Part shown: positions 1-64,000 of the stretch, in pieces
How positions within the stretch are numbered: position 1 is the first letter of the stretch
How the letters are laid out: each line of letters begins with the position of its first letter
Source of the DNA: an uncultured Spirochaetota bacterium
Lineage (GTDB): Bacteria > Spirochaetota > Spirochaetia > SZUA-6 > Fen-1364
Length of the DNA: 64,000 nt
Assembly (NCBI GenBank): GCA_963745235.1
Contig: CAVUXE010000052.1
Location: 1-64,000, forward strand
Reading direction: 5' to 3'
The notes under the pieces: model-generated
Database searches by the model: none
What the model saw: the letters and a program-made list of their open reading frames with translations, nothing else
Told to the model about the DNA's origin: nothing
Program-made: the position numbers and the translations under genes

Positions 1-822
1 CCACACCACATATCCGACGAACGATTCAGCCGGGAGGACCTCATGGCTTGTCATGTAGCGCACGAGCTGCCCCTTCGTGACCCCCATCCCGAGGGCAAAG
101 CTCATGGCGCCAAGCGCACCCCCCGCGGAACATAGTGACCTCTCCCGTGATGCAAGCTCCAGGACCGAAGAGCAGTCCATGAGGGTCAAGGCATCCACCA
201 CGTGCCGGTCATTCACATCTCTCACCCACCTCAGCGCCCCCTCACCCCGCCCGGCAGGGGAAAATCCATAGTTTGGCCCATAGTGCGTCAGGTCAGTCGA
301 CCCGACCACCGCGACCTTCTTCTCCATTCTTCCGGCGGCCGCGGCTATTTCCGCGCCGAGCCGCACGGCGCGCGGTGACGGCGGAGCGCGCAGGCCCACC
401 AGGCGCGCGCGCGGGAACAGGTACCTGGCAAAGGGGAGCTGCACTTCCACCGAGTTGTCGGGAGTCCTGTCTTCCTTGATGTCGAAGCATTCAACGAGCC
501 AGTCGCGCAGCTCTCCGTCCGCCGCCATTTCCCCGAGGGGAGTTTCAAAGGAGTCCTCCCCGCAGCACAATATTCCGTCAGAAGGTCCCAGGTGACCGCC
601 GATAATAACGATGGTATCGATGCTGCGGGAAATACATGCCATCACTTCAAGGGCGAGCATCCCTGAGAACTCCCAGCCCGCGTGCGGGACAACCCCTGCA
701 ACGGCGCCGCCGTCCCTTTTCGGCACCCTGCGCGACATCGCCAGGATTGTCTCCGTGGTGTCTTCCACCCCGGAGGGATACCATCCCGGCGGCAGGAACC
801 TTTTTCGTACGCTCTTGGACAT
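1..822 (-). CDS. MEMO1/AmmeMemoRadiSam system protein B family dioxygenase-like protein (3' end runs off the window; absent from the ORF track)
   Basis: Manual translation from ATG at 822: MSKSVRKRFLPPGWYP...GVVPHAGWEFSG...DNSVEVQLPF...VGSTDLTHYGPNYGF...SFVGY, all MEMO1 motifs. Confidence 0.85.
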   Translation of the reverse strand, partial: MSKSVRKRFLPPGWYPSGVEDTTETILAMSRRVPKRDGGAVAGVVPHAGWEFSGMLALEVMACISRSIDTIVIIGGHLGPSDGILCCGEDSFETPLGEMAADGELRDWLVECFDIKEDRTPDNSVEVQLPFARYLFPRARLVGLRAPPSPRAVRLGAEIAAAAGRMEKKVAVVGSTDLTHYGPNYGFSPAGRGEGALRWVRDVNDRHVVDALTLMDCSSVLELASRERSLCSAGGALGAMSFALGMGVTKGQLVRYMTSHEVLPAESFVGYVVW

Positions 823-860
823 GAAGTCGATTATACTCGACGTCGCATGGGGAGGGGAGC

Positions 861-1955
861 ATGAATAGACGTATTTCCTGGGCATTCCTCGGCGTGAGCG
901 TTGCTTTTTTCCTTTTCATCGTCGGGCTGACCGGATACAGATTGGAGGAAGCCCGCGCGCGAAACTCTCTCCAGGTCAGGGACAAGCTCATCGACATCGC
1001 CACCAGGATTTCTTCCATCCGCACAACGTACGTGAGCCTGGATGCTCCCGCGGTGCGCAAGGATCTCCGCGCTCTTTTCGACGCCGAGCCCCGACTGCTC
1101 CTGATGAACGTGTACTCCCCTACTGATGGCATCCTGTACCTTGTGGCGCGCAACCAGGCATACCTGAAAGAGCCGGCAACTCCCGACCTCGCGTGGCGAG
1201 GCATGCCGACCTACCAGGTGAGCCGGGGATACGAAGTTGTCCTGAGCCGGCCTCTGGATGGTGACCCGCCCGGAGCGGTCGTGGACGCGGTATTCGTCAT
1301 CATGGGCCGAGAAGACCTGTACCCGATTGTGAGGGATGACCTGTACCTGTTCCTGGCCTTTCTCTTTGTGAGCGGCGTCGTGATCCTCATTGCCATGAGC
1401 GTCCAGGAGGCGCCCGCGGTGCCGGACGGTCCATCACGCGGCCCGGTTGACTTCCGCGGTCTCACCTCCCCGCGCAGCGGCCTCCTCAGAGCGGAGCACC
1501 TGGAACCGAGGCTTCGCGCCGAGCTGGAGAAGGCCATTTCCGCCGGACAGGACATTTCCCTGGCCAGGATCCAGATCGACGAGCCCTACGCGAACTCCAA
1601 TCTGTCCGAGGCGTACACGGAGATCGCCCGGGTCCTCCTTCTGAGGTTCCCGGCGCATGATTGCCTTTTCGAGTCCGGAAACGATACGTTCACGGTCCTG
1701 ATTCCCGAAACTGACATCGATGCGGCCGTCCGAACCATCGACGCCTTCAGAAAGGCCGTGGGCAGCAGGGAGATCGAGGAAAGGGTCCGTTCGCTTTCGG
1801 CTGGCGCATCTTCCCGCGGGGCACGGCTGGTTTCAGCGTCAACCCTGCTGGAAGAGGCGGAGATAGCGCTCGCAAAGGCGTCCCGGGAAGGCGGGAACCA
1901 GGTGATCGGCTTCCGCGCCGACCCTTCCCGGTATCAGGCCCACGTCCCGGCATAG
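861..1955 (+). CDS. Membrane protein with periplasmic sensor region and degenerate C-terminal GGDEF domain
   Basis: Two hydrophobic segments; C-terminal SGLL..., ISLARIQID, GNDTF in place of GG(D/E)EF, SLSAG, EAEIALAKASREGGNQV. Confidence 0.7.
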   Translation: MNRRISWAFLGVSVAFFLFIVGLTGYRLEEARARNSLQVRDKLIDIATRISSIRTTYVSLDAPAVRKDLRALFDAEPRLLLMNVYSPTDGILYLVARNQAYLKEPATPDLAWRGMPTYQVSRGYEVVLSRPLDGDPPGAVVDAVFVIMGREDLYPIVRDDLYLFLAFLFVSGVVILIAMSVQEAPAVPDGPSRGPVDFRGLTSPRSGLLRAEHLEPRLRAELEKAISAGQDISLARIQIDEPYANSNLSEAYTEIARVLLLRFPAHDCLFESGNDTFTVLIPETDIDAAVRTIDAFRKAVGSREIEERVRSLSAGASSRGARLVSASTLLEEAEIALAKASREGGNQVIGFRADPSRYQAHVPA

Positions 1956-1996
1956 AACCGGCCCGGCGCCTGATCAGAAGCCCGCTCAGCGCCCGC

Positions 1997-2851
1997 TCAG
2001 AGCCCCAGTGATTTTCGAAGCTCGGCCACCGCATCATCCTTCATGGTGAAGGTGTGCTCGTCAGCCGGGAAGGCCTTCGACTGCACTTCGGAGACGTACT
2101 TCCTGACGGCATCCAGCTGGATGGAATATACGTCCGCGTACACCTTCACGAACTTCGGCGTAAACCGGCGGAAGAGCCCAACCATGTCGTGAAGCACCAG
2201 GACCTGGCCGTCGCATTCCAGCCCGCCCCCAATGCCGATGGTCGGGATGTCCAGCTTCTCCGTGATCAGGGCCGCCAACTGTCGGGGAATGGCCTCCAGG
2301 ACGATGGCGAAAGCGCCGGCCTCCTGCAGCGCAAGGGCGTCATCCACCACCCTCCTGGCCTGGTCAAGCGATTTGCCCTGGACCTTGAATCCCCCAAGAA
2401 GGTTCGCTGTCTGCGGAGTGAGACCGATATGGCCGAAGACCGGAATCCCGGCCTTGACAATTGCGCTCACCACGGGGGCCATATCCTGGCCGCCTTCCAG
2501 CTTCACAGAGTCCGCCCCGCCGTCCTTGTACAGCACGCCGGCATTCGCGACGGCCTGCTCCCGGGAAATGTTGTATGACATGAACGGCATGTCGCCCACC
2601 ACGTGCGCCCGCTTGACGCCCCGCATCACGGCCCGCGTATGGCCCAGCATTTCCTCCATGGTCACCGGCACGGTGTCGCGGTACCCAAGCTCCACCATGC
2701 CGAGGCTGTCACCGACCAGGATCACGTCTATTCCCGCCTCATCCACGATCAGTGCCTGGGGGTAGGAGTAGGCGGTAATCATTGTGATCTTTCGACCTTC
2801 CTTCTTCATGCCGTGCAGGTCGGGAATCATAACCTTCTTGACGTCGCTCAT
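1997..2851 (-). CDS. panB: 3-methyl-2-oxobutanoate hydroxymethyltransferase
   Basis: LVGDSLGM, GDMPFMSY, VKLEGG, GHIGLTPQ, TIGIGGG..CDGQVLV; SD GGAGG upstream of ATG at 2851. Confidence 0.95.
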   Translation of the reverse strand: MSDVKKVMIPDLHGMKKEGRKITMITAYSYPQALIVDEAGIDVILVGDSLGMVELGYRDTVPVTMEEMLGHTRAVMRGVKRAHVVGDMPFMSYNISREQAVANAGVLYKDGGADSVKLEGGQDMAPVVSAIVKAGIPVFGHIGLTPQTANLLGGFKVQGKSLDQARRVVDDALALQEAGAFAIVLEAIPRQLAALITEKLDIPTIGIGGGLECDGQVLVLHDMVGLFRRFTPKFVKVYADVYSIQLDAVRKYVSEVQSKAFPADEHTFTMKDDAVAELRKSLGL

Positions 2852-2882
2852 GGTGCTTTGGCCCTCCTGTGGTGTGCCTGCC

Positions 2883-2982
2883 AGCGTAGCGGAAAACCCG
2901 GCCCGGCACAAGCAACGCAGGCGCAATCGCTCACCGCCGGCGCGAACGCTGCGTTGACAAATCCCGTGCGCCTCTTTACCGT
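2883..2982. promoter_or_regulatory. Divergent sigma70-like promoters for panB and the P1 peptidase
   Basis: Plus strand TTGACA(2954-2959)-17 nt-TACCGT(2977-2982); minus strand TTGTGC(2911-2906)-17 nt-TACGCT(2888-2883). Confidence 0.55.
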
Positions 2983-2990
2983 GCCACACC

Positions 2991-3960
2991 ATGAGCGGCA
3001 GCATCACAGACGTCCCCGGGATCCAGGTCGGGCACGCGCAGCATCCCTCCGGCAGGCACCGGCTGCACGGTCATCCTCTGCAGGGCCGGAGCCGTCCCCG
3101 GGGTGGACTCACGCGGCGGCGCGCCAGGCACCCGGGAGACCGACTGCCTGAGGCCGGAGAACATGGTGCCTGTGGCCCATGCCATTTTTCTCACCGGGGG
3201 AAGCGCATACGGACTCGATTGCGCTGCCGGGATCATGCGCTGGCTTGAAGAGCAGAAGGTCGGCCTCGATGTGGGCGTGACCGTGGTTCCCATTGTGGCA
3301 GGGGCCGTCCTGAACGACCTTGGCTTCACGGGCGGCGCCGCGCGCCCGGATGCCGAAATGGGCTACCGCGCGTGCAAAGAGGCGAGTGCATCCGAGACCC
3401 GGCAGGGCAACGTCGGCGCGGGGACCGGGGCTGCAATCGGGAGACTGGCCGGCAACTCCAAGGGCATGGTAAAAGGCGGCCTGGGAACCGCGAGTGCCCG
3501 TTTTGGTGACGTGGTGGTCGGGGCCATTGTCGCGGTGAACTGCAACGGTGATGTCACGGACCCGGCCACGGGGGAGGTCCTTGCGGGGACACTGACGCCT
3601 GCGCGGGACGGGTTTGCCGGGGCAATGAAAATGATCAGCGGTGAAACGGCGGGCTACAAAGGGGGGTTCCCCACCAATACCACCATCGGCACCGTGGCCA
3701 CCAACGCCCGGCTCACAAAGGCCATGGCGACACGCGTGTCCATCATGGCCCATGACGGCTACGCAAGGACAATCAATCCTGTGCATACCCTGGGGGACGG
3801 GGATGTGATCTTCACTTTGGCCGCTGGCACGGTGGAGGCTGACACCGACCGCGTCGGGGCGCTTGCGGCATGGGTCATGGCGCAGGCGGTGGTGAACGCC
3901 GTGCGCGCGGCTGCGAGCCTGCTCGGCGTGCCAGCGTCCCGAGATCTGTTCCGCAAATGA
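2991..3960 (+). CDS. P1/S58 (DmpA/OAT-fold) peptidase, Thr-nucleophile ThnT-like type; one frameshift near 3057
   Basis: ITDVPGIQVGH + TGCTVIL + RGGAPGTRETD, LTGGSAYGL, GNVGAGTGA, NTTIGTVATNA, HDGYARTINPVHT.GDGD. Confidence 0.85.
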
Positions 3961-3963
3961 AGA

Positions 3964-3990
3964 GGGCGCCAAGCAAGCCGTCCGGCGCCC
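3964..3990. terminator. Putative stem-loop between convergent genes
   Basis: GGGCGCC...GGCGCCC inverted repeat; no U-tract. Confidence 0.3.
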
Positions 3991-4011
3991 ACTCCCAGTC
4001 CTCGCAGAGGA

Positions 4012-5175
4012 CTACCTGACTTCCTTCACGAGCTTCTTCTTTCCGTTCTGGATCTCGAAAATATAGGTCGGCTTGTTGGTCGGAATGCCGTCCTTCATGT
4101 CCCAGTTGAAAAGCAGGCCGTGGAAGTTCTTCACGTTCGCGCAGTAGTCCGCGATCTTCTTCCTCTCCTCAGCCAGCTTCGAGGGGTCTCCCGTCACGCC
4201 TGTCTTCTCGATGGCTTCCTTGATCATGTAGAGGGCGTCGTAGTAGTTCGGGGAGAGGCTGAAGGGGGCCAGTCCCTTGTGGTCCTTCGCGAATGCCGCC
4301 TTGAACGCGTCCCACCGGGGGTTGGAGATGTCGAGGTTGATGTAGTTGTAGACCTGCACCCCGTTCAGGTCCGCGCCGCCGGTCGAGTAGAGCTGCGCAT
4401 CATCGGCGCTGCTGAACACGAGGATGTGGTTCATCTTCTTCCAGCCCCGGCTCTTCAGCTCCTTGATGATCTTGGCGGCCTTCTCGCGCGTTGCAGACCA
4501 GGATGATCCCGTCCGGCTTCTCCTCCAGCGCCTTGACGACCAGCGGTCCGAAGGTCACCGCATCGTCCGGGACATCCACGTGGTCAGCACCTTGATGTTC
4601 AGGCCCTGCAGCGCCTTCACATGCGCCGTCGGCCATGCCGGGCCAGGGGCCGTACGGCTCGACGAACTGGACCGCCTGCTTCATGTCGGTGAACTCCTTC
4701 GCCCACGCCACCACGAGCGGCGGAAGCCTGTCCAGCGTTGGCGGGGAACCAGGAGACGGTCCAGGGGAAGAACTTCTGCGCGTACTCGAGCGAAGTCGTC
4801 GCCGTGATGGACATCATCCCGGCCTCCACCGCGATGGGCATGGCCGCCATGATGACCGGCTCGGGAACCGGGCCCATTGCGACGAGGCTGTCCTTCACGA
4901 TACGGGCCATCTCCACGGAGCCCTTCTGGGGGTCCAGTGCCGTGTCGACCGGGACCACCTTCACGGGCACGCCGGCTATCCCTCCCGAGGCGTTGATTTC
5001 CTTTGCGGCGTACTCGGCACCCCACTCCAGGAACTCTCCGAATGGCCGCAATAGGGCCGGTCAGGCAGTTGAGGAACGGTACCTGCCACTCGGTGGCTAC
5101 CACCTTCGCCTGGCCGAACCCGAAGCGTGGCTGCAAACAAAACTACGAACAATGCACACCGATCAGCTTTTTCAT
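4012..5175 (-). CDS. ABC transporter substrate-binding protein, LivK/HAAT-like; several frameshifts
   Basis: Signal-like MKKLIG..., LTGPIA, AAKEINASGGIAGVPVKVV..DT, YYDALYMIKEAIEK spread over several frames. Confidence 0.8.
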
Positions 5176-6077
5176 GGGACCTCCTTGAGTGAAATATACC
5201 GTTTCCTTCGTTTTCCCGAAAGAAAGGTTTCGATTGAGCGGACGAACCGCGGGGTGACGAACCCCTCCGGCTTCAGAACGAGCACCAGGATCAGGAGAGC
5301 GCCGTAGATCACTATCCGCCACGACTGGATCTCCGGCGGGAACAGGAGCGGCGCCCCGTACAGGATGGGCGCGGTGACGACCGTGCCCCACTGCGTTGCA
5401 TATCCGCCGACGAAAATGACGATCATGAAAAAACCGACAAGAGCGAAGGGGAAGTAGTCGAGGTGGAAGCTCTTGTAGATGAAGCCGTAGAGCACGCCGC
5501 TGCCGCCGGCAATCGTGCAACTGGCCGTCTGCACCAGCATCCCCAGCCTCTTGCGGTTGATGCCCAGGGAGGCGGCAAGATCCGGGTCCACGAACACGGT
5601 GGACGCCGCCCTCCCCAGCCGGGAATGATCGAAGCGATTGATGAGCCAGCCGACGATCAGGACGAGCGCGTAGAGAATGACCAGGAGGATGAGGCGGTGC
5701 GATGTCGGGCTGCCGCCGATGTTCGGCAGGCCAAACATCCCCATTGTCCCTCCCACGGCGGGCAGGTTCTGGATGACGGTGCGGGTGATGAATATGAAGG
5801 TGAAGCCGACGATGACCACGGCGAATGTCGGTGCATCCCCGATGAACAGGGAGACCCCGTAGCCGATGAGGCCTCCCAGGAGGAAACCTATTGCCAGCGC
5901 CCAGCCAAAAGGAACGTGGAGGCTCATCACGAGATATCCGGCCGTGTAGCCGGAGATAGCCATGTTTGCGACGGTGAGGAAATGCAGGTGCGCCACGCGG
6001 TACGGCAGGTAAAGGGCCCAGCTCATGAGGATGTTCACGGCCGTAATGGAGAGGTAGTAGTACAACGGAAGCGGCAC
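5172..6077 (-). CDS. Branched-chain amino acid-type ABC permease (LivM-like)
   Basis: C-terminal part of ORF 5172..7325; SD AGGAGG then GTG at 6077; multi-TM, SRLGRAA..AASLGIN, VLKPEG. Confidence 0.85.
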   Translation of the reverse strand: MPLPLYYYLSITAVNILMSWALYLPYRVAHLHFLTVANMAISGYTAGYLVMSLHVPFGWALAIGFLLGGLIGYGVSLFIGDAPTFAVVIVGFTFIFITRTVIQNLPAVGGTMGMFGLPNIGGSPTSHRLILLVILYALVLIVGWLINRFDHSRLGRAASTVFVDPDLAASLGINRKRLGMLVQTASCTIAGGSGVLYGFIYKSFHLDYFPFALVGFFMIVIFVGGYATQWGTVVTAPILYGAPLLFPPEIQSWRIVIYGALLILVLVLKPEGFVTPRFVRSIETFLSGKRRKRYISLKEVP

Positions 6078-6088
6078 CTTCGTCCCTC

Positions 6089-6973
6089 CTAGACACTGGA
6101 CCCGAACAGTCCCCGCGGCTTCACCAGGATCACGACCAGCATGATGACGAACGCAATGGCATTCGACCAGGTGCCGGAGATGTATCCCTGCACGATGGCC
6201 TCCAGGACGCCCAGGACGAGCCCGACGACAAGCCCTCCCGCCAGGTTCCCCAGCCCCGCGATGATTGACACGGCAAGCACCTTGTGGGCGACCTGCTCTC
6301 CCAGCCCCGGCGATGCCGAGCCAAGGACCATCGCCAGGAGCACGGCTATGACGCCCCCGAGGACGCCCGAAAGGGCATAGCTTGCAAAAGCGGTGCGCAG
6401 CAGGGGGATCCCCACCAGGCGGGCGCCGTTGGGGTCCTCCGCAATGGCGCGGAAGGCGCGCCCGGGCCGCGTCTTGTACAGGATGAAGAAGATGGCGGAG
6501 ACCGCGACAATCCCCACGGCCAGAGACCAGACCTGGCCGCCAAGGACGCTGATGAGGCCTACCCTGATCAGGGGTGTCTCCCCGGACAGCTGATCCGGGA
6601 AGGCGATGGGGAGCCCCCTGTTGAAGGTGTGAGACAGCACGTCGGTGATGATCATCCCGATGCCCAGGGAAAGCACCATGGTGCTGTTGATGTCGACCTC
6701 TCCCCTCTTCATCATCACCTTCTGGAACAGCGGGGCGGAGAGGAGGTTCAAGGCGACCGAAGAGGCCACTCCCGCGGCGATCCCGAGGGCCAGGTTGTTC
6801 CCCGTGAGCTGGAGCACGACCCAGGTGATGTACATGGAAAAGACGACAACCTGGGGATAGGAGAAGTGGATGATCATGGCGACGAGCAGGAGAAGGTTGA
6901 AGCCCGTCACGAGCAGGACGTAGATGCTTCCAAGGGAGAGCCCGTTGATGATCTGGGCGATCAGTTCCTGCAC
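6089..6973 (-). CDS. Branched-chain amino acid-type ABC permease (LivH-like)
   Basis: QIINGLSLGSIY, KTRPGRAFRAIAED..ARLVGI, KPRGLFG. Confidence 0.9.
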   Translation of the reverse strand: MQELIAQIINGLSLGSIYVLLVTGFNLLLLVAMIIHFSYPQVVVFSMYITWVVLQLTGNNLALGIAAGVASSVALNLLSAPLFQKVMMKRGEVDINSTMVLSLGIGMIITDVLSHTFNRGLPIAFPDQLSGETPLIRVGLISVLGGQVWSLAVGIVAVSAIFFILYKTRPGRAFRAIAEDPNGARLVGIPLLRTAFASYALSGVLGGVIAVLLAMVLGSASPGLGEQVAHKVLAVSIIAGLGNLAGGLVVGLVLGVLEAIVQGYISGTWSNAIAFVIMLVVILVKPRGLFGSSV

Positions 6974-6976
6974 GTC

Positions 6977-7699
6977 TTACGCTCCGAGATAGGCTTCCCG
7001 GACACCGGGATCGGAGAGAAGCCGTTCCGCGGTTCCGGTCAGCGCAATTGTCCCTGTTTCCAGGACATACCCGCGATGTGCGCACCGCAGCGCCTTGTTC
7101 GCGTTCTGCTCGGAGAGGAGGATAGTGTACCCCTCCCCGTTCAGCTTTTTCAGTATCGAAAAAATCTCGCTCACGATGAGGGGCGCCAGTCCGATTGACG
7201 GCTCGTCCACCATGATCAGCCGCGGGGCCGACATCAGCGCCCTGCCGATGGCAAGCATCTGGCGCTCCCCCCCGCTCAACGTCCTTGCGATCTGGTTCTT
7301 CCGCTCCGCCAGAATAGGGAACCACGCGAATACCCGGCGCAGGCTCGCCTGGACGTTGCGCATGTTGTTGTGTGCTCCCAGGAGCAGGTTGTCCAGCACA
7401 TTCATGGAGGCGAACACTCCCCGCCCTTCGGGGACCAGGCAGATGCCTGCCCGTACGTTGCGGTCGGCGGCCACGCCGCCGATTTCCCTTCCTTCGAAGA
7501 CAATACTCCCCGAGCGCGGCGTGTTGATTCCAAGCACGGATTCCAGGAGGGTCGTCTTGCCGGCCCCGTTGGCGCCAATGAGCACGACGATCTCCCCCGC
7601 AAACACCTCCAGGCTGGCATCCTTGAGGGCGTTCACGTGCCCGTAGGAGACGGAAAGGTGCTCCACCTTGAGGAGGGGACCGCGCGTCTCAGTCGACAC
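6977..7699 (-). CDS. ABC ATP-binding protein (LivF-like)
   Basis: GANGAGKT, VPEGRGVF, LSGGERQMLAIGRALM, DEPS. Confidence 0.92.
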   Translation of the reverse strand: MSTETRGPLLKVEHLSVSYGHVNALKDASLEVFAGEIVVLIGANGAGKTTLLESVLGINTPRSGSIVFEGREIGGVAADRNVRAGICLVPEGRGVFASMNVLDNLLLGAHNNMRNVQASLRRVFAWFPILAERKNQIARTLSGGERQMLAIGRALMSAPRLIMVDEPSIGLAPLIVSEIFSILKKLNGEGYTILLSEQNANKALRCAHRGYVLETGTIALTGTAERLLSDPGVREAYLGA

Positions 7700-8489
7700 C
7701 GAGGTATGCCTCAAGAACACGCTGGTCCTTCTGGACCTGTGAAGGAGACCCTTCGGCGATCTTTTCCCCGAAATTGAGGACCGTCACGCGATCCGACAGG
7801 TTCATGAGCATCTTCACGTCGTGGCTCACGACCACCACGGTGACTCCGGACTCCCGGACCTTCCGGATGATCTCTTCCACCCTCTCCATCTCACGCACGC
7901 CCATCCCGGAGGCCGGCTCGTCAAGAAGGAGGACACTCGGCCCGGCAACGACGGCGCGCGCTATCTGGACGAGCTGCCGTTCTGTCCACGCGAGGTCGCT
8001 CGCCCATCGCTCCGCGGCTGCTTCGATGCCGGTGAGGACGAGCGCCCTGCGGGCGCTTTCCTCGATCTCGGTTTCCCTGCGCGAGTGCAGGAACGGCAGA
8101 CGCAGCATGACGTCCGCGGCGGATCTCCCCACGGGGTCGTTGATTCCCGCCATGACATTCTCCAGGACCGAGAGGCCGGCAACGATTTTTCCGGCCTGGA
8201 AAGTGCGTCTGATTCCGAGATTCGCTATTGCGTCAGGACGCTGCGCCGTGATGTCGAGCGAGTCCAGATGCACGGAGCCGGCGTCCGGCCTGAGGAGCCC
8301 GGTGACGCAGTTGAAGAGCGTGGTCTTTCCTGAACCGTTGGGTCCGATGATGCCATGGATGTGGCCCTTCTGGACCTGGATATCCACCCGCTCGAGGGCC
8401 TTGATTGCACCGAAGGACTTGCTGAGCGCTGCGACACGGAGGATGCAGTGGTCCATGGGTGGGTGGGAGTGTAGGTGATTGGGATTCAT
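7689..8489 (-). CDS. ABC ATP-binding protein (LivG-like)
   Basis: GPNGSGKT, RTFQ, LLLDEPASG, VLEAYLG. Confidence 0.9.
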   Translation of the reverse strand: MNPNHLHSHPPMDHCILRVAALSKSFGAIKALERVDIQVQKGHIHGIIGPNGSGKTTLFNCVTGLLRPDAGSVHLDSLDITAQRPDAIANLGIRRTFQAGKIVAGLSVLENVMAGINDPVGRSAADVMLRLPFLHSRRETEIEESARRALVLTGIEAAAERWASDLAWTERQLVQIARAVVAGPSVLLLDEPASGMGVREMERVEEIIRKVRESGVTVVVVSHDVKMLMNLSDRVTVLNFGEKIAEGSPSQVQKDQRVLEAYLGVD

Positions 8490-9728
8490 GTGTCAACGCG
8501 AACCGCCCTCAGGAAGCGCGAGGAGGCCACGGCGTACACCCGGGCGCATTCCACCAGCTGGTCGATATCCACGTACTCGTCCACCTGGTGAGGGATGTGC
8601 CGCGGACCGGGACCGTTGACGAGGCAGGGGATCTTCTTCCACGCGCTGAGAAAAGTGCCGTCGGTCGCTCCCGGGACCCCGTTCCATACCGGCTCCCGGC
8701 CCGTGACCTCCCGGAAAGCCTCCGCGGATACGCTGGCAATTGGTTCATCCCGGGAGATGCCGACAACCGGCCTGTCTTCGATGAACTCGATTTCTGCCTT
8801 GAAGTCCCGGTCTTTCGCCGCAAGCTCCGTCAGGAGCGCGCGCAGGCGTTCGCGAAGCGCGTCATGGGACTGCATGAGCGTGGTGCGGATGTCCACGTAC
8901 CCCACCGCTTCCCCCGGCATCACGTTCAGCTGCGCGGGGCTGCCGGCGGGCGGAGACTGGAGCACCGTGAAAGTGATGGAGGGAAGCCCAATGAGGGGAT
9001 CTGCGCCGCAGCGTTTCTTCTCCTCCGCCTCCAGCTGCTCGAATGCAAGGATGATACGGGCGAGGCGGGTGTTCGGATTGACGCCGGTCAGCGGCATGGC
9101 GCCGTGGGCCATTCTGCCGTGAACACGGACCACCGCGCGGATGGCGCCCTTCATGGTGATGCAGAGATTGTTCTCCTCCGGCTCGGGTACCAGGCACGCG
9201 GTGACATCGTCCGCGTGACCCGACGCTATGAAGTGCTTGATGCCGATCATCATGCCTTCCTCATCGCAGGGAAAACCGAGCCGAACCTTCCCCGTCCAGG
9301 CTGCCGGGAAGCTTCCCCAGGGCCTTGGCCGTGACAAGCGCCACCGCGAGCCCCGCCTTCATGTCGCAGGACCCGCGCCCGTAGATCCTCCCGTCAGCAA
9401 CATCGGCTCCGAACGGGTCATGGGTCCACGCGGCCCTGTTCCCTTCGCTCACCACGTCGGTATGCCCCTCCAGCATCAGGCAAGGCCCGCGCACGCCGGA
9501 GTCCAACGTGGCAATGACGTTTTGCCTCCCCGTCTCCACTTCCTGGACAAGAGGCTCGATCCGCAGCTCTCGGCGGATCCAGTCTGCGATGAAGCGCACG
9601 ACGTTCCGTTCCGTCCCATTCGATTCCGGGCGGATCACGGAGTCGATGCGCACGAGGTCCCGGGTCAGGCTGACCAGCTCCTCCCGGTCGACACCCGTCA
9701 GCAATTCCCGCTCGAGCTCTGAGATCAT
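8486..9728 (-). CDS. M20 (ArgE/DapE-family) metallo-amidohydrolase; frameshift near 9300-9330
   Basis: EGHTDVV, GRGSCDMKAG, CDEEG, AHGAMP..GVN, PHQVDEY across ORFs 9261..9728 and 8486..9337. Confidence 0.88.
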
Positions 9729-10661
9729 TCGCCGGGTCCCCTCGTGTGAATGCGGTCAAGCGTCTTCACCAGGCGCGCTATTGTCGCGTTCACCGGGGTG
9801 GGAACGCCGAGGGCCGCCGCTTCCTTCACAATGGCGCCATTCATGAAATCGATTTCCGATTCCCGTTTCCTGTCGAAGTCCTGGAGCATGGAGGAACGGT
9901 TTGCTCCGGTCTTTCCGGCCACCTCATAGACCGTGGCCAGGGGGTCCGCGTACGTGAATGCCACCCCGCGCGCCCGAGCAACGGCAACCGCCTCCTGCAC
10001 GAGGTCCGCCATGACGGCCTTCGTTTCCTCATGCCGCAGGAGCTCCCCGTTGGTCCGTCCAATGAGCGCCGTGAGGGCGTTGATGCCGACGTTGATCACG
10101 AGCTTGCTCCACACGAGGCCGGCGACATCCTCCTCTACGTGCGTCTCGAACCCCGCCTCGGTGAGGGCATCCGCCAGGGCGGAAAGCCTGCGGTTCTCCC
10201 CGTTTGCCATGCTGATATGGGTCGGGCCTTTGCCCGCGTGGCGTATCCGGCCGGGTCCCAGGAATGTGGCGCCCTGTGACGTGACCCCCGCGGCGGTGCG
10301 ATCAGCGCCGAAATGCCTGCGAATGATTGCCTCGTTCCCCAGCCCATTCTGCAGCGTGAGCACGATGGTCTGCGGACCGGCAAGATCTTTGAACCGGATT
10401 GCGGCCTCCTCTGTCGCCGTGGACTTGACGAAAACGACAAAGACATCCGATCCCGCCACTGACTGCGGCTCCGCGCTTGCATCCGGGATGCGCGGTGACT
10501 GAGCTCCCCGTTGCGGCATCCTCGATGACAAGGCCATCACGCAAGACTTTCTCAACGTGCTCACGGTAGACGTCGAACAGAACGACGTCGTGACCGGCAA
10601 GGGAGAGCCTGCCTCCGTACAGCGAGCCCATGGCTCCAGACCCGATAATCGAGATTCTCAT
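9725..10661 (-). CDS. panE: 2-dehydropantoate 2-reductase; frameshift near 10490
   Basis: IIGSGAMGSLYG, VFVKS, LTLQNGLGN, WSKLVINVGINALTA, NRSSMLQD, EIDFMNG. Confidence 0.92.
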
Positions 10662-10735
10662 CGGGGAAAGATTAGTGTTTGGCGGAGGGATGGTCCAGAG
10701 CCGGGGCGGCCTTCATAGGCAGCGCGGCTCGACGC

Positions 10736-11662
10736 TCAGTCCTCCAGCGGCATTTCGATGTGCTGGAGGTCCCGGGTGAGGAAGGAGGCGGGAAAGATCT
10801 CGCGCGCTTCCTGCAGCAGCTTCTTCAGCTCCCGTTCGGAATAGCGAGGGCTGTAGTGAATCAAGCCCATCTCCTTGACGCCGGCCTCGCGGGCTATGCG
10901 CGCCGCCTGCGCCGCAGTGAGATGCTTCTTCTCCGCCGCCGTCTCCGCCAGCTCGTCGGCAAACATGCCCTCACAGATGAGTAGGTCCGCCCCGCTCACA
11001 AACCCGGCCAGTCCGGAAGCGGCAATCGTATCTGTGACAAAGCAGAACTTGCGGCCCTTCCTCTCCTGTCCCATGACCTGGGCGGGGGTCACCATCGTTC
11101 CGTCCGGCAACCCGATAGTCTCACCGCCCTGGAGGCGTGACCAGAGCGGACCGCGCGGGACCCCCAGGGCCAGTGCCTTGTCCGGAAAAAAGATGCCGGG
11201 GCGCTTCTTCTCCTCGATGCAGTATCCCAGGCACTGCTTGGTGTGCTGCAAGGGGAACGAGCGGATGCCGTATTCCTCCGCGTCGAAGACATTGCACTTC
11301 CCCTCGATCTCCTTCACCACGATCTCGTAATTGATGTACATGTCGAGGGTGCGCCGCATGGCCTCCACGAACTCGCGTATCTTCGGGGGGCCGTAAATGT
11401 ACAGGGGCTCATCCCTGTCGACCTGGGATGAAAGCATGAGGATCCCCGGGAGCCCCGTCACGTGATCCGCGTGCGTGTGAGATATGAATATCGAGGTGAT
11501 CTTCTTCCAGCGCAGGTTCAGCCTGCGCAGTCCTATCTGCGTGCCTTCCCCGCAGTCAAAAAGAAAAAGCTCGCCCTCCCTCCGCACAAGGACCGACGTC
11601 AGTCCCCTGCCGGGGAGGGGCATCATCCCGCCCGTTCCGAGAACGAATACTTCGAGATTCAT
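10736..11662 (-). CDS. rnz: Ribonuclease Z
   Basis: LGTGGMMP, FDCGEGTQ, HTHADH, GVPRGP exosite, HLT, HYSPRY. Confidence 0.95.
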   Translation of the reverse strand: MNLEVFVLGTGGMMPLPGRGLTSVLVRREGELFLFDCGEGTQIGLRRLNLRWKKITSIFISHTHADHVTGLPGILMLSSQVDRDEPLYIYGPPKIREFVEAMRRTLDMYINYEIVVKEIEGKCNVFDAEEYGIRSFPLQHTKQCLGYCIEEKKRPGIFFPDKALALGVPRGPLWSRLQGGETIGLPDGTMVTPAQVMGQERKGRKFCFVTDTIAASGLAGFVSGADLLICEGMFADELAETAAEKKHLTAAQAARIAREAGVKEMGLIHYSPRYSERELKKLLQEAREIFPASFLTRDLQHIEMPLED

Positions 11663-11671
11663 GATGCGCCT

Positions 11672-14636
11672 TTATTCCGGAAGATCTATCGACCTGTCGC
11701 CAAGCTCAGGGATGGCGACTTTTGCCTCGCTCAGGGATGCGCGGTTTGCAATCACCGACGTGAAGCCCTTGTCGAACTCCCTCGCAAGCCCCCGTGCGGC
11801 TTCCACCACCTCCGCCCTGTGCGTGGCAATGAGCCGGGCGCGGCGCTCCTGACGCATCCTGTCGGTCACCCCGTGCAGCCTTCGCTGCAGGCTGACGAAG
11901 CCCTTCTCTCCGGCGTCCAGGGGCCTGTCTTCCCGGCCAACGGTCCCGATCACCGCCTTTTCCACTTCGTCCTCGTTCAGCGCCGCGCTGGAAAGGTAGG
12001 CGAGCCCCTCCCGGAACTTCGAGAGGGTGCTGACGATATGCGGGTCTCTGTAGGAGCCGAAGAGAAAGAGGCCCTCCATGTTGCGCGGGAAGGAGAACGC
12101 GCCATACGCGCCTCCTTCCATGCGCACCTTCTCCCAGAGGAAGCCCGTAGAGAGCAGATGCCCCAGGACGGCGGCGGGTCCGTTGTCCGGGTGCTCGTAG
12201 CGGAAGCCCGGTATTGCGCGGGCGACGTATCCGACGGATGCGCTGGAAAGGAGAGATTCAGCCCGCGGGAGGCCGTTTCCCCCCGCCACGGATGCACCCG
12301 TTTCTGACGCGGCGCTTGAACCGCGGGGGAGGACCTGCGAGATGACATGCACCGCCTGGGCTGCTTCGGCGAAAGTCTCCCGGACCGCCGTGGCGTTGGC
12401 GAGCATATTCACTTGCGTAAGGAGCTCCTTCCTGATGGATTCGAGATTCTCTGCGATCCAGGGAAGGCGCCCATCCAGGTCCCTGGTGAGCCCTTCGAGA
12501 AAGAGCAGCTGGGTGATGCCCTTCCATTCCTCCTCCCGGGCAACGGATGGCGACAGCATGCTTGCCGCGCGCAGCATTGCGAACTGGTGGCCCCCCGGAA
12601 CGAGCGAAGCCCTCATGCCGTTGCGCAGCTCCAGCACGAGGTCGCGCAGGCGGGGCAGATCCCGGAAATCCGCCTCGGAGAGCAGGGACGCGATGAGCGC
12701 AGACGCCTCCGCAAGGTTCTTCCGCAGGCAGCGCGTTCGAAAAAACGCGTGCTGCCCGAAGGACTGCGGCTTGCCCACGATCCCGCCAGCATCCAGGGAA
12801 GCGGAGAACCCTCCCGTCAGGCGGAAAAGGTCAAGCGCCACCTTGTCGTAGCTTCTGCCCGGCAGCCCGCATCCGCAAACCGCTTTGCCGAAAAGGGGAA
12901 GGAGAAGCGTTCTCTCCCCGATGACGCCCTCCGTTCGAAATACGAGATCTATATACACCACTTCGTTTGTGAAGATGTCATGCAGTGACAGGGGGATGCC
13001 GGAGGCGGTGGCCGTCTCCTCCGCCGGGATGACCTCGATTTCCCGAGGCAGATCCCCGCGTTTCAGGGAGGGCAGAAGCGCAAGGGCCTCGGGAGAGTCC
13101 GGCGTCATCTGGTAAGTTCGAAAATCCTTTGCGTCCGCCAGGAGGCGCGCCCGTTGATCCGGAGTCAGCCGCCGCACGGCATCTGCCACCAGGGCCTTCT
13201 CCGAGGCCGTCTCCTGCTGCTCCTGGTCCTTGTCGGGCCGCACAACGAGTGTCACGCGGTGGGGATTGGACACGAGCCCCGTCTGGATGATGTCCTGCAG
13301 CAGGCGCGGGTCCCGGGACATTCGGGACTTCATCCCCTCAAACGCCGAATCGAACTCCAGCGAGGCCAGAGGGTCGATGCCATGCACCCACCCCCGCAAC
13401 GCTCTTCCCATGAGACGAAGCGCGTAAGGAGAGCCGTTTCCACGGATCTCCCGATGACGGAACTCAACCCTGTTCATCATCGACTCAACGAGCTGGCGCT
13501 CCAGCCCGCGCGAGGCAAGCGTCCCCAGCGTCTCGAAAACCAGGGCGCTCACCTGTTCCGCCCGGTCCGGCTCCGTGCCCCGCAACCCAGCTGCAAAGAC
13601 GAGCTCCTTGAGGTCCGTTTCCAGCCCGCTGACCGGGGAAAGGTCCTGGCCGAGCCCCGAGTCTACAAGGGCCTTCCGCAGGGGGGAACCTGCGCTGCCA
13701 ATCAGGACCTCGGAAAGGATTTCGTGCGCCAGGATGGTCTGGGGATCGGAGCCGCCGGGAAGGAGCCAGCTCAGCGTCACGCTGGAGCGCCCTGAAAGCG
13801 GTGTGTCAGGCTTGACCGGGAACGTTTTCTCCAGCCTCCGAGGCTCCTTCCAGCGGGGCTGAAGCTGTATCGACGACTCGATGGTCTGCGCGGTGAATCC
13901 CGACAGGAACCTGTCGTGAAGGACACGCAGGGTCTCCTCCGCGGGGATGTTGCCGTAGAGAAAAATGCGGCAGTTGGAAGGATGGTAATACCGCGCGTGG
14001 AAGCTGCGCGCCTGCTCCAGGGTCAGGGACGGCAGGAACCGGGGGTCACCGCCGGAGTCGAACCGGTAAGGGGTGTCCGGGAACAAGGACCGAAATGCCC
14101 ATTCCCCGACAATCGATTCGGGGCTCGAATACGCCCCTTTCATCTCGTTGTAGACGATTCCCGCGTAACGAAGCTCATCCTCCCTGCCGTTCACCGGCTC
14201 CAGCCGCCAACCCTCCTGCATGAAGGTTTCCTTGCGCAGGAGGGGATGGAATACCGCGTCACCGTAGACCTCCAGGAGGTTGAAGAAGTCCGTCCGGTTG
14301 CAGCTGGCCGCCGGGTACACGGTACGGTCGGGATAGGTCAAGGCGTTGAGGAACGTATGCATGCTCCCCTTCATGAGCGCGGAGAAGGGCTCTTTCAGGG
14401 GAAAGCGGCGTGAGCCGCTCAGCACGGAATGCTCGGTGATATGGGAGACGCCCGTGTCATCCTGGGGCGGAGTTGCAAAGCAGAATGCGAACAGGTTCTC
14501 CGTTGTCGGCGGCGGTGATATGCAGGACCTCGCAGCCCGTGGCCGCGTGCCGCACGTGCAGCGCGCTGGAGCGGTACTCGGGGAGATCCCGGCGTGCCAG
14601 CACCTGGAAGGCGCCGATCGAAGCGGGGGTAGTCAT
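11672..14636 (-). CDS. M16C insulinase-family (presequence protease-like) metallopeptidase; frameshift near 14500
   Basis: Upstream frame gives MTTPASIG...; TGVSHITEHSVL (HXXEH), FLNALTYPDRT, YNEMKG, VRMEGGAYG, SYRDP. Confidence 0.9.
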
Positions 14637-14699
14637 GGTTGTACCAATATACGAACCGGCCAGCGCCGTGTCTATTCTTCCTCGTGCTATACTCGCGCC

Positions 14700-15688
14700 G
14701 TGACGGATGCCGGCCTGAGGGGACGCCTGGAGAGCCACGCCCGCTTCGCGAGCGAGATACGGGGATATTTCACCGCACGCGGCTACGTGGAGGTCGAAAC
14801 GCCCACGCTGTCGCCTTTCCTCATCCCGGAACCCGCCATCGAGGTGTTCCAGACCGAGTACCTCGGGCCGGGCGGGCACCCGCGCGACCTCTGGCTCATC
14901 CCTTCCCCCGAGCTGTGGATGAAGCGCCTCCTGGGACGCGGGAGCGGCAACATCTTCCAGATCAGCCGCAGCTTCAGGAATGGAGACGTCGGAAGCCCCC
15001 TTCACAATCCGGAGTTCCGTCTCCTGGAATGGTACACCGTGGGGAGCGGCTACGTCGAATCAATCGACGTGCTGGAAGGCCTGTTCTCACACCTCCTGTC
15101 GTCAGGGTGGGAAAAGCGCCACCCGGCAGCTCTCCCCGCCCTTTCACCGCTTGACCATGAATGAGGCGTTCCAGCGTTACGCCGGCATCGACCTCGCAGG
15201 CTGCCAGGACGTGGAAGACCTGGTGAGAGCGGCCCGGCGCCGCGGCGTTCGCATGCCGGAGGAGAGCACCTGGGAGGAGGCCTTTCACATCGCTTTTCTC
15301 ACATCCGTGGAGCCCGCGCTGCCGCGGGATGCTCCGCTCGTGCTCCTCGATTACCCTTCCCTCGTGCCGACAACGGCGCGGCGCGCGGCGGCGGGTCCGT
15401 GGGCGGAGCGGTGGGAGCTGTTCGTGGACGGGGTGGAGATCGCCAACTGCTATACGGAGGAAACCGACACGGAGGCCCTGACCGCGCTGCTTCGCGAGGA
15501 AGGAGAAAGGAAAAAGGCTTCCCGCGTCCAGCACGCAGTTGACGACGGCCTGGCCGCCGCGTTTCCGCGGGGCTTCCCGACGGTGAGCGGGAGCGGCACT
15601 CGGTGTTGATCGACTGGAGATGGTATTCTCCGGAGAAAAATCCCTCGAGGGGGTGATTTTATTTCCGTTTTCGGATATAGTGCCTTGA
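14700..15688 (+). CDS. epmA: EF-P beta-lysyl ligase EpmA/GenX; two frameshifts (~15130, ~15590)
   Basis: EVETPTL, SPELWMKRLL, FRNGD..HNPEFRLLEWY, ERWELF..G.EIANCY.E, ALGVDRL; no anticodon-binding domain; adjacent to efp. Confidence 0.85.
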
Positions 15689-15716
15689 CAATCCAGGACA
15701 TCCTGAAAGGAAGCAC

Positions 15717-16280
15717 ATGATCAAGGCGAGTGATGTTGCGAAAGGAACGTTCATCCTCATCAACAACCAGCCCCACGTCTGCGTCGAGCGGGAGTATGTG
15801 AACCCGGGAAAAGGCTCCGCATTCGTCCGCCTGAAGCTGAAGAACATCAAGACCGGCAGCGTCCTTCGCCAGACGAACAAGGTCCAGGACAACCTGGAAG
15901 ATGTTTCCGTGGAGTACAAGGAAGTGCAGTTCCTCTACGCGGACGCGGAGAACTACGCGTTCATGGATACAAAGACCTACGAGCAGTTCACCATCCCCAT
16001 CGAGGGTGAGGAGGAGAAACGCGACTTCCTCAAGGATGGGGAGAACTACCAGGTGGTCTTCTGGGAACAGACTCCCATCGACATCAAGCTGCCCACCAAG
16101 ATGGTGTTCACCGTGTCCGAGGCGGAGAAGGCGGAGCGCGGGGACACGGTGAGCGGCGCGACGAAAGTCATCACCTGTGAGACCGGGTTGAAAGTGAAAG
16201 TGCCCCTGTTCATCAAGCAGGGAGACAGGATCCTCGTGAACACCGAGACGAGGGAATACCAGGAGCGGGTCAACAACTAG
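15717..16280 (+). CDS. efp: Elongation factor P
   Basis: PGKGSAFVR, QFLY, RGDT, ETG..VKVPLFI..GD.I.VNT. Confidence 0.97.
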   Translation: MIKASDVAKGTFILINNQPHVCVEREYVNPGKGSAFVRLKLKNIKTGSVLRQTNKVQDNLEDVSVEYKEVQFLYADAENYAFMDTKTYEQFTIPIEGEEEKRDFLKDGENYQVVFWEQTPIDIKLPTKMVFTVSEAEKAERGDTVSGATKVITCETGLKVKVPLFIKQGDRILVNTETREYQERVNN

Positions 16281-16316
16281 ACCCTTCGGCCCCCGGGCGC
16301 CCCCGCAGCCAGACAC

Positions 16317-17464
16317 ATGTCGATCTCTCCCATCCTCTACCTCGTTTCCGCGGCCCACTTCTTCAACGACATCTACATGGGCTTCCTGACGCCGCTGTTC
16401 CCCATTGCGATGCAGAAGTTCGGCCTCAGCCTCTCCATGGTCGGAACCATTTCCATGGTCGCCGCCCTGGCGTCCGCGCTTTCCCAGCCTTTCTTCGGTA
16501 CGCTGTTCGACCGGTTCGGCGTCACTTCATCTGTCTACCTCGCGCCGCTGCTCACGGGTCTTCTCGTCAGCTGCCTGGGAATCACGACCAACTATCCCCT
16601 GTTTCTTGCGCTTCTCTTTCTTGGATGCCTGGGATCCGCCGCGTTTCACCCCAAGGGCGCTTCCGTGACTCCCGCCCTGAGCGGCCGACACCCGGAAATC
16701 GGCATGGCCGTGTTCAGCGCGGGCGGCAACCTCGGTTTTGCCGCGGGCCGGCGGTGATGGCGCTTTTCATTTCCGCGTGGGGATTCCATGCCACTCCCGT
16801 CCTTGCCGCGCCCGCGGCAGTCGTGGCCCTGGTCCTGTTCCTGCTCCTGCCGACGCGCGAAATCGAAAAAAGAACCCGCGGGGAGACACGCATTACGTGG
16901 AGGAGCCTGCTCTCCGACCGCAGGGAGCTGGCCACCCTCATCCGCCTGGTGTTCATCAATTTCTCCCTGCAGGTGGCCCTGCGGGGCCTGCAGACCTACC
17001 TGCCCGTCTACATGGCCGGGCTTTCGGTCCCCCTGCCCAGAATCGGCATCACGTTCACGGTCATGCTCGCTCTGGGGGCCATCATTTCCGTCTTCGTGAG
17101 CTCGTTCTCCCGGCGAACCGGCAAGAAAGCGCTCATCCTTGTTTCCATCACGGCGAGCGTCCCGCTGTGCCTGGCCGGGTTCCTCCTCCTGCCTTCGGGC
17201 TGGGGCTACGCCCTTGCTGTCCTGGGCGGGATCTCGCTCTCCTTTTCCAACCCGCTTCTCATCCTGTTTGCCCAGAAGCACTCCAGCGGGTCGCCCGCGA
17301 TGGCTTCCTCCCTCATCATGGGAATCTCGTGGGGTCTGGCTGGGCTTCTCATGGTGCCTTTGGGCGCGCTTGGCGAGCTCGTCGGGCTCAAAGGAACGCT
17401 TGCGGTCGTCTGCGTTTTTCCGCTTGTCTCGGCAGTGTCCTGCCTTCGCGTCCCCCGCGAGTAG
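16317..17464 (+). CDS. MFS transporter (Fsr-like); frameshift near 16748
   Basis: HFFND, QPFFGTLFDRFG, AAFHP, GGNLGFA; about 12 TM over two frames. Confidence 0.85.
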
Positions 17465-17485
17465 GCAGCGCCGGGCAGCGAGCAT

Positions 17486-18889
17486 CTATTCCCAGAGGTA
17501 TTCGCCCGCGACGTGGAAATCCGTCGGCCCCTCCAGTATCCCCGAGTCTCCAATGGCGTTGCACGCGCTCATGTAGGCCCGCAGGCTGGCCTCGATGACG
17601 TCCGTGCTGCGGTAGCGGCCGTGGAAGCGCCTCCCTCGAAGCTCAGCGGTTACGATCACTTCGGCCAGCGCATCCGTGCCCGTTCCGATGGTGGAGACGG
17701 AGTACTGCACCATGCGCGTCGCGAACCCCAGCGCCTTGTCGACGGCCCTGAACAGCGCATCGATGGGGCCGTTGCCGTGGGACGTCTGCGTCAGCGTCTT
17801 CCCGTCCCGCCGGATGACGACGACGCCGACCGGAGGGGAATGGGACGCCGTCATCACGTTGAAAGACTCAAGCGTATATGGGCCTTTGCGCTCCGGGATG
17901 GGCGGAAGGACGGAGCTGTGCTCAGGGAGCCTGCCGATGGTGGTCTCTCGCATGAGCTTGCGCATGTCCGCGGAGAGCGACCTGCCGGAAAAGCCGCCGG
18001 GGGCGGGCATGAATGCGCACTGGCCGATGATGGGCTTGTTCGGATGGGTGCGCACCCCGGTGAGGCTGTCGAACAGGCGCGCTGTTCGGGAGATCTCTTC
18101 CAGGCGGATGCCATGCGTGACTCCGTATCGTTCTGCAAAGGCGGTCATGAGGAAAACCACCTCTTCCAGGGCCGCGTTGCCCGCCCTCTCGCCGAATCCG
18201 CCGATGGTCACCTCCACGTGCGATGCCCCCGCCTCCACCGCTGCCATGGTGTTTGCCGTGGCCAGGCCGAGGTCGTTGTGGCAGTGCATTCCGATCACGG
18301 TTTTCGAGCCGGACCCGAGCAGGGTTGACAGCTCCTGCACCATTGCCGAAGTGTCCCGCGGCGTGAGGATGCCGTTGGTATCCGCAAGGTTTATCACGTC
18401 AGCGCCTGCATCCCGGGCGGATTCGAACACGCTGAGAAGAAACTCGTGCGGCGCGTGGGGGGCCTCGCTGAGGGAAAACTGAACCCTCACCCCGGCGGAT
18501 TTGGCGGTGCGCACGCAGTCTGCAACGGCAGCCAGCGCCTCCCCCTCGTGGATCTTCAGCACGTGGCGGAGGAACTCCGGGGAGACGCCCATGAAGATGT
18601 GAAGGTAAGGACGTCGCGCCCGGGCAAGCACCGTGAGCGCTTTCTCCACATCGGCCGGCAGCGCCCGGGCAAGAGCGGCGACGTAGGGTCCTTCGACTTC
18701 ATCGCACACGCGTGCCACGCAATCCGCCTCTTCCTGGGACGCGGACGGAAAACCCGCCTCAATGACGTCAACGCCCAGCTTCGCAAGCTGCCGGGCCAGG
18801 ACAACGCGGTCATCCGGTGAGAGCACGACAAAGGGAAGCTTGTTCCCATCACGAAGCGTCGTATCGAAGACTTCGATGTGTCGGGCCAT
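17486..18889 (-). CDS. 2-isopropylmalate synthase-like DRE-TIM protein with C-terminal LeuA regulatory domain (divergent)
   Basis: DTTLRDG, IEAGF, HCHNDLG, GERAGN, GNGPIDA, TDVIEAS..AY. Confidence 0.8.
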   Translation of the reverse strand: MARHIEVFDTTLRDGNKLPFVVLSPDDRVVLARQLAKLGVDVIEAGFPSASQEEADCVARVCDEVEGPYVAALARALPADVEKALTVLARARRPYLHIFMGVSPEFLRHVLKIHEGEALAAVADCVRTAKSAGVRVQFSLSEAPHAPHEFLLSVFESARDAGADVINLADTNGILTPRDTSAMVQELSTLLGSGSKTVIGMHCHNDLGLATANTMAAVEAGASHVEVTIGGFGERAGNAALEEVVFLMTAFAERYGVTHGIRLEEISRTARLFDSLTGVRTHPNKPIIGQCAFMPAPGGFSGRSLSADMRKLMRETTIGRLPEHSSVLPPIPERKGPYTLESFNVMTASHSPPVGVVVIRRDGKTLTQTSHGNGPIDALFRAVDKALGFATRMVQYSVSTIGTGTDALAEVIVTAELRGRRFHGRYRSTDVIEASLRAYMSACNAIGDSGILEGPTDFHVAGEYLWE

Positions 18890-18958
18890 GGGCCATGATA
18901 CCCCGGCGCAGACGCCTTGTCACCGGGCTGCCCTCAGTCTATGCTCCCCCCGCCTGTC

Positions 18959-20428
18959 ATGCGGCGCATCGTGATCATCATGCTGGCGCTGGCCGCCAAC
19001 GCGCTCCGCGTCCCGTGCATTCCCCTGGCCGTCCAGTCATCGGACGACCTGTGGCCGGAATGGCAGCGGCTCGTTTCCGTGTCACCATTGCCTGCCGGGA
19101 CTGACGTGATTCGTCTTCCCGCGGGCTCTCAGCCCTTTGAAGACAGTGCGGTTCTCAGCATGGGAGGAGGCGGGAAGATCGTGGCTCACATGCCGCTCGT
19201 CCCCGTGGTCAGGCTCGGAGATGAACGTGCGTCGGTGACCCGCGCAGATGTCGAGCGCGGAACGGTTGCCATCCAGCCGTTGTGCTCCGTTTCACTCCCC
19301 CATACCGCCCTGCCGCTCGATGACCTGCTCCCTGACCAGCCGGGGTACGCTGTGTTCCAGGACGTGACTCTTCAGCTGGACAGCTCAGATGCCCGGCTGC
19401 GCGCCTGGTTTTCGAGGCTCCCGCCGGCGCCCCTCCGGCCGGCGATCGCCTGGATCGAAGCGGTCGGGGACGTGATGCCGGCCAGGGGGGTGGACGATGC
19501 GTTGCTGCAGGAAGGCGGGCTGGAACGCGTCTTCGGAGATGCCCTCGGGATCCTTCGGGGAAGCAACCTCCTCATCGGGAACCTGGAGTCTTCAACCTCC
19601 CTCGGGGACGCTCCGCAGCGGAAGAGCTATACATTCCGATTTCGTTCAGCGGCAGTCGGCAAGCTGAAAGAAGCGGGGTTTTCCTATCTTTCCCTGGCCA
19701 ATAATCATACCTTCGACTTCGGCGCGGAAGGCTTTCTCCAGACCCTTGCGGCGCTCTCACGATGGGGGGTAAGCACCTCGGGGGCAGGCGCGAACCTTCA
19801 GGACGCCGGACGTCCGGCAGTCATGACGGCGGGCCCGCTGGAGGTCCGCATCCTTTCTTTGGGCGCCTTTCCCGTGGAAAGGACCGGTTTCGATGGGCAG
19901 GCGGAAGAGCGCGCGCGGGATTCGCGGCCGGGCATCCTGTGGCTCGACGAGCAGGGCCTTCGGATATCGGCGCGTGCATTTGCCGCCGGTATCCCCGGCG
20001 GAGCCGCGAGCTTCAACATCGCCTTTGTCCACGGCGGGGAGGAATGGAGCGCAACTCCCACAGCGGAGCAAAAGCGACTCTACCGGGAGCTCGTGCGCCA
20101 CGGCGCTGACGTGGTGATAGGCGCGCACCCGCATGTTCTGGAGGGAATGGAAGCGCTGGATGGACGCCTGATAGCGTATTCTCTGGGTAACTTCCTGTTC
20201 CCCGGAATGGAGGGGACCCCCGGCGGTGAAGACTCCGTCATCCTGAGGCTCGGGGTTTATGATGGGAAGGTGCGCTACGTGCAGGCCTTCCCCGTCCGTC
20301 TCCGCGGCGGGACGGTCAGCCTGGCGGACAACCGAGAGGCGTGGCAGGAGCTCATGTCTCGCACCCGGGCGCTGAAAAGCGCTCAACCCGCTGAGGGGTG
20401 GCAGAAAACGGCCCGTGAGTTGTTCTAG
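18959..20428 (+). CDS. CapA/PgsA-family metallophosphatase-fold protein, exported
   Basis: Signal peptide; VGDVM, GNLES, LANNH.FD.G, VHGGEE, VIGAHPHV, AYSLGNF. Confidence 0.85.
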   Translation: MRRIVIIMLALAANALRVPCIPLAVQSSDDLWPEWQRLVSVSPLPAGTDVIRLPAGSQPFEDSAVLSMGGGGKIVAHMPLVPVVRLGDERASVTRADVERGTVAIQPLCSVSLPHTALPLDDLLPDQPGYAVFQDVTLQLDSSDARLRAWFSRLPPAPLRPAIAWIEAVGDVMPARGVDDALLQEGGLERVFGDALGILRGSNLLIGNLESSTSLGDAPQRKSYTFRFRSAAVGKLKEAGFSYLSLANNHTFDFGAEGFLQTLAALSRWGVSTSGAGANLQDAGRPAVMTAGPLEVRILSLGAFPVERTGFDGQAEERARDSRPGILWLDEQGLRISARAFAAGIPGGAASFNIAFVHGGEEWSATPTAEQKRLYRELVRHGADVVIGAHPHVLEGMEALDGRLIAYSLGNFLFPGMEGTPGGEDSVILRLGVYDGKVRYVQAFPVRLRGGTVSLADNREAWQELMSRTRALKSAQPAEGWQKTARELF

Positions 20429-20448
20429 AGGAAAGGTCGCGAAAAGGA

Positions 20449-21159
20449 ATGAAGCGAGCAAACACCATTTCTCTGGCGGGAACCCTCGCGGTTGCGGCGG
20501 CCGCCGTGGTTCTGGCGTCATGCACAACAGTGAACAGGCTCGGAGACTTCGATCTCCAGGGACGGACAATGGCCGCAGAGATGCGCCTGCCGCCGGAGCC
20601 GAAGATGGATGTCAATTACCAGGTCAAGATCGATTTCTCCAATCCCATCGGCACGGCGTTGAACGTCGGGTCCAACATCGCCAAGGCCGCGAACGCGAAT
20701 CGCGTCGATTCCCTCATGCGGGACGCTCTCCAGGTAGTCGACGTGCCGGGAATGGTCCGCGACGAATCGTACTCCACGTCCCTGACGGTGCTCGGAGCCC
20801 AGGAGGAGGAGGATCCCCTTGCCGCTGATTACCTCCTTGACTTCGATATTCACAAGTGGGGAATCCACGCGGGCTCCTGGACCAGCGCCGTGTCCCTTCG
20901 CATGAAGCTGACCGCCATCCTGTACAGCAACGCTGAGAAAACCATCGTGTGGCGCCGGGACATCGAGGTGGAGCGGGATGCAACGCCGGAGATGTTCGGG
21001 CTGGACTCGACGATCGGCAACTTCGTCACGACCGCCGCCCTGGCGAGCCTTTCCGAGGAAGACCTGCAGAACGGGTTCGACCAGCTGGCCCGGGACACGG
21101 CTCTCACCATCTCGCGGACCCTTCAGAACGACCTGTACGACGCGCGCTACGGAAACTGA
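20449..21159 (+). CDS. Hypothetical lipoprotein
   Basis: Basic N-terminus, hydrophobic stretch, lipobox LASC; clean codon pattern. Confidence 0.7.
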   Translation: MKRANTISLAGTLAVAAAAVVLASCTTVNRLGDFDLQGRTMAAEMRLPPEPKMDVNYQVKIDFSNPIGTALNVGSNIAKAANANRVDSLMRDALQVVDVPGMVRDESYSTSLTVLGAQEEEDPLAADYLLDFDIHKWGIHAGSWTSAVSLRMKLTAILYSNAEKTIVWRRDIEVERDATPEMFGLDSTIGNFVTTAALASLSEEDLQNGFDQLARDTALTISRTLQNDLYDARYGN

Positions 21160-21178
21160 CAGCGGGGCGTCTGTTCCG

Positions 21179-24062
21179 TCAATGCGGAACCTGCTTCAGC
21201 TCCTGCAACCGGGGAACCCATTGGCTTTCCGGGTATCGCTTTCGAAGGGCGTCTTCGATCCGGGCCGCGGCGTCCCTGTCGCCGACCCGTTCGGCCAGCC
21301 GGGCCGCGTTGAACATGCCCTCGGCCGACAGCTCAACGTCGGTGGGGAAGATGTAGGAGATCCTCAGGTACTGGGTCATCGCGTCCGCAAGATTTCCGAT
21401 GGCTTCCAGGGCGCGGGCCCGCTCCGCGGTGGCTCGCGCGCCCACCTCGTCAGCCCGCGAGTCGGAAAGCGCGGCAAAAATCTCGATGGCCTTTTGCCAC
21501 TGCGACTGCGCGGCAAGGGCCTGGCCCATGAGAAGGCTGGTCTCACCGGCAAGCGGCTCGGGCGGTGAACGGCGGCGCACGTCTTCGAGGACATCAATGG
21601 CACCGGGGGGATCCTTCGCAAGAAGCAATTTCGCGTACTCCAGCTGCACGCCGGCCACCACCCGGACATCGAGCCCCTGCGTCTCACGTGCCTTTTCGGC
21701 AAAATCCCTTGCAGTTTCCAGGCTGGAATATGCTTTCAACGCGTCCGCAAATCCCTGCAGGGCGTTTGCAAGGACGCCGGCGCCCGGGTCAGAGGTGAGG
21801 CTGGTCCAGAAATCATCAAGTGAATCCCGCGCGTCCCCCGATTGCAGCGTGCATTCCGCAATCCAGTAGAGGGCCTGCTTCACCAGTCCGCTCCTTGGGA
21901 AATCCCGGATCATCGCCGTGAACCCCGCTCTCGCCTCCGGATATCGGCCTTCATCATAGGCTTTCATGGCAAGCTTGAAGAACGCCTCCGGCGCAAGCTG
22001 GCCGCCTGGATACTTCGCCGCAAGCTCCTGAAAAGCCTCGGTGCTCTCCTGCAGGCTGCCCATCCTCGAAAGCGCCCATCCCTTTTCGTACAAGGCCTGC
22101 TCGCGCCACGGGTCCGCCCCCGGGGCCACGGTTTCGAAGAGCTTGATGGCGGCGGCATCGTCCCCGCGCACGGACTCGCACATGCCCGCGCGGTACCACG
22201 CCTCCCCGGAACGCCGATCGGACGGGTACTTCTGGGCGAGGGAAATGAAAGCGTCCCGCGCGTCTTCGAGCCTGCCGATTCGGTACAGGGACCACGCCAG
22301 CCAGTAGCGGGCGTCAGCCGCGTCTTCCGCATGCGCCGACGGCTGATCCAGCGCCTCAAACCGCACGACAGCGTCCGCCAGCCGCTCCGCAGCGGCAGGC
22401 AGCTTCTCCATACGGTAGAGCGTCCTTCCGGAGTACAGGGCGACAGTTGCCTGCGTCTCTCCGCCCGGCTGCCGCGCCCGCAGGTACTCGAGGCTGGCAA
22501 GGGCCTGTTCGAAGCTTCCCATGTTGAAGAGGCATACCCCGACCGCCAGTGAGCTCCTGTTCCCGATGTCAGAACCGGCCGCCCGCAGCGCCACGGCCTG
22601 GAAATAGGGGGTGGCCCGGGCATACTCTCCGCGTTGCGAATAGACGAACCCGACGGAATAGGCGCTTTCATCCCGGAAGGCAGAGGTGGGGAAATCCTTC
22701 ACGACCCTCTGAAAATCATCCAGCGCGGCCGGTTCCCCGGTGTTCATGCGGGCAACGCCCCGCCTGTAGATGTATTCCGGCAGAGACGCGGACCGTGGAT
22801 ACAGCCTGACCAGGGCATCCCAGCGGGAAAGGGACTTATCGAAAACCATCCGGGAATCAAGGAGAGAGGCGAGGAGCTTGAGCGCCTGCTCCCCGTGCGG
22901 CCCTCCCGGAAAAGTGCTGACAAAACTGTCCAGGGCGTCAATGGCGTCTTCGCTTCGACCGAGCCCGGCCAGAACCAGCGCCCTCTGGAACAAAGCCTTC
23001 TCACCAAGGTCCTTGGCGAGGCCGCTTCCCGCATTCCCGAATGCTTCTGCCGCCCTGGTCTTCCTGCCGAGCATGATGTCTGCCAGGCCCAGGGAATACC
23101 ACGCGGCCTGCCGTTCGCTTCCTTCGCTCAGCTCAGACAGCGCCCGCTCGTACCCTGCCGCCGCTTCCGGGTACTTCTGCTGGTCCAGGAGAACGTCCGC
23201 GCGCATCCTCTCCGCGCTGCCCCTGTATGCGCCCCGGGGATAAAGCTTCCCGAGCTCCTCCAGGCGCCGCGCGGCAGCAGCGGCGTCATGCCTTCGGTAG
23301 GCGATGTCCGCGAGCCTGTACAACGCCGCTTCGCGATACGGTGAGTCTGGGTACACCGAGGTGACGGTGGAAAACTTCTTCTCCGCGGAATCCAGGTTCT
23401 CCAGCGCCAGCTCGGACTCCGCAAGGAAGAAAAGCGAATCACGGACGTACGGGGACTGGGGAAAGTCAAGAAGCATCCGACTGTAGAGATCCCTCGCGGG
23501 CGCGAAACGACCCGCTCGGTATTCCGTCCCTGCAAGCCTGTAGGTTGCTTCCGGGGCAAGCGACACATCCCCTGCGCTCATGACCTTGCGATAATAAGCG
23601 GCGGCCTCCGCGTCTTTTCCCAGCCCTTCCAGGGCCACACCGCACAGCAGGGCCGCATGCCTGCCATACGGCCCCTCCGCGGCCGCCGCCCCGCCGAGGA
23701 AGCGGAGCGCACTCTCGTAGCTTCCCAGCCGCAGCCAGGCCGCGCCAAGCCAGTACGGAAGCCGGGAGGCGAGCGCGGACCCGGCGTGCCTGGCCTGGAA
23801 GCCTTCCAGCACGGCGATGCTTTCCTGCCATTTGCCCGAGTAGTAGTCGCTGACGCCGAGAAGGTACTCCGCCTCGGCGGCAGCGGGTGCCTGCGGGTAG
23901 TCGGAGATGATGCGCTGGAAAGCTGCCCGCTGCCACGGGGTAGAAACCGTCAGAGAATGCTCTTTTTCCGGCCTTCAGGAGGTCATCCGCGGACTGCGCC
24001 CAACCGGCTGCGGCGACGACAAGCGCGAAGATCAGGGCGAGAGCTGGGAGCCTACCGCGCAT
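21179..24062 (-). CDS. Large exported tetratricopeptide-repeat protein (~960 aa); frameshift near 23925
   Basis: Signal peptide in ORF 23466..24062; many A.Y.LA...YP.S TPR units in ORF 21179..23812. Confidence 0.85.
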
Positions 24063-24071
24063 CCCAGTCTG

Positions 24072-24144
24072 GGCCTCGACGTCCTGTCTATGGCCTCCCT
24101 ATCGCACATCCCTGTGCTCGCTCGGCCTCGACGTCCTGTCTATG
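24072..24144. repeat. Perfect 21-bp direct repeat with 31-bp spacer in the clpC-TPR intergenic region
   Basis: GGCCTCGACGTCCTGTCTATG at 24072-24092 and 24124-24144. Confidence 0.9.
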
Positions 24145-24145
24145 C

Positions 24146-26674
24146 TCACGTCGTGACCTTTTCAGGCTCCTTTTCCCCGGGCAGGAGTCCCGCAGGCTGC
24201 GGCGACAGCGGGAGCACGTTCCGAGGTTCCTGCTTGCGGAAGGTTATCTTCTCCGCGCGGATCTCGATGTCTACCGCATCCCCCTGCTTGAACTTGCCGC
24301 GGAGGATTTCCAGGGAAAGCGGGTCCTCCACTTCCTTCTGGAGCAGGCGGCGAAGCGGCCGCGCGCCGAACTTCTCATCGAAGCCCTTGTCGATGAGGTA
24401 TTCGCGGGCCTTCTTCTTCACGGAGATCGTGATCTTCTGCTCCACGAGCCGATCCGAGATCTCCTTCACCATGAGGTCGAAGATCTGGCCCAGGTGCGTC
24501 TTGTCGAGGTTGTGGAATACGACGATCTCATCGATCCTGTTGATGAACTCCGGGTTGAACGCGCGCTTCACCTCGCTCATGACGAAGTTGCGGATGTCCT
24601 TGAAGTTCATTCCCCCTTCCTCGGACTGGAACCCGAGGGATGAGTCCTTGTTGATCTCCCGGGCCCCGAGGTTCGAGGTCATGATCATGACCGAGTTGCG
24701 GAATGACACCGAATGCCCCAGGTTGTCGGAAAGCTGGCCTTCCTCCAGGACTTGCAGAAGGATGTTGAACACGTCGGGGTGCGCCTTTTCGATCTCGTCC
24801 AGGAGGATCACGCTGAAAGGCCTGCGCCGGATCTTCTCCGTGAGGAGCCCGCCTTCCTCGTAGCCGACGTAGCCCGGGGGCGCTCCGACCAGCCGGGACA
24901 CGTTGTGCTTCTCCATGAAGTCCGACATGTCGATCCTCACGAGGGCGTCGGGGTCCCCGAAGAGGAACTCCGCGAGGGTCTTGGCCACCAGCGTCTTTCC
25001 AACGCCGGTGGGCCCCAGGAACACGAAGGACCCCAGCGGCCTGCGCGCTGATGACAGCCCCGTGCGCGAACGGCGGATGGCGGATGCGATGACGGAGATG
25101 GCCTCCTCCTGGCCAATGACCTTCTTGTGCAGCTCCTCTTCGATGTGAAGGAGCTTCTCGGACTCGCTTTGAACGATGCGTGAGAGCGGAATGCCGGTCA
25201 TGTCGGAGATGACCTGCTGGATGTCCTCGACATCCACCACGTTCTCCTCCACCGCGATGGTGCTCTCCCACGTCTTCTTGATCTCGTCCACCTTGACCTT
25301 GAGCTGCCGGACCATGTCCCGCACCGCGGCGGCCTTCTCGTAATTCTGGGTGTTCACGAGATTCGTCTTCTCCCCGTTCAGCCGCTCGATCTCCTTTTCC
25401 AGGTCCGCAAGCTCCCGGGGCCTGATGGAATTGCGGATGCGCCTGCGGGACCCCGACTCGTCGATGAGGTCGATTGCCTTGTCCGGCAGGTAGCGCTCCG
25501 TGATGTAGCGGCGGGAGAGGGTGGATGCGGCCTCGATTGCCTCCGGCGTGTACGTCACGTGGTGGTGCTCTTCGTAGTTCTTCTTGATCCCTTTCAGGAT
25601 CTCGATTGTCTCATCCACCGACGGCTCACTCACGTAGATGGGCTGGAACCGCCGTTCGAGCGCGGCGTCCTTCTCGATGTGCTTCTTGTATTCGTTCAGC
25701 GTGGTGGCCCCGATGCACTGCAGCTCTCCGCGCGACAGCGCGGGCTTCAGCATGTTGGAGGCGTCGATTGCCCCCTCGGCGCCGCCTGCGCCAATGATCG
25801 TGTGCAGCTCGTCGATGAAAAGGACGACGTTCCCCGCGGAGAGGATCTCTTTCATCACCCTCTTGAGGCGTTCCTCGAACTCGCCGCGGTACTTGGTCCC
25901 CGCGACCAGGGAGGCGAGATCCAGGGTGAGGACCCGCTTGCCGATGAGCACCTCGGGGACCGTGCCGTCCACGATCTTCTGGGCCAGCCCCTCGACGATG
26001 GCGGTCTTTCCGACTCCGGGCTCTCCGATAAGAACGGGGTTGTTCTTTGTGCGCCGGGCCAGGATCTGGATGACCCTCTGGATTTCCTTCTCCCGTCCGA
26101 TCACCGGATCCAGCTTGTTCTCCCGCGCGAAGGCAGTGAGGTCCCGGCCGAACTCATCAAGTGTCGGAGTGGGCTTCTTGGTTGGTGTCTGGGCCTTCTT
26201 CTTCCCCGCCAGGGACTGTCCCCCCTTGTAGTCACCGGTCCCGCTGATCTGGAGAATGGCTTCCCGCAGGCCGTTCGGGGTGAGGTTGTATCGCGCCAGA
26301 TAGCGCGCCACGATGCTGCCCTGCTCCTTGACGGAGGCGAGCAGCAGGTGCTCGGTCCCGATGTATTCGTGGCCCATGTTGCGGGCTTCCTCCGCGGAGT
26401 CCTCCAGGATCTTCTGCCCCCGCTTGGAGGGGGGAACATCCCCAAGGATGAGACCGCCCTTCCCCTTCGGGAGGCTCTTCTCGATCTCGGACTGCATCTC
26501 GGGGATGCTCACCTTGATCCGCTGGAGAGCCTTCACGGCAACACCCTCCCCGTCCTTCAGGAGGGCAAGGATGATGTGCTCCGGCAGGAGCTGGTCCGAA
26601 TGGAAGCGCTTGGCTTCTTCCTGCGCCAGGATGGTGAGAACCTTTTGTGCCCGTTGCGTAAGACCCTTGAACAT
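24146..26674 (-). CDS. clpC: ATP-dependent Clp protease ATPase subunit ClpC
   Basis: Clp N repeats, two AAA+ modules ([16 protein letters not shown]), UVR middle domain, LGF ClpP-docking loop. Confidence 0.97.
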
Positions 26675-26678
26675 GGCG

Positions 26679-27767
26679 TCAGCCTCCCCTTCCCTGCGTC
26701 AACGCCTCTCGGATGATCTTGGCCCGCGTGTAGTCGATGAGCTTTGAATCCACCGCCTCCGCCTGGGTCTGGAGCACCCGCTGAATGTGAGATTTCTGCG
26801 AGAGAAAGAGGAGCGCCGTGATGGTGGGGGCATCGAGCGCCGTTATCAGCCCCAGCGCAATCCCGAGGCGGAGGGCGGACAGGGATTCAATGGCCTCTCG
26901 ATGCGAGATGTACCGGCAGTAGGAGAGAAGCCCCCACGCCCGGAAAACCCTGTCTTCGATGTCGACACGCCTCTTGTCCATCAACTCCTCTCTCGTCCTG
27001 TTCTCGTAGCCTGCAAGCTGGACCGCAATGCGGCCCAGGTTTCCGATGATCTCTTTCTCCGCCAGCCCGATGGTGATCTCATTTGCAATGATATACATGT
27101 CACCCAGGGATTCCATGCTTTCGCTGAAGAATCCACGGATGGAGAGCCCCAGCTGCGCTGAGGCCTTGATGGCCCGCTTGATGAGCCCGCTCATTGTCAG
27201 CGCCGGCAGGTGGAGCATCATGGACGCCTTGAGTCCCGTGCCGAGGTTCGTGATCGCCGTATTGAGGTATCCCCACTCGGCGGACACAGCAAAGGCGAGC
27301 GGCTCCTCCAGTCCGGAGTCAATGGCCTCGAGCCTTCCCAGAAGCGACTCGAGGCATGCCCCCGACCGCATGCCCACCAGGCGGAGATGGTCGTCTTCCC
27401 CGATTATCCCTGCCACGGTCTCATCCGTGCTGAGCGCTACCGCTCTCTGCTTTTCCAGCGAGTATCCCTGGGAGATGAGGTTTCTCTCGAAGAGGATCCG
27501 TCTTTCAAGCGCGGAGAGATCGTCCATGTAGATTATCGCAAAATCTTCCGCGTTCGGCAATCGGCGAAACGCGGCAATGATCCGGTCACGGTATTCCTTC
27601 TCCACCTCCGCGGAGCACCTGCCCGGAAACGGGTACGCGCCGAGGTTCCGTGCCAGGCGCACGCGGCTGGAGATGACCACCCCGCCCGGTGATTCCGTGG
27701 AGACCCGTGCCTCAGTCTCCGCGCGCATCCAGCCTTTCATGTCAGAGAGACCGGTAAAGTCAAACAC
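26679..27767 (-). CDS. mcsB: McsB-like ATP:guanido phosphotransferase (protein-arginine kinase family), degenerate active site
   Basis: [37 protein letters not shown]; lies between mcsA and clpC. Confidence 0.88.
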
Positions 27768-28254
27768 CGCTGTCCATCTCCCGGATCCTGTCCCGCAGGC
27801 GAGCCGCCTCCTCGTAGTCCTCTCTCTCCACCGCCTCCCTCAACTCCTCCCGAAGCCCGTCGTTCGCCACCTCCGCGTGGGACTGCTCCGCGAAGGACCG
27901 CGGCAGTCTTCCCGCATGATGCGGGCGGGCGGCCATCTGGGATACGATTGCCCGAACGTCCTTCTCGAATGCCGAAAAACATTCCGCGCACCCCAGCTTG
28001 CCCTGCTTTCGGAAGTCGGATGCTTTCATGCCGCAGCGCGGGCAGGCTTCCTTGACCTCCGCAGCCCCGGTCATGTCCCTTCCCTCCAGCAGCCCCGACA
28101 GCAGGTTGGCGATGGGAAGCTCCGACTCCTCCTCCCGGATCAGCCCCTTCTCCTGCGCGCATTCCTCGCAGATATGGAGCTCATGCACCAGGTCCTTCTG
28201 GATCTGTCGAATGTGAATGACGGCGTCTTTCAGCCCGCAAATTTCGCACTTCAT
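27760..28254 (-). CDS. mcsA: McsA (four CxxC motifs plus UVR domain)
   Basis: CEIC, CEEC, CPRC, CAEC, EDYEEAARLRDRI. Confidence 0.93.
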   Translation of the reverse strand: MKCEICGLKDAVIHIRQIQKDLVHELHICEECAQEKGLIREEESELPIANLLSGLLEGRDMTGAAEVKEACPRCGMKASDFRKQGKLGCAECFSAFEKDVRAIVSQMAARPHHAGRLPRSFAEQSHAEVANDGLREELREAVEREDYEEAARLRDRIREMDSGV

Positions 28255-28326
28255 TGTCAGTGACAGTATACAAAATCCTGGGGGCTAAATCTACGTGGCA
28301 AGCTCAGTCCGACAATGGCGAAACGC

Positions 28327-29631
28327 CTAGACTTTGCGGAGAATTGAAAGCGGCCGCGCTCGGGAGGCGCGGGCAGCCGGCACCCAGGAGGCGAGCGCGC
28401 AGAGAAGCAGCGTTGCAATGGCCGCGGTGAGCACTTCGGGGGCGTTGATCCGGATGGGAATGGATTGCAGGTAATAGGCGCTGTTGAAAAGGGTAAACGT
28501 TCCTCGTGCAGGCGCCGAAGGCTCGAATCCGGACATCAGCAGTGAGGCGGCCTCGAGGACGCGGTTCACGATCCACTCGATGCCCGCTATGACCTCATTG
28601 ATGTTCACGGACACCAGCAACCCCACGGCAATGCCGGCCGCCGTGCCGATCACGCCGGTCGCGAATCCCGTGAGCAGAAATGAGAAAGAGAGAGATCTCT
28701 CCCCGACGCCGACGCTCTTGAGAATGCCGATCTCGTTCCGCCTTTCGAACACGATCATGATGACGGAGGAGGACACATTCACCGCGGCCACGACAACGAT
28801 GAGAGCCATGATGAATATGAGGATGGCCTTGGTGAAGCGGAAGCTCGCCAGGCGCGGGTACTCGATCTCCCGCCACGTGGCAATCCGCGTTTCGCTTCCC
28901 GCGACCCTCGAGATGGCGTTCGTTATCCTGGTCAGGTCGGCGAACGGATCCTTGACTTTGACCCCGATCAGGGCCCGTGAGCCGCGCGGGGAAAGGACGC
29001 GGGATGCAAGACCAAGGGAACCGTAGACAAGGGTCTTGTCCAGCTCCTGGTAGCCGGTCTGGTAAATGCCGCTCACAACGACGGGAGTCAGCCGCGCCGC
29101 GCCGCTCAGGTTTTCCCCGAACGTGGTGAGGAGGCTTATCTGGTCGCCCGGCTTGACTCCCAGGGACGCCGCGAGCGCGGCGCTGACAAGGAGAGAGTCC
29201 GGGCGGGAGAGATCAGCCGTTCCTGAGGTCAGCGTGATGTGGGAGCGGAATCCCGGGTCAACGGCAAAGATGTCCGGGGGCACGCCGCGGATGCTCACCC
29301 CGGCCGCGGACCGGGGGGTAACGAGGAGGCCTGTGCCCTGCCGCTCAGGCACGGCGGCAACCACGCCGGAGACACCGGCAATCGATTCCGCCCGTCTCTG
29401 CATGTCCGCAAGCGGGGTGCCGGATGGCAGGGACACCTGGACATGGTACGTGCCCACCTCGAGAAGGCGCGCCGTGATCCCCTCGATCATGCCCGTCGAG
29501 ACCTCCATCACCACGATCAGCGGAACCAGGCTCAGGGCGATGCCGATCACCGACCCGCGCAAATACCGCGCCGTGCCGTCTCTGCCCCTGAGCATGCGGG
29601 AGCTGAGAAACAACGCAAGCCGCGCTCTCAT
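28327..29631 (-). CDS. Lipoprotein-releasing ABC permease (LolC/E family)
   Basis: GIALSLVPLIVV, ERRNEIGILKSVG, SAYYL..IP, PAARAS. Confidence 0.88.
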   Translation of the reverse strand: MRARLALFLSSRMLRGRDGTARYLRGSVIGIALSLVPLIVVMEVSTGMIEGITARLLEVGTYHVQVSLPSGTPLADMQRRAESIAGVSGVVAAVPERQGTGLLVTPRSAAGVSIRGVPPDIFAVDPGFRSHITLTSGTADLSRPDSLLVSAALAASLGVKPGDQISLLTTFGENLSGAARLTPVVVSGIYQTGYQELDKTLVYGSLGLASRVLSPRGSRALIGVKVKDPFADLTRITNAISRVAGSETRIATWREIEYPRLASFRFTKAILIFIMALIVVVAAVNVSSSVIMIVFERRNEIGILKSVGVGERSLSFSFLLTGFATGVIGTAAGIAVGLLVSVNINEVIAGIEWIVNRVLEAASLLMSGFEPSAPARGTFTLFNSAYYLQSIPIRINAPEVLTAAIATLLLCALASWVPAARASRARPLSILRKV

Positions 29632-30332
29632 TCGCCCCTCAACATCCCGCCGCTCAGCGAGAAGCGGGTGTCCGCGCTGCGGGCAAGCCCGTGGTCATGG
29701 GTGACAATGATCATGGTCCTGCTGTGCTTCTCTACGAGGGAAAAGAGCATGTCCTCCACGACCCGGGCGTTGCGCTCGTCCAGATTCCCCGTTGGCTCGT
29801 CCGCAAGAAGGAGCAGCGGCTCGTTGATGAGCGCGCGGGCAACGGCAACTCTCTGCCTCTCACCTCCGGAGAGCTCCACCGGCCACGCATTCATGCGCTT
29901 CTCCAGGCCCACCTCCTCCAGGAGCGCGCGGCCGCGCTCGCGAAGCAACCGGGCGGAGGCGCTTGCAAGCATCCCGGGAATGATGACGTTCTCCAGCGCA
30001 GTGAAGTCCTTGAGGAGGAAATGGAACTGGAAGATGAATCCCACGTCTCTGCTTCGGTACCTGCTGAGACCGGATTCCTCCAACCCGGTCACTTCCGTTT
30101 CCCCGACGTACACGCTTCCCGCGGTGGGCCGGTCCAGCCCGCCAATCAGCGCGAGGAGCGTGCTTTTGCCGCAGCCGCTTTCACCCGTTATGGCAACTGT
30201 CGTTCCCCGGGGAACCTCCAGGTTCACGTCCGTCAGCACTTCCAGGTACTCCGCCCCTGTCGGGAAGCGCCGGGCAAGCGACCGCACACTGACAAGCGGA
30301 TCCCGCAGCGCGCTCTTCATTTGCTCATTCAT
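29628..30332 (-). CDS. lolD: Lipoprotein-releasing ABC ATPase
   Basis: GESGCGKST, GFIFQFHFLL.DFTALENV, LSGGERQRVAVARAL, ADEPTGNLD. Confidence 0.92.
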   Translation of the reverse strand: MNEQMKSALRDPLVSVRSLARRFPTGAEYLEVLTDVNLEVPRGTTVAITGESGCGKSTLLALIGGLDRPTAGSVYVGETEVTGLEESGLSRYRSRDVGFIFQFHFLLKDFTALENVIIPGMLASASARLLRERGRALLEEVGLEKRMNAWPVELSGGERQRVAVARALINEPLLLLADEPTGNLDERNARVVEDMLFSLVEKHSRTMIIVTHDHGLARSADTRFSLSGGMLRGE

Positions 30333-31653
30333 TCCGCAGCACCTCCGCCGGACGGAACCTGGAAACCGCGCGGGAGGCGGCCCACGCGGCGCCCGTGCAT
30401 GCCAGCACCGCAAAGAAGCAGACGAGGAAGGCCTCCTGCGGGAAGACGCGGGAGGGTACCTGGGAAAGGTAGAAATACGCTGGGGAAAACATTGCGAAGC
30501 TCCCTTCGCTGCCGCCATGGGCGAAGACCGATGCGAGGGCGTAAACGGCGTGGGTCAGCCCGTTTATCACCGCGTCCACTCCCGCAAAGACGGCGTTCAC
30601 GTTCATCGCTACCCCCAGCCCGGCCAGCAGCCCGCTCAAGGCCCCAGCCAGCCCGATCAGGAAGCCCTCGATCACAAAGATGGCCTGGACGCGCCCTGGT
30701 GGAACTCCTACGGCCTTGAGGACGGCGATCTCCTCCATCCGCTCATGGACGCTCCGGCGCAGGGAATGAAAGACATTGAATCCGACCACGATGAAGATGA
30801 GGCCGACCAGGACCATCATCATCAGTTTTTCCATGAACAGCGCGTCGAAGAAGGACTTGTTGTAGGTCCGCCAGCTTTCCACGGAGTACCCGGTGCCGGA
30901 CAGGAGCGGCGCGATCTTTCGCAGGACCTGCCCGTCAAGGAACCTGTTCGCAATCTTCACGCCATAGGTCCGCGGGAGCGGGCTTCCCGACCCGAACACC
31001 TCGTCGGCGGTGGCGAGGGAAACGAACACGAGCCCAATGTCGAAGTCCCAGTAGCCCGTACGAAAGACTCCCGTGACGCGAAACTCCGCCTTTCGCGGCA
31101 CCGGCCTGCCGTCAGGCCCGGCAGCGAAAGAGGTGAGGGAAAGGGAATCCCCGACGCGGACGCCGGCAACCGCCGCAAGCTCGGCGCCTATCACCAGGGA
31201 GCGCGGCCCGCTCAGGTCGAAGGACCCTTCCCGGGGAGCAAGCATGGCGGCCTGGACCGGGTCAAGGGCAAAAAGGTCCGGCGGGACCGCCCGCAGTTGG
31301 CACGCTCGGGGCCTCTGGAACGGGCCTTCGACGAGCGCCTGCCTCTCGACGAACGGCACGACGGCGGTCACCGAGGGAAGGCCTCTGATTCGCTTCACGA
31401 AGGCCGGTTCGGCCGGCCCGTTCCCCCCTCCGGCCGGCCCGTTTCGGCTCACCTGCAGGTGATACGAGCTGATCTCAACGAGCGGCTCGATGAAGCCCAG
31501 CTGGAACCCGTTCATCACCGCCAGGACGACGGTGAGCGCCATCACTCCCACCGCCGTTCCGACCACGGAGAGAATGGAAGAGGTGTTTCCGGTCTCCCGT
31601 CGACGCGTGCGGAAGTAGCGCGACGCGACAAGGAGCGTAACAGACGGTCTCAA
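30325..31653 (-). CDS. Lipoprotein-releasing ABC permease (LolC/E family)
   Basis: GVMALTVVLAVMNGFQ, ALFMEKLMM, EIAVLKAVG, PAEVLRNE. Confidence 0.9.
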   Translation of the reverse strand: MRPSVTLLVASRYFRTRRRETGNTSSILSVVGTAVGVMALTVVLAVMNGFQLGFIEPLVEISSYHLQVSRNGPAGGGNGPAEPAFVKRIRGLPSVTAVVPFVERQALVEGPFQRPRACQLRAVPPDLFALDPVQAAMLAPREGSFDLSGPRSLVIGAELAAVAGVRVGDSLSLTSFAAGPDGRPVPRKAEFRVTGVFRTGYWDFDIGLVFVSLATADEVFGSGSPLPRTYGVKIANRFLDGQVLRKIAPLLSGTGYSVESWRTYNKSFFDALFMEKLMMMVLVGLIFIVVGFNVFHSLRRSVHERMEEIAVLKAVGVPPGRVQAIFVIEGFLIGLAGALSGLLAGLGVAMNVNAVFAGVDAVINGLTHAVYALASVFAHGGSEGSFAMFSPAYFYLSQVPSRVFPQEAFLVCFFAVLACTGAAWAASRAVSRFRPAEVLRNE

Positions 31654-32732
31654 TCGAAGCTCCTGTCCCGGACTTTCTTTCCGTCCGCCCAGACTTCTTC
31701 ACGCGTGCGCCGGTCCCCCTCGTAAAAGACCTTCAGGAACAGGACACCGGCGGAATACAGCTCCTCCGTTCGCGAGCTGTCGGGGCCATAGGATGTGACC
31801 TTCTCCAGGGAACCACGCCTGAGGTATTCCTCCCGCGTTGTCTTTCCCGCCGCGTCAAGGGTGTAACGCCATTCCTCCAGGCCGGCCGAGCTCCTGCTCA
31901 CCTTCCGGGTGACCCTCCCCTTCTCGTCACGCGAATACCCGTCTTCCTCCACGACCTTGCCCGCAATGGCAACAGATTCCGACTGGAGCCTTCCGGCAGG
32001 GTCAAAGGCGCGTGTGCTCACTTTGCCTTCCCCGGGGCGCTTTTCGACGGAAGAGAGGAGCTTGTCCGTGTCTTCGCGGTAGACGAAGTCCTCCCGCGAG
32101 ACCAGGTCTTTTCCTTTGCGGTGCTCTCTTTGAATGGCGCGCCCCCTGTCGTCATAGCGGGCAATGTAGGCGTCATCTCCGTCCTGGTTCCATTCCTCCG
32201 AGGGACCCGAGCGTCCCGCGACGAATGAGGAAACGCGCTCCTCTTCTTTTTCTCCCGTGCGCCTCACCTCGCGAAGGCTCCCCCGAGACGTATAGAAATA
32301 CTCCTCCGCGTACACGAGGGTGCCGTCCGGCGCAAGCACCCGCACCCTCAGGACGCGGGAGGAAGCGTAGGTGAAAAGAGACTTCTGGGTGAGCTTTCCC
32401 TTGCTGTACTGATCCTCTTCGGTGAGATCCCCGTTTGCGGCGTACACCCTGCGGGCAGCCAGCGCCCCACCGGCAAGCTCGCGCTCTTCCCTCCCGCCGT
32501 CGGCGGTGCCGGTGATCTCCCACCGTCGTGTTTCCTTGCCGTCCTGGAAAAGGCGCCGCACTTCACCGCCCGTCTTCGCGGTTACCTCGAGGACCCATTT
32601 CAGCTCGTCGCGGCGCCACGAAGGGATGGGCTCCAGCTGCATGCCGAAGTCATTCGACCTGTAGAGGGCCGCTGCCGCAAGGAGGGGAAGAGCGCTGAGG
32701 AGGAGGCACGGAATACAGAGACGCAGTCTCAC
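31650..32732 (-). CDS. Exported hypothetical protein built of beta-hairpin (MORN/YD-like) repeats
   Basis: Signal peptide; recurring Y...G.L..E units about every 22-24 aa; coupled to ftsY and the lol permease. Confidence 0.7.
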   Translation of the reverse strand: MRLRLCIPCLLLSALPLLAAAALYRSNDFGMQLEPIPSWRRDELKWVLEVTAKTGGEVRRLFQDGKETRRWEITGTADGGREERELAGGALAARRVYAANGDLTEEDQYSKGKLTQKSLFTYASSRVLRVRVLAPDGTLVYAEEYFYTSRGSLREVRRTGEKEEERVSSFVAGRSGPSEEWNQDGDDAYIARYDDRGRAIQREHRKGKDLVSREDFVYREDTDKLLSSVEKRPGEGKVSTRAFDPAGRLQSESVAIAGKVVEEDGYSRDEKGRVTRKVSRSSAGLEEWRYTLDAAGKTTREEYLRRGSLEKVTSYGPDSSRTEELYSAGVLFLKVFYEGDRRTREEVWADGKKVRDRSFD

Positions 32733-32733
32733 C

Positions 32734-33612
32734 TCATGACTCTCCGACGAGCGATTTCAGATAGAGGACCGGATCGAAGACGTGAAGGTCGTCGAGCGTT
32801 TCCCCGTCCGCCAGAAACGAGATGGGAACTCCGAGCTCGCGGCAGATGGGTACAACCATCCCCCCCTTGGCCGTGGAGTCCATTTTCGTAAGCACGATGG
32901 AATCTATCCCGACCGCCTTGTGGAAGACCTCCGCCTGCGCCAGCGAGTTCTGGCCGGTTGTCGCATCCACGACGAGAATCTTGCGGTATCCCGCTCCTCC
33001 CGTCCGCGACATCACGATCTTGTCGATCTTGGCAAGCTCCTTGACCAGCGCATCCCTGGTGTGGAGCCTGCCCGCCGTGTCCGCAATGACCAGCGGTATC
33101 CCCCTGGCCACGGCGCTGGAGATCCCGTCAAAGATGACCGCGCCGGGGTCCGCGCCCGGGTCCTGTGCAACAACGGGCATGTCCAGCCTCTGTCCAAGGA
33201 TCTTCAGCTGGTCGATGGCAGCGGCCCGGAACGTGTCTCCGGCTACCAGGAGAATGCGTTCAACGCCCCTGTTTGCGCGAAAATGCCGTGCCAGCTTGGC
33301 GATGGTCGTCGTCTTCCCGACGCCGTTCACGCCGAGCACCAGGATCACGTTCAGCGCATCCGGGACAATGGCGAGCTCCGCGGAAATCAGGTTCTTTCCC
33401 AGCACCTCCGTGAGCGCCCCGCGGAGCTCCTCACGGGTCCTGATGCCCTCCTTGCGAGCCGTCTCGCGCAGGGCCTCGATTGTCTCGGAAGCGTAGCGCA
33501 CGCCGACGTCCGCCTCGATCAGCGCGTCCTCGAGCTCCTCGTAGAACTTTCCGTCGATCTCCCGTGATCCGAAGATCTCCCGCAGCCGCTTTCCCAGACC
33601 TGCAAATGCCAT
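32734..33612 (-). CDS. ftsY: Signal recognition particle receptor FtsY
   Basis: GVNGVGKTTTIAKLA, DTFRAAA, DTAGR, DATTGQN, TKMDSTAKGG. Confidence 0.96.
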   Translation of the reverse strand: MAFAGLGKRLREIFGSREIDGKFYEELEDALIEADVGVRYASETIEALRETARKEGIRTREELRGALTEVLGKNLISAELAIVPDALNVILVLGVNGVGKTTTIAKLARHFRANRGVERILLVAGDTFRAAAIDQLKILGQRLDMPVVAQDPGADPGAVIFDGISSAVARGIPLVIADTAGRLHTRDALVKELAKIDKIVMSRTGGAGYRKILVVDATTGQNSLAQAEVFHKAVGIDSIVLTKMDSTAKGGMVVPICRELGVPISFLADGETLDDLHVFDPVLYLKSLVGES

Positions 33613-33621
33613 GTGTGCTTC

Positions 33622-35158
33622 CTACCCGGCGGTCCTGGTGGACACCGTGACGTAATGGATGATCCTGAACAGCATCCACGTGAAAAGCGAAGCGCTCACC
33701 ACCGTGCCGACGAGGTAACCCCCGTAGAACAGCGTGCCCCTGACCTGGGCGCTGGTGTACTGCGGGCCGCTGCCAAGCTCCCTCGCCTGCACGGCGGAGT
33801 CCAGCGCAAATGCGTAGCAGAAGAGGGGAACGGGAAGCGAGAGCGCGAACCACGTAAAGGCGTCATAGAAGTCGTTCCGCGCCTTCTTCTGGACCGCGTC
33901 CCGGGAAACCGTGTCAGGCTGCAGGACGAGGGAAAGCTCCGCCGGGGAGCTTTCGCTGATGGAGAAAGGCATGTCGTAGAAGCCCTGCGCCGTGATGTCC
34001 ACGCGCGTCCGGTCGAACGGCGTTTCGAGGGACAGCGGGGTCTTGCCCTTCCAGACGGATTCCACGTATACGTCCGCGCCGGATGGCGTGGATGAGATGA
34101 CGACAGTTCCCGTCTTCTCTTTCTCCAGGGTTACGGAGACTGAAGCTTCCTCTGCGTCCCCCAGCGACATCGTCTGGGTCAGATCGCGATATCCCGGCGC
34201 AGACACCTTGATGTCGAGGGTCCCCGGCGTCACGTACAGGAGCGGAGTCCGCCCGGTCGCCACCAGCTTCCCGCCGACGAACAGGGAGCCCCCCGGCGGA
34301 TCCGGGGTGAAGGAAATGGCGGCCCAGGGCTTCCCGAGGAACAGTCCGGTGAGCTGCCTGCCCGCCGGGGGCACGGACTGGTACACCTCGTCCCTCCGCG
34401 CCGCATCCCGGTAGCTCACGACCACGGAGTTGCTGGCCGCATCGTATGCCCACACGTCGAGCAGCACGTAGCCCTCCACGTCGCGGACCATGCCGCCGAC
34501 AAGGAGGTCGATCCCCTGGCGCTCGCAGAACACGGAGGCCGGGATGGAAAGCGCATCGAACAGCTTGCCCACCCCGCTTCCCTCTTTGACCGAAAGGGGC
34601 TTTTGCTCCGCCACCTTGATGAGGGTGAGGTCCATGGACTTGAGAAAGTCTCTTCGCGCAAGCGCAAGGGTGATTTTCGCGTCCACGGCCGAGGTGGGTG
34701 GAATTGTGGCGTCAATGGCGTTGAGGAGAAGCGCGTCACGCTCCTTGTACAGGGCAGTGACGTTCTGGTCCACCGTGGTCAGCTCGTGAGCTATCAGGGC
34801 ATGGCGCACCCTGTCACGGTCCGTCGCGGGCAGCGAATGAACGGAGATCCCCGCCAGCTGGTTTTTCAGCATCAGTGGGATGCTGTACGTGAGGTACTGG
34901 TCCTCGGGGGGCACCCGTTCCGCATTGAGGGCGCAGAACCCGACCACCCACGTGTCCTTCTTGTCCACCGGGACCGACAGATCGGGCTTTCCGGTGCCTG
35001 ACTGCGGCGGCCGGCGACGGCGGAGTGGTGGACCCGGCGGCCGTGGGCGGTGGCCGTGGGGACCCGGGAGCTTGCGATGCGCCGGGGAGCGTCACCTGCG
35101 CCGCGAGGGGCAGGAGAGGAAGGCACAGGAGCAGCAGGACGGCCTCAGCGCTTTTCAT
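33622..35158 (-). CDS. PEGA-domain membrane/exported protein; frameshift near 35000
   Basis: Signal peptide MKSAEAVLLLL..., Pro/Ala/Thr linker, two PEGA units (FTPDPPG..GRTP; ISSTPSGADVY..GKTP), C-terminal TMs. Confidence 0.8.
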
Positions 35159-35526
35159 CACACGATGTTGAGCGCCTTCTTGAGGGCCGAGACCACTCTC
35201 TGAGGCTGAAAGGGCTTGACGATGAAATCTTTCGCGCCCATCTCGATTGCCTGGATGATCAGGCGCTGCTGGCCGATGGCGGAGCACATGATGATGCGGG
35301 CCGCGGGGTCGACCTCGCGGATCTTCTTGAGCGCGGTGAGACCGTCCATTCCCGGCATGGTGATGTCCATCAGCACCACGTCCGGCCTCGTGTCGAGGTA
35401 CCGGGCAATCGCCTCGTCTCCATTGGAGGCTTCCCCTACCACGCGGAAGCCGGACTTTTCCAGGATGTCGCGGAGGACGATCTTGATGAAAGCAAGGTCG
35501 TCAACTATCAGTACGTTGACCGCCAT
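35158..35526 (-). CDS. cheY: Single-domain CheY-type response regulator
   Basis: IVDD, MDITMP.MDG, CSAIGQ, DFIVKPF. Confidence 0.9.
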   Translation of the reverse strand: MAVNVLIVDDLAFIKIVLRDILEKSGFRVVGEASNGDEAIARYLDTRPDVVLMDITMPGMDGLTALKKIREVDPAARIIMCSAIGQQRLIIQAIEMGAKDFIVKPFQPQRVVSALKKALNIV

Positions 35527-36629
35527 CTTTCTTCCCGAGCCATTGCTGCTTCAGGTACGCTTCGATGAAGGGATCGATCTCCCCGTCCATGACGGCCTGG
35601 ATGTTGCCGACCTCCTGCTTGGTGCGGTGGTCCTTGACCAGCGTATAGGGCTGGAAGGTGTACGATCGGATCTGATTGCCCCAGGAGATGTCCTTCTTCT
35701 CCTGCGCCAGCTTCTCTTTCTCCTTGTCCTGCTCTTCCTTGTAGTGCTCGTACAGGCGGGAGCGAAGGACCTTCATCGCGAACGCCTTGTTCTTGTACTG
35801 GCTGCGCTCGTTCTGGCACTGGACGACGATCCCGGTGGGGAGGTGCGTTATGCGCACCGCTGAGTCCGTCTTGTTCACGTGCTGACCGCCGGCGCCTCCC
35901 GCGCGATACGTATCTATGCGCAGGTCCTCAGGACGGATGTCCACCTCGATGGTGTCATCCAGGACCGGGAAGCAGAAGACGGAAGCAAAGGAGGTATGGC
36001 GCCGCGCGTTGGAGTCGAAGGGGGAAATGCGCACGAGCCTGTGGATGCCGGTTTCCGACTTGAGATAGCCGTATGCGTAGTCCCCGTTCACCTGCAGGGT
36101 GACGCTCTTGATTCCCCCTTCCCCCTCCAGGATGTCGATGATGTCCGCCGTGTACCCGCGCCGCTCCGACCACCGCGTGTACATGCGCAGAAGCATGGCC
36201 GCCCAGTCGTTCGCTTCGTTCCCGCCGGCCCCTGAATGGATGGTGAGAAAGGCAGACGAGGCATCCGCCTCTTCCCCCAGGAGCTCGAGAACCTTCAGGT
36301 CGGAGTACTTCTTCGACAGGGTGTCCCAGGTGCGGCGCAGGTCCTCCTCAAGGGACTCGTCTTTCTCCTCCAGGGCCATGCGCCACAGCCCGGCGAGGTC
36401 CTCATACTCGGAACGCAGCTTCTCCCATGGCTCGTACCTTCCCTTCAGCTCTTTCAGCCGGGACAACGCCTTGCCGGCCTGTTCCTTGTCCAGCCAGAAA
36501 TCGGGCTGCGCGGTTTGCTTCTCGATCTCCGCGATCTGCCTCTTCAGAGCTTCCGGGTCAAAGACCCCTCCAGGTTTCCTGGATCTGCTCTCCGAGGGAT
36601 GTGAGTTTCTGTTCGAGCTCTCCTAGCAC
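35501..36629 (-). CDS. prfB: Peptide chain release factor 2 with programmed +1 frameshift
   Basis: GTG start at 36629; internal SD GGAGGGG then CTT TGA C at 36563-36557; SPF and GGQ motifs downstream. Confidence 0.97.
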
Positions 36630-36639
36630 GGGTGCCCCT

Positions 36640-36912
36640 TCATGTCTTGACGATCAGCCTTCGCCACTTCTTTTCCTTGAGGATGGTGATCGCCAGTGTT
36701 CCCTCCACCGGATACTGGTAGAGGCGTATGCTGTCATACGAGTCCGCAATGCCGTCAAGATCCCTTTTCAGCCGACGCAGCGCGGTCTCCGAAACCGTGG
36801 TGCTCTCAAAGGCGTCCTTCAGGACCTTCTTGAAGCCGTACTGGCCCAGGATATCATGGCCGGACCTGCGATGGTCATCGTTCGCGAACTCGCAGGCTAC
36901 AGCGACAAACAT
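36640..36912 (-). CDS. cas2: Stand-alone Cas2-like (ferredoxin-fold) protein, 90 aa
   Basis: MFVAVACEF-helix-QYGFKKVLKDAFES-helix-DSIRLYQY matches the Cas2 pattern (YG..vQ.SvFE; DsiRiY). Confidence 0.72.
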   Translation of the reverse strand: MFVAVACEFANDDHRRSGHDILGQYGFKKVLKDAFESTTVSETALRRLKRDLDGIADSYDSIRLYQYPVEGTLAITILKEKKWRRLIVKT

Positions 36913-36920
36913 ATCGCTTG

Positions 36921-36949
36921 AGTGTATGAGTTTGCCCGGCATCTGTCAA
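36921..36949 (-). promoter_or_regulatory. Near-consensus sigma70 promoter of the cas2-prfB operon (leaderless type)
   Basis: TTGACA(36949-36944)-17 nt-TACACT(36926-36921)-8 nt-ATG. Confidence 0.7.
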
Positions 36950-37041
36950 ATGGAGAACCCGTCCCGTCCTGTCCCGTTCGGAAACCGATTGCACTGGACA
37001 ATGGGTTGGAATCTCACAACAATAGAGGTTGTGGAGGTATC

Positions 37042-38295
37042 ATGACGCGGGGACGCGGCCGCGCGGCCGTGATTGCGCTCTTTTTTCTTTCATCCGTCCT
37101 CGTTTTTTCTCTGGATGAAGAGGAATTGCCGTTTCCGTTTGTCTCTCTGCTCAAGGCGGAGGTGGCTGGTTTCCAGATCAAGCTCAGCTGGAGAGACGCT
37201 CCGGAAACCGTGACGAGGTACCTCGTCTACCGGTACACGGAGGAGTTGACGGCGGAGAACCTCGCAATGGCCCAGATGATCGGCCAGGTCGCCCCGGGCG
37301 TGCAGTTCTTCATCGATACTCCGCCTGATGAGAAAGCGTACTTCTACTCGGTCCTCGCCCAGGATTCCGGGGGCAAGATGTTCTCCACTCTCATCCCGTT
37401 TCGCAACAAGACCCTCGCCGGAGTGGCCGTCACCACGCCAGCCACCGAAGAGCAGGCAGCCGCGCGGATCAGCGGCATCCATGCGGCACCCATTCCCGGC
37501 AGTGACGGAATAGAGGTCACATTCCAATCCTCGAACCCGGGCAGGGACCTGCTTCTCTTCCGAAGCACGGCCCCGATCATGATCGCGGAAGATCTCCTGC
37601 GCTCCGCCTCGGCAACGCAGCTGGACGCGGGGACGACTCAAACCGCTGTCCCTGTGCTTCCCGGTGTCGACTACTGGTTCACCGTGGTGGACGCCGGCCT
37701 GTACAAGCTGGGCAGAGTTCCCCTTGCTCGGGGAACCAACACGACCCTGGATCCGGTTCAGATTCCCGTGGGAAACGGCAGCGCTTCCCTCCCTCCAATG
37801 CCGCCCCGGCGACCTCTTCCCCTGCCCTCCCTGGAGATCACCTACGGAATACAGACCGGACGGCAGCTGCCCGGAGTTTCCTTCCCCGGACTGCCTCCCG
37901 AGCGGTCAATCTCCGCGGCAACCCAGAAGGCGTTGTCGATCCTCCTCGCGGCAGCTCCCCGTCCCCTTCAGAAGGAAATGGTCCGCACCGTGCTGCCTTC
38001 CGAAGCCACGCCTTCTCCCGACAGCGAGGAGGCCCTTCTGCAGGCCATCGTCAAGGGCCCTTTCATGAGCGGCGACGTCCCGTCCGCGGAGGGCGAGCTC
38101 CTGGACTTCCTTTCCCTGCGGCGCGCCGCGGACGTGCAGGCCCGCGCCCACTACTACCTCGGCCAGGCCTATTTCTTTGACAAGCGCCCGCGGGAGGCGC
38201 TCCTGGAGTTCCTCCTTGCAGAAGACCCCTACTACCATGAAGTGGATCAGTGGAAGGACGCGTGCTTCCAGCAGCTGGAGAAGGAAGACGACTAG
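37042..38295 (+). CDS. Exported hypothetical protein: beta-rich (FN3-like) N-terminal domains, Pro-rich linker, C-terminal TPR
   Basis: SD GGAGG before ATG at 37042; signal peptide; AHYYLGQAYF TPR. Confidence 0.7.
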   Translation: MTRGRGRAAVIALFFLSSVLVFSLDEEELPFPFVSLLKAEVAGFQIKLSWRDAPETVTRYLVYRYTEELTAENLAMAQMIGQVAPGVQFFIDTPPDEKAYFYSVLAQDSGGKMFSTLIPFRNKTLAGVAVTTPATEEQAAARISGIHAAPIPGSDGIEVTFQSSNPGRDLLLFRSTAPIMIAEDLLRSASATQLDAGTTQTAVPVLPGVDYWFTVVDAGLYKLGRVPLARGTNTTLDPVQIPVGNGSASLPPMPPRRPLPLPSLEITYGIQTGRQLPGVSFPGLPPERSISAATQKALSILLAAAPRPLQKEMVRTVLPSEATPSPDSEEALLQAIVKGPFMSGDVPSAEGELLDFLSLRRAADVQARAHYYLGQAYFFDKRPREALLEFLLAEDPYYHEVDQWKDACFQQLEKEDD

Positions 38296-38304
38296 GAGCC
38301 CGCC

Positions 38305-40311
38305 TCAGGCGCTCGGTGTCTTCTCGAAGCCCACGCTCAGGTGATTCTCCCAGGACTCCGCGGGCTGCAGGCGCAGATCCCACTGCTGGATGAAACAGTG
38401 GAACTGGAAGATCGGGCTGCGGTCAGGCACGCCCGGGGTCAGCGTTTCCACGGGCAGGCTCCAGCACAGAAAAGGCTTCGCTGACGAAAGGGTTATGGAA
38501 ACCTCGTTTCGCACGTCACGCACCAGAAGTCCCTGGACACCTTCGATCTGCTGCTGGTCCGAGCTTATTTCCGATTTCCTGTCCTCATCGAGCAGGAACA
38601 ACCTCCCGCTCTCCACGCTGCGCTCCGCGAGGGAAACGTTCATTTCCACGCCGAACCTCGCGGCCATCTCCGCGTCTCCGAGATTCGAAACCTTGTAGTA
38701 GACGTCGATCGACCGGGGGCGGAACACGAACCTCTTTTCGATCCCCGCCATCTGGCCGGGGCTCACGGCGGCTGTTCTTCTCATCAGGAGCTCAGGCAGC
38801 GCGCGGTTGAGCTCCACCAGGTCGTAGGGTCCCGCGAGGAAGTCTCCGGCCTCGGCATATCGACCGGAGCGGAACTCCTCCAGTGAGCAGTCAGGCGGGA
38901 GAAAGTGGTCCAGGAAGGCCTTGCGGGGGTACAGTGTCCCGGGACGGGCGTCTCCGCCGTCCCGTTGCACCATGGTGTCCAGGTAGTTCCACGAAGCGGG
39001 AAGGAAGTCCAGCTCGAACAGCGCTCCTCCCGTGGCATGAATGTAGGCGTTGAGCTCGGAGCCCTGGTACAGGTACTCGATGCCGTTGTCCAGGTCGTAG
39101 TCGACGCTCATGATGGACGGGACGAAGATTTCCGTTGCGCGCGTGATCTTCTCCGCTTCGATCAGGGAATGGTAGACCGCCTTCCTCAGCAGGTTGTCGT
39201 AGATCCCGCCTTCGACTCCCGACCAGTACGCGAAGTGGCACTGCCCTTTCCACAGCTCGTTCTGCGCCGCCTTTTTCTTGTACCTGTCCCCCCGGACCTG
39301 GTTCACGATCACATGGGTGTACATCATCTTCGCGTACATGAGCCACGCCTCGGGGTACCGGGTGAGGAACTGGCGGAAATGTCCGCCGACGACGAACCTC
39401 TCTGAATCTGACTCCGTGAGGCTCCTCTGCCGGGCCTCGAGGTATTTCCCGCGTACGTCGGGGGCAAGCGCCCATCCCATCATGTCCATGGACGACAGGG
39501 AGGGAACGTACAGTCGCTCGCCGGGCGGATGCTCTCTCAGGTATTGACCCGGGGTCGTTGCCTGGAGCCAGCCGCGGCTTTCCTCCGTCATACGGATGAA
39601 CTTCTCCAGCCAGTCTCCCCTCAGGAAGCCCTCCGAGGCGGAGATCCCGTCCTCCAGCAGGATTGCGACGGGCGCGACCTCCCGGGGGCCGGATGAGGAA
39701 CCTTCCGCAACCGACTTCAGGAATGAGATGACTGCGGCGGGATCTTCCCGCGCGGCCAGCGAGCGCAGATGGCCCGAGATGGGGAAAAGCGATATGATTT
39801 TGCCCTGGTCTTCGGCGATGGCGGGCCGGAGCACGCGGTCTTCCCGGACGCCGGCAATGCGGAACTGTCCGTCGTCCAGAAACGTGTAGTCGATCCCGCT
39901 CACCCGCAGGACCGATGCGAGGGAAGGCTCCCAGACCTTCTCCGCAATCCAGCACCCCCGCGGTCGGATCTCGAACCGACCCCGAAGCCACGTGGTCATT
40001 TTTTCGAGCTGCCCGAGCTTGTCGTTGGTCGGGATGAGGGAGAGGACGGGATCGAAGTATCCCCCGCCGAGCACCTCCACCTGCCCCCGCTTGACCATCT
40101 CCTCCAGGAGCATGAGAAACTCGGGGTGAAACTCCTCCAGCCACTCCAGGAGCACGCCGCTGTAATGCAGCACCACGGGAAAGTCCGGGTACCGGTAGAG
40201 CACGGCAAGCAGAGGCTTAAAGGCCTTCTGGTAACGTCTTTCCGCGGCGTTTTGATCCGTGCCGATGGGGATGTGGTTGTGCGTGCCCAGGATGAGCTGG
40301 ACTTTTCCCAT
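38305..40311 (-). CDS. GH57 alpha-amylase/4-alpha-glucanotransferase
   Basis: HNHIP, HYSG, GGGYFDP, WIAEKVWEP, FRQFL.RYPE, C-terminal beta-sandwich. Confidence 0.88.
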   Translation of the reverse strand: MGKVQLILGTHNHIPIGTDQNAAERRYQKAFKPLLAVLYRYPDFPVVLHYSGVLLEWLEEFHPEFLMLLEEMVKRGQVEVLGGGYFDPVLSLIPTNDKLGQLEKMTTWLRGRFEIRPRGCWIAEKVWEPSLASVLRVSGIDYTFLDDGQFRIAGVREDRVLRPAIAEDQGKIISLFPISGHLRSLAAREDPAAVISFLKSVAEGSSSGPREVAPVAILLEDGISASEGFLRGDWLEKFIRMTEESRGWLQATTPGQYLREHPPGERLYVPSLSSMDMMGWALAPDVRGKYLEARQRSLTESDSERFVVGGHFRQFLTRYPEAWLMYAKMMYTHVIVNQVRGDRYKKKAAQNELWKGQCHFAYWSGVEGGIYDNLLRKAVYHSLIEAEKITRATEIFVPSIMSVDYDLDNGIEYLYQGSELNAYIHATGGALFELDFLPASWNYLDTMVQRDGGDARPGTLYPRKAFLDHFLPPDCSLEEFRSGRYAEAGDFLAGPYDLVELNRALPELLMRRTAAVSPGQMAGIEKRFVFRPRSIDVYYKVSNLGDAEMAARFGVEMNVSLAERSVESGRLFLLDEDRKSEISSDQQQIEGVQGLLVRDVRNEVSITLSSAKPFLCWSLPVETLTPGVPDRSPIFQFHCFIQQWDLRLQPAESWENHLSVGFEKTPSA

Positions 40312-40323
40312 GATCTGTTTTTC

Positions 40324-40920
40324 CTACCACCCCTGAAAGAGCCGGGAGAGAAAGGCCCTGTCGAATGCCATGAAGGCGTACGCAAGAAGCCCCGCGGATA
40401 TGAGGTGCAGCGGCAGGCCGCGCAGCCATTCCGGCACCTTTTCCACCTCCAGCCGCTCGCGGATTGCCGTCAGCAGGGTGAGCGCGATGAAGAACCCTCC
40501 GCCGGCGGCAAGCCCCACGACGAGGCTCTGCAACGCGGTGAAGCCGCCCTTCGCGGCTATCAGGACAACCCCCAGGGTGGCGCAATTGACGGCTATCCCG
40601 GCCAGGGGAATCCCCGCGGCGCGTAGGAGCTGGGGGACGGCGCGGCGCGCCACGACATCCAGGAGGCCGGCCAGGCCCGCAACCGCCAGGACAAATGCGG
40701 GAGTTCGGAGGAACTCCAGGCCGAGGGGGCGAAGCAGGAAGGATTCAAGCGCCCACGCGGCAAGCGCGGACAGGCTCATGAGCAATGCGGTTGCCGCCGA
40801 GGTGCCGGCGGTGGCGCGCATTCCCCCCGGCGATCCGACGCACGGGCATATCCCCAGGAGCCGCGAAAGCACGATGTTGTCGACCAGCGAGAATGTGAGG
40901 ATGATCCCGAGCAGGCTCAT
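40324..40920 (-). CDS. rnfA: Rnf complex subunit A
   Basis: LGICP, VNCA.LG, IRERLE...VP..LRGLP, AFMAF. Confidence 0.88.
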   Translation of the reverse strand: MSLLGIILTFSLVDNIVLSRLLGICPCVGSPGGMRATAGTSAATALLMSLSALAAWALESFLLRPLGLEFLRTPAFVLAVAGLAGLLDVVARRAVPQLLRAAGIPLAGIAVNCATLGVVLIAAKGGFTALQSLVVGLAAGGGFFIALTLLTAIRERLEVEKVPEWLRGLPLHLISAGLLAYAFMAFDRAFLSRLFQGW

Positions 40921-41582
40921 GCGCGCTCAGCCCCCTTCACCCGCCGCACAAGCCGCGCGGCGCCTGCCAGGTAGCCCAGGCAGAGAAGGCCGCCGCCCGC
41001 GTAAACCAGGGCGCGTGCAGGGGCAAGGGAAATACCGCCCACGGCGATGGTCCCGCCAAAGGAACCTATGGGGAAGAGCGTTATGGTCCCGGACCCAAGG
41101 GTTTCGCGGATGAGAGAGATCACGATCAGGGAGAGGGCGAATCCCGCGCCAAGACCGCTGGCCTGCCCCAGCGACCTGCCGATTTCTCCAGGACCCGCCG
41201 GTTCCTGGGAGCCCCTCCCCGCGAGGCGGTCCAACACGATGCAGTTCACGGCGATGAGCGGAGCGTATATTCCCAGGCCGGCGCTCTCATCAGGGGCGAA
41301 TGCCCCCAGAACCAGCTCGAAGCTGGCCGTGAAGCAGGAGGCGAGGAACAACAGGCTCAGCCAGTCCGTCATGTGCCCCGTGCCGGACCCTGGAAAGCTG
41401 AAGGCCTTGAGGATTTCCAGGCTGAGGCGCGTGAGAAGCAGGACGAGGATGAGCCCCGCTGACATCCACAAGGCATCGATCACCCGGCCGGTCACCGCCG
41501 CTGCGGGGCAGAGGCCGACCAGCATCACCGCGACGGGATTGTTCCGGAACAATCCGCCCGACCGTGTTGAGGGACCATTCAT
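40917..41582 (-). CDS. rnfE: Rnf complex subunit E
   Basis: C-terminal part of ORF 40917..42689: NNPV...GLCP, LGIY.PLI.VNCI, IRETLGSG. Confidence 0.85.
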   Translation of the reverse strand: MNGPSTRSGGLFRNNPVAVMLVGLCPAAAVTGRVIDALWMSAGLILVLLLTRLSLEILKAFSFPGSGTGHMTDWLSLLFLASCFTASFELVLGAFAPDESAGLGIYAPLIAVNCIVLDRLAGRGSQEPAGPGEIGRSLGQASGLGAGFALSLIVISLIRETLGSGTITLFPIGSFGGTIAVGGISLAPARALVYAGGGLLCLGYLAGAARLVRRVKGAERA

Positions 41583-42689
41583 CCGATGACTCCCTTTCCC
41601 GCAGAACGAACCCGGGGCTGGGTGAATCTGTCGATGAGGGGCGCCACGGCATTGCCCAGGAGGATGGCAAGCGGGACCCCGTCCCCCAGGGTCCCGAAGT
41701 ATCTGAGAAAGAACGTGAGAACGCCGAGGCTTGCGGCAAGGATCAGGTTCCCCCGCAGGGTCAGGGGAGAGGTTACGGGGTCCGTTGCCATGAAAAAGGC
41801 GCCGAGAACGAGGCTGCCGGAGAAAAGCTGGAACAGCACGCCGCCGGCAAGCCACCCGCGTCCCATCGGCAGACCGCCGAAAAGCTGCGCCGCGACACAG
41901 AAAGTCACGAGGTACGTCACGGGAACCTGCCAGCGGATGACGCGGCGCACAATGAGGTACGCCGCGCCGATAAGGAGCAGAGGAACCGATATTTCCCCGA
42001 TACCCCCCGGCACCGTGCCGACCAGCATGTCGAAAACACCACGGGGCAAGGAAGCACCAAGAAGCGAAAGCACGTGGTCGTTCACCCAGGTCACCACCCG
42101 CCCGTCCGTCGCGCTCCAGGGGTAGCCATGCGCCCCAAGGACGGCAAGCAGGCCTCCGCTGCCGGCTTTCCCGCCGGCGAACGCATCCCTGAGGGCAGCC
42201 AGAGGAGCCACGGCGGAACCCGCGCCCCTCACCGGGAGCCAGCGGCTCATGGAGTCGCTCCATGAGAAGAGGGCAAACACGACCCCTCCCAGCGCCGGGT
42301 TCATCCAGTTTCGGCCGAGCCCGCCGAAGCTTTGCTTGACCACCATGATCCCGAACGCGGAGGCGGCCGCGGGGACATACAGCGGCACACCGGGCGGCAT
42401 CAGCATCCCCACAAGCAGCCCGGTCACCATGGCGCTGCCGTCCCGGACCGTGATCCTGCCCCAGGCCAGGGACGTGATGAGCTCCGCCAGCAGGGAAACG
42501 CCTGCGGCCATCCCCAGGACGCGGAGCGCCGGGCAAGCCGAAGAGGAACACGCCCCACGCCGCGGCCGGCAGCAGGCAGCAGGCGACGCTCCAGTTCAGG
42601 CGAGCCGAGCTGACAAGCCCGCGGAGATGGGGCGCCGGAGAAACCGCGAGAGCCGGGGGGGATGCGACGTCCGGGTGAGGCTCAGCCAT
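41579..42689 (-). CDS. rnfD: Rnf complex subunit D; frameshift near 42530
   Basis: SPAPHL, DGSA.VTGLL, VKQSFGGLG.N..NPAL, GEIS, FFMATDPVTSP, PLID. Confidence 0.88.
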
Positions 42690-44016
42690 TGTTGCTCAGG
42701 GCTCCTGACCTTTTCCCGCGGCGCAGGCTGTCCGCCAGGGGTATCCTGGACGGACACGCGAAGGAGCAGCACCCGCATTCCGTGCAGGAGGAAAGCCCTT
42801 CCGCGAGCGCGGCCGTCACGTCGCCCCGCTGGATGAGCTTGTGCAGGCGCGTGGGAACGAGCCCCCAGGGGCAGGCTTCAACGCATGCTCCGCAGCGGAT
42901 GCACGGGAGCTCGGGGCCGGTTCGCGCTTCCGCCTGCGTGAACGCCATGACCCCCGACACGCCCTTGGTCACAGGGAAATCCAGGGAGGATATGGAGGCT
43001 CCCCGCATGGGCCCGCCCAGGACAATCTTGCCCGGCGCTTCCGAAAGGCCCCCGCATTCTTCGAACAGATCACCCACCCGGGTTCCCACGCGGACCTTCA
43101 GGACGCCGGGCCTCCTCACGGCGCCCCCCGTGACCGTGACGCATCGCTCGATCAACGGCCTGTCGAATGCAACGGCCTCGTAGACGGCAAAGAGCGTTGC
43201 GACATTCAAGACGACGCACTCCGACCCGTCATGCGCAACGCCGTTGGAAGCGGCGTGAGCGAGAACCGAGGCGCGAACCAGCTCCTCGTGTCCCTGAGGG
43301 TAGCGCGCCGAAACGCCGATCATCTGGAACCCCCGGGCGATGTCATCGAACGCCTCTTTGAAAAACGGGATCAGCTCCTCCTCCGATGGCTGACCGATGA
43401 CCAGGACGACGTTGGCGGCTTCAAGGATCTTCTGGCAGATGCGCATCCCCGTCACGATCTCCCGGCTCCTCTCACGCATGAGGGAAACATCCGCATACAG
43501 GGATGGCTCGCACTCTATCCCGTTGGCGATCAGAAACGCCACCTGCCGACCAGGCTGACGGGCCAGCTTGATGTGGGTCGGGACAAGCCCACCGCCCAGG
43601 CCAACCACCCCGGCGGCGCGGATGCGCGCCAGGAGGTCGGACCGGGAGAGCTTCTCCCAGTCGTTCGTGGCGCGAGGCTTTCCTGTCCGGTCGAACTCAC
43701 CACCGAGCTCGACGAGCGCCGCCACGGAGACCGTCCCGTCCGCGCCGGCCCTCCGATCCACCCTCACCACGGTGCCGGGAATGGATGAATGGACGTTAGC
43801 GGAGCGAGCCCCGTCCGCCTTCCCGATCAGCATGCCCTCCTGAACGCGGTCACCCGGGCGCACCAGGCATGAGGCAGGGGTGCCTGCATGCTGGAGCATG
43901 GGGATGAGGGCGAATGCCGGAACCGAGGCGTTGGTGATACGCTGCGCCCCGGGCGAAAGATTGACCGACGGCGGGGTCACCCCGCCGGTCGAGAGAAATG
44001 GCTGCTGTCTCTTCAT
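42682..44016 (-). CDS. rnfC: Rnf complex subunit C
   Basis: QHAG.P, AGVVGLGGG..PT..K, NG.ECEP, YPQG.E, GGPMRG, CIRCGACVEACP, CTECGCCSFACP. Confidence 0.92.
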   Translation of the reverse strand: MKRQQPFLSTGGVTPPSVNLSPGAQRITNASVPAFALIPMLQHAGTPASCLVRPGDRVQEGMLIGKADGARSANVHSSIPGTVVRVDRRAGADGTVSVAALVELGGEFDRTGKPRATNDWEKLSRSDLLARIRAAGVVGLGGGLVPTHIKLARQPGRQVAFLIANGIECEPSLYADVSLMRERSREIVTGMRICQKILEAANVVLVIGQPSEEELIPFFKEAFDDIARGFQMIGVSARYPQGHEELVRASVLAHAASNGVAHDGSECVVLNVATLFAVYEAVAFDRPLIERCVTVTGGAVRRPGVLKVRVGTRVGDLFEECGGLSEAPGKIVLGGPMRGASISSLDFPVTKGVSGVMAFTQAEARTGPELPCIRCGACVEACPWGLVPTRLHKLIQRGDVTAALAEGLSSCTECGCCSFACPSRIPLADSLRRGKRSGALSNNG

Positions 44017-45680
44017 GGAATCTGGTCTCGCCGCGCTTCTCCATTTAAGCGCCAAAGATTGCCGCGGATCAAGAGTCCCAGGCGCAGATCCCTTCCCAAC
44101 AGGAGAAGGAGCGCGCAGAAAGCAAGAGCAGTGAATGGCAGCTCTCCCGCCAGCGCCCGGGCGGGGCCGCGCACCGCTGCTTCAACGGGCCGGCCCTGGG
44201 ACAGGAGCAGCGCGTCGAGGCTGGCCGAAGCCGGGTGGGCGCTCACGCTGGCGAGCCAGGTCGAATCGAATACCTTCACGGTCCGCAGCCTGGCGCGAAC
44301 GACGCCGGTGATCGGGTTGACCAGGTATTCCTGTCGATAGACGCGTTCATCGGGCGCCGGTTCTCTCCATTTCCTTCCGAACCCCACGGTCTGTTGGTAG
44401 GCCTCATGCGCGACCAGGTCCGAGAAGTCCGGCAGCCGGTCCGCTTTGGAGCCCTGCCGAAGGCGGGCCACGGCATCCCAGGAGAACTCGTGCGCTCCCG
44501 AAACCGCAATCGGAGCCGGGAAGGCCCCGCCCCGAGAGAGAGGGACAAGAACGACGATTGCGATCGAGAAGAGCGCCAGGGACAGGGCGCGGTGTCCTCC
44601 TTTTCCGGGCTCCCTGCCACTCCTGACGAGGGGGACCGCCGCGAACACGAGCGCCCTTCGCCACTCATCAGCGGCCTGCCTCACCACGGGGGCTGCGAGC
44701 ACGACGAGCAGAGAACAGAGAAACGGCGCAACGGGTTGCAGAAGCATGGCGAGCGAACGACCATTCACGAGGAAAAAGACGAGCAGGGAAATGACGCCTA
44801 TGCCAAGGTAGCGAAGAAGGGGTCCCCTTGATCTGCCCAGATCGGTCCAGCTCTTCCCGGCAAAGGCAAGACGCATTCGCAGGAGGGGAAGGCAGAACGC
44901 GAGAAGACAAAAGGAGAGAGCCAGCAGGGAAGGGCCGCTCGCAAGGATGGCGGGAACCCAAAGGAGCGACACCGAGGCAAGCGCTGGTGGCCAGCGGCTC
45001 CGTCTCTGTGTGCCCCGGCTCATGAGCGCGGCGAATGCGATCAGCGCGACCAGGCTGATGAGCTTCTCCACCGGATCGAAGTCCACCAGCCGCCAGGCGC
45101 TCCGCGCTGGAGGACCCAACATGCTCCACAGGCTGAAGTAAAGACGGAGGGACATGAAACGCGCGGGGACGTACAGCGCGTGCTGCTCAGCTTCTCCCGA
45201 GGTCACCGTGAAATAGCCGGCCATCCTGTCGATGTACGGGTCACGCCGCGGATCCAGGGGATCCAGGCGCTCGCGAAGGCCGGCGTAGGCAGACCGAACG
45301 CTGGAGGAAAAATCGTAGAAATCCACCGTTGCGGTGCGCTCGGAGACAATTCCAGGACCGAGCCGCTCGAGGGCGCCCGGCATCAGAGTGTCCGCCGGGC
45401 CGCCCACGCGGACCAGGAGCGTGTAGTAGCCGCGCCAGAGGCGGCTTGGCTTAGGCGTGACGAACGGCGCGAAGGGTATCCAGAGCACAACGAGCACAAG
45501 AAGCGCCACCGCAAGCACCGGAAGCACGGAAGGCATGAGCGACCGTTTTCCGGCTGCGACCGGCGGCGCCTCCTGGGCCGGCCGGCGCTTCTTTCGAGGC
45601 GTGGAGGGTTTTGGGCGCCCGGTGGACCCCTGCGTGCGCTGCTGGGGTCGGGCCCGCTTCACGGCAGCCGCTCGGCTCAC
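44013..45680 (-). CDS. Hypothetical multi-pass membrane protein coupled to rnfC
   Basis: 555-aa ORF with basic N-terminus and several TMs; 4-nt overlaps with both neighbours. Confidence 0.7.
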   Translation of the reverse strand: MSRAAAVKRARPQQRTQGSTGRPKPSTPRKKRRPAQEAPPVAAGKRSLMPSVLPVLAVALLVLVVLWIPFAPFVTPKPSRLWRGYYTLLVRVGGPADTLMPGALERLGPGIVSERTATVDFYDFSSSVRSAYAGLRERLDPLDPRRDPYIDRMAGYFTVTSGEAEQHALYVPARFMSLRLYFSLWSMLGPPARSAWRLVDFDPVEKLISLVALIAFAALMSRGTQRRSRWPPALASVSLLWVPAILASGPSLLALSFCLLAFCLPLLRMRLAFAGKSWTDLGRSRGPLLRYLGIGVISLLVFFLVNGRSLAMLLQPVAPFLCSLLVVLAAPVVRQAADEWRRALVFAAVPLVRSGREPGKGGHRALSLALFSIAIVVLVPLSRGGAFPAPIAVSGAHEFSWDAVARLRQGSKADRLPDFSDLVAHEAYQQTVGFGRKWREPAPDERVYRQEYLVNPITGVVRARLRTVKVFDSTWLASVSAHPASASLDALLLSQGRPVEAAVRGPARALAGELPFTALAFCALLLLLGRDLRLGLLIRGNLWRLNGEARRDQIP

Positions 45681-46159
45681 AGCGTGCAGAATGCCACCGC
45701 TATGAAGAATCCTAGCAGGGCGCCGACAAAGACCTCTGAGATGGTGTGGCCATGGATCTCCTTCACGGGCTTGCTCCTGAGGGTGTGATTTCGCGAAAGA
45801 TCGCGGATGAGCTGGTTGATCACCCGGGCCTGAGCGCCGGCAGCACGCCGGACTCCCAGGGCATCCCGGAACGTGAGCAGGGCGTAGAACAGGGTCACGA
45901 AGAACAGCGTCGAATCCACGCCTTCAACGAAGGCGGCCGCCGTGGCAAGAGATGCGACGACCGCGGAGTGGCTGCTGGGCATGCCGCCGGTGGACCAGAG
46001 GATGTGGATGAGGATCTCCTTTGCCGTCCGCGGCCGGTTGCGAACGAGCATGATGCAGGACTTGAGGACTTGCGCGATGAACCAGCTCGAGAAGGCGGAA
46101 AGGAACACCGGGCTCGCCAGTGCCCTCGAGAGGAGGCCCACGGCGCTGTGAGAGAGCAT
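45677..46159 (-). CDS. Divergent PAP2 family (DUF212) protein
   Basis: AQVLK, TGGMPSSHSA, DALGVRRAAG, KEIHGHT..EV..G. Confidence 0.9.
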   Translation of the reverse strand: MLSHSAVGLLSRALASPVFLSAFSSWFIAQVLKSCIMLVRNRPRTAKEILIHILWSTGGMPSSHSAVVASLATAAAFVEGVDSTLFFVTLFYALLTFRDALGVRRAAGAQARVINQLIRDLSRNHTLRSKPVKEIHGHTISEVFVGALLGFFIAVAFCTL

Positions 46160-46259
46160 CGGTCGAGTTTCCCTTGATGCCTCCTGGATGTCAAGGCGCG
46201 ACGCGAATTCCGCGCAATCCTTGACACCCCCTGCCGACGTTACTACTATTCTGCGCTAC

Positions 46260-47042
46260 ATGGCGCAGGCAAGGAACGAGGCCACCGGTGAATGGCTGCA
46301 CGCCGGAAAATCCGCAGTCAGCATGTACGGGAACTTCTTCTACTGGCTTTTCCGGGAGCCCTTCCCCGTCCGCCAGCTCGGCAACCAGATCGTGCTGGTC
46401 ATGCTGGATGCCGTAGCCGTCAGCACGGTGACCGCCGTGGTCATCGGGCTGATCATGGCCTGGACCGCCGGCTGGAACGGGATGAAGTTCAGCGTGGTGA
46501 ACTGGTCAGGGGCCGCAACGGTCTACCTGCTCCTCTCGGAAGCGGTCACCATGTTCGGCGGGCTTGTCTTTGCCGCCAAGATCGGGACCGCCTTCACGGT
46601 GGAGATCGGCTCCATGCAGATGAGCGGGCAGCTGGATGCGCTGCGGCTCATGGCCGTGGAGCCCGTCCAGCACATCGTCATCCCGCGCGTGCTCTCCTCC
46701 ATCATCTGCCTCGTCTTCCTCAACATGATCAGCCAGGGAGCGGCCATCATCGCGGCCATGGTCGCTGTGCGGTGGTGGTTCGACGTCTCGTTCACCATCT
46801 TTCTGCAGCACGTCTTCCAGATCCTGCGCTATCCCATCCTCACCAACTCCTACATCCGCTCCGCCATCATGGCGTTCTTCATTGCCATAAACGCCTGCGG
46901 TCTCGGGTTCAACTTCAAGGGCGGGGCCGTCGAGCTGGGCAGGACCACCACCAAGTCCATCGTGCTCAATTTCATCTTCGTGATCAGCATCGACTGCCTC
47001 TACGGAGTCATGGACCAGCTGACCGGCTGGAGCTCGATTTGA
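46260..47042 (+). CDS. MlaE-family ABC permease (divergent)
   Basis: AAKIGTAFTVEIGSMQMSGQLDALRLMAVEP...VIPRV, GGAVELGR.TT.S.V. Confidence 0.85.
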   Translation: MAQARNEATGEWLHAGKSAVSMYGNFFYWLFREPFPVRQLGNQIVLVMLDAVAVSTVTAVVIGLIMAWTAGWNGMKFSVVNWSGAATVYLLLSEAVTMFGGLVFAAKIGTAFTVEIGSMQMSGQLDALRLMAVEPVQHIVIPRVLSSIICLVFLNMISQGAAIIAAMVAVRWWFDVSFTIFLQHVFQILRYPILTNSYIRSAIMAFFIAINACGLGFNFKGGAVELGRTTTKSIVLNFIFVISIDCLYGVMDQLTGWSSI

Positions 47043-47800
47043 TCCGCATCCGGGACCTCACCTTCGCCTTTCCCGAGAGGCCCGTTCTGCGGGACCTGAG
47101 CCTGACATCGAGGAGTCCCTCACCACCGTGGTCATCGGCGCAAGCGGCATCGGAAAGTCCGTGCTCCTGAAATGCATCACCGGCCTGCTGCAACCCGCAG
47201 GCGGGCAGCATCACCATCGACGGAGACGAGGTGGTGGGCGCGGAGCGCAACGACCTCCTGCGCATCCGGCGCAAGATCGGGCATGCTCTTTCAGGAAGGG
47301 GCGCCTTTTCGACTCGATGACCGTGCTTCGAGAACGTGGCATTCCCGCTTTCCTACCACAAGCTGTTCCCCGCGAGGGAGATCGAGCGCAAGGTGATGGC
47401 GTACCTGGACCTCGTCGGCATGGCGGAATACGCGCACGCCATGCCCAGAGAGCTCTCCGGGGGAATGAAGCGCAAGGTCGCCGTGGCGCGCGCCATGATC
47501 CTCGAGCCCCGCTACCTGCTGTACGACGAGCCCACCGCGGGGCTCGACCCGTCGTCCTCGGCGGTCGTGGAGGCCATGATCATGCGCCTGCAGGCCGAGC
47601 GCTCCATCACGTCCCTTGTCGTGACCCACGACATCGACCTCACCCGCTACATCGCGGACAGGATTGCGTTGCTGGAAGACGGCCATATCGTTGCTCTCAT
47701 GACGCGAGATGAGGCGTTCCAGGAAGGTTCGCCGGTCTACGAGCATTTCATCGAGAACCGCGAGAAAATCCGGCAGGAGAAGGTCAGTGAAGGCCAATAG
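47039..47800 (+). CDS. MlaF-family ABC ATPase; several frameshifts
   Basis: GASGIGKSVLLK, GMLFQEG, LSGGMKRKVAVARA, YDEPTAGLDP, VTHD across frames. Confidence 0.82.
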
Positions 47801-48726
47801 AATCATCCGTGTCATCGTCATCGTCATCATTGCGCTCGCCACCGCAACGTTCCTTTACCTGCTCATGAACAACTTCCAGTTCACCCGCGGGGTCTCCGTC
47901 CGCGTCCACTTCACGAGCATCGGAGATCTGAACACGGGGTCCTGGGTCAGGAAAGCGGGCATCAAGGTGGGATCGGTCACCGGACTGACTCCGGCGCCGG
48001 ATGAGAAGACGGTCATCGTGACTCTGGCCTTCCGGCCCGGGCAGATGGTGCGTCAGGGGGACCAGTTCGCCCTGGTTTCAAAGGGCATCCTCGGTGACGT
48101 GTACATCGAGCAGCACCCGGGGCCCATCGATTCGCCCCCTGGCGAAAGAGGGGCAGCTCTTTGAAGGCCAGCCGTTCTTCAGCCTCTCCGACCTTCTGGG
48201 CGGGGAGACCATGGGAATGGTGACGGACATCGCATCCAGCATCAAGGACATCGTCGGCATGCTGAAGAAGAACCAGGGCGCCCTGGACAGCTCCATCCGG
48301 GACATTCAGAAGACCACGGAGAACGTGCGCATCGTCACCGACCGGGCCGTTCAGCTCACTGACTCCGTCCCGCGCCTTGCCAACGAAATAGCGACCTCCG
48401 TTGACGAGCTCCAGGCCACCGTGAATGACGTGGCCGTCACCACCCATCGACTGGTGGCGCGGATGGAGACCAACCTGACCACGAGCTCGGACGACCTGGC
48501 CGCATCCATGAAGAACATCCGCCAGACATCCGCCGAGATCCAGGGAGCCGTCAACGGGCTCACGGCGCAGAAATCGGTCATCTCGACTCTCAGCTCACCC
48601 CAGGTCGCACAGAGCCTGGATTCCACCGTGAAGAACCTGGAAGAGATCTCGAAGAGCCTTCTTGCCGTGTCCAAGGATACTGAAAAAATCGTCGAGGGAG
48701 TGCGTATCATCATAGAACAGAAGTAA
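47787..48726 (+). CDS. MlaD/MCE-family protein; frameshift near 48135
   Basis: N-terminal TM, GDL..GS.V..AGIKVGSV, GILGD.YI, long helical C-terminus. Confidence 0.85.
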
Positions 48727-48766
48727 GCCGCTTTTGTCCGTTCATGCCGCTCAGCCTTTCCGTCTC

Positions 48767-48795
48767 TTGACAAATCGTACGTATACGTATATGTT
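48767..48795 (+). promoter_or_regulatory. Sigma70 promoter with a perfect 12-bp palindrome in the spacer
   Basis: TTGACA(48767)-17 nt-TATGTT(48790); TACGTATACGTA at 48778-48789. Confidence 0.65.
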
Positions 48796-48845
48796 GCATG
48801 TTACTTAAACCTATTCGAATACCTTCACGTCAGAGGGGGGGCATC

Positions 48846-50255
48846 ATGATCAGGAAGATCACCATGATCGAGCCGAAGAACGATCACCTGCATATCTATT
48901 CCCAGTATGAGCTTCCTCGCCTGGGAGGAGTGCTCCTGGCAACCCTCATGAGGAACCACGGCTACCAGGCGGAGGCTCTTTTCATGGAGAGCAGGGAAGT
49001 GCGCGCCCGGCAGACGGAGACAGACCTCGTGGGCATCTCCACCATCACCCCGACCTCCCGCAGCGCCTACGATCTGGGAGACCTCTTTCGCGCGCAGGGC
49101 ACACCCGTCGTGTTCGGCGGCCCTCACGCGAGCTTCCTGCCCGAAGAGGCCCTCGAGCACGGTGACTACGTCATTGCCGGAGAAGGGGAGACAGGGTTCC
49201 CCATGCTCGTTGACGCCCTGAACGGAAAGGGCTCGCTGTCCGACGTACCGGGGCTTGTCTGGAAAGAGAACGGGACAATCCTTCGCAATCCGACGGCGCC
49301 TCCTATAGAGGACCTGGACTCCCTCCCCTTCCCCGATTTTTCCCTCCTGGACATGGGCTCCAGGAAAAAAATGGGAATCCAGGGACCGGGGCGCTCCACC
49401 GTCCCCATGCAGACCTCCCGCGGCTGTCCGTTCGACTGCACCTTCTGCTCCGTCACCGGGATGTTCGGCAAGCGCTATCGTCACCGTTCGACGGAGAATA
49501 TCATCGCGGAGCTCAGCCAGTACGATCGCAAAGAGAACATCATATTCTTCTACGATGACAACTTCGCCGCGAACCCCCGCAAGACAAAGGAGCTGCTGCG
49601 GGAGATGATCCGGCGCAAGCTTGGGTTCGAATGGTCCACCCAGGTGAGATCCGACATCGCCAAGGACCCTGAAATGCTTGACCTGATGGTCCAGGCAGGA
49701 TGCACCTCCCTGTACATTGGCTTCGAGTCCGTGGATCCGCAGGCCCTGCGGGAAATGAAGAAGAGCCAGTCCGTGGACGACATCCGCTTTGCCATCCGCG
49801 AGGTCAGGAGGCGCAGGATCCACGTGCACGGAATGTTCGTCTTCGGCTTCGATTCCGACACCCCTGCCAGCGCCCGCGCGACAGTGGATTTCGCAATCGC
49901 TGAAAAAATCGACACGACGCAGTTCATGATCCTGACGCCCCTTCCCGGGTCCGGCTTCTACAAGCGAATGGTCGCGGAAGACAGGCTTCTGGACACGCAG
50001 TGGGACACCTTCGACGCTCATCACGTGAAGTTCATTCCGAGGGGGTTCACTCCGTGGGAGCTCCAGAACGCCCAGATCGAGGCGCACTCCCGGTTCTATT
50101 CGCTTCTGCGGGTCGCCGCGCGGCTCTTGCGGGGAAGATTCGGCGGGTTCGTTGTCGGCTTGTACGCACATGCGTTGAACAGGAGCTGGCAACGGCAGGA
50201 GCATGACTACCTTGCCTGGATCCGCCGGCTGCGCTTGAGACCGTTGCCTGCCTGA
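48846..50255 (+). CDS. B12-binding domain radical SAM protein
   Basis: DLVGIS, GGPHAS, GEGE, TSRGCPFDCTFC, DDNF, IGFES, FVFGFD.D, TPLPG. Confidence 0.93.
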   Translation: MIRKITMIEPKNDHLHIYSQYELPRLGGVLLATLMRNHGYQAEALFMESREVRARQTETDLVGISTITPTSRSAYDLGDLFRAQGTPVVFGGPHASFLPEEALEHGDYVIAGEGETGFPMLVDALNGKGSLSDVPGLVWKENGTILRNPTAPPIEDLDSLPFPDFSLLDMGSRKKMGIQGPGRSTVPMQTSRGCPFDCTFCSVTGMFGKRYRHRSTENIIAELSQYDRKENIIFFYDDNFAANPRKTKELLREMIRRKLGFEWSTQVRSDIAKDPEMLDLMVQAGCTSLYIGFESVDPQALREMKKSQSVDDIRFAIREVRRRRIHVHGMFVFGFDSDTPASARATVDFAIAEKIDTTQFMILTPLPGSGFYKRMVAEDRLLDTQWDTFDAHHVKFIPRGFTPWELQNAQIEAHSRFYSLLRVAARLLRGRFGGFVVGLYAHALNRSWQRQEHDYLAWIRRLRLRPLPA

Positions 50256-50329
50256 CCGCGTACTCGCCGAACGCGTACTCGCGTACCGCGTATTCGCCGA
50301 ACTCGCCGAACGGGTACTCCCGTATTGGC
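50255..50329. repeat. Imperfect tandem repeat containing two related hairpins
   Basis: Units (a)ccgcgtaYtcgccga; hairpins ACGCG-TACT-CGCGT (50271-50284) and ACGGG-TACT-CCCGT (50310-50323). Confidence 0.8.
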
Positions 50330-50379
50330 CTTCGTGCCGGCCGGGTATATTGTTGAGTTGAGGACCAGGCCTTCACTGA

Positions 50380-51016
50380 ATGAGACCACTGTCAGCGCTC
50401 AAGCGACTCTTTCCCTGGCTCGCGCCTAAACCCCGCACGTTTGCCTTGGTCGGCAAAAGCGGCACGGGAAAGAGCTTCAAGGCCCGCCAGGTTGCCCGCC
50501 GGTTTCGCATTGACCTCATCATAGACGACGGCCTGCTCATCCGCGGACAGAAGATTGTCGCGGGCCGGTCTGCAAAGCGGGAAAAGGGAATCCTGAGCGC
50601 CATCAAGACCGCCGTCTTTGCGAACCCGGACCAGATCGCGGAAGCGCGAAAAGCGATCGTAGGGCCAGAGCAATACGCGCATCCTCGTGATCTGCACGTC
50701 GCTCAAGATGCTCAAGAGGATCGTCTCCACCCTGGCCCTCCCTCCGATAACCCGCGTGATCACGATAGAGGAGGTCTCCACGCGCGAGGAAATATCGCGC
50801 GCGCTGAAGATCCGCGCCGAACAGGGGAAGCACATCATTCCTGTTCCTGCCGTCGAGATCAAAAGAAGCTACCCGCATATCTTTTTCGAGTCGGTCAAGA
50901 TCCTCCTGAAACAGAAGAAAGGCCTTCGAAAGACGGAGGCGGAGATCGTGGAAAAGACCGTGGTGCGACCTGAATATGGAATTGGAAGCCGGTCTTCGAC
51001 CCGGCAACCCCGCTAG
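50380..51016 (+). CDS. Uncharacterised P-loop NTP-binding protein; frameshift near 50665
   Basis: ALVGKSGTGKSFKA, DLIIDDGLLI, AG.SAK.E, GKHIIPVPAVEIK, EKTVVRP. Confidence 0.75.
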
Positions 51017-51087
51017 AGCCGGCGTGCCGGGGCAAATTGTGTTTGACAGGTGCAAACGCGCAAACTATGATCCTTCCAGGAGGTCAT

Positions 51088-52281
51088 ATGCGGAAAACGT
51101 TCGTGCTCGCGTTCCTGGTGAGCATCCCGCTTCTGGCCTACGCGCAGCAGCCAACGCTGTTCGTCTCCGAGTCCGACCACTATCGCGTGGTTTCCGAGAC
51201 AAGCCAGTCCCAGGCTGAGGACCTCTCCCGCCGGATGGAGGCGGCCCTCACCCTCTACAACGGCATATTCCACTTCGACCTCACGCAGCTTCCGGCCAAG
51301 TTCAACGTGAAGATCTTCAAGGACCTGGACAGCTTCAACGCTTATGTCTCCAGCGTGATCTCCCAGACGCGGACGGACTTCGTATTCATCTCGTGGTCTG
51401 ATCCCTCGAAATCGGAGCTGCTTTGCTTCCCCAAGGAGGAGAAAGCCTTCACCGTGTCCATGCTTCACCAGGGCGCCATCCAGTTCCTGAAGGGATTCGT
51501 GGACAACGCTCCCCTCTGGCTTCGCGAAGGGGTCGCCACCTACCTCGATGCATCACCCTATGACCCGAAGACAGGCTCCTTCACTTTCCGCGCGAACCTC
51601 CTGTGGCTGGACGGCTTGAAGGCGAACATCCGCGGGGAGACCCCGGAAAAGGAGATTCCATTCACGGACCTTCTCAATTTCACCCGTGACATGGCCCAGG
51701 CGCAGCAGGAGATCTTCATGCAGGAATCCTGGGGCCTCGTGCACTTCCTCCTGTCCTCCCCGCAGCCGGAGTACAACCGGGTCATATGGGATGCAATCAG
51801 CGCCCTTGACCCCAAGGCGAGCCTTGAGATCAACTCCGTCAAGGTTCGCAAACGCGCTTTCTCATGGATCGCTGACCAGAAGCTCGACCTTGACTTCCAG
51901 ACTTTCATGCTTTCCCTCAAGACGGGCAGCGACCTGGTGCGTGACGGGATTGACCAGTACACCAAGGGAGACCTCACCGCCGCGGAGAAGACCCTGACGA
52001 ACGCGGTCGACCTGCAACCGGAGACCAGCGCGGGCTGGTACTATCTTGGCCTGATCTCCTACTCCCGCAAGGACTACGCGAAGGCTGACGACCTCTACAT
52101 GAAAGCGTTCCAGCTCGGGGCCAACGCGGCCACCATCAATTATGCCCTGGGGGTGAACGCATTCGCTGCCGGCAGGAATGCCGACGCTTCGAAGTACCTC
52201 ACGTTCGCAAAGGATGCGGACCCCGCCACGTACGGGGACAAGGTGAACGCCCTCCTGAAGAGGATGGAGTCGTCAAGATAG
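51088..52281 (+). CDS. Exported protein with degenerate zincin-like region and C-terminal TPRs
   Basis: SD GGAGG; signal peptide; HQGAIQF..PLWLREGVATY; SWGLVHFLL; YYLG TPRs. Confidence 0.7.
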   Translation: MRKTFVLAFLVSIPLLAYAQQPTLFVSESDHYRVVSETSQSQAEDLSRRMEAALTLYNGIFHFDLTQLPAKFNVKIFKDLDSFNAYVSSVISQTRTDFVFISWSDPSKSELLCFPKEEKAFTVSMLHQGAIQFLKGFVDNAPLWLREGVATYLDASPYDPKTGSFTFRANLLWLDGLKANIRGETPEKEIPFTDLLNFTRDMAQAQQEIFMQESWGLVHFLLSSPQPEYNRVIWDAISALDPKASLEINSVKVRKRAFSWIADQKLDLDFQTFMLSLKTGSDLVRDGIDQYTKGDLTAAEKTLTNAVDLQPETSAGWYYLGLISYSRKDYAKADDLYMKAFQLGANAATINYALGVNAFAAGRNADASKYLTFAKDADPATYGDKVNALLKRMESSR

Positions 52282-52283
52282 AC

Positions 52284-52299
52284 GGCCATCGAGATGGCC
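52284..52299. terminator. Hairpin between convergent genes
   Basis: GGCCATC-GA-GATGGCC. Confidence 0.45.
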
Positions 52300-52301
52300 C
52301 C

Positions 52302-53501
52302 CTACTCTTTCTGACCTCCCTGACTCCTCTTTCTCCCGCGGCGCCGGCGGCGTCGATGCCTCCGCGGTGCACCGTCGCGCCCCGCTCCCGGGGGGAGGTC
52401 CGTTTCCCGCGCTTGAGCGCGGGGCTGGCGGGCGGTGATCTCTTCCTCGAAGGACTCCGCGGCTTCGGCCAGGTCTTTCTTCGACGGGAACAGGGGCTCA
52501 GACACGGTCCGCAGGTACTGCTGGATCAGGAAACGGGCATCCGGATCCCGCAGAATGTCCTCCCGGGCCGCAATGAGATCCCGGAAGAGCAAGCCAAACA
52601 TTGATGTGCGTGCAAGCGCATGACCGGCATCGTAGTCCTGGTCGATGCGACGGAGCCTCTCCCACAATGGGCCAGCGGTGAACTTCGCCCTTCTCTCATG
52701 CAGGTCCTTCGCGAGAGCCGGGAATATCGTTTCGAACAGGCGAAGCCGGAATCCCATATCGAATATCTCGGCCGCCCCACCGGAGGTCAGGATCTTGTAG
52801 ATCTCCTCCGTGACCCTCTCACGGGAGCACGTCAACAGCGACTCGTGATACCGCTTGATGAGCACGGAGACGGACAGGGGCACGGGAAACCGCATGAGAC
52901 TCGCGTATTTCACTGCGCGGATCATGCGCACGGGGTCCTCTGTGAACGAGGATTCCGCGGGAATCAGAGTGCGAAGCCTGCGCTGGCGGATGTCCGCGAA
53001 TCCTCCGACGTAGTCGATGATGTGACGGTCCACGGGACAGTAGTACAGGGCGTTGATGGTGAAATCCCGGCGCTCCGCATCCTCCTCCATGGTCCCAAAG
53101 CGGTTGTTGACGTCCCCGCCGTCCAGATCATTTGACGCCTCAACGGCTCCCGACCCGCGCGCGCGGAAGGTCGTCACCTCGATGACTTTTTCCCGTCCGC
53201 AATAGACGTGGACGATGCGGAACCTGCGGCCGATGATCCGCGCAGACCTGAACACGCGGCGGACCTGCTGCGGATGGGCGTCGGTGGCGACATCGAAGTC
53301 GTTCGGAGTGCGGCCCACGACGAGGTCCCGAACCGCGCCGCCCACGATGTAGGCGTGAAAGCCGTCCTTTCGCAGACGACGCACCACCCAAACGGCATCC
53401 GGGTCCACGAGCCCCAGGTTTATCCCGTGCTCACCCTCCGTGTAGATATGCGCTTTCTTTTCTATTGCACCGTCTGGTGTTGTTCTATATCTGAAAAGCA
53501 A
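52302..53501 (-). CDS. pcnB: Poly(A) polymerase I (probable TTG start)
   Basis: IVGGAVRD, DFDVAT, PAP signature IIGRRFRIVHV, EVTTFR, RRDFTINAL, EDPVRMIRA, Arg-rich tail. Confidence 0.92.
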   Translation of the reverse strand: MLFRYRTTPDGAIEKKAHIYTEGEHGINLGLVDPDAVWVVRRLRKDGFHAYIVGGAVRDLVVGRTPNDFDVATDAHPQQVRRVFRSARIIGRRFRIVHVYCGREKVIEVTTFRARGSGAVEASNDLDGGDVNNRFGTMEEDAERRDFTINALYYCPVDRHIIDYVGGFADIRQRRLRTLIPAESSFTEDPVRMIRAVKYASLMRFPVPLSVSVLIKRYHESLLTCSRERVTEEIYKILTSGGAAEIFDMGFRLRLFETIFPALAKDLHERRAKFTAGPLWERLRRIDQDYDAGHALARTSMFGLLFRDLIAAREDILRDPDARFLIQQYLRTVSEPLFPSKKDLAEAAESFEEEITARQPRAQARETDLPPGAGRDGAPRRHRRRRRRGRKRSQGGQKE

Positions 53502-53678
53502 GCTGAAATCCCGGTTTCCTCCGCCCCCGTGTGCGGCGCGGCCAGATTGCGCGCCAGTGTCCCCATGGTAACTCACCGCGGGCTGGGATGCAAGGCGGCG
53601 AACCGGCAGGCAGCGGTCAAAATCTCTGTTGCAGCCGCCAGCCAACCGGTTTACCATAGGCGATCCCATGGAGGTATC

Positions 53679-54815
53679 ATGCTGCCCATCGAGATCCGCA
53701 GGGTGAGGTCGAAAAAAGACAGGGCCGTATTCGTCACAATGCCCTGGAAGCTGTATCGCGAAGACCATCACTGGGTTCCACCACTCATCGGTGACCAGAT
53801 GCAGTTCATCGACCCGTCCCGCGGAGTGTTCTTCGATCATGGAGAAGCGGAGCTCTTCCTTGCATACCGGGGCGCTGAACCCGTGGGAAGAATCAGCGCG
53901 CACGTCAACACGCGCTATGACGAGTACTATGCGGACGGAAAAGGGTTCGTGGGTTTCTTCGAGTGCGAGGACAACGCGGACACCGCTCAGGCGCTGTTCG
54001 CCGCGGCCGGCGGCTGGCTCAGCGCGAAGGGAAGGAAGTTCGCCGAGGGGCCGATGAGCTTCGGTGTGTACGACGAAACGGGCATCCTCATAGACGGGTT
54101 CGACACGGACCCCTACGTCCTCACCGGGCACAATCCGCCCTATTACCAGCGCCTGTTCGAGACAAACGGATGGGGAAAGTCCGTGGACTGGTACGCATTT
54201 CGGGGCAGGGCGAGCGTGTTCAGGAAAGAGCTGAACCCCCGCTACTTCGTGCTCTCCCAGAGAGTGATCAAGAGAAACGGGCTCACCATCCGCCAGGCGG
54301 ACATGAGGCATCACCTCGACCGGGAAGCGCAGATCGTGCAGCGGATTTTCGCCACCGCGTGGAACAGGAACTGGGGTCATGTCCCGCTCACCGACAAGGA
54401 GTTCGACCGGCTGAAGGATGGCGTCAAACAGTTCGTGATCCCCGAGCTCACTTTCATCGTGGAGCTGGACGGGAGGCCCGTCGGATTTGCCCTTGCCATT
54501 TATGACGCAAACGTGGCCGTCAAGAAGGTCAACGGCCGCCTTTTCCCGTTCGGCTTCATCACGCTGCTCGCCACCATGAAGAAGACGCGCAGGTTCCGCC
54601 TGGTCCTGATGGGCGTCCTGGAGGAGTACCGCCACCAGGGGATCGAGGTGGCCATGTATTCCCATGTCATCCAGGAAGGAATGCGCAGGGGCTTCGAGGA
54701 AGTGGAAATGTCAATGATCGTGGAAACCAACGAGGCCATGATCAACTCCGCGGAGCGGATGCCCGTGGAGCGCTACAGAACGTGGAGAATTTACCGAAAG
54801 GATCTCTCAGCATGA
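53679..54815 (+). CDS. GNAT-fold acyltransferase, YghO/bacterial ceramide-synthase-like family
   Basis: SD GGAGG; PW.LY..D.HWVPPL, VGRISA, GFFEC, GP..F..DETGILIDGF, HNPPYY, NWGHVP, MGV..EY..QG. Confidence 0.8.
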   Translation: MLPIEIRRVRSKKDRAVFVTMPWKLYREDHHWVPPLIGDQMQFIDPSRGVFFDHGEAELFLAYRGAEPVGRISAHVNTRYDEYYADGKGFVGFFECEDNADTAQALFAAAGGWLSAKGRKFAEGPMSFGVYDETGILIDGFDTDPYVLTGHNPPYYQRLFETNGWGKSVDWYAFRGRASVFRKELNPRYFVLSQRVIKRNGLTIRQADMRHHLDREAQIVQRIFATAWNRNWGHVPLTDKEFDRLKDGVKQFVIPELTFIVELDGRPVGFALAIYDANVAVKKVNGRLFPFGFITLLATMKKTRRFRLVLMGVLEEYRHQGIEVAMYSHVIQEGMRRGFEEVEMSMIVETNEAMINSAERMPVERYRTWRIYRKDLSA

Positions 54816-56116
54816 AGGACCTCATCGAACCTCGCGTGCTCAAGGGCTTTCGCGATTTCCTTCCCGACAAGGAGGCGCAGAGGCTGGCAATCCTCAGGAA
54901 ACTTGAGGAGGTCTTCCGGCTTTGCGGCTTCTCTCCCATAGATACTCCCGTGCTGGAATACGCGGAGGTCCTGCTGGGCAAGGGCGGCGGGGAAACCGAC
55001 AAGCAGGTGTACCGGTTCAAGGATCATGGGGACAGGGACGTGGCTCTCCGGTTCGACCTCACCGTGCCGTTTGCCCGGTTCATGGCCGCCCACCTGAACG
55101 AGGTTCCCCTGCCCTTCCGCCGGTGGCACGGGGCGAAGGTGTGGCGCGGGGAGAACACGCAGCGAGGCCGCTACCGCGAGTTCATGCAGGTGGACTTCGA
55201 CATCGTCGGCCCTGACTCGGCCTCCGCAGACCTGGAGATCCTCCTCCTCATGCGTCGATGCATGAGAGCCCTCGGCATGGAGAAATCCACCATTCACTTC
55301 GCGCACCGGGGGGTATTCAACTCATTCATCGCCGGGCTCGGGCTCCAATCCCAGACCGTCGAGGTCCTTCGAACCATCGACAAGGCGCGCAAGGTGGGCG
55401 AGGAAAAAACAGGGGAGGCCCTGGAACAGGCGGTTGGTGCGGAAAATGCCCGCACGATCATGCAGTTCATCGAGCCACGGGAAGGGATGAAGTCCCTGGA
55501 CAGGCTGCAGGAGATGGTGGGGAGTGAAAACGAAGGTGTGCAGAGGCTTTCTGCAATCTCCTCCTGCCTGGATGATACCGGTGTCTCCTCTTCGTTCTCA
55601 TTGGATCCTTCCATCACACGGGGACTGGACTACTACACGGGCGTGGTATTCGAAACGTTTCTCTCTGAGCTTCCCGCAATCGGCTCCGTCTGCTCCGGCG
55701 GCCGGTACAACGACCTCGCCTCCCTCTACACGCACCAGAGGCTGCCCGGCGTGGGAGCATCCATCGGCATCGACCGCCTGATGGCGGCAATCGAAGAGCT
55801 GGGCCTCGAAGCGTCCGCCACATCCGCTCCGTCCCTGCTCATTGCGTGCCTCGCGGAGCGGCTTGTGGGAGACTACCACAAGAAGGCGGAAGCCTTTCGG
55901 GAGGCGGGAATCCCGGCGGAAGTCTACCCGGAGCAGAAGAAGCTGGCCGTCCAGTTCACCTATGCGGAGAAAAGGGGGATACCCCTGGCCCTTGTGATCG
56001 GAGAAAAGGAAAGCGGCGAAGGGATAGTCGGGCTGAAAGACCTCCGCTCCCGTCAAAGCTATGACGGGCTTACACTCGAAACCGCGATAGGTAAAGCGAA
56101 AGAGCTGCTTCGGTAA
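54812..56116 (+). CDS. hisS: Histidine--tRNA ligase
   Basis: GFRDFLP, LRFDLTVPFAR, RGENTQRGRYREF.Q.DFD, RGLDYYTG, GGRYNDL. Confidence 0.97.
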   Translation: MKDLIEPRVLKGFRDFLPDKEAQRLAILRKLEEVFRLCGFSPIDTPVLEYAEVLLGKGGGETDKQVYRFKDHGDRDVALRFDLTVPFARFMAAHLNEVPLPFRRWHGAKVWRGENTQRGRYREFMQVDFDIVGPDSASADLEILLLMRRCMRALGMEKSTIHFAHRGVFNSFIAGLGLQSQTVEVLRTIDKARKVGEEKTGEALEQAVGAENARTIMQFIEPREGMKSLDRLQEMVGSENEGVQRLSAISSCLDDTGVSSSFSLDPSITRGLDYYTGVVFETFLSELPAIGSVCSGGRYNDLASLYTHQRLPGVGASIGIDRLMAAIEELGLEASATSAPSLLIACLAERLVGDYHKKAEAFREAGIPAEVYPEQKKLAVQFTYAEKRGIPLALVIGEKESGEGIVGLKDLRSRQSYDGLTLETAIGKAKELLR

Positions 56117-56951
56117 TCCCCAGGGACGCGGCGGAAACCGCGCGCGGAGTGTCCTCCTGCGTATGCCACTGGGGGTAGTCCAGGTCAATGAGGAGGCATG
56201 ACGGGACCCCCCTGCGCGCAAAAGGGTGATGATCCGAGATGATGTATTTCAGGCGCTGGGGCTTGCTTTGCGTGAATGGCGCCCATCCGCGGGAGGCTCC
56301 CAAGCCGAACAGCTCCTGGGTGAGGCGCCTTTCCGCCGGGAACATGAAGATATGGGCGTCGATGTCAAACACCATCCCGACGCCTCCCACCATGTCGAGC
56401 ACGACGACCTCCGCAGGCGGCACGCCCCAGGCCGGATGGCAGGCGCACCACTCTGCCCCCATGGAGAAGTCGTTCCCATCGATGTTCCCCAGGTCCTCGG
56501 CATCGAAAAATGCGACAAGCACGTCCCTCGAAAGCCTCTGCAGCGCAAGCCATTCCAGCATGTGGAGGAAGATCGCGGTGCCGGAGCCTCCGTCGTTGGC
56601 GCCGGGGATGGGACACTCCCGCCGGGCGAGGTCCGAGTCCCTGTCTGCCCGGGGCCGCGTGTCGAAATGCGTGCCCAGGAGAACCGGGCCGCCGGAAGGG
56701 TTGGCGCAACGAAATGCGCCTATGATGTTGGCACAGCTGACGGCTTGACCGCGGAAGGGCACCCGGAAGTCCTGCCGCATGACCTCCGTGGCGGATGAAC
56801 GCAGCCGATCTTCCAGCATTGCAAGGAGGCGTCCGTGCGGGGGTGTCCCGGGGACCCGGGGGCCCAGGGCCACCTGCTCCTCCACCAGGGCAAGGATCTC
56901 CCGCCCGGCTTCCTCCTCAGGTGATGTCGTGGACAATCTGGTTCTCGACAA
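56070..56951 (-). CDS. M28 family peptidase/glutaminyl cyclase-like protein
   Basis: GPRVPGT, HFDTRP, GANDGGSG, FDAED, LDMVG, SDH.PF, WHT.ED. Confidence 0.88.
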   Translation of the reverse strand: MSRTRLSTTSPEEEAGREILALVEEQVALGPRVPGTPPHGRLLAMLEDRLRSSATEVMRQDFRVPFRGQAVSCANIIGAFRCANPSGGPVLLGTHFDTRPRADRDSDLARRECPIPGANDGGSGTAIFLHMLEWLALQRLSRDVLVAFFDAEDLGNIDGNDFSMGAEWCACHPAWGVPPAEVVVLDMVGGVGMVFDIDAHIFMFPAERRLTQELFGLGASRGWAPFTQSKPQRLKYIISDHHPFARRGVPSCLLIDLDYPQWHTQEDTPRAVSAASLGITEAALSLYLSRFRV

Positions 56952-58063
56952 GGCGCAGGCTTACCCGCCTGGACGACGGCTCGGAGAAGGCCTCGAAGGC
57001 CGCCTCTTCGAGGTACCTGATGAAGCTCGCCTCCAGGGCGCGGGCGCCGGTTTCCTTGCGCACGCTCTCTTCGACGATCCGCTCCAGGACCTTGTCTTCT
57101 ATCACGAGCTCCTTTCCCTCGAGATGGAACTCGTTCATGTATTGAGCCACGAGGCTGCCGCGGAGGATCTCCGCGAGCTGCTCACGCGTGAGGGCCTGGA
57201 AGGGAACGATGCGGCGGAACCGCCCGATGAGCTCGGGAAGGAACCCGTAGTTCATGAAGTTCCGCGCCAGGGTCACGTCGTCCTCGGTGTATGAAACGGC
57301 TATCTTGCCCAGCTCTCCCGTTGCCGGCTCCCGACCGAAGCCGATGTGCTCCGTGTTTCCCTGGTCGATCATCCCCTTGAGGCCGGAGAAAGCGCCGCAG
57401 GCGATGAAGCCGATGTCCTGCGTCGACATCACCGCCTTGGGCGCGTAGTCAGAATGCGTGTACTCCAGGGGAACGGGCATCTCGATGGATTCCAGCATCT
57501 TGAGGAGCTCCCGCTGAACGCCGAGTCCGGAAACATCCTTGGTGGTCCCTGCCCCGGAGAAGACCGCGCTGTTCTGCCCGGAGGCGAGCTTGTCGAACTC
57601 ATCGAGGCAGACGATCCCTATGGCCGCGTAGGCGATGCTCATGTCCGCCGCATAGAGGAGCCGCGTGAGGATGGAGTTGACGTCCTGGCCGACGTAGCCG
57701 GTCTCGGAGAAGCCCGTCATGTCGATGACGACAGTCGGCAGCCTCAGGATGTCGCGAAAAAGGATTTCAACGAGGTACGTCTTTCCGCAGCCGGTCGGGC
57801 CGACGAAAAGCATGGTGGTCTTGGGCGGCAGGTTCTCCCGCCGGGCCCCTTCGAGCCAGATTCGTCGCAGCCGGCTCGACATGGCGATATGCGCCGAGGG
57901 CTATTGCGCGGACCGCCTTCAGCTGGCCGACGTACCCGCAGGAAGCTATGTGCGCCTCGATCTCGCGCGGAAGAAGCACGGGAATGGTTCGCACGAAGGC
58001 CGCGACTTCCTGGTCGAAGCGCTCCGGCCGAGCGCCCTTCTTGCCGGGTGTGAGGATGGCGAT
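56917..58063 (-). CDS. ClpX-like AAA+ unfoldase without N-terminal zinc-binding domain; frameshift near 57880; start uncertain
   Basis: YVGQ..A, GPTGCGKT, ETGYVG.DV, LDEFDK, KDVSG.GVQ..LLK, IGF loop, PELIGRF, TGARAL. Confidence 0.85.
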
Positions 58064-58154
58064 CTCCTCCCTGTTGCCTATAGTGTACTCTCACCAGGCT
58101 TGCCGCGACAATAGAGAACGCCCCCTGAGAGGGCCGCCCGCGACTCGGGGAGGC

Positions 58155-58802
58155 CTACGCCTCTGGAGGGCCCTCGGGAAGGCTTATGCCTTCACGGGGC
58201 TGGACGAGAATTTCTTCCTTGCCGCGGGCGGAGTACGCGATGACCTCCCGCTTCAGAAGCTGGGCAAGCATTGCCTGCACTTCCTTCTCACTCATTCCGA
58301 GGTGCTCCGCCGCCCACAGGGTGAACTCCGCGAGGTTCACCCGGCTCCCCTTGTAGGTGGCGACGCCGTGCTCCTGCGCGTACTGCACGAGCCCCGCCCA
58401 GAGCTGGTTCTGCCTGTTGGTGGACATGAGGTTCTGGATGATTGCGTTCGCCCTTCGGATCCTCTCCGAGAGGATCCTGTTCATCTTGCGGGCAAAATCA
58501 GGATTTGATCCCATTGTGGATTCGTACAGCTTCTCGTTCAGGACGAGCAGCCGCGTGGGGTGCACGGCTACCGCCGTGGCGGAGCGGGGCATCTTCTCGA
58601 TGATGGCCATCTCCCCGAACATGTCTCCCTTGTTGAGCACCGTCAGCGTTTTGCTCGAGGAAGGTCCCGTTGCCTTTCGGATCTCCACCTGCCCTTCCAC
58701 GATGACAAACATCTCGTTTCCTTCCTCGTTCTCGCGGAAGATCACGTCACCGGCGCTGAAGAAGCGCAGATGCTTGTCATAGGTGCTCTTGTCGATCTTC
58801 AT
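58155..58802 (-). CDS. Cyclic-nucleotide-binding (Crp/Fnr-like) protein
   Basis: IFRENEEG.EMFVI.EG.V, GDMFGEMA, PRSATAVA. Confidence 0.85.
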   Translation of the reverse strand: MKIDKSTYDKHLRFFSAGDVIFRENEEGNEMFVIVEGQVEIRKATGPSSSKTLTVLNKGDMFGEMAIIEKMPRSATAVAVHPTRLLVLNEKLYESTMGSNPDFARKMNRILSERIRRANAIIQNLMSTNRQNQLWAGLVQYAQEHGVATYKGSRVNLAEFTLWAAEHLGMSEKEVQAMLAQLLKREVIAYSARGKEEILVQPREGISLPEGPPEA

Positions 58803-59819
58803 CTACATCGTGTCCTTTGCCAGAGCCGCGGCAAGGTCCCCCCCGGATACTTCCTGCAGCACTATGTCGCAGAGACCCCGCGGGATCACCAGCCTCACCC
58901 GTCCCTGGCGCTTTTTCTTGTCCCTTTCGAAGGCGGGTGCCAGCTCGTCATACCGAGTGCCCGCCTCCAACCGAAAGCCATACAGCAGCAGGAGAGACAG
59001 CACACGGTCTCGAAACCCGGCCTCCGTCAGACCCAGGTGGACCCCGGCGGAAAGCGCCCTTCCGATCCCCCAGGCCACCGCTTCCCCGTGGGTCCAGCCG
59101 GAGAAGCGCGTCGCGCTCTCCAGGGCGTGCCCGAAAGTATGCCCCAGATTCAAGACCGCCCGCATTCCCCTCTCCCGAGGGTCCTCCTGGACGATCCGTC
59201 CCTTGACCGCGATGCACCGCCGGATCATTTCCTCCAGGACCGCGGGCTCGCGCGCAATCACGTCAACGGATGAGCGTTCCAGGAGGGAAAAGAGCTCCCC
59301 GTCTCCGATGAGCGCGGTCTTGATCACTTCCGCGAGACCCGAGGTGTATTCCCTGGCGGGAAGAGGTCTCAGGAGAGAGACGTCGATGTAGATGCGGGAG
59401 GCGGGGTAGAAGGTTCCCACCAGGTTCTTGAAGCCCATGAAATCGATGCCTGTCTTGCCGCCAAGGGAGGCATCCACCATGGCAAGGAGCGTTGTCGGAA
59501 CAAGGACGAGCCCGCATCCCCGCATGTAAAGAGAAGCCGCAAAAGCAGCGACATCGCATACCACGCCGCCGCCCATGCCGACTACAGCGTCATCCCGCCC
59601 GAGCCCGAGGGATGCGCATTTTTCCAGCACGGATTCGACGCTTTTCCAGCACTTGGCGGGCTCCCCCGCCGGGATGGCCACCCAGCGCTCCACGCCGGCG
59701 CCGAAAAGGCCGTGCGTTGTCGCGTCAAACACGCGGAGAGAGCCGGCGGGCTCCAAAGGCGCTCCGAAGACGACATCCGTCCTTGTCCCCCCGACGTCGA
59801 AGGAGAGATTTCCCTTCAC
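58803..59819 (-). CDS. aroB: 3-dehydroquinate synthase
   Basis: GGGVVCD, YMRG, PTTLLAMVDASLGGKTG, KNLVGTF, LNLGHTFGHALE, HGEAV, DKK. Confidence 0.95.
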   Translation of the reverse strand: MKGNLSFDVGGTRTDVVFGAPLEPAGSLRVFDATTHGLFGAGVERWVAIPAGEPAKCWKSVESVLEKCASLGLGRDDAVVGMGGGVVCDVAAFAASLYMRGCGLVLVPTTLLAMVDASLGGKTGIDFMGFKNLVGTFYPASRIYIDVSLLRPLPAREYTSGLAEVIKTALIGDGELFSLLERSSVDVIAREPAVLEEMIRRCIAVKGRIVQEDPRERGMRAVLNLGHTFGHALESATRFSGWTHGEAVAWGIGRALSAGVHLGLTEAGFRDRVLSLLLLYGFRLEAGTRYDELAPAFERDKKKRQGRVRLVIPRGLCDIVLQEVSGGDLAAALAKDTM

Positions 59820-61112
59820 GTCAGCTCCCCGCCGAGGGCGGCGAAATCACGCGCAAAGTCCGGATACGAGACGGCCGCGCATTCGAAGCCCGCCACTTGC
59901 ACGCCGCCAGGCACCCCCGCTGCGGCCACAGCCGCGGCCATGGCAATCCGGTGGTCACCCTGGGGGTCGATCGTTCCCGCGCGAAGCTTCTGGGGTCCCT
60001 CCACCGCGAAGCCGTCGTCGAAGACCTGCAGCCTGCCTCCCAGCCCCTCAACGAGGCGGGTGATCATGGCGAGCCTGTCGCTCTCCTTGAAGCGCAACTC
60101 CTCCGCGCCGCGCACTTCCGTCACGCCGTCAGAGAAAAGCCCGAGCACCGCCAGAAGAGGGATCTCATCGATGAGCTCGGGAACCTCCTCCGCGTCTATG
60201 CGGGTGCCGGAGAGAGAGGCGCCGTTCACTTCGATGGTCCCCGAGGGCTCACCGAGTGAGGCGTGTTCCTCCCGGATATCCACCCTGGCGCCCATGCGGC
60301 GGACCACGTTGAGAAAGCCGTTCCTGGTGGGGTTGACGCCGCAGCCGCGCACCAGGAGGTTGCGCCCGGAGATGAGGGAAGCCGCGATGAAGAAGGCGGC
60401 TGAGGACACATCTCCCGGAACCTCGACCTGGAACGGAGGCAGCGCGGAAGGGGGATGCAGCACAAGCTCCTCCGAACTGCTCGAAAGGCGCACGCCGAGG
60501 GCGGACAGCATCCGCTCCGTGTGGTCCCGCGAGTGTGTCTTCCCGGTGATTCGTGACGGACCGCCCGCGCGAAGGCCGGCCAGGAGAAGGCAGCTCTTCA
60601 CCTGCGCGCTGGGCACCGGCAGCGAATACGACAGAGGCGTGAGGTCACCGCGGCCCGGGCAGAAAGCACAGCGGCGCGAACCTGCCGCCGTCCCTGCCCT
60701 CGATCCGCGCCCCCATCTGGCGCAGAGGCTGCACCACTCTGGCCATTGGCCGCGCAAGGAGCGACTGGTCTCCCGTGAGCACGGCAAAGATGGGAAGACC
60801 CGCCAGGAGACCCGCCAGCAGGCGCGTCGTGGTGCCGGAGTTCTCAGCATCAAGGGGGCGCTTCGGCTCTTCCAGGCCGCGCAGGCCGGCGCCCTGGACC
60901 ACCAGGTGGTGGTCCGATTGCTGAATGGAGCAACCGAGGCCCTCCAGGCAGCGGCGCGTGGACACGCAATCACCCGTTGCAAGCGCATTGATCACGGTAC
61001 TTTTTCCCGAGCTGACCGCCGCGAGCATCAGGGACCGGTGCGTTATCGACTTGTCAGGCGGAGGCGTGTACTCACCCCCTATTCCGCGCGGGGCGCGGAA
61101 GGTCGGGTTCAT
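59816..61112 (-). CDS. aroA: 3-phosphoshikimate 1-carboxyvinyltransferase; frameshift near 60650
   Basis: PDKSITHR, ENSGTT.RL, RPM.R, SAQVKS, SRDHTE, PGD.SSA, IDEIP, ELR.KESDR, DHRIAM. Confidence 0.93.
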
Positions 61113-61148
61113 GGATCGAGAGTAAGCGATGAGTTATATTCATGTCAA

Positions 61149-62018
61149 ATGATCGACCTGCACACGCACTCCACGGCGTCCGACGGATCCTGCGCGCCGC
61201 AGAAACTCATCGAGCTGGCGCTGGAGGCCGGGCTCACCGCGCTGGCGCTCACGGACCATGACACGCTGGATGGAGTTACCGCGGCGCGTTCCCGGGCCTC
61301 CGGGTCCGGACTGCGCTTCGTTGCCGGAGTCGAGATCGAGATAGACTGGGACGCCGAGGCCACCCGACCACCGGCTTCAGCAGGAGAGTTCCACCTCCTT
61401 GGCCTGGGGCTTTCCGATCACCGGGACGGGCTGGAGGAAGCCCTGGTGCGCCTGCGGGAGGCGCGTCACCAGCGGAACCTGCGGATGGTGGAGAAGCTTC
61501 AGCGGGACGGCATTTCCGTTTCCATGGAAGAGCTCACCGAGATGGCGGGCGGGACGGTGGTAAGCCGCGCCCATTTTGCCCGGCTGTTCGTGCGCAAGAA
61601 AGTGGTGAGCTCCATCGACGCGGCATTCTCCCGCCTCATCGGGAAGGGCCAGGCCTACTACGAACCGCGCGCCTGCCTCGTGCTGGATGAGGCCGCCCGG
61701 CTCATCCATCTGGCCGGCGGGATAGCAGTGGTTGCGCACCCCATCTCCCTCGGATTGAAAGGCCCTGCCCTTCGTCAGTTTCTGTCCTCCTGCAAGGACC
61801 GGGGCGTTGACGGCCTGGAGGCCTGGCACCCCAACCAACCCCTGCGGGAAAGCAGGCGGTTCCAGGGTCTGGCCGCGAGCCTTGGCCTGCTCGTCACCGG
61901 GGGGTCGGATTTCCACGGCGAGCACATACCCCAGAGAAAACTTGGCTTCGCTGCTTCCGGACGAGCCATTCCGGATGAGCTTCTCACGTCTCTTCCATTG
62001 CAACTGGCGCCCGGCTGA
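61149..62018 (+). CDS. PHP domain phosphoesterase (TrpH/YciV-like)
   Basis: DLHTHSTASDG, ALTDHDT, GVEI, HLLGL, AHP, TGGSDFHG. Confidence 0.92.
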   Translation: MIDLHTHSTASDGSCAPQKLIELALEAGLTALALTDHDTLDGVTAARSRASGSGLRFVAGVEIEIDWDAEATRPPASAGEFHLLGLGLSDHRDGLEEALVRLREARHQRNLRMVEKLQRDGISVSMEELTEMAGGTVVSRAHFARLFVRKKVVSSIDAAFSRLIGKGQAYYEPRACLVLDEAARLIHLAGGIAVVAHPISLGLKGPALRQFLSSCKDRGVDGLEAWHPNQPLRESRRFQGLAASLGLLVTGGSDFHGEHIPQRKLGFAASGRAIPDELLTSLPLQLAPG

Positions 62019-62032
62019 ACTATACTGCCAGC

Positions 62033-62812
62033 TTGATGGTCGAGGCTCTCGGCAGGTGGGCAGGTCGGAAAGCGAGGGACTACTCCTATGCCCTGGGCTT
62101 CTTTTTTCTCGTGCTCAGGGAAACCGCCCTCTTCATCCGGCGGAGGCAGGTGGCATTCCGTGTGCTGGTGCTGCAGATCCTGTTCACCGGCGTGGAGGCC
62201 CTGAGCGTCGTTTCCCTGATTGCCCTTTCCATCGGGGCGGTCATCATTGTAGAAGGCGGCACGATCCTGCCGCGCTTCGGGCAGACGAACCTCGTCTACT
62301 CGATCCTCATCGTCGTGATCACGCGGGAGCTCGGGCCCATCCTGACCGCCTTCATCATCACCGCGCGTTCGGGCACGGCCATTGCCACCGAGCTGGGCAA
62401 CATGGTGGTCTCCCACGAAGTAGAGGCGTATGTCTCCGTGGGGATCAGCCCCATCTCGTACCTCGTGGTTCCCCGGGTCCTCGGGGTCACCATATCCATG
62501 ATCGCGTTGACCATCTATTTCAACTTCTTCGGCCTGTTCGGCTCCTACCTCGTGTCGCAGCTGGTGAAACCCGTGCCGCTGCTGGAGTACTTCCGCGCGC
62601 TCCTGCGGGCGCTGCAGCTTCGGGACCTCGTGTCTACCCTCGTGAAGAGCTGCGTGTTCGGGGTGATCGTCTCCGTCGTAGCCACGTTCCAGGGATTCAA
62701 GGTCGGCACCTCGGTCACCGAGATCCCGCGCGCGGCCATCAAGGCGGTCGGGCAGGGGTTTGTCCTCTGCTTCCTGGCTGACGCGCTGATCACCCTGGTT
62801 TCCTACGTGTGA
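62033..62812 (+). CDS. MlaE-family ABC permease
   Basis: RELGPILTAFII.ARSGTAIATELGNM, VVPRVLG. Confidence 0.9.
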   Translation: MMVEALGRWAGRKARDYSYALGFFFLVLRETALFIRRRQVAFRVLVLQILFTGVEALSVVSLIALSIGAVIIVEGGTILPRFGQTNLVYSILIVVITRELGPILTAFIITARSGTAIATELGNMVVSHEVEAYVSVGISPISYLVVPRVLGVTISMIALTIYFNFFGLFGSYLVSQLVKPVPLLEYFRALLRALQLRDLVSTLVKSCVFGVIVSVVATFQGFKVGTSVTEIPRAAIKAVGQGFVLCFLADALITLVSYV

Positions 62813-62819
62813 GCTTCCG

Positions 62820-63626
62820 ATGGAAGAAAAAACCGGCAATCTGATCAGCCTCGAAGATGTCACGGTTCACCTTGGCGGCCGTGACGTGCTGCGGCAGGTC
62901 ACCCTCTCCCTCCCGGCCGGCAGGAGCACCGTGATCATGGGGCGCTCCGGCAGCGGCAAGAGCACCCTCCTCAAGACGGCGGCGGGCCTGATCCCACCGG
63001 ACTCGGGCAGGGTGTTTTTCGAGGGGAAGGACATGTCCCTCCTGTCCGAAGGCGGGATGCGCGAGCTGCGCAAGCGCAGCGGGTTCGTCTTCCAGGACGG
63101 CGCGCTCTGGGAGAACAAGACTCTCATGGAGAACCTCGCGCTTCCCCTCCAGGTGCATTTCCCCGAGCTGCATGAGGCAGAGGTCCAGAGACGGGTCGTG
63201 CGGGCCCTGGAACGCGTGGAGCTGGAGGAAAGCGCGGAGCTGCGCCCCGTGGCGCTATCCGGGGGAGAGAAGAAGATCGCCTCCTTCCTGAGGGCGCTCA
63301 TCACCGAGCCAGCCGTCCTGTTCATGGACGAGCCGACCCTTTCCATCGACCACACCATGGAGGAACGGGTCACGCGGATGATTGCCGATGCAAAGGCACG
63401 GGGATGCGCCATCATTGCCGTCACGCACGACCCCCGGCTGACGTCCACCCTTGCCGACCAGCTGGTCATCATGGATGCGGGGACCGTTCGGGAGACGGGA
63501 GACTTCGACACGGTGAAGCGAAGCCGGGACGTCCGCACCAGGGAGATCCTGGCGGAAGTGCTCGGGGAGATCGCTTCCTATGACACCGATCTCCTTGCGC
63601 TCCTGGACGAAGACAGGCCGGAATGA
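62820..63626 (+). CDS. MlaF-family ABC ATPase
   Basis: GRSGSGKST, GFVFQDGAL, LSGGE, MDEPT, VTHD. Confidence 0.9.
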   Translation: MEEKTGNLISLEDVTVHLGGRDVLRQVTLSLPAGRSTVIMGRSGSGKSTLLKTAAGLIPPDSGRVFFEGKDMSLLSEGGMRELRKRSGFVFQDGALWENKTLMENLALPLQVHFPELHEAEVQRRVVRALERVELEESAELRPVALSGGEKKIASFLRALITEPAVLFMDEPTLSIDHTMEERVTRMIADAKARGCAIIAVTHDPRLTSTLADQLVIMDAGTVRETGDFDTVKRSRDVRTREILAEVLGEIASYDTDLLALLDEDRPE

Positions 63627-63642
63627 AGCCACAGGAGGGATC

Positions 63643-64000
63643 ATGAAGCTCAGGATCCGGTTCGCGGAGCAGGTGGTCGGGGTGTTCGTGCTCCTCGCCA
63701 TTGTCGGCGTCGGCGTCATTCTGGTTTTCATCGGGGTCAACCAGCGGTGGTTCGCGCGCAACTACTCCTTCACGAGCAAGTTCGCTTCCGGGGAAGGATT
63801 GGCTGTCGGCATGCCGATCACTCTGAAAGGCTTCGAGATCGGAAGGATCTCCCGCATCTCCCTGGATCCCCAGAACGAGGTTGACGCGCGGTTCTACGTC
63901 CAGGACACCTACTATGACAGGGTCCACAAGTATTCCGTCCTGGAGCTTGCCACGAGCCCCATCGGGCTTGGCGTGTCGCTGAAGTTTCACTCCGGCAAGG
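63643..64000 (+). CDS. MlaD/MCE-family protein (runs off the window end; absent from the ORF track)
   Basis: SD GGAGG, manual translation MKLRIRFAEQVVGVFV...GEGLAVGMPITLKGFEIGRI. Confidence 0.85.
   Translation, partial: MKLRIRFAEQVVGVFVLLAIVGVGVILVFIGVNQRWFARNYSFTSKFASGEGLAVGMPITLKGFEIGRISRISLDPQNEVDARFYVQDTYYDRVHKYSVLELATSPIGLGVSLKFHSGK

What the first reader, a model, noticed from the sequence alone, without database searches (positions are those of the whole stretch)
1997..10661. Candidate pantetheine/pantothenate import-and-dismantling pathway: panB and panE without panC/panD, plus two amide hydrolases and an ABC importer
Seen: one tightly coupled operon panE-M20 amidohydrolase-LivG/F/H/M/K-type importer, directly followed by a P1 hydrolase and its divergent partner panB; no panC or panD in the window. 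Known: ThnT, a Thr-nucleophile DmpA/OAT-fold enzyme, splits pantetheine into pantothenate and cysteamine, and this P1 protein has the N-T-T cleavage motif (NTTIGTV). M20 enzymes cleave N-acyl amino acid amides. PanE and PanB reactions are chemically reversible. Inference: imported pantetheine goes to pantothenate (P1), then pantoate plus beta-alanine (M20), ketopantoate (PanE in reverse) and finally ketoisovalerate plus methylene-THF (PanB in reverse), i.e. biosynthesis run backwards to yield C1 units and reductant. Alternatively the hydrolases supply beta-alanine or pantothenate for CoA synthesis in a panD-less organism. I know of no described gene cluster of this form.
Basis: partly seen in the sequence, partly recalled or inferred. 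Interest (0 to 1): 0.8.

Follow-up and report, generated by a model that had tools for sequence, protein, structure and literature searches.

The report
Vitamin B5 breakdown gene cluster
This looks like a bacterial gene cluster for importing and taking apart pantetheine and pantothenate (vitamin B5) by running two B5-synthesis enzymes backwards, and it points to candidate genes for B5-degrading enzymes for which my literature searches found no assigned gene.

Summary
Window 1997-10661 carries panB, a divergent ThnT-like P1/S58 hydrolase, a five-gene HAAT ABC importer, an ArgE/DapE-type M20 hydrolase and PanE. Six frame breaks in the window are assembly insertions: short-read contigs from four studies lack those bases.

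The set is conserved across the family and in named Spirochaetota MAGs. The family has no PanC, archaeal PPS or CoaB (0 of 24 each). It keeps CoaX, CoaD and CoaE (tested in three genomes), so pantoate has no biosynthetic outlet there.

The M20 forms one sharp orthologous group across three phyla. In Bacilli it sits with an SDR, an aldehyde dehydrogenase and a tartrate/D-malate-type decarboxylating dehydrogenase. Those are the enzyme classes of the classical oxidative pantothenate degradation pathway. In anaerobes it sits with PanE and PanB, and in some with formate-THF ligase, an omega-transaminase or a CoA-acylating aldehyde dehydrogenase.

Best reading (about 0.6): pantetheine to pantothenate (S58), then pantoate plus beta-alanine (M20), then ketopantoate (PanE reversed), then ketoisovalerate plus methylene-THF (PanB reversed). 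No step is biochemically shown. I found no published gene assignment.

The parts
1997..2869 (-). panB, ketopantoate hydroxymethyltransferase. Proposed to run in reverse: ketopantoate + THF to 2-ketoisovalerate + 5,10-methylene-THF.
   Evidence: PF02548 at 381.9 bits, full length. The G006 orthologue passes the TIGR00222 equivalog cut-off, 329.2 against 207.55. The frame is intact. The true start is uncertain: the ORF runs to 3007, while similarity starts near 2869.
2991..3960 (+). P1/S58 self-cleaving Thr-nucleophile hydrolase of the ThnT/NylC branch. Proposed pantetheine hydrolase (pantetheine to pantothenate + cysteamine).
   Evidence: PF03576 at 1.6e-36. The profile hits ThnT at 2e-70 over nearly the full length, with aligned N-T-T. 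A one-base insertion near 3055 splits the first 21 codons from the rest; that base is absent in 4 of 4 runs. No signal peptide is visible in the orthologues.
4012..5175 (-). Exported substrate-binding protein (Peripla_BP_6, HAAT family) of the importer. Ligand unknown; proposed pantetheine or pantothenate.
   Evidence: Pfam fragments. Matches to the intact 385-aa G006 orthologue fall in four pieces and three frames. Indel sites at 4486, 4745/4749, 5040, 5122, 5147 and 5155 are seen in the runs. The orthologue has a signal peptide. Only distant LivJ-like relatives exist in the PDB.
5172..6077 (-). LivM-type permease.
   Evidence: 89.7% identical to the G006 orthologue in one frame. BPD_transp_2 in that frame.
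6089..6973 (-). LivH-type permease.
   Evidence: PF02653 at 8.4e-30. 91.5% identical to the G006 orthologue.
6977..7720 (-). LivF-type ABC ATPase.
   Evidence: PF00005 and BCA_ABC_TP_C.
7689..8489 (-). LivG-type ABC ATPase.
   Evidence: PF00005 and BCA_ABC_TP_C.
8486..9728 (-). M20 metallohydrolase of the ArgE/DapE type. Proposed pantothenate amidohydrolase (pantothenate to pantoate + beta-alanine).
   Evidence: Peptidase_M20 and M20_dimer in two frames. The G006 orthologue passes TIGR01910, 225.1 against 217.6. The one-base insertion near 9304 is absent in 3 of 4 runs. Orthologues are the outlying best hit in five genomes, and they are clustered with pantoate-related enzymes.
9725..10661 (-). 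PanE/ApbA 2-dehydropantoate 2-reductase. Proposed to run in reverse: pantoate + NAD(P)+ to ketopantoate.
   Evidence: ApbA and ApbA_C in two frames. The G006 orthologue scores 276 on TIGR00745 against a cut-off of 141.35. Best PDB matches are ketopantoate reductases. The one-base insertion at 10485 is absent in 4 of 4 runs.

Best explanation
The cluster is an import-and-dismantling pathway for pantetheine and/or pantothenate in an anaerobic bacterium that cannot build either compound. The organism is most likely a member of Spirochaetota.

Proposed steps (all inferred, none shown biochemically):
1. The HAAT-type ABC importer takes up pantetheine or pantothenate.
2. The cytoplasmic ThnT-like S58 enzyme cuts pantetheine into pantothenate and cysteamine.
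3. The M20 enzyme cuts pantothenate into pantoate and beta-alanine. This would make it the long-sought pantothenase.
4. PanE oxidises pantoate to ketopantoate.
5. PanB splits ketopantoate into 2-ketoisovalerate and 5,10-methylene-THF.

The products can then yield ATP and reductant through the folate C1 branch (formate-THF ligase) and 2-oxoacid:ferredoxin oxidoreductase. The genus has CoaX, CoaD and CoaE but no PanC, PPS, CoaB or CoaC. The same importer therefore probably also feeds CoA synthesis with pantetheine.

Shown here: gene identities at family level, conservation, phyletic pattern and neighbourhoods.
For: 1. Identity. The S58 profile matches ThnT, the one characterised bacterial pantetheine hydrolase, at 2e-70 with the N-T-T site aligned. 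DmpA and BapA are not hit. PanB and PanE orthologues pass their NCBIfam cut-offs.

2. M20 orthology. In five genomes from three phyla the S58-adjacent M20 scores 386-704 bits, against at most 128 bits for the next M20.

3. Oxidative variant. 29 of 301 sampled Bacilli genomes carry an M20 orthologue. I fetched 20 of those 29. The M20 lies within 10 kb of an SDR in 18, an aldehyde dehydrogenase in 17, an Iso_dh-family enzyme in 13, S58 in 13 and ECF transporter parts in 12, in several gene orders. The Iso_dh is of the tartrate/D-malate decarboxylating type and sits above the TIGR02089 cut-off. These are the enzyme classes of the classical route pantothenate, pantoate, aldopantoate, dimethylmalate, ketoisovalerate. 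That pathway is recalled from memory, not read here.

4. Reverse-biosynthesis variant. Among 80 M20-anchored metagenome loci, panE is present in 28, S58 in 23, panB in 18 and HAAT parts in 19. Gene orders include panB-panE-M20, S58-panB-M20-panE and S58-panE-M20.

5. Phyletic pattern in 41 related genomes. In family f1: M20 23/24, panB 23/24, S58 21/24; PanC 0/24, archaeal PPS 0/24, CoaB 0/24. All 27 M20-positive genomes have panB. The one f1 genome without M20 (G023, 96% complete) also lacks panB and S58. Families that do have PanC or PPS also have CoaB and lack the M20.

6. Accessory genes point to disposal of the products. Formate-THF ligase lies next to panB in L101 and L086. A class-III transaminase and a CoA-acylating aldehyde dehydrogenase follow panE in L086 and L101. 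In G029, panB lies next to a 2-oxoacid:ferredoxin oxidoreductase subunit.

7. Two further genomes whose clusters contain panB and panE next to M20/S58 also gave no panC: L059 (Anaerolineae) and L101 (Spirochaetes). Three Bacillota with the oxidative variant do have panC.

8. In family f8 the set is split, as S58-PanE-M20 and LivGFHM-panB, but all parts are kept.
Against: - No enzyme activity, ligand or expression datum exists for any of these proteins.
- The equilibrium of ketopantoate reductase lies far towards pantoate (recalled), so oxidation must be pulled by the later steps.
- In a pantetheine auxotroph, a pantetheine hydrolase would compete with CoA synthesis.
- 24 of the 80 M20-anchored loci show none of the panel genes, and their neighbours have no common theme. 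14 of those 24 contigs are shorter than 5 kb.
- S58 homologues also sit in plainly biosynthetic operons, S58-PanG-panB-panC, in Chloroflexota. The S58 link to pan genes is therefore not by itself catabolic.
- M20-linked PanBs are not one clade; at least three lineages are involved. There is no dedicated 'catabolic PanB' signature.
- The genus keeps a second panB in an uninformative context next to an IclR-type regulator.
- The fate of cysteamine is not explained.
- In this window, formate-THF ligase and the oxidoreductase lie on other contigs.
- The binding protein's ligand cannot be read from its sequence.
Confidence: 0.6

Rival explanations
1. Salvage only. The importer and S58 exist to deliver a CoA precursor: pantetheine for CoaX/CoaD/CoaE, or pantothenate. 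PanB, PanE and M20 would be biosynthetic or unrelated neighbours, working with a still unknown pantoate-beta-alanine ligase.
For: S58 homologues sit next to ECF S-components (15 of 139 immediate neighbours), BirA (5), CoaC/CoaB (3 and 2) and PanG (3). They also sit in S58-PanG-panB-panC operons. The genus must import a CoA precursor.
Against: The family has no PanC, PPS, CoaB or CoaC, so pantoate and pantothenate have no known onward route. M20 is the gene most tightly tied to panE and panB. Its orthologues sit in operons that can only be degradative, because they include a decarboxylating dehydrogenase. S58, M20 and panB are lost together in G023.
Confidence: 0.15
2. A different substrate. 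The cluster imports and degrades another N-acyl amino acid, beta-amino amide or small peptide. PanE would act as a general 2-hydroxyacid dehydrogenase, and PanB would act on another 2-oxoacid.
For: The importer is of the branched-chain amino-acid type, with no ligand-specific signal. The M20 scores best on generic ArgE/DapE models. The closest solved S58 relatives are nylon-oligomer hydrolases of unknown natural role. In G038 an HpcH/HpaI aldolase and a peptide-type ABC system follow the trio.
Against: PanB passes an equivalog-level model. It recurs with the M20 in at least three PanB lineages and many gene orders. The alternative partner set in Bacilli (SDR, ALDH, D-malate-type dehydrogenase) fits a 2,4-dihydroxy acid such as pantoate and is hard to fit to ordinary amino-acid derivatives.
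Confidence: 0.15
3. ATP-independent assembly. The two amidases run in the synthetic or transfer direction and replace PanC and CoaB. They would join pantoate (from PanB and PanE), beta-alanine and cysteamine into pantetheine, pulled by the kinase CoaX.
For: Two amide-forming steps are missing from the family, and two amidases sit with PanB and PanE. The DmpA/OAT fold includes acyl transferases (recalled). CoaX is retained without CoaBC.
Against: Amide synthesis from free acid and amine is strongly uphill (general chemistry). The M20 orthologues in Bacilli are in decarboxylating, hence degradative, operons in genomes that do have panC. No activating enzyme is in the cluster.
Confidence: 0.04
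4. A decaying or accidental gene neighbourhood. The frame breaks would mark pseudogenes, and the panB adjacency would be chance.
For: Six or more frame breaks in 8.7 kb of the window.
Against: The extra bases are absent from contigs of four independent runs. Orthologues are intact in relatives. The set is conserved across families and phyla.
Confidence: 0.02

Closest known systems
ThnT, pantetheine hydrolase of the thienamycin cluster (Streptomyces cattleya; PDB 3S3U, 3TM1)
   Same: Same fold family and the same branch of it. The profile E-value is 2e-70 over nearly the whole length, with the self-cleavage N-T-T aligned. The proposed reaction is the same.
   Different: ThnT works in antibiotic biosynthesis and is about 100 residues longer. 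This protein sits in a primary-metabolism cluster with an importer and pan genes. A 2026 review passage states that ThnT is the only known microbial pantetheine hydrolase (passages read).
Classical oxidative pantothenate degradation of Pseudomonas (pantothenase EC 3.5.1.22, pantoate 4-dehydrogenase, aldopantoate dehydrogenase, dimethylmalate dehydrogenase). Pathway recalled from the 1966 Snell laboratory papers, which I did not read here.
   Same: Same first step (pantothenate to pantoate + beta-alanine) and same end product (2-ketoisovalerate). The Bacilli relatives of this cluster carry the matching enzyme classes.
   Different: The window has no SDR, aldehyde dehydrogenase or Iso_dh enzyme. 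Pantoate would instead be processed by PanE and PanB in reverse, without oxygen-linked steps and with capture of the C1 unit on folate. A 2023 paper says the pantothenase protein is unknown (passage read).
panBCDE pantothenate biosynthesis
   Same: PanB and PanE are bona fide family members by model score.
   Different: No panC or panD in the genome. No PanC in 0 of 24 family genomes. The genes are coupled to hydrolases and an importer instead. The direction of flux is proposed to be opposite.
Vanin/VNN1 pantetheinase of animals
   Same: The proposed S58 reaction is the same, pantetheine to pantothenate + cysteamine.
   Different: Unrelated fold (nitrilase superfamily, recalled). Extracellular host enzyme, against a cytoplasmic bacterial Ntn-type hydrolase.
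NylC and related nylon-oligomer hydrolases (PDB 3AXG, 9CXR)
   Same: Closest solved relatives by sequence: 9CXR at 2e-90 and NylC at about 1e-41. Same self-processing Thr nucleophile family.
   Different: Those are studied on synthetic polyamides. Their natural substrates are not stated in what I read. The genomic context here points to pantetheine.

Membership tests
PanB, 3-methyl-2-oxobutanoate hydroxymethyltransferase (PF02548, TIGR00222) | Full-length match above the curated equivalog cut-off. | tested here: met
   Window protein: PF02548 at 381.9 bits, profile positions 1-258 of 259. G006 orthologue, 92% identical: TIGR00222 at 329.2 against 207.55.
PanB, 3-methyl-2-oxobutanoate hydroxymethyltransferase (PF02548, TIGR00222) | Works in a pantothenate-synthesis context, with a pantoate-consuming ligase in the genome. 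| tested here: not met
   PanC 0 of 24 and archaeal PPS 0 of 24 in the family; neither found in the own genome.
PanE/ApbA ketopantoate reductase (TIGR00745) | Both ApbA domains present and a score above the subfamily cut-off. | tested here: met
   ApbA and ApbA_C in the window in two frames. G006 orthologue scores 276 against 141.35. Best PDB hits are ketopantoate reductases, including the Thermococcus kodakarensis enzyme.
PanE/ApbA ketopantoate reductase (TIGR00745) | Catalytic Lys/Glu and the pantoate-binding residues. | not tested
   I did not map them. The residue numbers would have come from memory.
Peptidase family P1/S58, ThnT-like branch | S58 domain with a self-cleavage site that places Thr as the new N-terminal nucleophile. 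| tested here: met
   PF03576. N-T-T is conserved in 8 of the 11 aligned homologues and aligns with the N-T-T of ThnT. The actual cleavage was not observed.
Peptidase family P1/S58, ThnT-like branch | Hydrolysis of pantetheine. | not testable with these tools
   Needs an enzyme assay.
M20 ArgE/DapE deacylases (TIGR01910) | Catalytic and dimerisation domains, score above the cut-off, conserved metal-ligand and general-base positions. | tested here: met
   M20 and M20_dimer. TIGR01910 at 225.1 against 217.6. Invariant H99, D132, E166/E167 and H390 across seven orthologues. Their role as ligands is recalled, not tested.
Pantothenase (EC 3.5.1.22) | Hydrolysis of pantothenate to pantoate and beta-alanine. 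| not testable with these tools
   No sequence is attached to this activity in what I could search. Assignment here rests on context only.
HAAT-family ABC importer | Two BPD_transp_2 permeases, two ATPases with the BCA C-terminal motif, and one Peripla_BP_6 binding protein. | tested here: met
Classical oxidative pantothenate degradation cluster (as seen here in Bacilli) | SDR, aldehyde dehydrogenase and D-malate-type decarboxylating dehydrogenase next to the M20. | tested here: not met
   None of the three lies in the window cluster. The best matches in the own genome are on other contigs at 35-44% identity. The window is a different variant.

The most novel reading that the evidence does not exclude
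Bacteria hold a widespread, so far unassigned pantetheine/pantothenate catabolic system built around a ThnT-like pantetheinase and an M20 pantothenase.

It has two interchangeable back ends:
- the classical oxidative route in aerobic Bacilli (SDR, aldehyde dehydrogenase, D-malate-type dehydrogenase);
- a route in anaerobes (Spirochaetota, some Chloroflexota) that runs the biosynthetic enzymes PanE and PanB backwards and conserves the hydroxymethyl group as methylene-THF.

In the window's family the organisms are pantetheine auxotrophs. They both live on and feed on this cofactor fragment through one importer.
Probability: 0.5. Interest if true: 0.85.

Novelty: new variant of a known kind. Interest (0 to 1): 0.8.

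Why it matters
- Pantothenase and the three following enzymes of pantothenate degradation have been known as activities since the 1960s (recalled), but I could find no gene for them. A 2023 paper states that the pantothenase protein is unknown. A 2026 review says that ThnT is the only known microbial pantetheine hydrolase.
- This cluster and its relatives give concrete candidates for all of these activities, in cultivable Brevibacillus and Rummeliibacillus as well as in uncultured anaerobes. The assignments can be tested directly.
- The anaerobic variant would be a clear case of vitamin-biosynthesis enzymes recruited for catabolism. Genome annotation pipelines would therefore over-call B5 prototrophy wherever panB and panE are seen.
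- It bears on vitamin and cofactor cross-feeding, on necromass recycling in peat and soil, and on the stability of pantothenamide-type antimicrobials towards bacterial amidases.

Tried and rejected
- Rfam found nothing in window 1-15000 at E up to 0.1. Promoter-like and terminator-like sites were not above the shuffled expectation.
- No RNA holder was listed for the stretch, so nothing can be said about expression.
- The binding protein's ligand could not be inferred. Only distant LivJ-like or urea-type relatives exist in the PDB, and the Atlas returned only generic clusters.
- I looked for a dedicated clade of M20-linked PanB and found none. The label needs 4 changes on the tree, at least 3 by well-supported branches. 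Long branches make the deep joins unsafe. Of the 50 PanB rows found I used 36, leaving out 14 short or duplicate loci of the same genomes.
- I checked the 24 of 80 M20-anchored loci without any panel gene. Their 59 neighbours share no theme; the commonest family is PurH, with 4.
- The second panB of the genus has no conserved neighbourhood beyond close species.
- The archaeal pantoate kinase/PPS route was considered for this organism and not found.
- The pseudogene reading was rejected.
- PMC4814558 was read by passages for a statement on PanB reversibility and gave none. Reversibility of PanB, the KPR equilibrium and the four-step Pseudomonas pathway are recalled, not read.
- The AI-2E transporters next to S58 are not PanS; passage-free listing only, PanS is a BASS-family protein according to the title and abstract.
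- I ran no structure prediction, fold search, complex prediction or large protein search. They would not have decided the substrate.
- Supplements of papers were not consulted (closed).
As a result, some neighbours in L197-L249 are named only by tblastn likeness to proteins annotated earlier.

Full report
WHAT IS IN THE WINDOW

ORF listing and Pfam scans, and tblastn with intact orthologues from a relative (G006, locus L017), give the following map.

| Gene | Coordinates | Strand |
|---|---|---|
| panB | 1997-2869 | - |
| P1/S58 hydrolase | 2991-3960 | + |
| HAAT binding protein | 4012-5175 | - |
| LivM | 5172-6077 | - |
| LivH | 6089-6973 | - |
| LivF | 6977-7720 | - |
| LivG | 7689-8489 | - |
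| M20 hydrolase | 8486-9728 | - |
| PanE | 9725-10661 | - |

RNase Z and an M16 peptidase follow on the minus strand. A GGDEF-like gene lies upstream of panB. The N-T-T motif is present in the S58 protein.

FRAME BREAKS ARE ASSEMBLY ERRORS

S58, the binding protein, M20 and PanE are each split between reading frames in the window. I laid contigs from four public runs of four different studies on the stretch. By the run records these come from soil and peat metagenomes. One base is absent at:
- 3055 in 4 of 4 runs;
- 10485 in 4 of 4 runs;
- 9304 in 3 of 4 runs;
- several sites of the binding-protein gene.

Each of these sites falls where the reading frame jumps. The window's genome is a MAG: 85.7% complete, 104 contigs, some contigs over 300 kb. 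Other few-contig, low-completeness relatives show the same fragmentation. The breaks are therefore insertion errors of the assembly, and the genes are intact in nature.

WHAT ORGANISM

No name is given for the genome. The complete cluster recurs at about 70% protein identity in MAGs whose record titles read Rectinemataceae bacterium, uncultured Treponema sp. and Spirochaetes bacterium (L086, L091, L101). The window's PanB falls in one clade with them, supported 100/100. I infer a member of Spirochaetota from anoxic soil or peat. This is an inference, not a determination.

CONSERVATION

An S58 homologue was found in 27 of 41 related genomes, counting the own genome; in the own family f1 it was 21 of 24. 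I fetched 15 of the relatives' loci.
- 11 carry the whole set panB/S58/binding protein/LivMHFG/M20/PanE in the same order.
- One (G024) lacks only panB at that place.
- Two from family f8 carry S58-PanE-M20 co-directionally.
- One from family f7 carries S58 alone.

In f8 genome G038, panB is the last gene of a LivG-LivF-LivH-LivM-panB operon elsewhere in the genome. There the S58-PanE-M20 trio is followed by a GntR regulator, an HpcH/HpaI aldolase and a peptide-type ABC system. The same parts are kept in different arrangements, which argues for a functional unit.

THE S58 ENZYME

A profile of 11 homologues searched against PDB sequences gave these matches:

| Match | E-value |
|---|---|
| Mined nylon hydrolase 9CXR | 2e-90 |
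| 9YYS | 1e-77 |
| ThnT, near full length, N-T-T aligned | 2e-70 |
| NylC | about 1e-41 |

DmpA and BapA do not appear. The protein therefore belongs to the ThnT/NylC branch. A 2026 review (passages read) says that ThnT is the only known microbial pantetheine hydrolase.

I then examined 78 loci of the closest S58 homologues from one-genome-per-species contigs. There were 80 loci; 2 were dropped because my ORF picker missed the S58 gene. The 139 immediate neighbours include:

| Neighbour family | Count (of 139) |
|---|---|
| ECF S-components | 15 |
| AI-2E-type transporters | 11 |
| BirA-type ligases | 5 |
| CoaC domains | 3 |
| CoaB domains | 2 |
| PanG (DUF2520) | 3 |
| M20 | 3 |
| PanE | 2 |

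Within the 80 loci, panB lies within 10 kb in 9, M20 in 9, panE in 6, a class-III transaminase in 6, panG in 4 and panC in 3. In four Chloroflexota loci the order is S58-PanG-panB, followed by panC where the contig goes on. The S58 subfamily is thus tied to pantothenate/CoA metabolism in both anabolic and catabolic settings. That is what one expects of an enzyme that turns pantetheine into pantothenate.

THE M20 ENZYME

It passes only the generic ArgE/DapE model, and its best PDB relative is a DapE-like protein at 3e-43. Nevertheless the S58-adjacent M20s form a sharp orthologous group. In five genomes of three phyla the best hit scores 386-704 bits at 45-73% identity and is the S58-adjacent gene. 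The next M20 reaches at most 128 bits. The putative metal and catalytic positions are invariant in seven orthologues.

THE OXIDATIVE RELATIVES

- In Brevibacillus borstelensis (L076) the order is: sigma-54 activator, Iso_dh-family dehydrogenase, aldehyde dehydrogenase, SDR, ECF A/A'/T/S, S58, M20.
- In Rummeliibacillus pycnus (L109) the order is: M20, Iso_dh, SDR, aldehyde dehydrogenase, two Opp-type ATPases, S58.
- The Iso_dh proteins pass the tartrate/D-malate dehydrogenase equivalog.

In an even sample of 301 Bacilli genomes, 29 have an M20 orthologue at E of 1e-90 or better. I fetched 20 kb around 20 of those 29. At 40% identity or more to the reference proteins, the counts are SDR 18 of 20, aldehyde dehydrogenase 17, Iso_dh 13, S58 13 and ECF parts 12, in several gene orders.

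An amide hydrolase, an alcohol dehydrogenase, an aldehyde dehydrogenase and a beta-decarboxylating hydroxy-acid dehydrogenase are the four enzyme classes of the pantothenate degradation route worked out in Pseudomonas in the 1960s. That route runs pantothenate, pantoate, aldopantoate, 3,3-dimethylmalate, 2-ketoisovalerate. I recall this pathway; I did not read those papers here. A 2023 paper states that the pantothenase protein is unknown. Six library searches found no gene assignment.

THE REVERSE-BIOSYNTHESIS RELATIVES

A scan of metagenome contigs with the M20 alignment returned 80 loci at 43-100% identity. The counts are:

| Gene near the M20 | Loci (of 80) |
|---|---|
| panE | 28 |
| S58 | 23 |
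| LivH-type permease | 19 |
| panB | 18 |
| SDR | 11 |
| ECF parts | 10 |
| Iso_dh | 7 |
| Bacilli-type aldehyde dehydrogenase | 6 |
| Class-III transaminase | 5 |

Gene orders include panB-panE-M20, S58-panB-M20-panE, panB/S58-panE-M20/HAAT, and transaminase-panE-panB/GntR/S58-ECF-M20-S58. The last of these is also seen in an Anaerolineae MAG (L059).

Twenty-four loci show none of these genes. Of those, 14 are shorter than 5 kb, and the neighbours of the rest share no theme.

Extra genes in the Spirochaetota clusters fit disposal of the products:
- formate-THF ligase directly beside panB in L101 and L086;
- a class-III transaminase, and in L086 a CoA-acylating aldehyde dehydrogenase, after panE;
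- in G029, panB beside the alpha subunit of a 2-oxoacid:ferredoxin oxidoreductase.

The own genome has orthologues of the ligase and of that oxidoreductase on other contigs.

PHYLETIC PATTERN IN THE ORDER

The sample is 41 genomes, and kin are not independent. f1 counts exclude the own genome. A dash means I give no per-family count for that gene.

| Group | M20 | panB | S58 | PanC | Archaeal PPS | CoaB |
|---|---|---|---|---|---|---|
| f1 (own family) | 23/24 | 23/24 | 21/24 | 0/24 | 0/24 | 0/24 |
| f2 | 0 | 0/3 | - | - | present | present |
| f5 | 0 | 3/3 | - | - | present | present |
| f7 | 0 | - | - | present | - | present |
| f8 | 2/2 | 2/2 | 2/2 | 0 | 0 | 1/2 |

The single f1 genome without the M20 (G023, 96% complete, 4 contigs) also lacks panB and S58. 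All 27 M20-positive genomes have panB.

In three genomes of the genus, including the own one, I found CoaX, CoaD and CoaE but no CoaB or CoaC. The lineage therefore cannot use pantoate, beta-alanine or pantothenate for CoA by any known route. It must take up pantetheine or 4'-phosphopantetheine. Yet it retains PanB (often two copies) and PanE next to two amidases and an importer.

Two further genomes whose clusters hold panB and panE gave no panC: L059 (Anaerolineae) and L101 (Spirochaetes). Three Bacillota with the oxidative variant have panC.

MECHANISM PROPOSED

1. The importer brings in pantetheine and/or pantothenate.
2. S58 gives pantothenate plus cysteamine.
3. M20 gives pantoate plus beta-alanine.
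4. PanE oxidises pantoate.
5. PanB releases 2-ketoisovalerate and loads the C1 unit on THF.

Downstream, ATP can be gained through formyl-THF and through isobutyryl-CoA. Beta-alanine, or possibly cysteamine, is handled by a transaminase and an acylating aldehyde dehydrogenase where these are present.

Each step is inferred. What is shown is family membership, orthology, neighbourhood and phyletic pattern. The weak points are:
- the unfavourable equilibrium of the PanE step (recalled);
- competition between S58 and CoA synthesis for pantetheine;
- the unknown ligand of the binding protein;
- the unexplained fate of cysteamine;
- the second panB of the genus;
- the polyphyly of M20-linked PanBs.

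RIVALS

- A salvage-only or biosynthetic reading fails on the absence of PanC/PPS/CoaBC and on the degradative company the M20 keeps elsewhere.
- A different-substrate reading cannot be excluded, but it has to explain away PanB.
- An ATP-free synthetic role for the two amidases is chemically unlikely.
- Pseudogenisation is excluded.

COMPARISON AND NOVELTY

The pieces belong to known families. The first hydrolytic step has a precedent in ThnT, and the second in an orphan activity. The combination has not been described in anything I could search: in particular, the use of PanE and PanB as the catabolic back end in organisms without PanC. The gene-level identification of the classical pathway in Bacilli also appears to be new. 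I rate it a new variant of a known kind, of high interest because every claim can be tested with simple enzymology in cultivable relatives.

Noticed in passing
G028:C2, locus L197 6082-10539 (relative, family f5); PPS also in G025, G032, G035, G039, G040: Some bacterial relatives carry the archaeal-type route to 4'-phosphopantothenate. G028 has an operon of GHMP kinase (candidate pantoate kinase), PPS_PS phosphopantothenate synthetase, panB and a PLP-dependent decarboxylase. PPS was found in 6 of 41 genomes of the order (f2 3/3, f5 3/3), always together with CoaB and never with PanC.
   Followed up: partly
Own genome G000 C44:87736-88377 (CoaX), C48:37672-38130 (CoaD), C58:161644-162105 (CoaE): The genus keeps a type-III pantothenate kinase homologue, PPAT and dephospho-CoA kinase, but no CoaB or CoaC. 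CoaB was not found in 0 of 24 genomes of the family. A type-III kinase without CoaBC suggests that it phosphorylates pantetheine, which is not the textbook specificity of this type (recalled).
   Followed up: partly
Loci L021, L022, L023, L024, L028, against L016-L020, L029, L030 and window 2991-3960: Within one genus, the S58 gene at the same genomic position comes in two very different forms. One is 72-84% identical to the window's, with N-T-T. The other is only 52-57% identical, with S-T-T or H-S-T at the site. Meanwhile the flanking panB and binding protein stay up to 94-96% identical, for example in G015. This looks like replacement of the gene in place.
   Followed up: no
Own genome C53:266223-266982; G006 C17 (L113 7884-8795); G017 C2 (L114): A second panB copy is conserved in the genus. 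In the own genome it is frame-broken like much of the assembly. It lies next to a divergent IclR-type regulator in G006, but its neighbourhood is not conserved in G017. On the PanB tree it sits far from the cluster copy, on long branches.
   Followed up: partly
Window 3055, 4486, 4745-4749, 5040, 5122, 5147, 5155, 9304, 10485: The assembly carries about one single-base insertion per 1-1.5 kb in this stretch, relative to short-read contigs from four studies. Gene calls and completeness estimates for this genome, and for similar few-contig relatives (G008, G013, G018, G021), will be depressed by such errors.
   Followed up: yes
L084 3806-5505 (Brevibacillus sp. TJ4) and L076 188-877: Upstream of the ECF-S58-M20 genes in two Brevibacillus genomes lie a carbon-nitrogen hydrolase (nitrilase superfamily, the fold family of animal pantetheinases by recall) and GNAT acetyltransferases. 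These may act on cysteamine or related amines.
   Followed up: no
L018/L021 (about 900 bp between PanE and RNase Z), L030, L091 and L131 (two binding-protein genes in tandem): Some relatives have an extra stretch between PanE and RNase Z. Several carry a duplicated binding-protein gene in the cluster, which may widen the range of imported substrates.
   Followed up: no

Follow-up and report, generated by a model that had tools for sequence, protein, structure and literature searches.

Results

The open reading frame studied here encodes a diverged, single-domain member of the Cas2/VapD superfamily (90 aa), and it belongs to a Cas2-like clade that is inherited vertically as a single-copy chromosomal gene, independent of CRISPR adaptation. 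It lies in a 64,000-nt stretch of DNA from an uncultured Spirochaetota bacterium (the window, to which all coordinates refer). Taken as a whole, the results are probably best explained by a CRISPR-independent Cas2-like gene that forms the first cistron of a prfB (release factor 2, RF2) unit and encodes a nucleic-acid-binding dimer. Cas2 counts as a hallmark protein of CRISPR adaptation, and there is no consensus on what its nuclease site does. The clade described below is a Cas2-fold lineage long kept under purifying selection, with or without CRISPR, ahead of an essential translation factor, and it provides a natural system for the Cas2 fold acting on its own.

Coding sequence, start codon and promoter

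The gene and its promoter were located as follows.

36640 to 36912, minus strand: Cas2-like coding sequence, 90 aa plus stop codon TGA (36642-36640), start codon ATG at 36912
36921 to 36949, minus strand: sigma-70-type promoter of the cas2-like/prfB unit, 10/12 matches

The longest frame from the first ATG (36640 to 36942, minus strand) would encode 100 aa. Because the relatives are mostly 90 aa long with the N-terminus MFV, the start was assigned to ATG 36912; the 100-aa version was ruled out, since its ATG at 36942 falls inside the promoter spacer and the relatives begin with MFV. Position 36949, where the first-pass annotation ended the feature, marks where the -35 hexamer begins and lies outside the coding sequence. 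That annotation had also credited the gene with its own near-consensus promoter, and we found one directly ahead of the start: a -35 hexamer TTGACA (36949-36944), a 17-nt spacer and a -10 hexamer TACACT (36926-36921), with 8 nt between the end of the -10 hexamer and the ATG. The region 36400-37300 holds three promoter-like sites, compared to a mean of 0.2 in shuffled sequences. No Shine-Dalgarno sequence was found ahead of the Cas2-like ATG.

The same arrangement is present throughout class Spirochaetia. A promoter with at least 9/12 matches that ends 5-11 nt before the start was detected at 55/59 loci of the class, over a G+C range of 30-69%, compared to 111/5051 ATGs in the control, and an SD-like motif precedes the start at only 3/59 loci. 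A promoter that abuts the start codon, together with the lack of a Shine-Dalgarno sequence, suggests a leaderless first cistron. Judged from this layout, the transcription start and leaderless translation are reasonably likely; the 5' end of the mRNA would be at the AUG or a few bases away, with the near-consensus sigma-70 promoter ending 5-11 nt upstream. The conserved promoter-abutting start makes the gene a candidate for a conserved leaderless mRNA in spirochaetes.

Cas2 homology and predicted fold

The window protein is a distant relative of the curated Cas2 families: it has no Pfam match at E<=10 and scores 16.3 bits with TIGR01573, under the curated cut-off of 24.5. The PADLOC Cas2 models do recognize it (Cas2_IIIa, E 1.3e-6 over residues 1-82; Cas2, E 4.1e-6) and match 28/28 aligned family members. 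A family alignment was built from 27 sequences, chosen by hand among 133 + 43 database matches with regard to length and spread; PF09827 matches 15/27 of its members at E<=1 (best E 3.4e-10), and in a search of the PDB with the family profile the seven best matches are all Cas2 chains (E 0.001-0.015). In genome searches, the prfB-linked copies score 23-42 bits (cut-off 23.8) and the Cas1-adjacent Cas2 proteins 46-92 bits.

The AlphaFold2 model of the protein (pLDDT 96.7, pTM 0.86) gave the same answer. The best Foldseek matches are Cas2 structures (3exc, 4.6e-4; 9p1d_B; 1zpw), and in the VIA comparison every entry from rank 1 to rank 36 is either Cas2 or a Cas2/3 protein's Cas2 domain (Z 8.8-11.2). 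VapD appears lower, at VIA rank 38 (Z 8.5) and Foldseek rank 46. The match to E. coli Cas2 (4qdl_E) covers the full chain, model residues 1-90. Profiles and predicted fold together bear out the Cas2-superfamily membership proposed in the first-pass annotation, and the Foldseek comparison with Cas2 and VapD that it had suggested places Cas2 chains first.

Residue conservation was examined in 57/59 loci, the same set that was used for the tree; L019 and L028 were left out for odd length or a non-ATG start. Position 8, which we equated with the Cas2 aspartate by its position in strand 1 and by motif pattern rather than by residue-level superposition, is acidic in 57/57 members (Asp in 37, Glu in 20). 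Residues E36, K49, D53, D60, R63, Q66, P68 and W83 are invariant in 57/57; among them Q66, P68 and W83 are specific to the family, as is a conserved basic K-K-W-R-R stretch. Two sequence peculiarities noted earlier were thus seen in a different light. Residue 8 of the window protein is indeed Glu, but this is not peculiar to it, being the case in 20/57 members. Likewise, the protein does read LKD at the position of the usual Q.S motif, but the family consensus keeps the Q, which is replaced only in this genus. As for fusions, only two were seen among longer proteins (185-189 aa); they fall in the same cluster as 104-aa forms and are probably miscalled starts, and a negative outcome of this search carries little weight.

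Independence from CRISPR

The decoupling from cas1 and arrays, first noted around the gene, holds for its own assembly (5.85 Mb, 104 contigs, 85.74% complete), in which we found no Cas1, no second PF09827 match and, by k-mer scan, no CRISPR-like array. The single array candidate of that scan (contig C9) was a 75-nt coding tandem repeat. The window itself contains neither a tandem or CRISPR-like array nor a match to any Rfam family.

In the order as a whole, the Cas2-like gene is carried by 63/92 genomes (26/27 genera) and Cas1 by 29/92, with only 8 genomes having both; 55/63 carrier genomes have no Cas1, and homologues are therefore not confined to genomes with cas1. The sister family (f9, 50 genomes) is differently composed: 29 genomes have both genes, 8 the Cas2-like gene only, 5 Cas1 only and 8 neither. 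An anti-correlation with Cas1, hinted at in the order (in family f2, Cas1 in 19/24 and the Cas2-like gene in 1/24 genomes), is absent in f9, and we rejected it as a phylogenetic artefact. Genomes with both genes hold a separate Cas1-adjacent Cas2, and the Cas2-like gene is more than 60 kb from Cas1 in 7/7 complete genomes compared. In the phylogeny, 57 prfB-linked and 10 solo copies split from 25 Cas1-adjacent Cas2 of the order (SH-aLRT 98), so the prfB-linked copies belong to a clade separate from the CRISPR-linked Cas2, the comparison that the first-pass annotation had called for.

Single-copy retention in many spirochaetes, mostly in genomes that lack CRISPR machinery, makes a non-CRISPR job probable. 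We concluded that the protein is very likely a non-CRISPR Cas2 paralogue, although the database name of family members is "CRISPR-associated protein Cas2". Pipelines that label such genes in this way overcount the CRISPR components of spirochaetes.

The prfB unit and its neighbours

The genes and spacer next to the Cas2-like gene are listed below.

36630 to 36639, minus strand: spacer between the Cas2-like gene and prfB, 10 nt (AGGGGCACCC), holding a Shine-Dalgarno-like AGGGG for the prfB GTG
35501 to 36629, minus strand: prfB, release factor 2 (Pfam PCRF 1.1e-55, RF-1 3.2e-46)
35158 to 35526, minus strand: CheY-like single receiver domain (Response_reg 4.7e-32), overlapping the end of prfB by 26 nt
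37042 to 38295, plus strand: divergent 417-aa gene whose product is signal-like at the N-terminus and TPR-like at the C-terminus

Frame 0 of prfB runs from GTG 36629 to TGA 36560-36558 and the main frame covers 36559-35501, with a classic programmed +1 frameshift site, CTT TGA C, at 36563-36557; an in-frame CTTTGA is found in the prfB of 55/59 related loci. Pfam searches confirmed the gene order given earlier, namely cas2-like, prfB (PCRF and RF-1), CheY-like receiver, PEGA, FtsY (SRP54), a repeat protein, a MacB_PCD/FtsX permease, an ABC ATPase and an FtsX permease. The successive junctions are 10 nt, a 26-nt overlap, 189 nt (cheY-PEGA), 9 nt, 1 nt and a 4-nt overlap; the description of the run as joined by gaps of 10 nt or less or by overlaps therefore stands for the other junctions measured but fails at cheY-PEGA. 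Since this 189-nt gap is accompanied by a PEGA start position that is kept in relatives, the long run may consist of two transcription units. A signal-peptide-like ORF in the cheY-PEGA gap (34814 to 35287) is not conserved as such, and in relatives the PEGA start has the same position. On the upstream side, a divergent homologue of the 417-aa gene was found in 75/80 loci (the best 80 of 418) and is a conserved neighbour; the 417-aa gene itself matched 0 Pfam families. A CheY-like gene lies downstream of prfB in 45/80 of these loci, counted within the flanks fetched, and in most related loci.

Contigs from peat metatranscriptomes (one study) match the gene and run into prfB at 99-100% identity. 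They span 36639-36868 of the Cas2-like gene, with none extending past 36868, and two of them (36516-36766 and 36561-36709) bridge the spacer. As assembled contigs from libraries with possible DNA carry-over, they do not resolve the 5' end, the strand or a single transcript. Even so, co-transcription of the Cas2-like gene with prfB is highly likely: one transcript would continue into prfB, whose Shine-Dalgarno sequence sits in the 10 nt after the Cas2-like stop codon.

Spread, synteny and loss

The linkage to prfB, suggested as a synteny check, holds at all 58 other class-Spirochaetia loci examined, with prfB directly downstream on the same strand at 29/29 other loci of the order and 29/29 loci of the class. 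Among the best 80 of 418 loci, prfB is directly downstream in 78, among them each of the 76 that offer 700 nt or more of room (the three sets overlap, and the 80-locus set shares genomes with loci L001-L060). The two genes are about 10 nt apart at some loci and over 300 nt at others, and TGA, TAA and TAG all occur as the Cas2-like stop codon. The gene is single-copy per genome, and among named matches the clade is confined to Spirochaetota. Stand-alone Cas2-annotated proteins of treponemes, mentioned in the first-pass annotation, were found in Gracilinema caldarium, Treponema brennaborense and Treponema sp. OMZ 840. A dN/dS analysis, also proposed in the first-pass annotation, indicated strong purifying selection (median 0.067 from 129/325 pairs with dS<2; 26/30 order loci with 90-aa copies, L028 excluded).

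The gene is nonetheless missing in parts of the phylum. A core role is weakened by its presence in 1/24 genomes of f2 and its absence from 13/50 genomes of f9, while its conservation and purifying selection stand. In genus g34, 14/24 genomes carry it and some congeneric species do not; in the phylum sample, several further families lack it altogether. Five species of the sister family have lost the ORF yet keep the promoter and prfB, and in ORF-less species TTGACA-17-TATTCT stands directly ahead of prfB. In 10/10 copies examined from other classes, there is no prfB within about 2.5 kb and no abutting promoter, and an SD-like motif is present; these solo copies retain the conserved residues of the family without prfB. 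A link to the prfB frameshift was rejected, as CTTTGA is kept in 5/5 f2 and 5/5 g34 genomes without the gene. Complementarity with an ArfB-like gene was rejected as well: in most of the order's genomes about three RF-1-domain genes are present, in carriers and non-carriers alike.

Possible modes of action

By analogy with Cas2 and VapD, the protein would bind nucleic acid as a homodimer, with its synthesis matched to that of RF2. RNA would be a more likely ligand than DNA given the operon with prfB, and metal-dependent cleavage would be possible. From the gene order, an RNA-directed role tied to translation can be put forward tentatively, at well below even chances.

A more specific proposal, which we consider rather unlikely, is that a Cas2-derived housekeeping factor, encoded on one leaderless transcript with RF2, acts with RF2 on stalled or terminating ribosomes as a Cas2/VapD-type interferase or adaptor, where it may cleave or hold mRNA (A-site mRNA cleavage, rescue, quality control). 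Such a role would account for the gene being locked to prfB, a linkage that is invariant in class Spirochaetia, and it is compatible with the retained acidic residue of strand 1 and the conserved basic KKWRR motif. Small RF2-dependent rescue factors do exist, namely ArfA and BrfA. Cas2 and VapD have also been proposed as interferases that cut ribosome-associated mRNA (PMC3506569, PMC6452270). The support is gene order alone, however, and several results point the other way: the solo copies of other classes stand apart from prfB, gene loss leaves prfB and its frameshift unaltered, and there is no complementary pattern with the third RF-1-domain (ArfB-like) gene. A complex prediction for the Cas2-like protein and RF2 (alignments of 28/59 loci) scored 0.00 in two runs made without controls, which speaks neither for nor against binding.

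Equally doubtful is a DNA-directed function, in which the protein, like BPSL1038, would bind or cut dsDNA in a Cas2-like manner as part of a chromosomal role and its position before prfB would be a historical accident of promoter sharing. Several Cas2 proteins, according to the titles of their PDB entries, and BPSL1038 (PMC10491678) are reported as dsDNA nucleases; the fold match spans the entire E. coli Cas2, whose solved complexes contain DNA, and the solo copies keep their conserved residues without prfB. On the other hand, the operon place is fixed over a class of 30-69% G+C, which points to co-expression being under selection, and a DNA-metabolism neighbour is conserved nowhere among the loci compared.

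It is quite improbable that the main selected role is in cis, with a leaderless upstream cistron that sets or couples prfB translation and transcription and a protein activity that is secondary. The promoter abutting the start codon at 55/59 loci and, in this genus, the 10-nt spacer after the stop codon that bears the prfB Shine-Dalgarno sequence would fit such a role. A folded domain with eight invariant residues and a dN/dS of 0.067 is not expected of a cis-only ORF, though; spacer length and stop codon vary, solo copies survive elsewhere in the phylum, and in the ORF-less species this promoter still serves prfB, with an ordinary leader in between.

A true CRISPR adaptation Cas2, either the remnant of a lost locus or the partner of a distant Cas1, would agree with the database name and with the presence of Cas1 in 29/37 carriers of f9, but is largely refuted and very improbable given the order carriers and the own assembly without Cas1 (the latter also without an array), the canonical Cas2 next to Cas1 where Cas1 does occur, the distance from it, and the separate clade with single-copy vertical conservation. 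It is just as improbable that the protein serves as the VapD-like toxin in a toxin-antitoxin or mobile module: VapD has the same fold, but Cas2 chains rank above it throughout, no small partner gene is conserved (the neighbours being the divergent 417-aa gene and prfB), and each genome carries the gene once, at a fixed chromosomal place and with low dN/dS.

The CRISPR-independent first cistron of the prfB unit is thus the explanation that we retain. The clade bears on the origin of Cas2, that is, whether it arose from a cellular or a toxin-like RNase, and might be either Cas2's cellular ancestor or a product of its exaptation. If a ribosome- and RF2-associated factor were confirmed, it would be a non-CRISPR, non-toxin Cas2 in translation, and the idea of a ribosome-dependent Cas2/VapD interferase could be tested in cultivable treponemes. 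In the literature covered, mostly listings and abstracts, we found no account of this family or of its prfB linkage; supplementary tables of CRISPR classification papers may list solo cas2 genes.

Comparison with known systems

CRISPR Cas2 forms a homodimer, is a structural subunit of the Cas1-Cas2 integrase and is required for spacer acquisition, and the acidic residue of strand 1 is a metal ligand of Cas2 dimers. The Cas2-like protein resembles CRISPR Cas2 (PF09827/TIGR01573) in its size of about 90 aa, its ferredoxin-like core and C-terminal hairpin, the acidic residue that ends strand 1, and the G-x-x-V-Q, F-E and D-x-x-R-x-Y motifs. It differs in that cas1, other cas genes and arrays are absent from its surroundings and from most carrier genomes, in its fixed single-copy site ahead of prfB, in forming a separate clade, and in its own invariant Q66, P68 and W83 and KKWRR motif; the window protein also falls under the Pfam and TIGR01573 curated cut-offs.

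ArfA and BrfA offer a possible analogy only, as small proteins functionally tied to RF2; their fold is unrelated and largely unstructured, with no homology to the Cas2-like protein.

VapD (Haemophilus influenzae VapD/VapX) shares the superfamily and the fold (Z 8.5). Like Cas2, it has been proposed as an RNase (PMC3506569, PMC6452270). Unlike VapD, the Cas2-like gene has no antitoxin partner and is not mobile or patchy at short range, and VapD ranked beneath all Cas2 chains as a structural relative of its product.

Another non-CRISPR relative is BPSL1038 of Burkholderia pseudomallei, assigned to a "Cas2/VapD nuclease sub-family" (PMC10491678). It belongs to a different phylum, and the abstract of that report does not mention prfB linkage. 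BPSL1038 was not present among the listed fold matches, which is no evidence of difference; its D11(X20)SST motif and extra C-terminal helix are reported features (PMC10491678), and likeness to the present family is by description only. As described there, the two have in common a Cas2 fold in a CRISPR-less lineage and a retained acidic residue equivalent to the catalytic one of Cas2.

Promoter, start codon and operon of the Cas2-like gene

We examined the region in which the Cas2-like gene heads the prfB (release factor 2, RF2) operon. The features are:

36949..36921, minus strand: promoter-like site TTGACA-17-TACACT, 10/12 matches
36640..36942, minus strand: longest reading of the Cas2-like ORF, called from the first ATG
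36629, minus strand: GTG start of prfB, 10 nt past the TGA stop of the Cas2-like CDS
36557-36563, minus strand: programmed +1 frameshift site CTT TGA C of prfB, in the textbook context AGG GGT CTT TGA C with an SD-like AGGGG upstream
37042-38295, plus strand: divergent gene (417 aa), N-terminus signal-like, C-terminus TPR-like, no Pfam family

Because the first ATG (36942) falls within the spacer of the promoter-like site and all relatives begin with MFV, most of them being 90 aa long, the CDS was assigned to ATG 36912 (90 aa). Only 8 nt separate the end of the -10 hexamer from this ATG, and no Shine-Dalgarno (SD) sequence was found ahead of it when the upstream sequence was read directly. The 10-nt spacer before prfB (AGGGGCACCC) contains AGGGG, and the prfB product carries PCRF and RF-1 domains. 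The first-pass annotation had described a tightly packed operon. Its gene order was confirmed by Pfam (prfB followed by a CheY-like receiver, PEGA, FtsY, a repeat protein and a LolCDE-like ABC set), but the cheY-PEGA junction is not tight, with a gap of 189 nt (34969-35157, minus strand). The PEGA start position is kept in relatives. An alternative-frame ORF in the gap (34814..35287, minus strand) overlaps the cheY stop by ATGA and opens with a signal-peptide-like stretch. Relatives do not conserve this stretch, and the gap may therefore be an internal promoter region. Just past the LolCDE-like genes lies a McsB-like ATP:guanido phosphotransferase domain protein (26679-27767, minus strand).

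Four peat metatranscriptome runs, all from one study, yielded assembled contigs that match the locus at 99-100% identity, covering the Cas2-like gene (36639-36868 and 36646-36845) and bridging its junction with prfB (36516-36766 and 36561-36709). Such contigs carry no 5' end or strand and could include DNA carry-over; they hint that the gene is transcribed, and co-transcribed with prfB.

A promoter with at least 9/12 matches ending 5-11 nt before the start codon was present in 55/59 loci spanning 30-69% G+C, usually as TTGACA-17-TAnnnT, and an SD-like motif in only three of the 59. As a control, every one of the 5051 ATGs in these loci was tested for such a promoter, which gave 111 matches, true starts included. 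Since the promoter abuts the start and the SD is missing, the Cas2-like gene is predicted from sequence to be a leaderless or near-leaderless first cistron. The promoter-abutting start is the most striking feature of the locus context.

Linkage to prfB and gene loss

The whole-library search returned only 43 clusters at 50% identity, and the species-genome scan gave 418 relatives out of 599 candidates; the best 80 of the 418 were all labeled Spirochaetota or unclassified. Some carriers are in culture, among them Gracilinema caldarium, Treponema brennaborense and Treponema sp. OMZ 840, in which the gene is annotated as Cas2 or hypothetical. prfB lies directly downstream on the same strand in 29/29 other loci of the host's order, in 29/29 loci of the class's other orders and in 78/80 of the best relatives (the three sets share genomes). 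In the last set, prfB is present in each of the 76 loci that extend 700 nt or more downstream, and the two without it are truncated. A homolog of the divergent TPR-like gene is found upstream in 75 of these best 80 loci. Ten copies in other classes of the phylum, at 24-42% G+C, carry SD-like motifs and lack both the abutting promoter and a neighboring prfB. Their neighbors vary: three are divergent from a ∼690-aa TPR protein and two are followed by a ∼630-aa membrane protein.

Five species of genus g34, in a sister family, lack the gene. They keep a TTGACA-17-TATTCT promoter directly upstream of prfB, which has an ordinary leader and SD, and a profile search of the DNA upstream of prfB detected no Cas2-like remnant. 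One locus (L194) has a 13-codon remnant ORF beginning just past the -10. These loci look like clean deletions: the promoter belongs to prfB and the ORF can be lost cleanly. We concluded that the Cas2-like and RF2 genes have a common promoter region.

Of the 59 loci, 55 have the CTTTGA frameshift site in frame, and PMC12421855 reports the frameshift for 42% of the 106 prfB genes from Spirochaetota that it covers. Family f2 of the order has the Cas2-like gene in 1/24 genomes and keeps CTTTGA in 5/5 genomes examined; we found no tie between the frameshift and the Cas2-like gene. The f2 genomes (genera g5 and g6) are very G+C-rich, with Cas1 in 19/24 and up to seven matches each.

Protein identity and independence from CRISPR

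The window protein had no Pfam match at E<=10 and scored 16.3 bits on TIGR01573, below the cut-off of 24.5. PADLOC Cas2 models matched its residues 1-82 (E 1.3e-6) and 28/28 aligned relatives, and PF09827 matched 15/27 relatives (best E 3.4e-10). The seven best PDB matches of the family profile were Cas2 chains, and a language-model atlas grouped the protein with Cas2 clusters (0.90-0.92). By sequence comparison it is clearly a Cas2 homolog, although it misses the curated family thresholds. The AlphaFold2 model (27 sequences, pLDDT 96.7) has strand-helix-strand-strand-helix-strand topology plus a C-terminal hairpin. Cas2 chains were the best Foldseek matches, and in a second structure comparison (VIA) ranks 1-36 were all Cas2 or Cas2 domains of Cas2/3 (Z 8.8-11.2). 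In the 57 members compared, strand 1 ends in an acidic residue at position 8 (37 Asp, 20 Glu), E36, K49, D53, D60, R63, Q66, P68 and W83 never vary, and a basic K-K-W-R-R motif is almost invariant. Median dN/dS was 0.067 (range 0.015-0.352; pairwise Nei-Gojobori on 26 order copies, 129/325 pairs with dS<2).

The host assembly (5.85 Mb in 104 contigs, with 85.74% completeness) yielded no Cas1 and no second Cas2, and the 64-kb window no tandem array or Rfam family. A k-mer scan of the assembly for CRISPR-like arrays gave a sole match, rejected as a coding 75-nt tandem repeat (C9:27481-27860; 25-aa, Pro/Ala/Arg/Glu-rich). The gene occurs in 63/92 genomes and 26/27 genera of the order, as one copy in 61 carriers and as two adjacent broken pieces in two. 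The split copies (G070:C27:61444-61711 and G047:C14:89163-89427) show a frame change and one TAG and represent either pseudogenes or assembly errors. Cas1 is found in 29/92 order genomes, only eight of which also carry the Cas2-like gene; among 50 genomes of the sister family, 29 have both, eight the Cas2-like gene only, five Cas1 only and eight neither. Presence is thus independent of Cas1 in both directions. Cas1-bearing genomes have a separate Cas2 adjoining Cas1 that scores 46-92 bits on PF09827, against 23-42 bits for prfB-linked copies. In an ML tree (92 proteins, 99 columns, quick search), 57 prfB-linked and 10 solo copies split from 25 Cas1-adjacent Cas2 (SH-aLRT 98); being unrooted and short, the tree shows one clade and does not address the direction of descent. 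We concluded that the protein works outside CRISPR, under purifying selection and with a Cas2 fold.

Possible function and comparison with known systems

By analogy with Cas2, the protein would act as a homodimer, binding and perhaps cleaving nucleic acid via the acidic site that it retains and its basic C-terminal hairpin. RNA would be a likelier substrate than DNA, given the operon and the argument, in PMC3506569 and PMC6452270, that Cas2 and VapD are interferases. The linkage to prfB might instead reflect a ribosome- or RF2-associated factor, which we consider unlikely; a DNA-directed role like that of BPSL1038, as described in PMC10491678, has a similarly small chance. That the ORF is mainly a cis-regulatory upstream cistron is improbable, with purifying selection acting on the protein. 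A true CRISPR adaptation Cas2, with presence independent of Cas1, and a VapD-type toxin, with VapD (Z 8.5) behind the Cas2 entries in VIA, are both very improbable.

The fold and database name of the protein are already known. Our literature search found no description of a single-copy Cas2 clade retained across the phylum, with a fixed place before prfB and a probably leaderless start; supplements of classification papers may list such genes. For non-CRISPR Cas2-like proteins as such, BPSL1038 (PMC10491678) provides a precedent.
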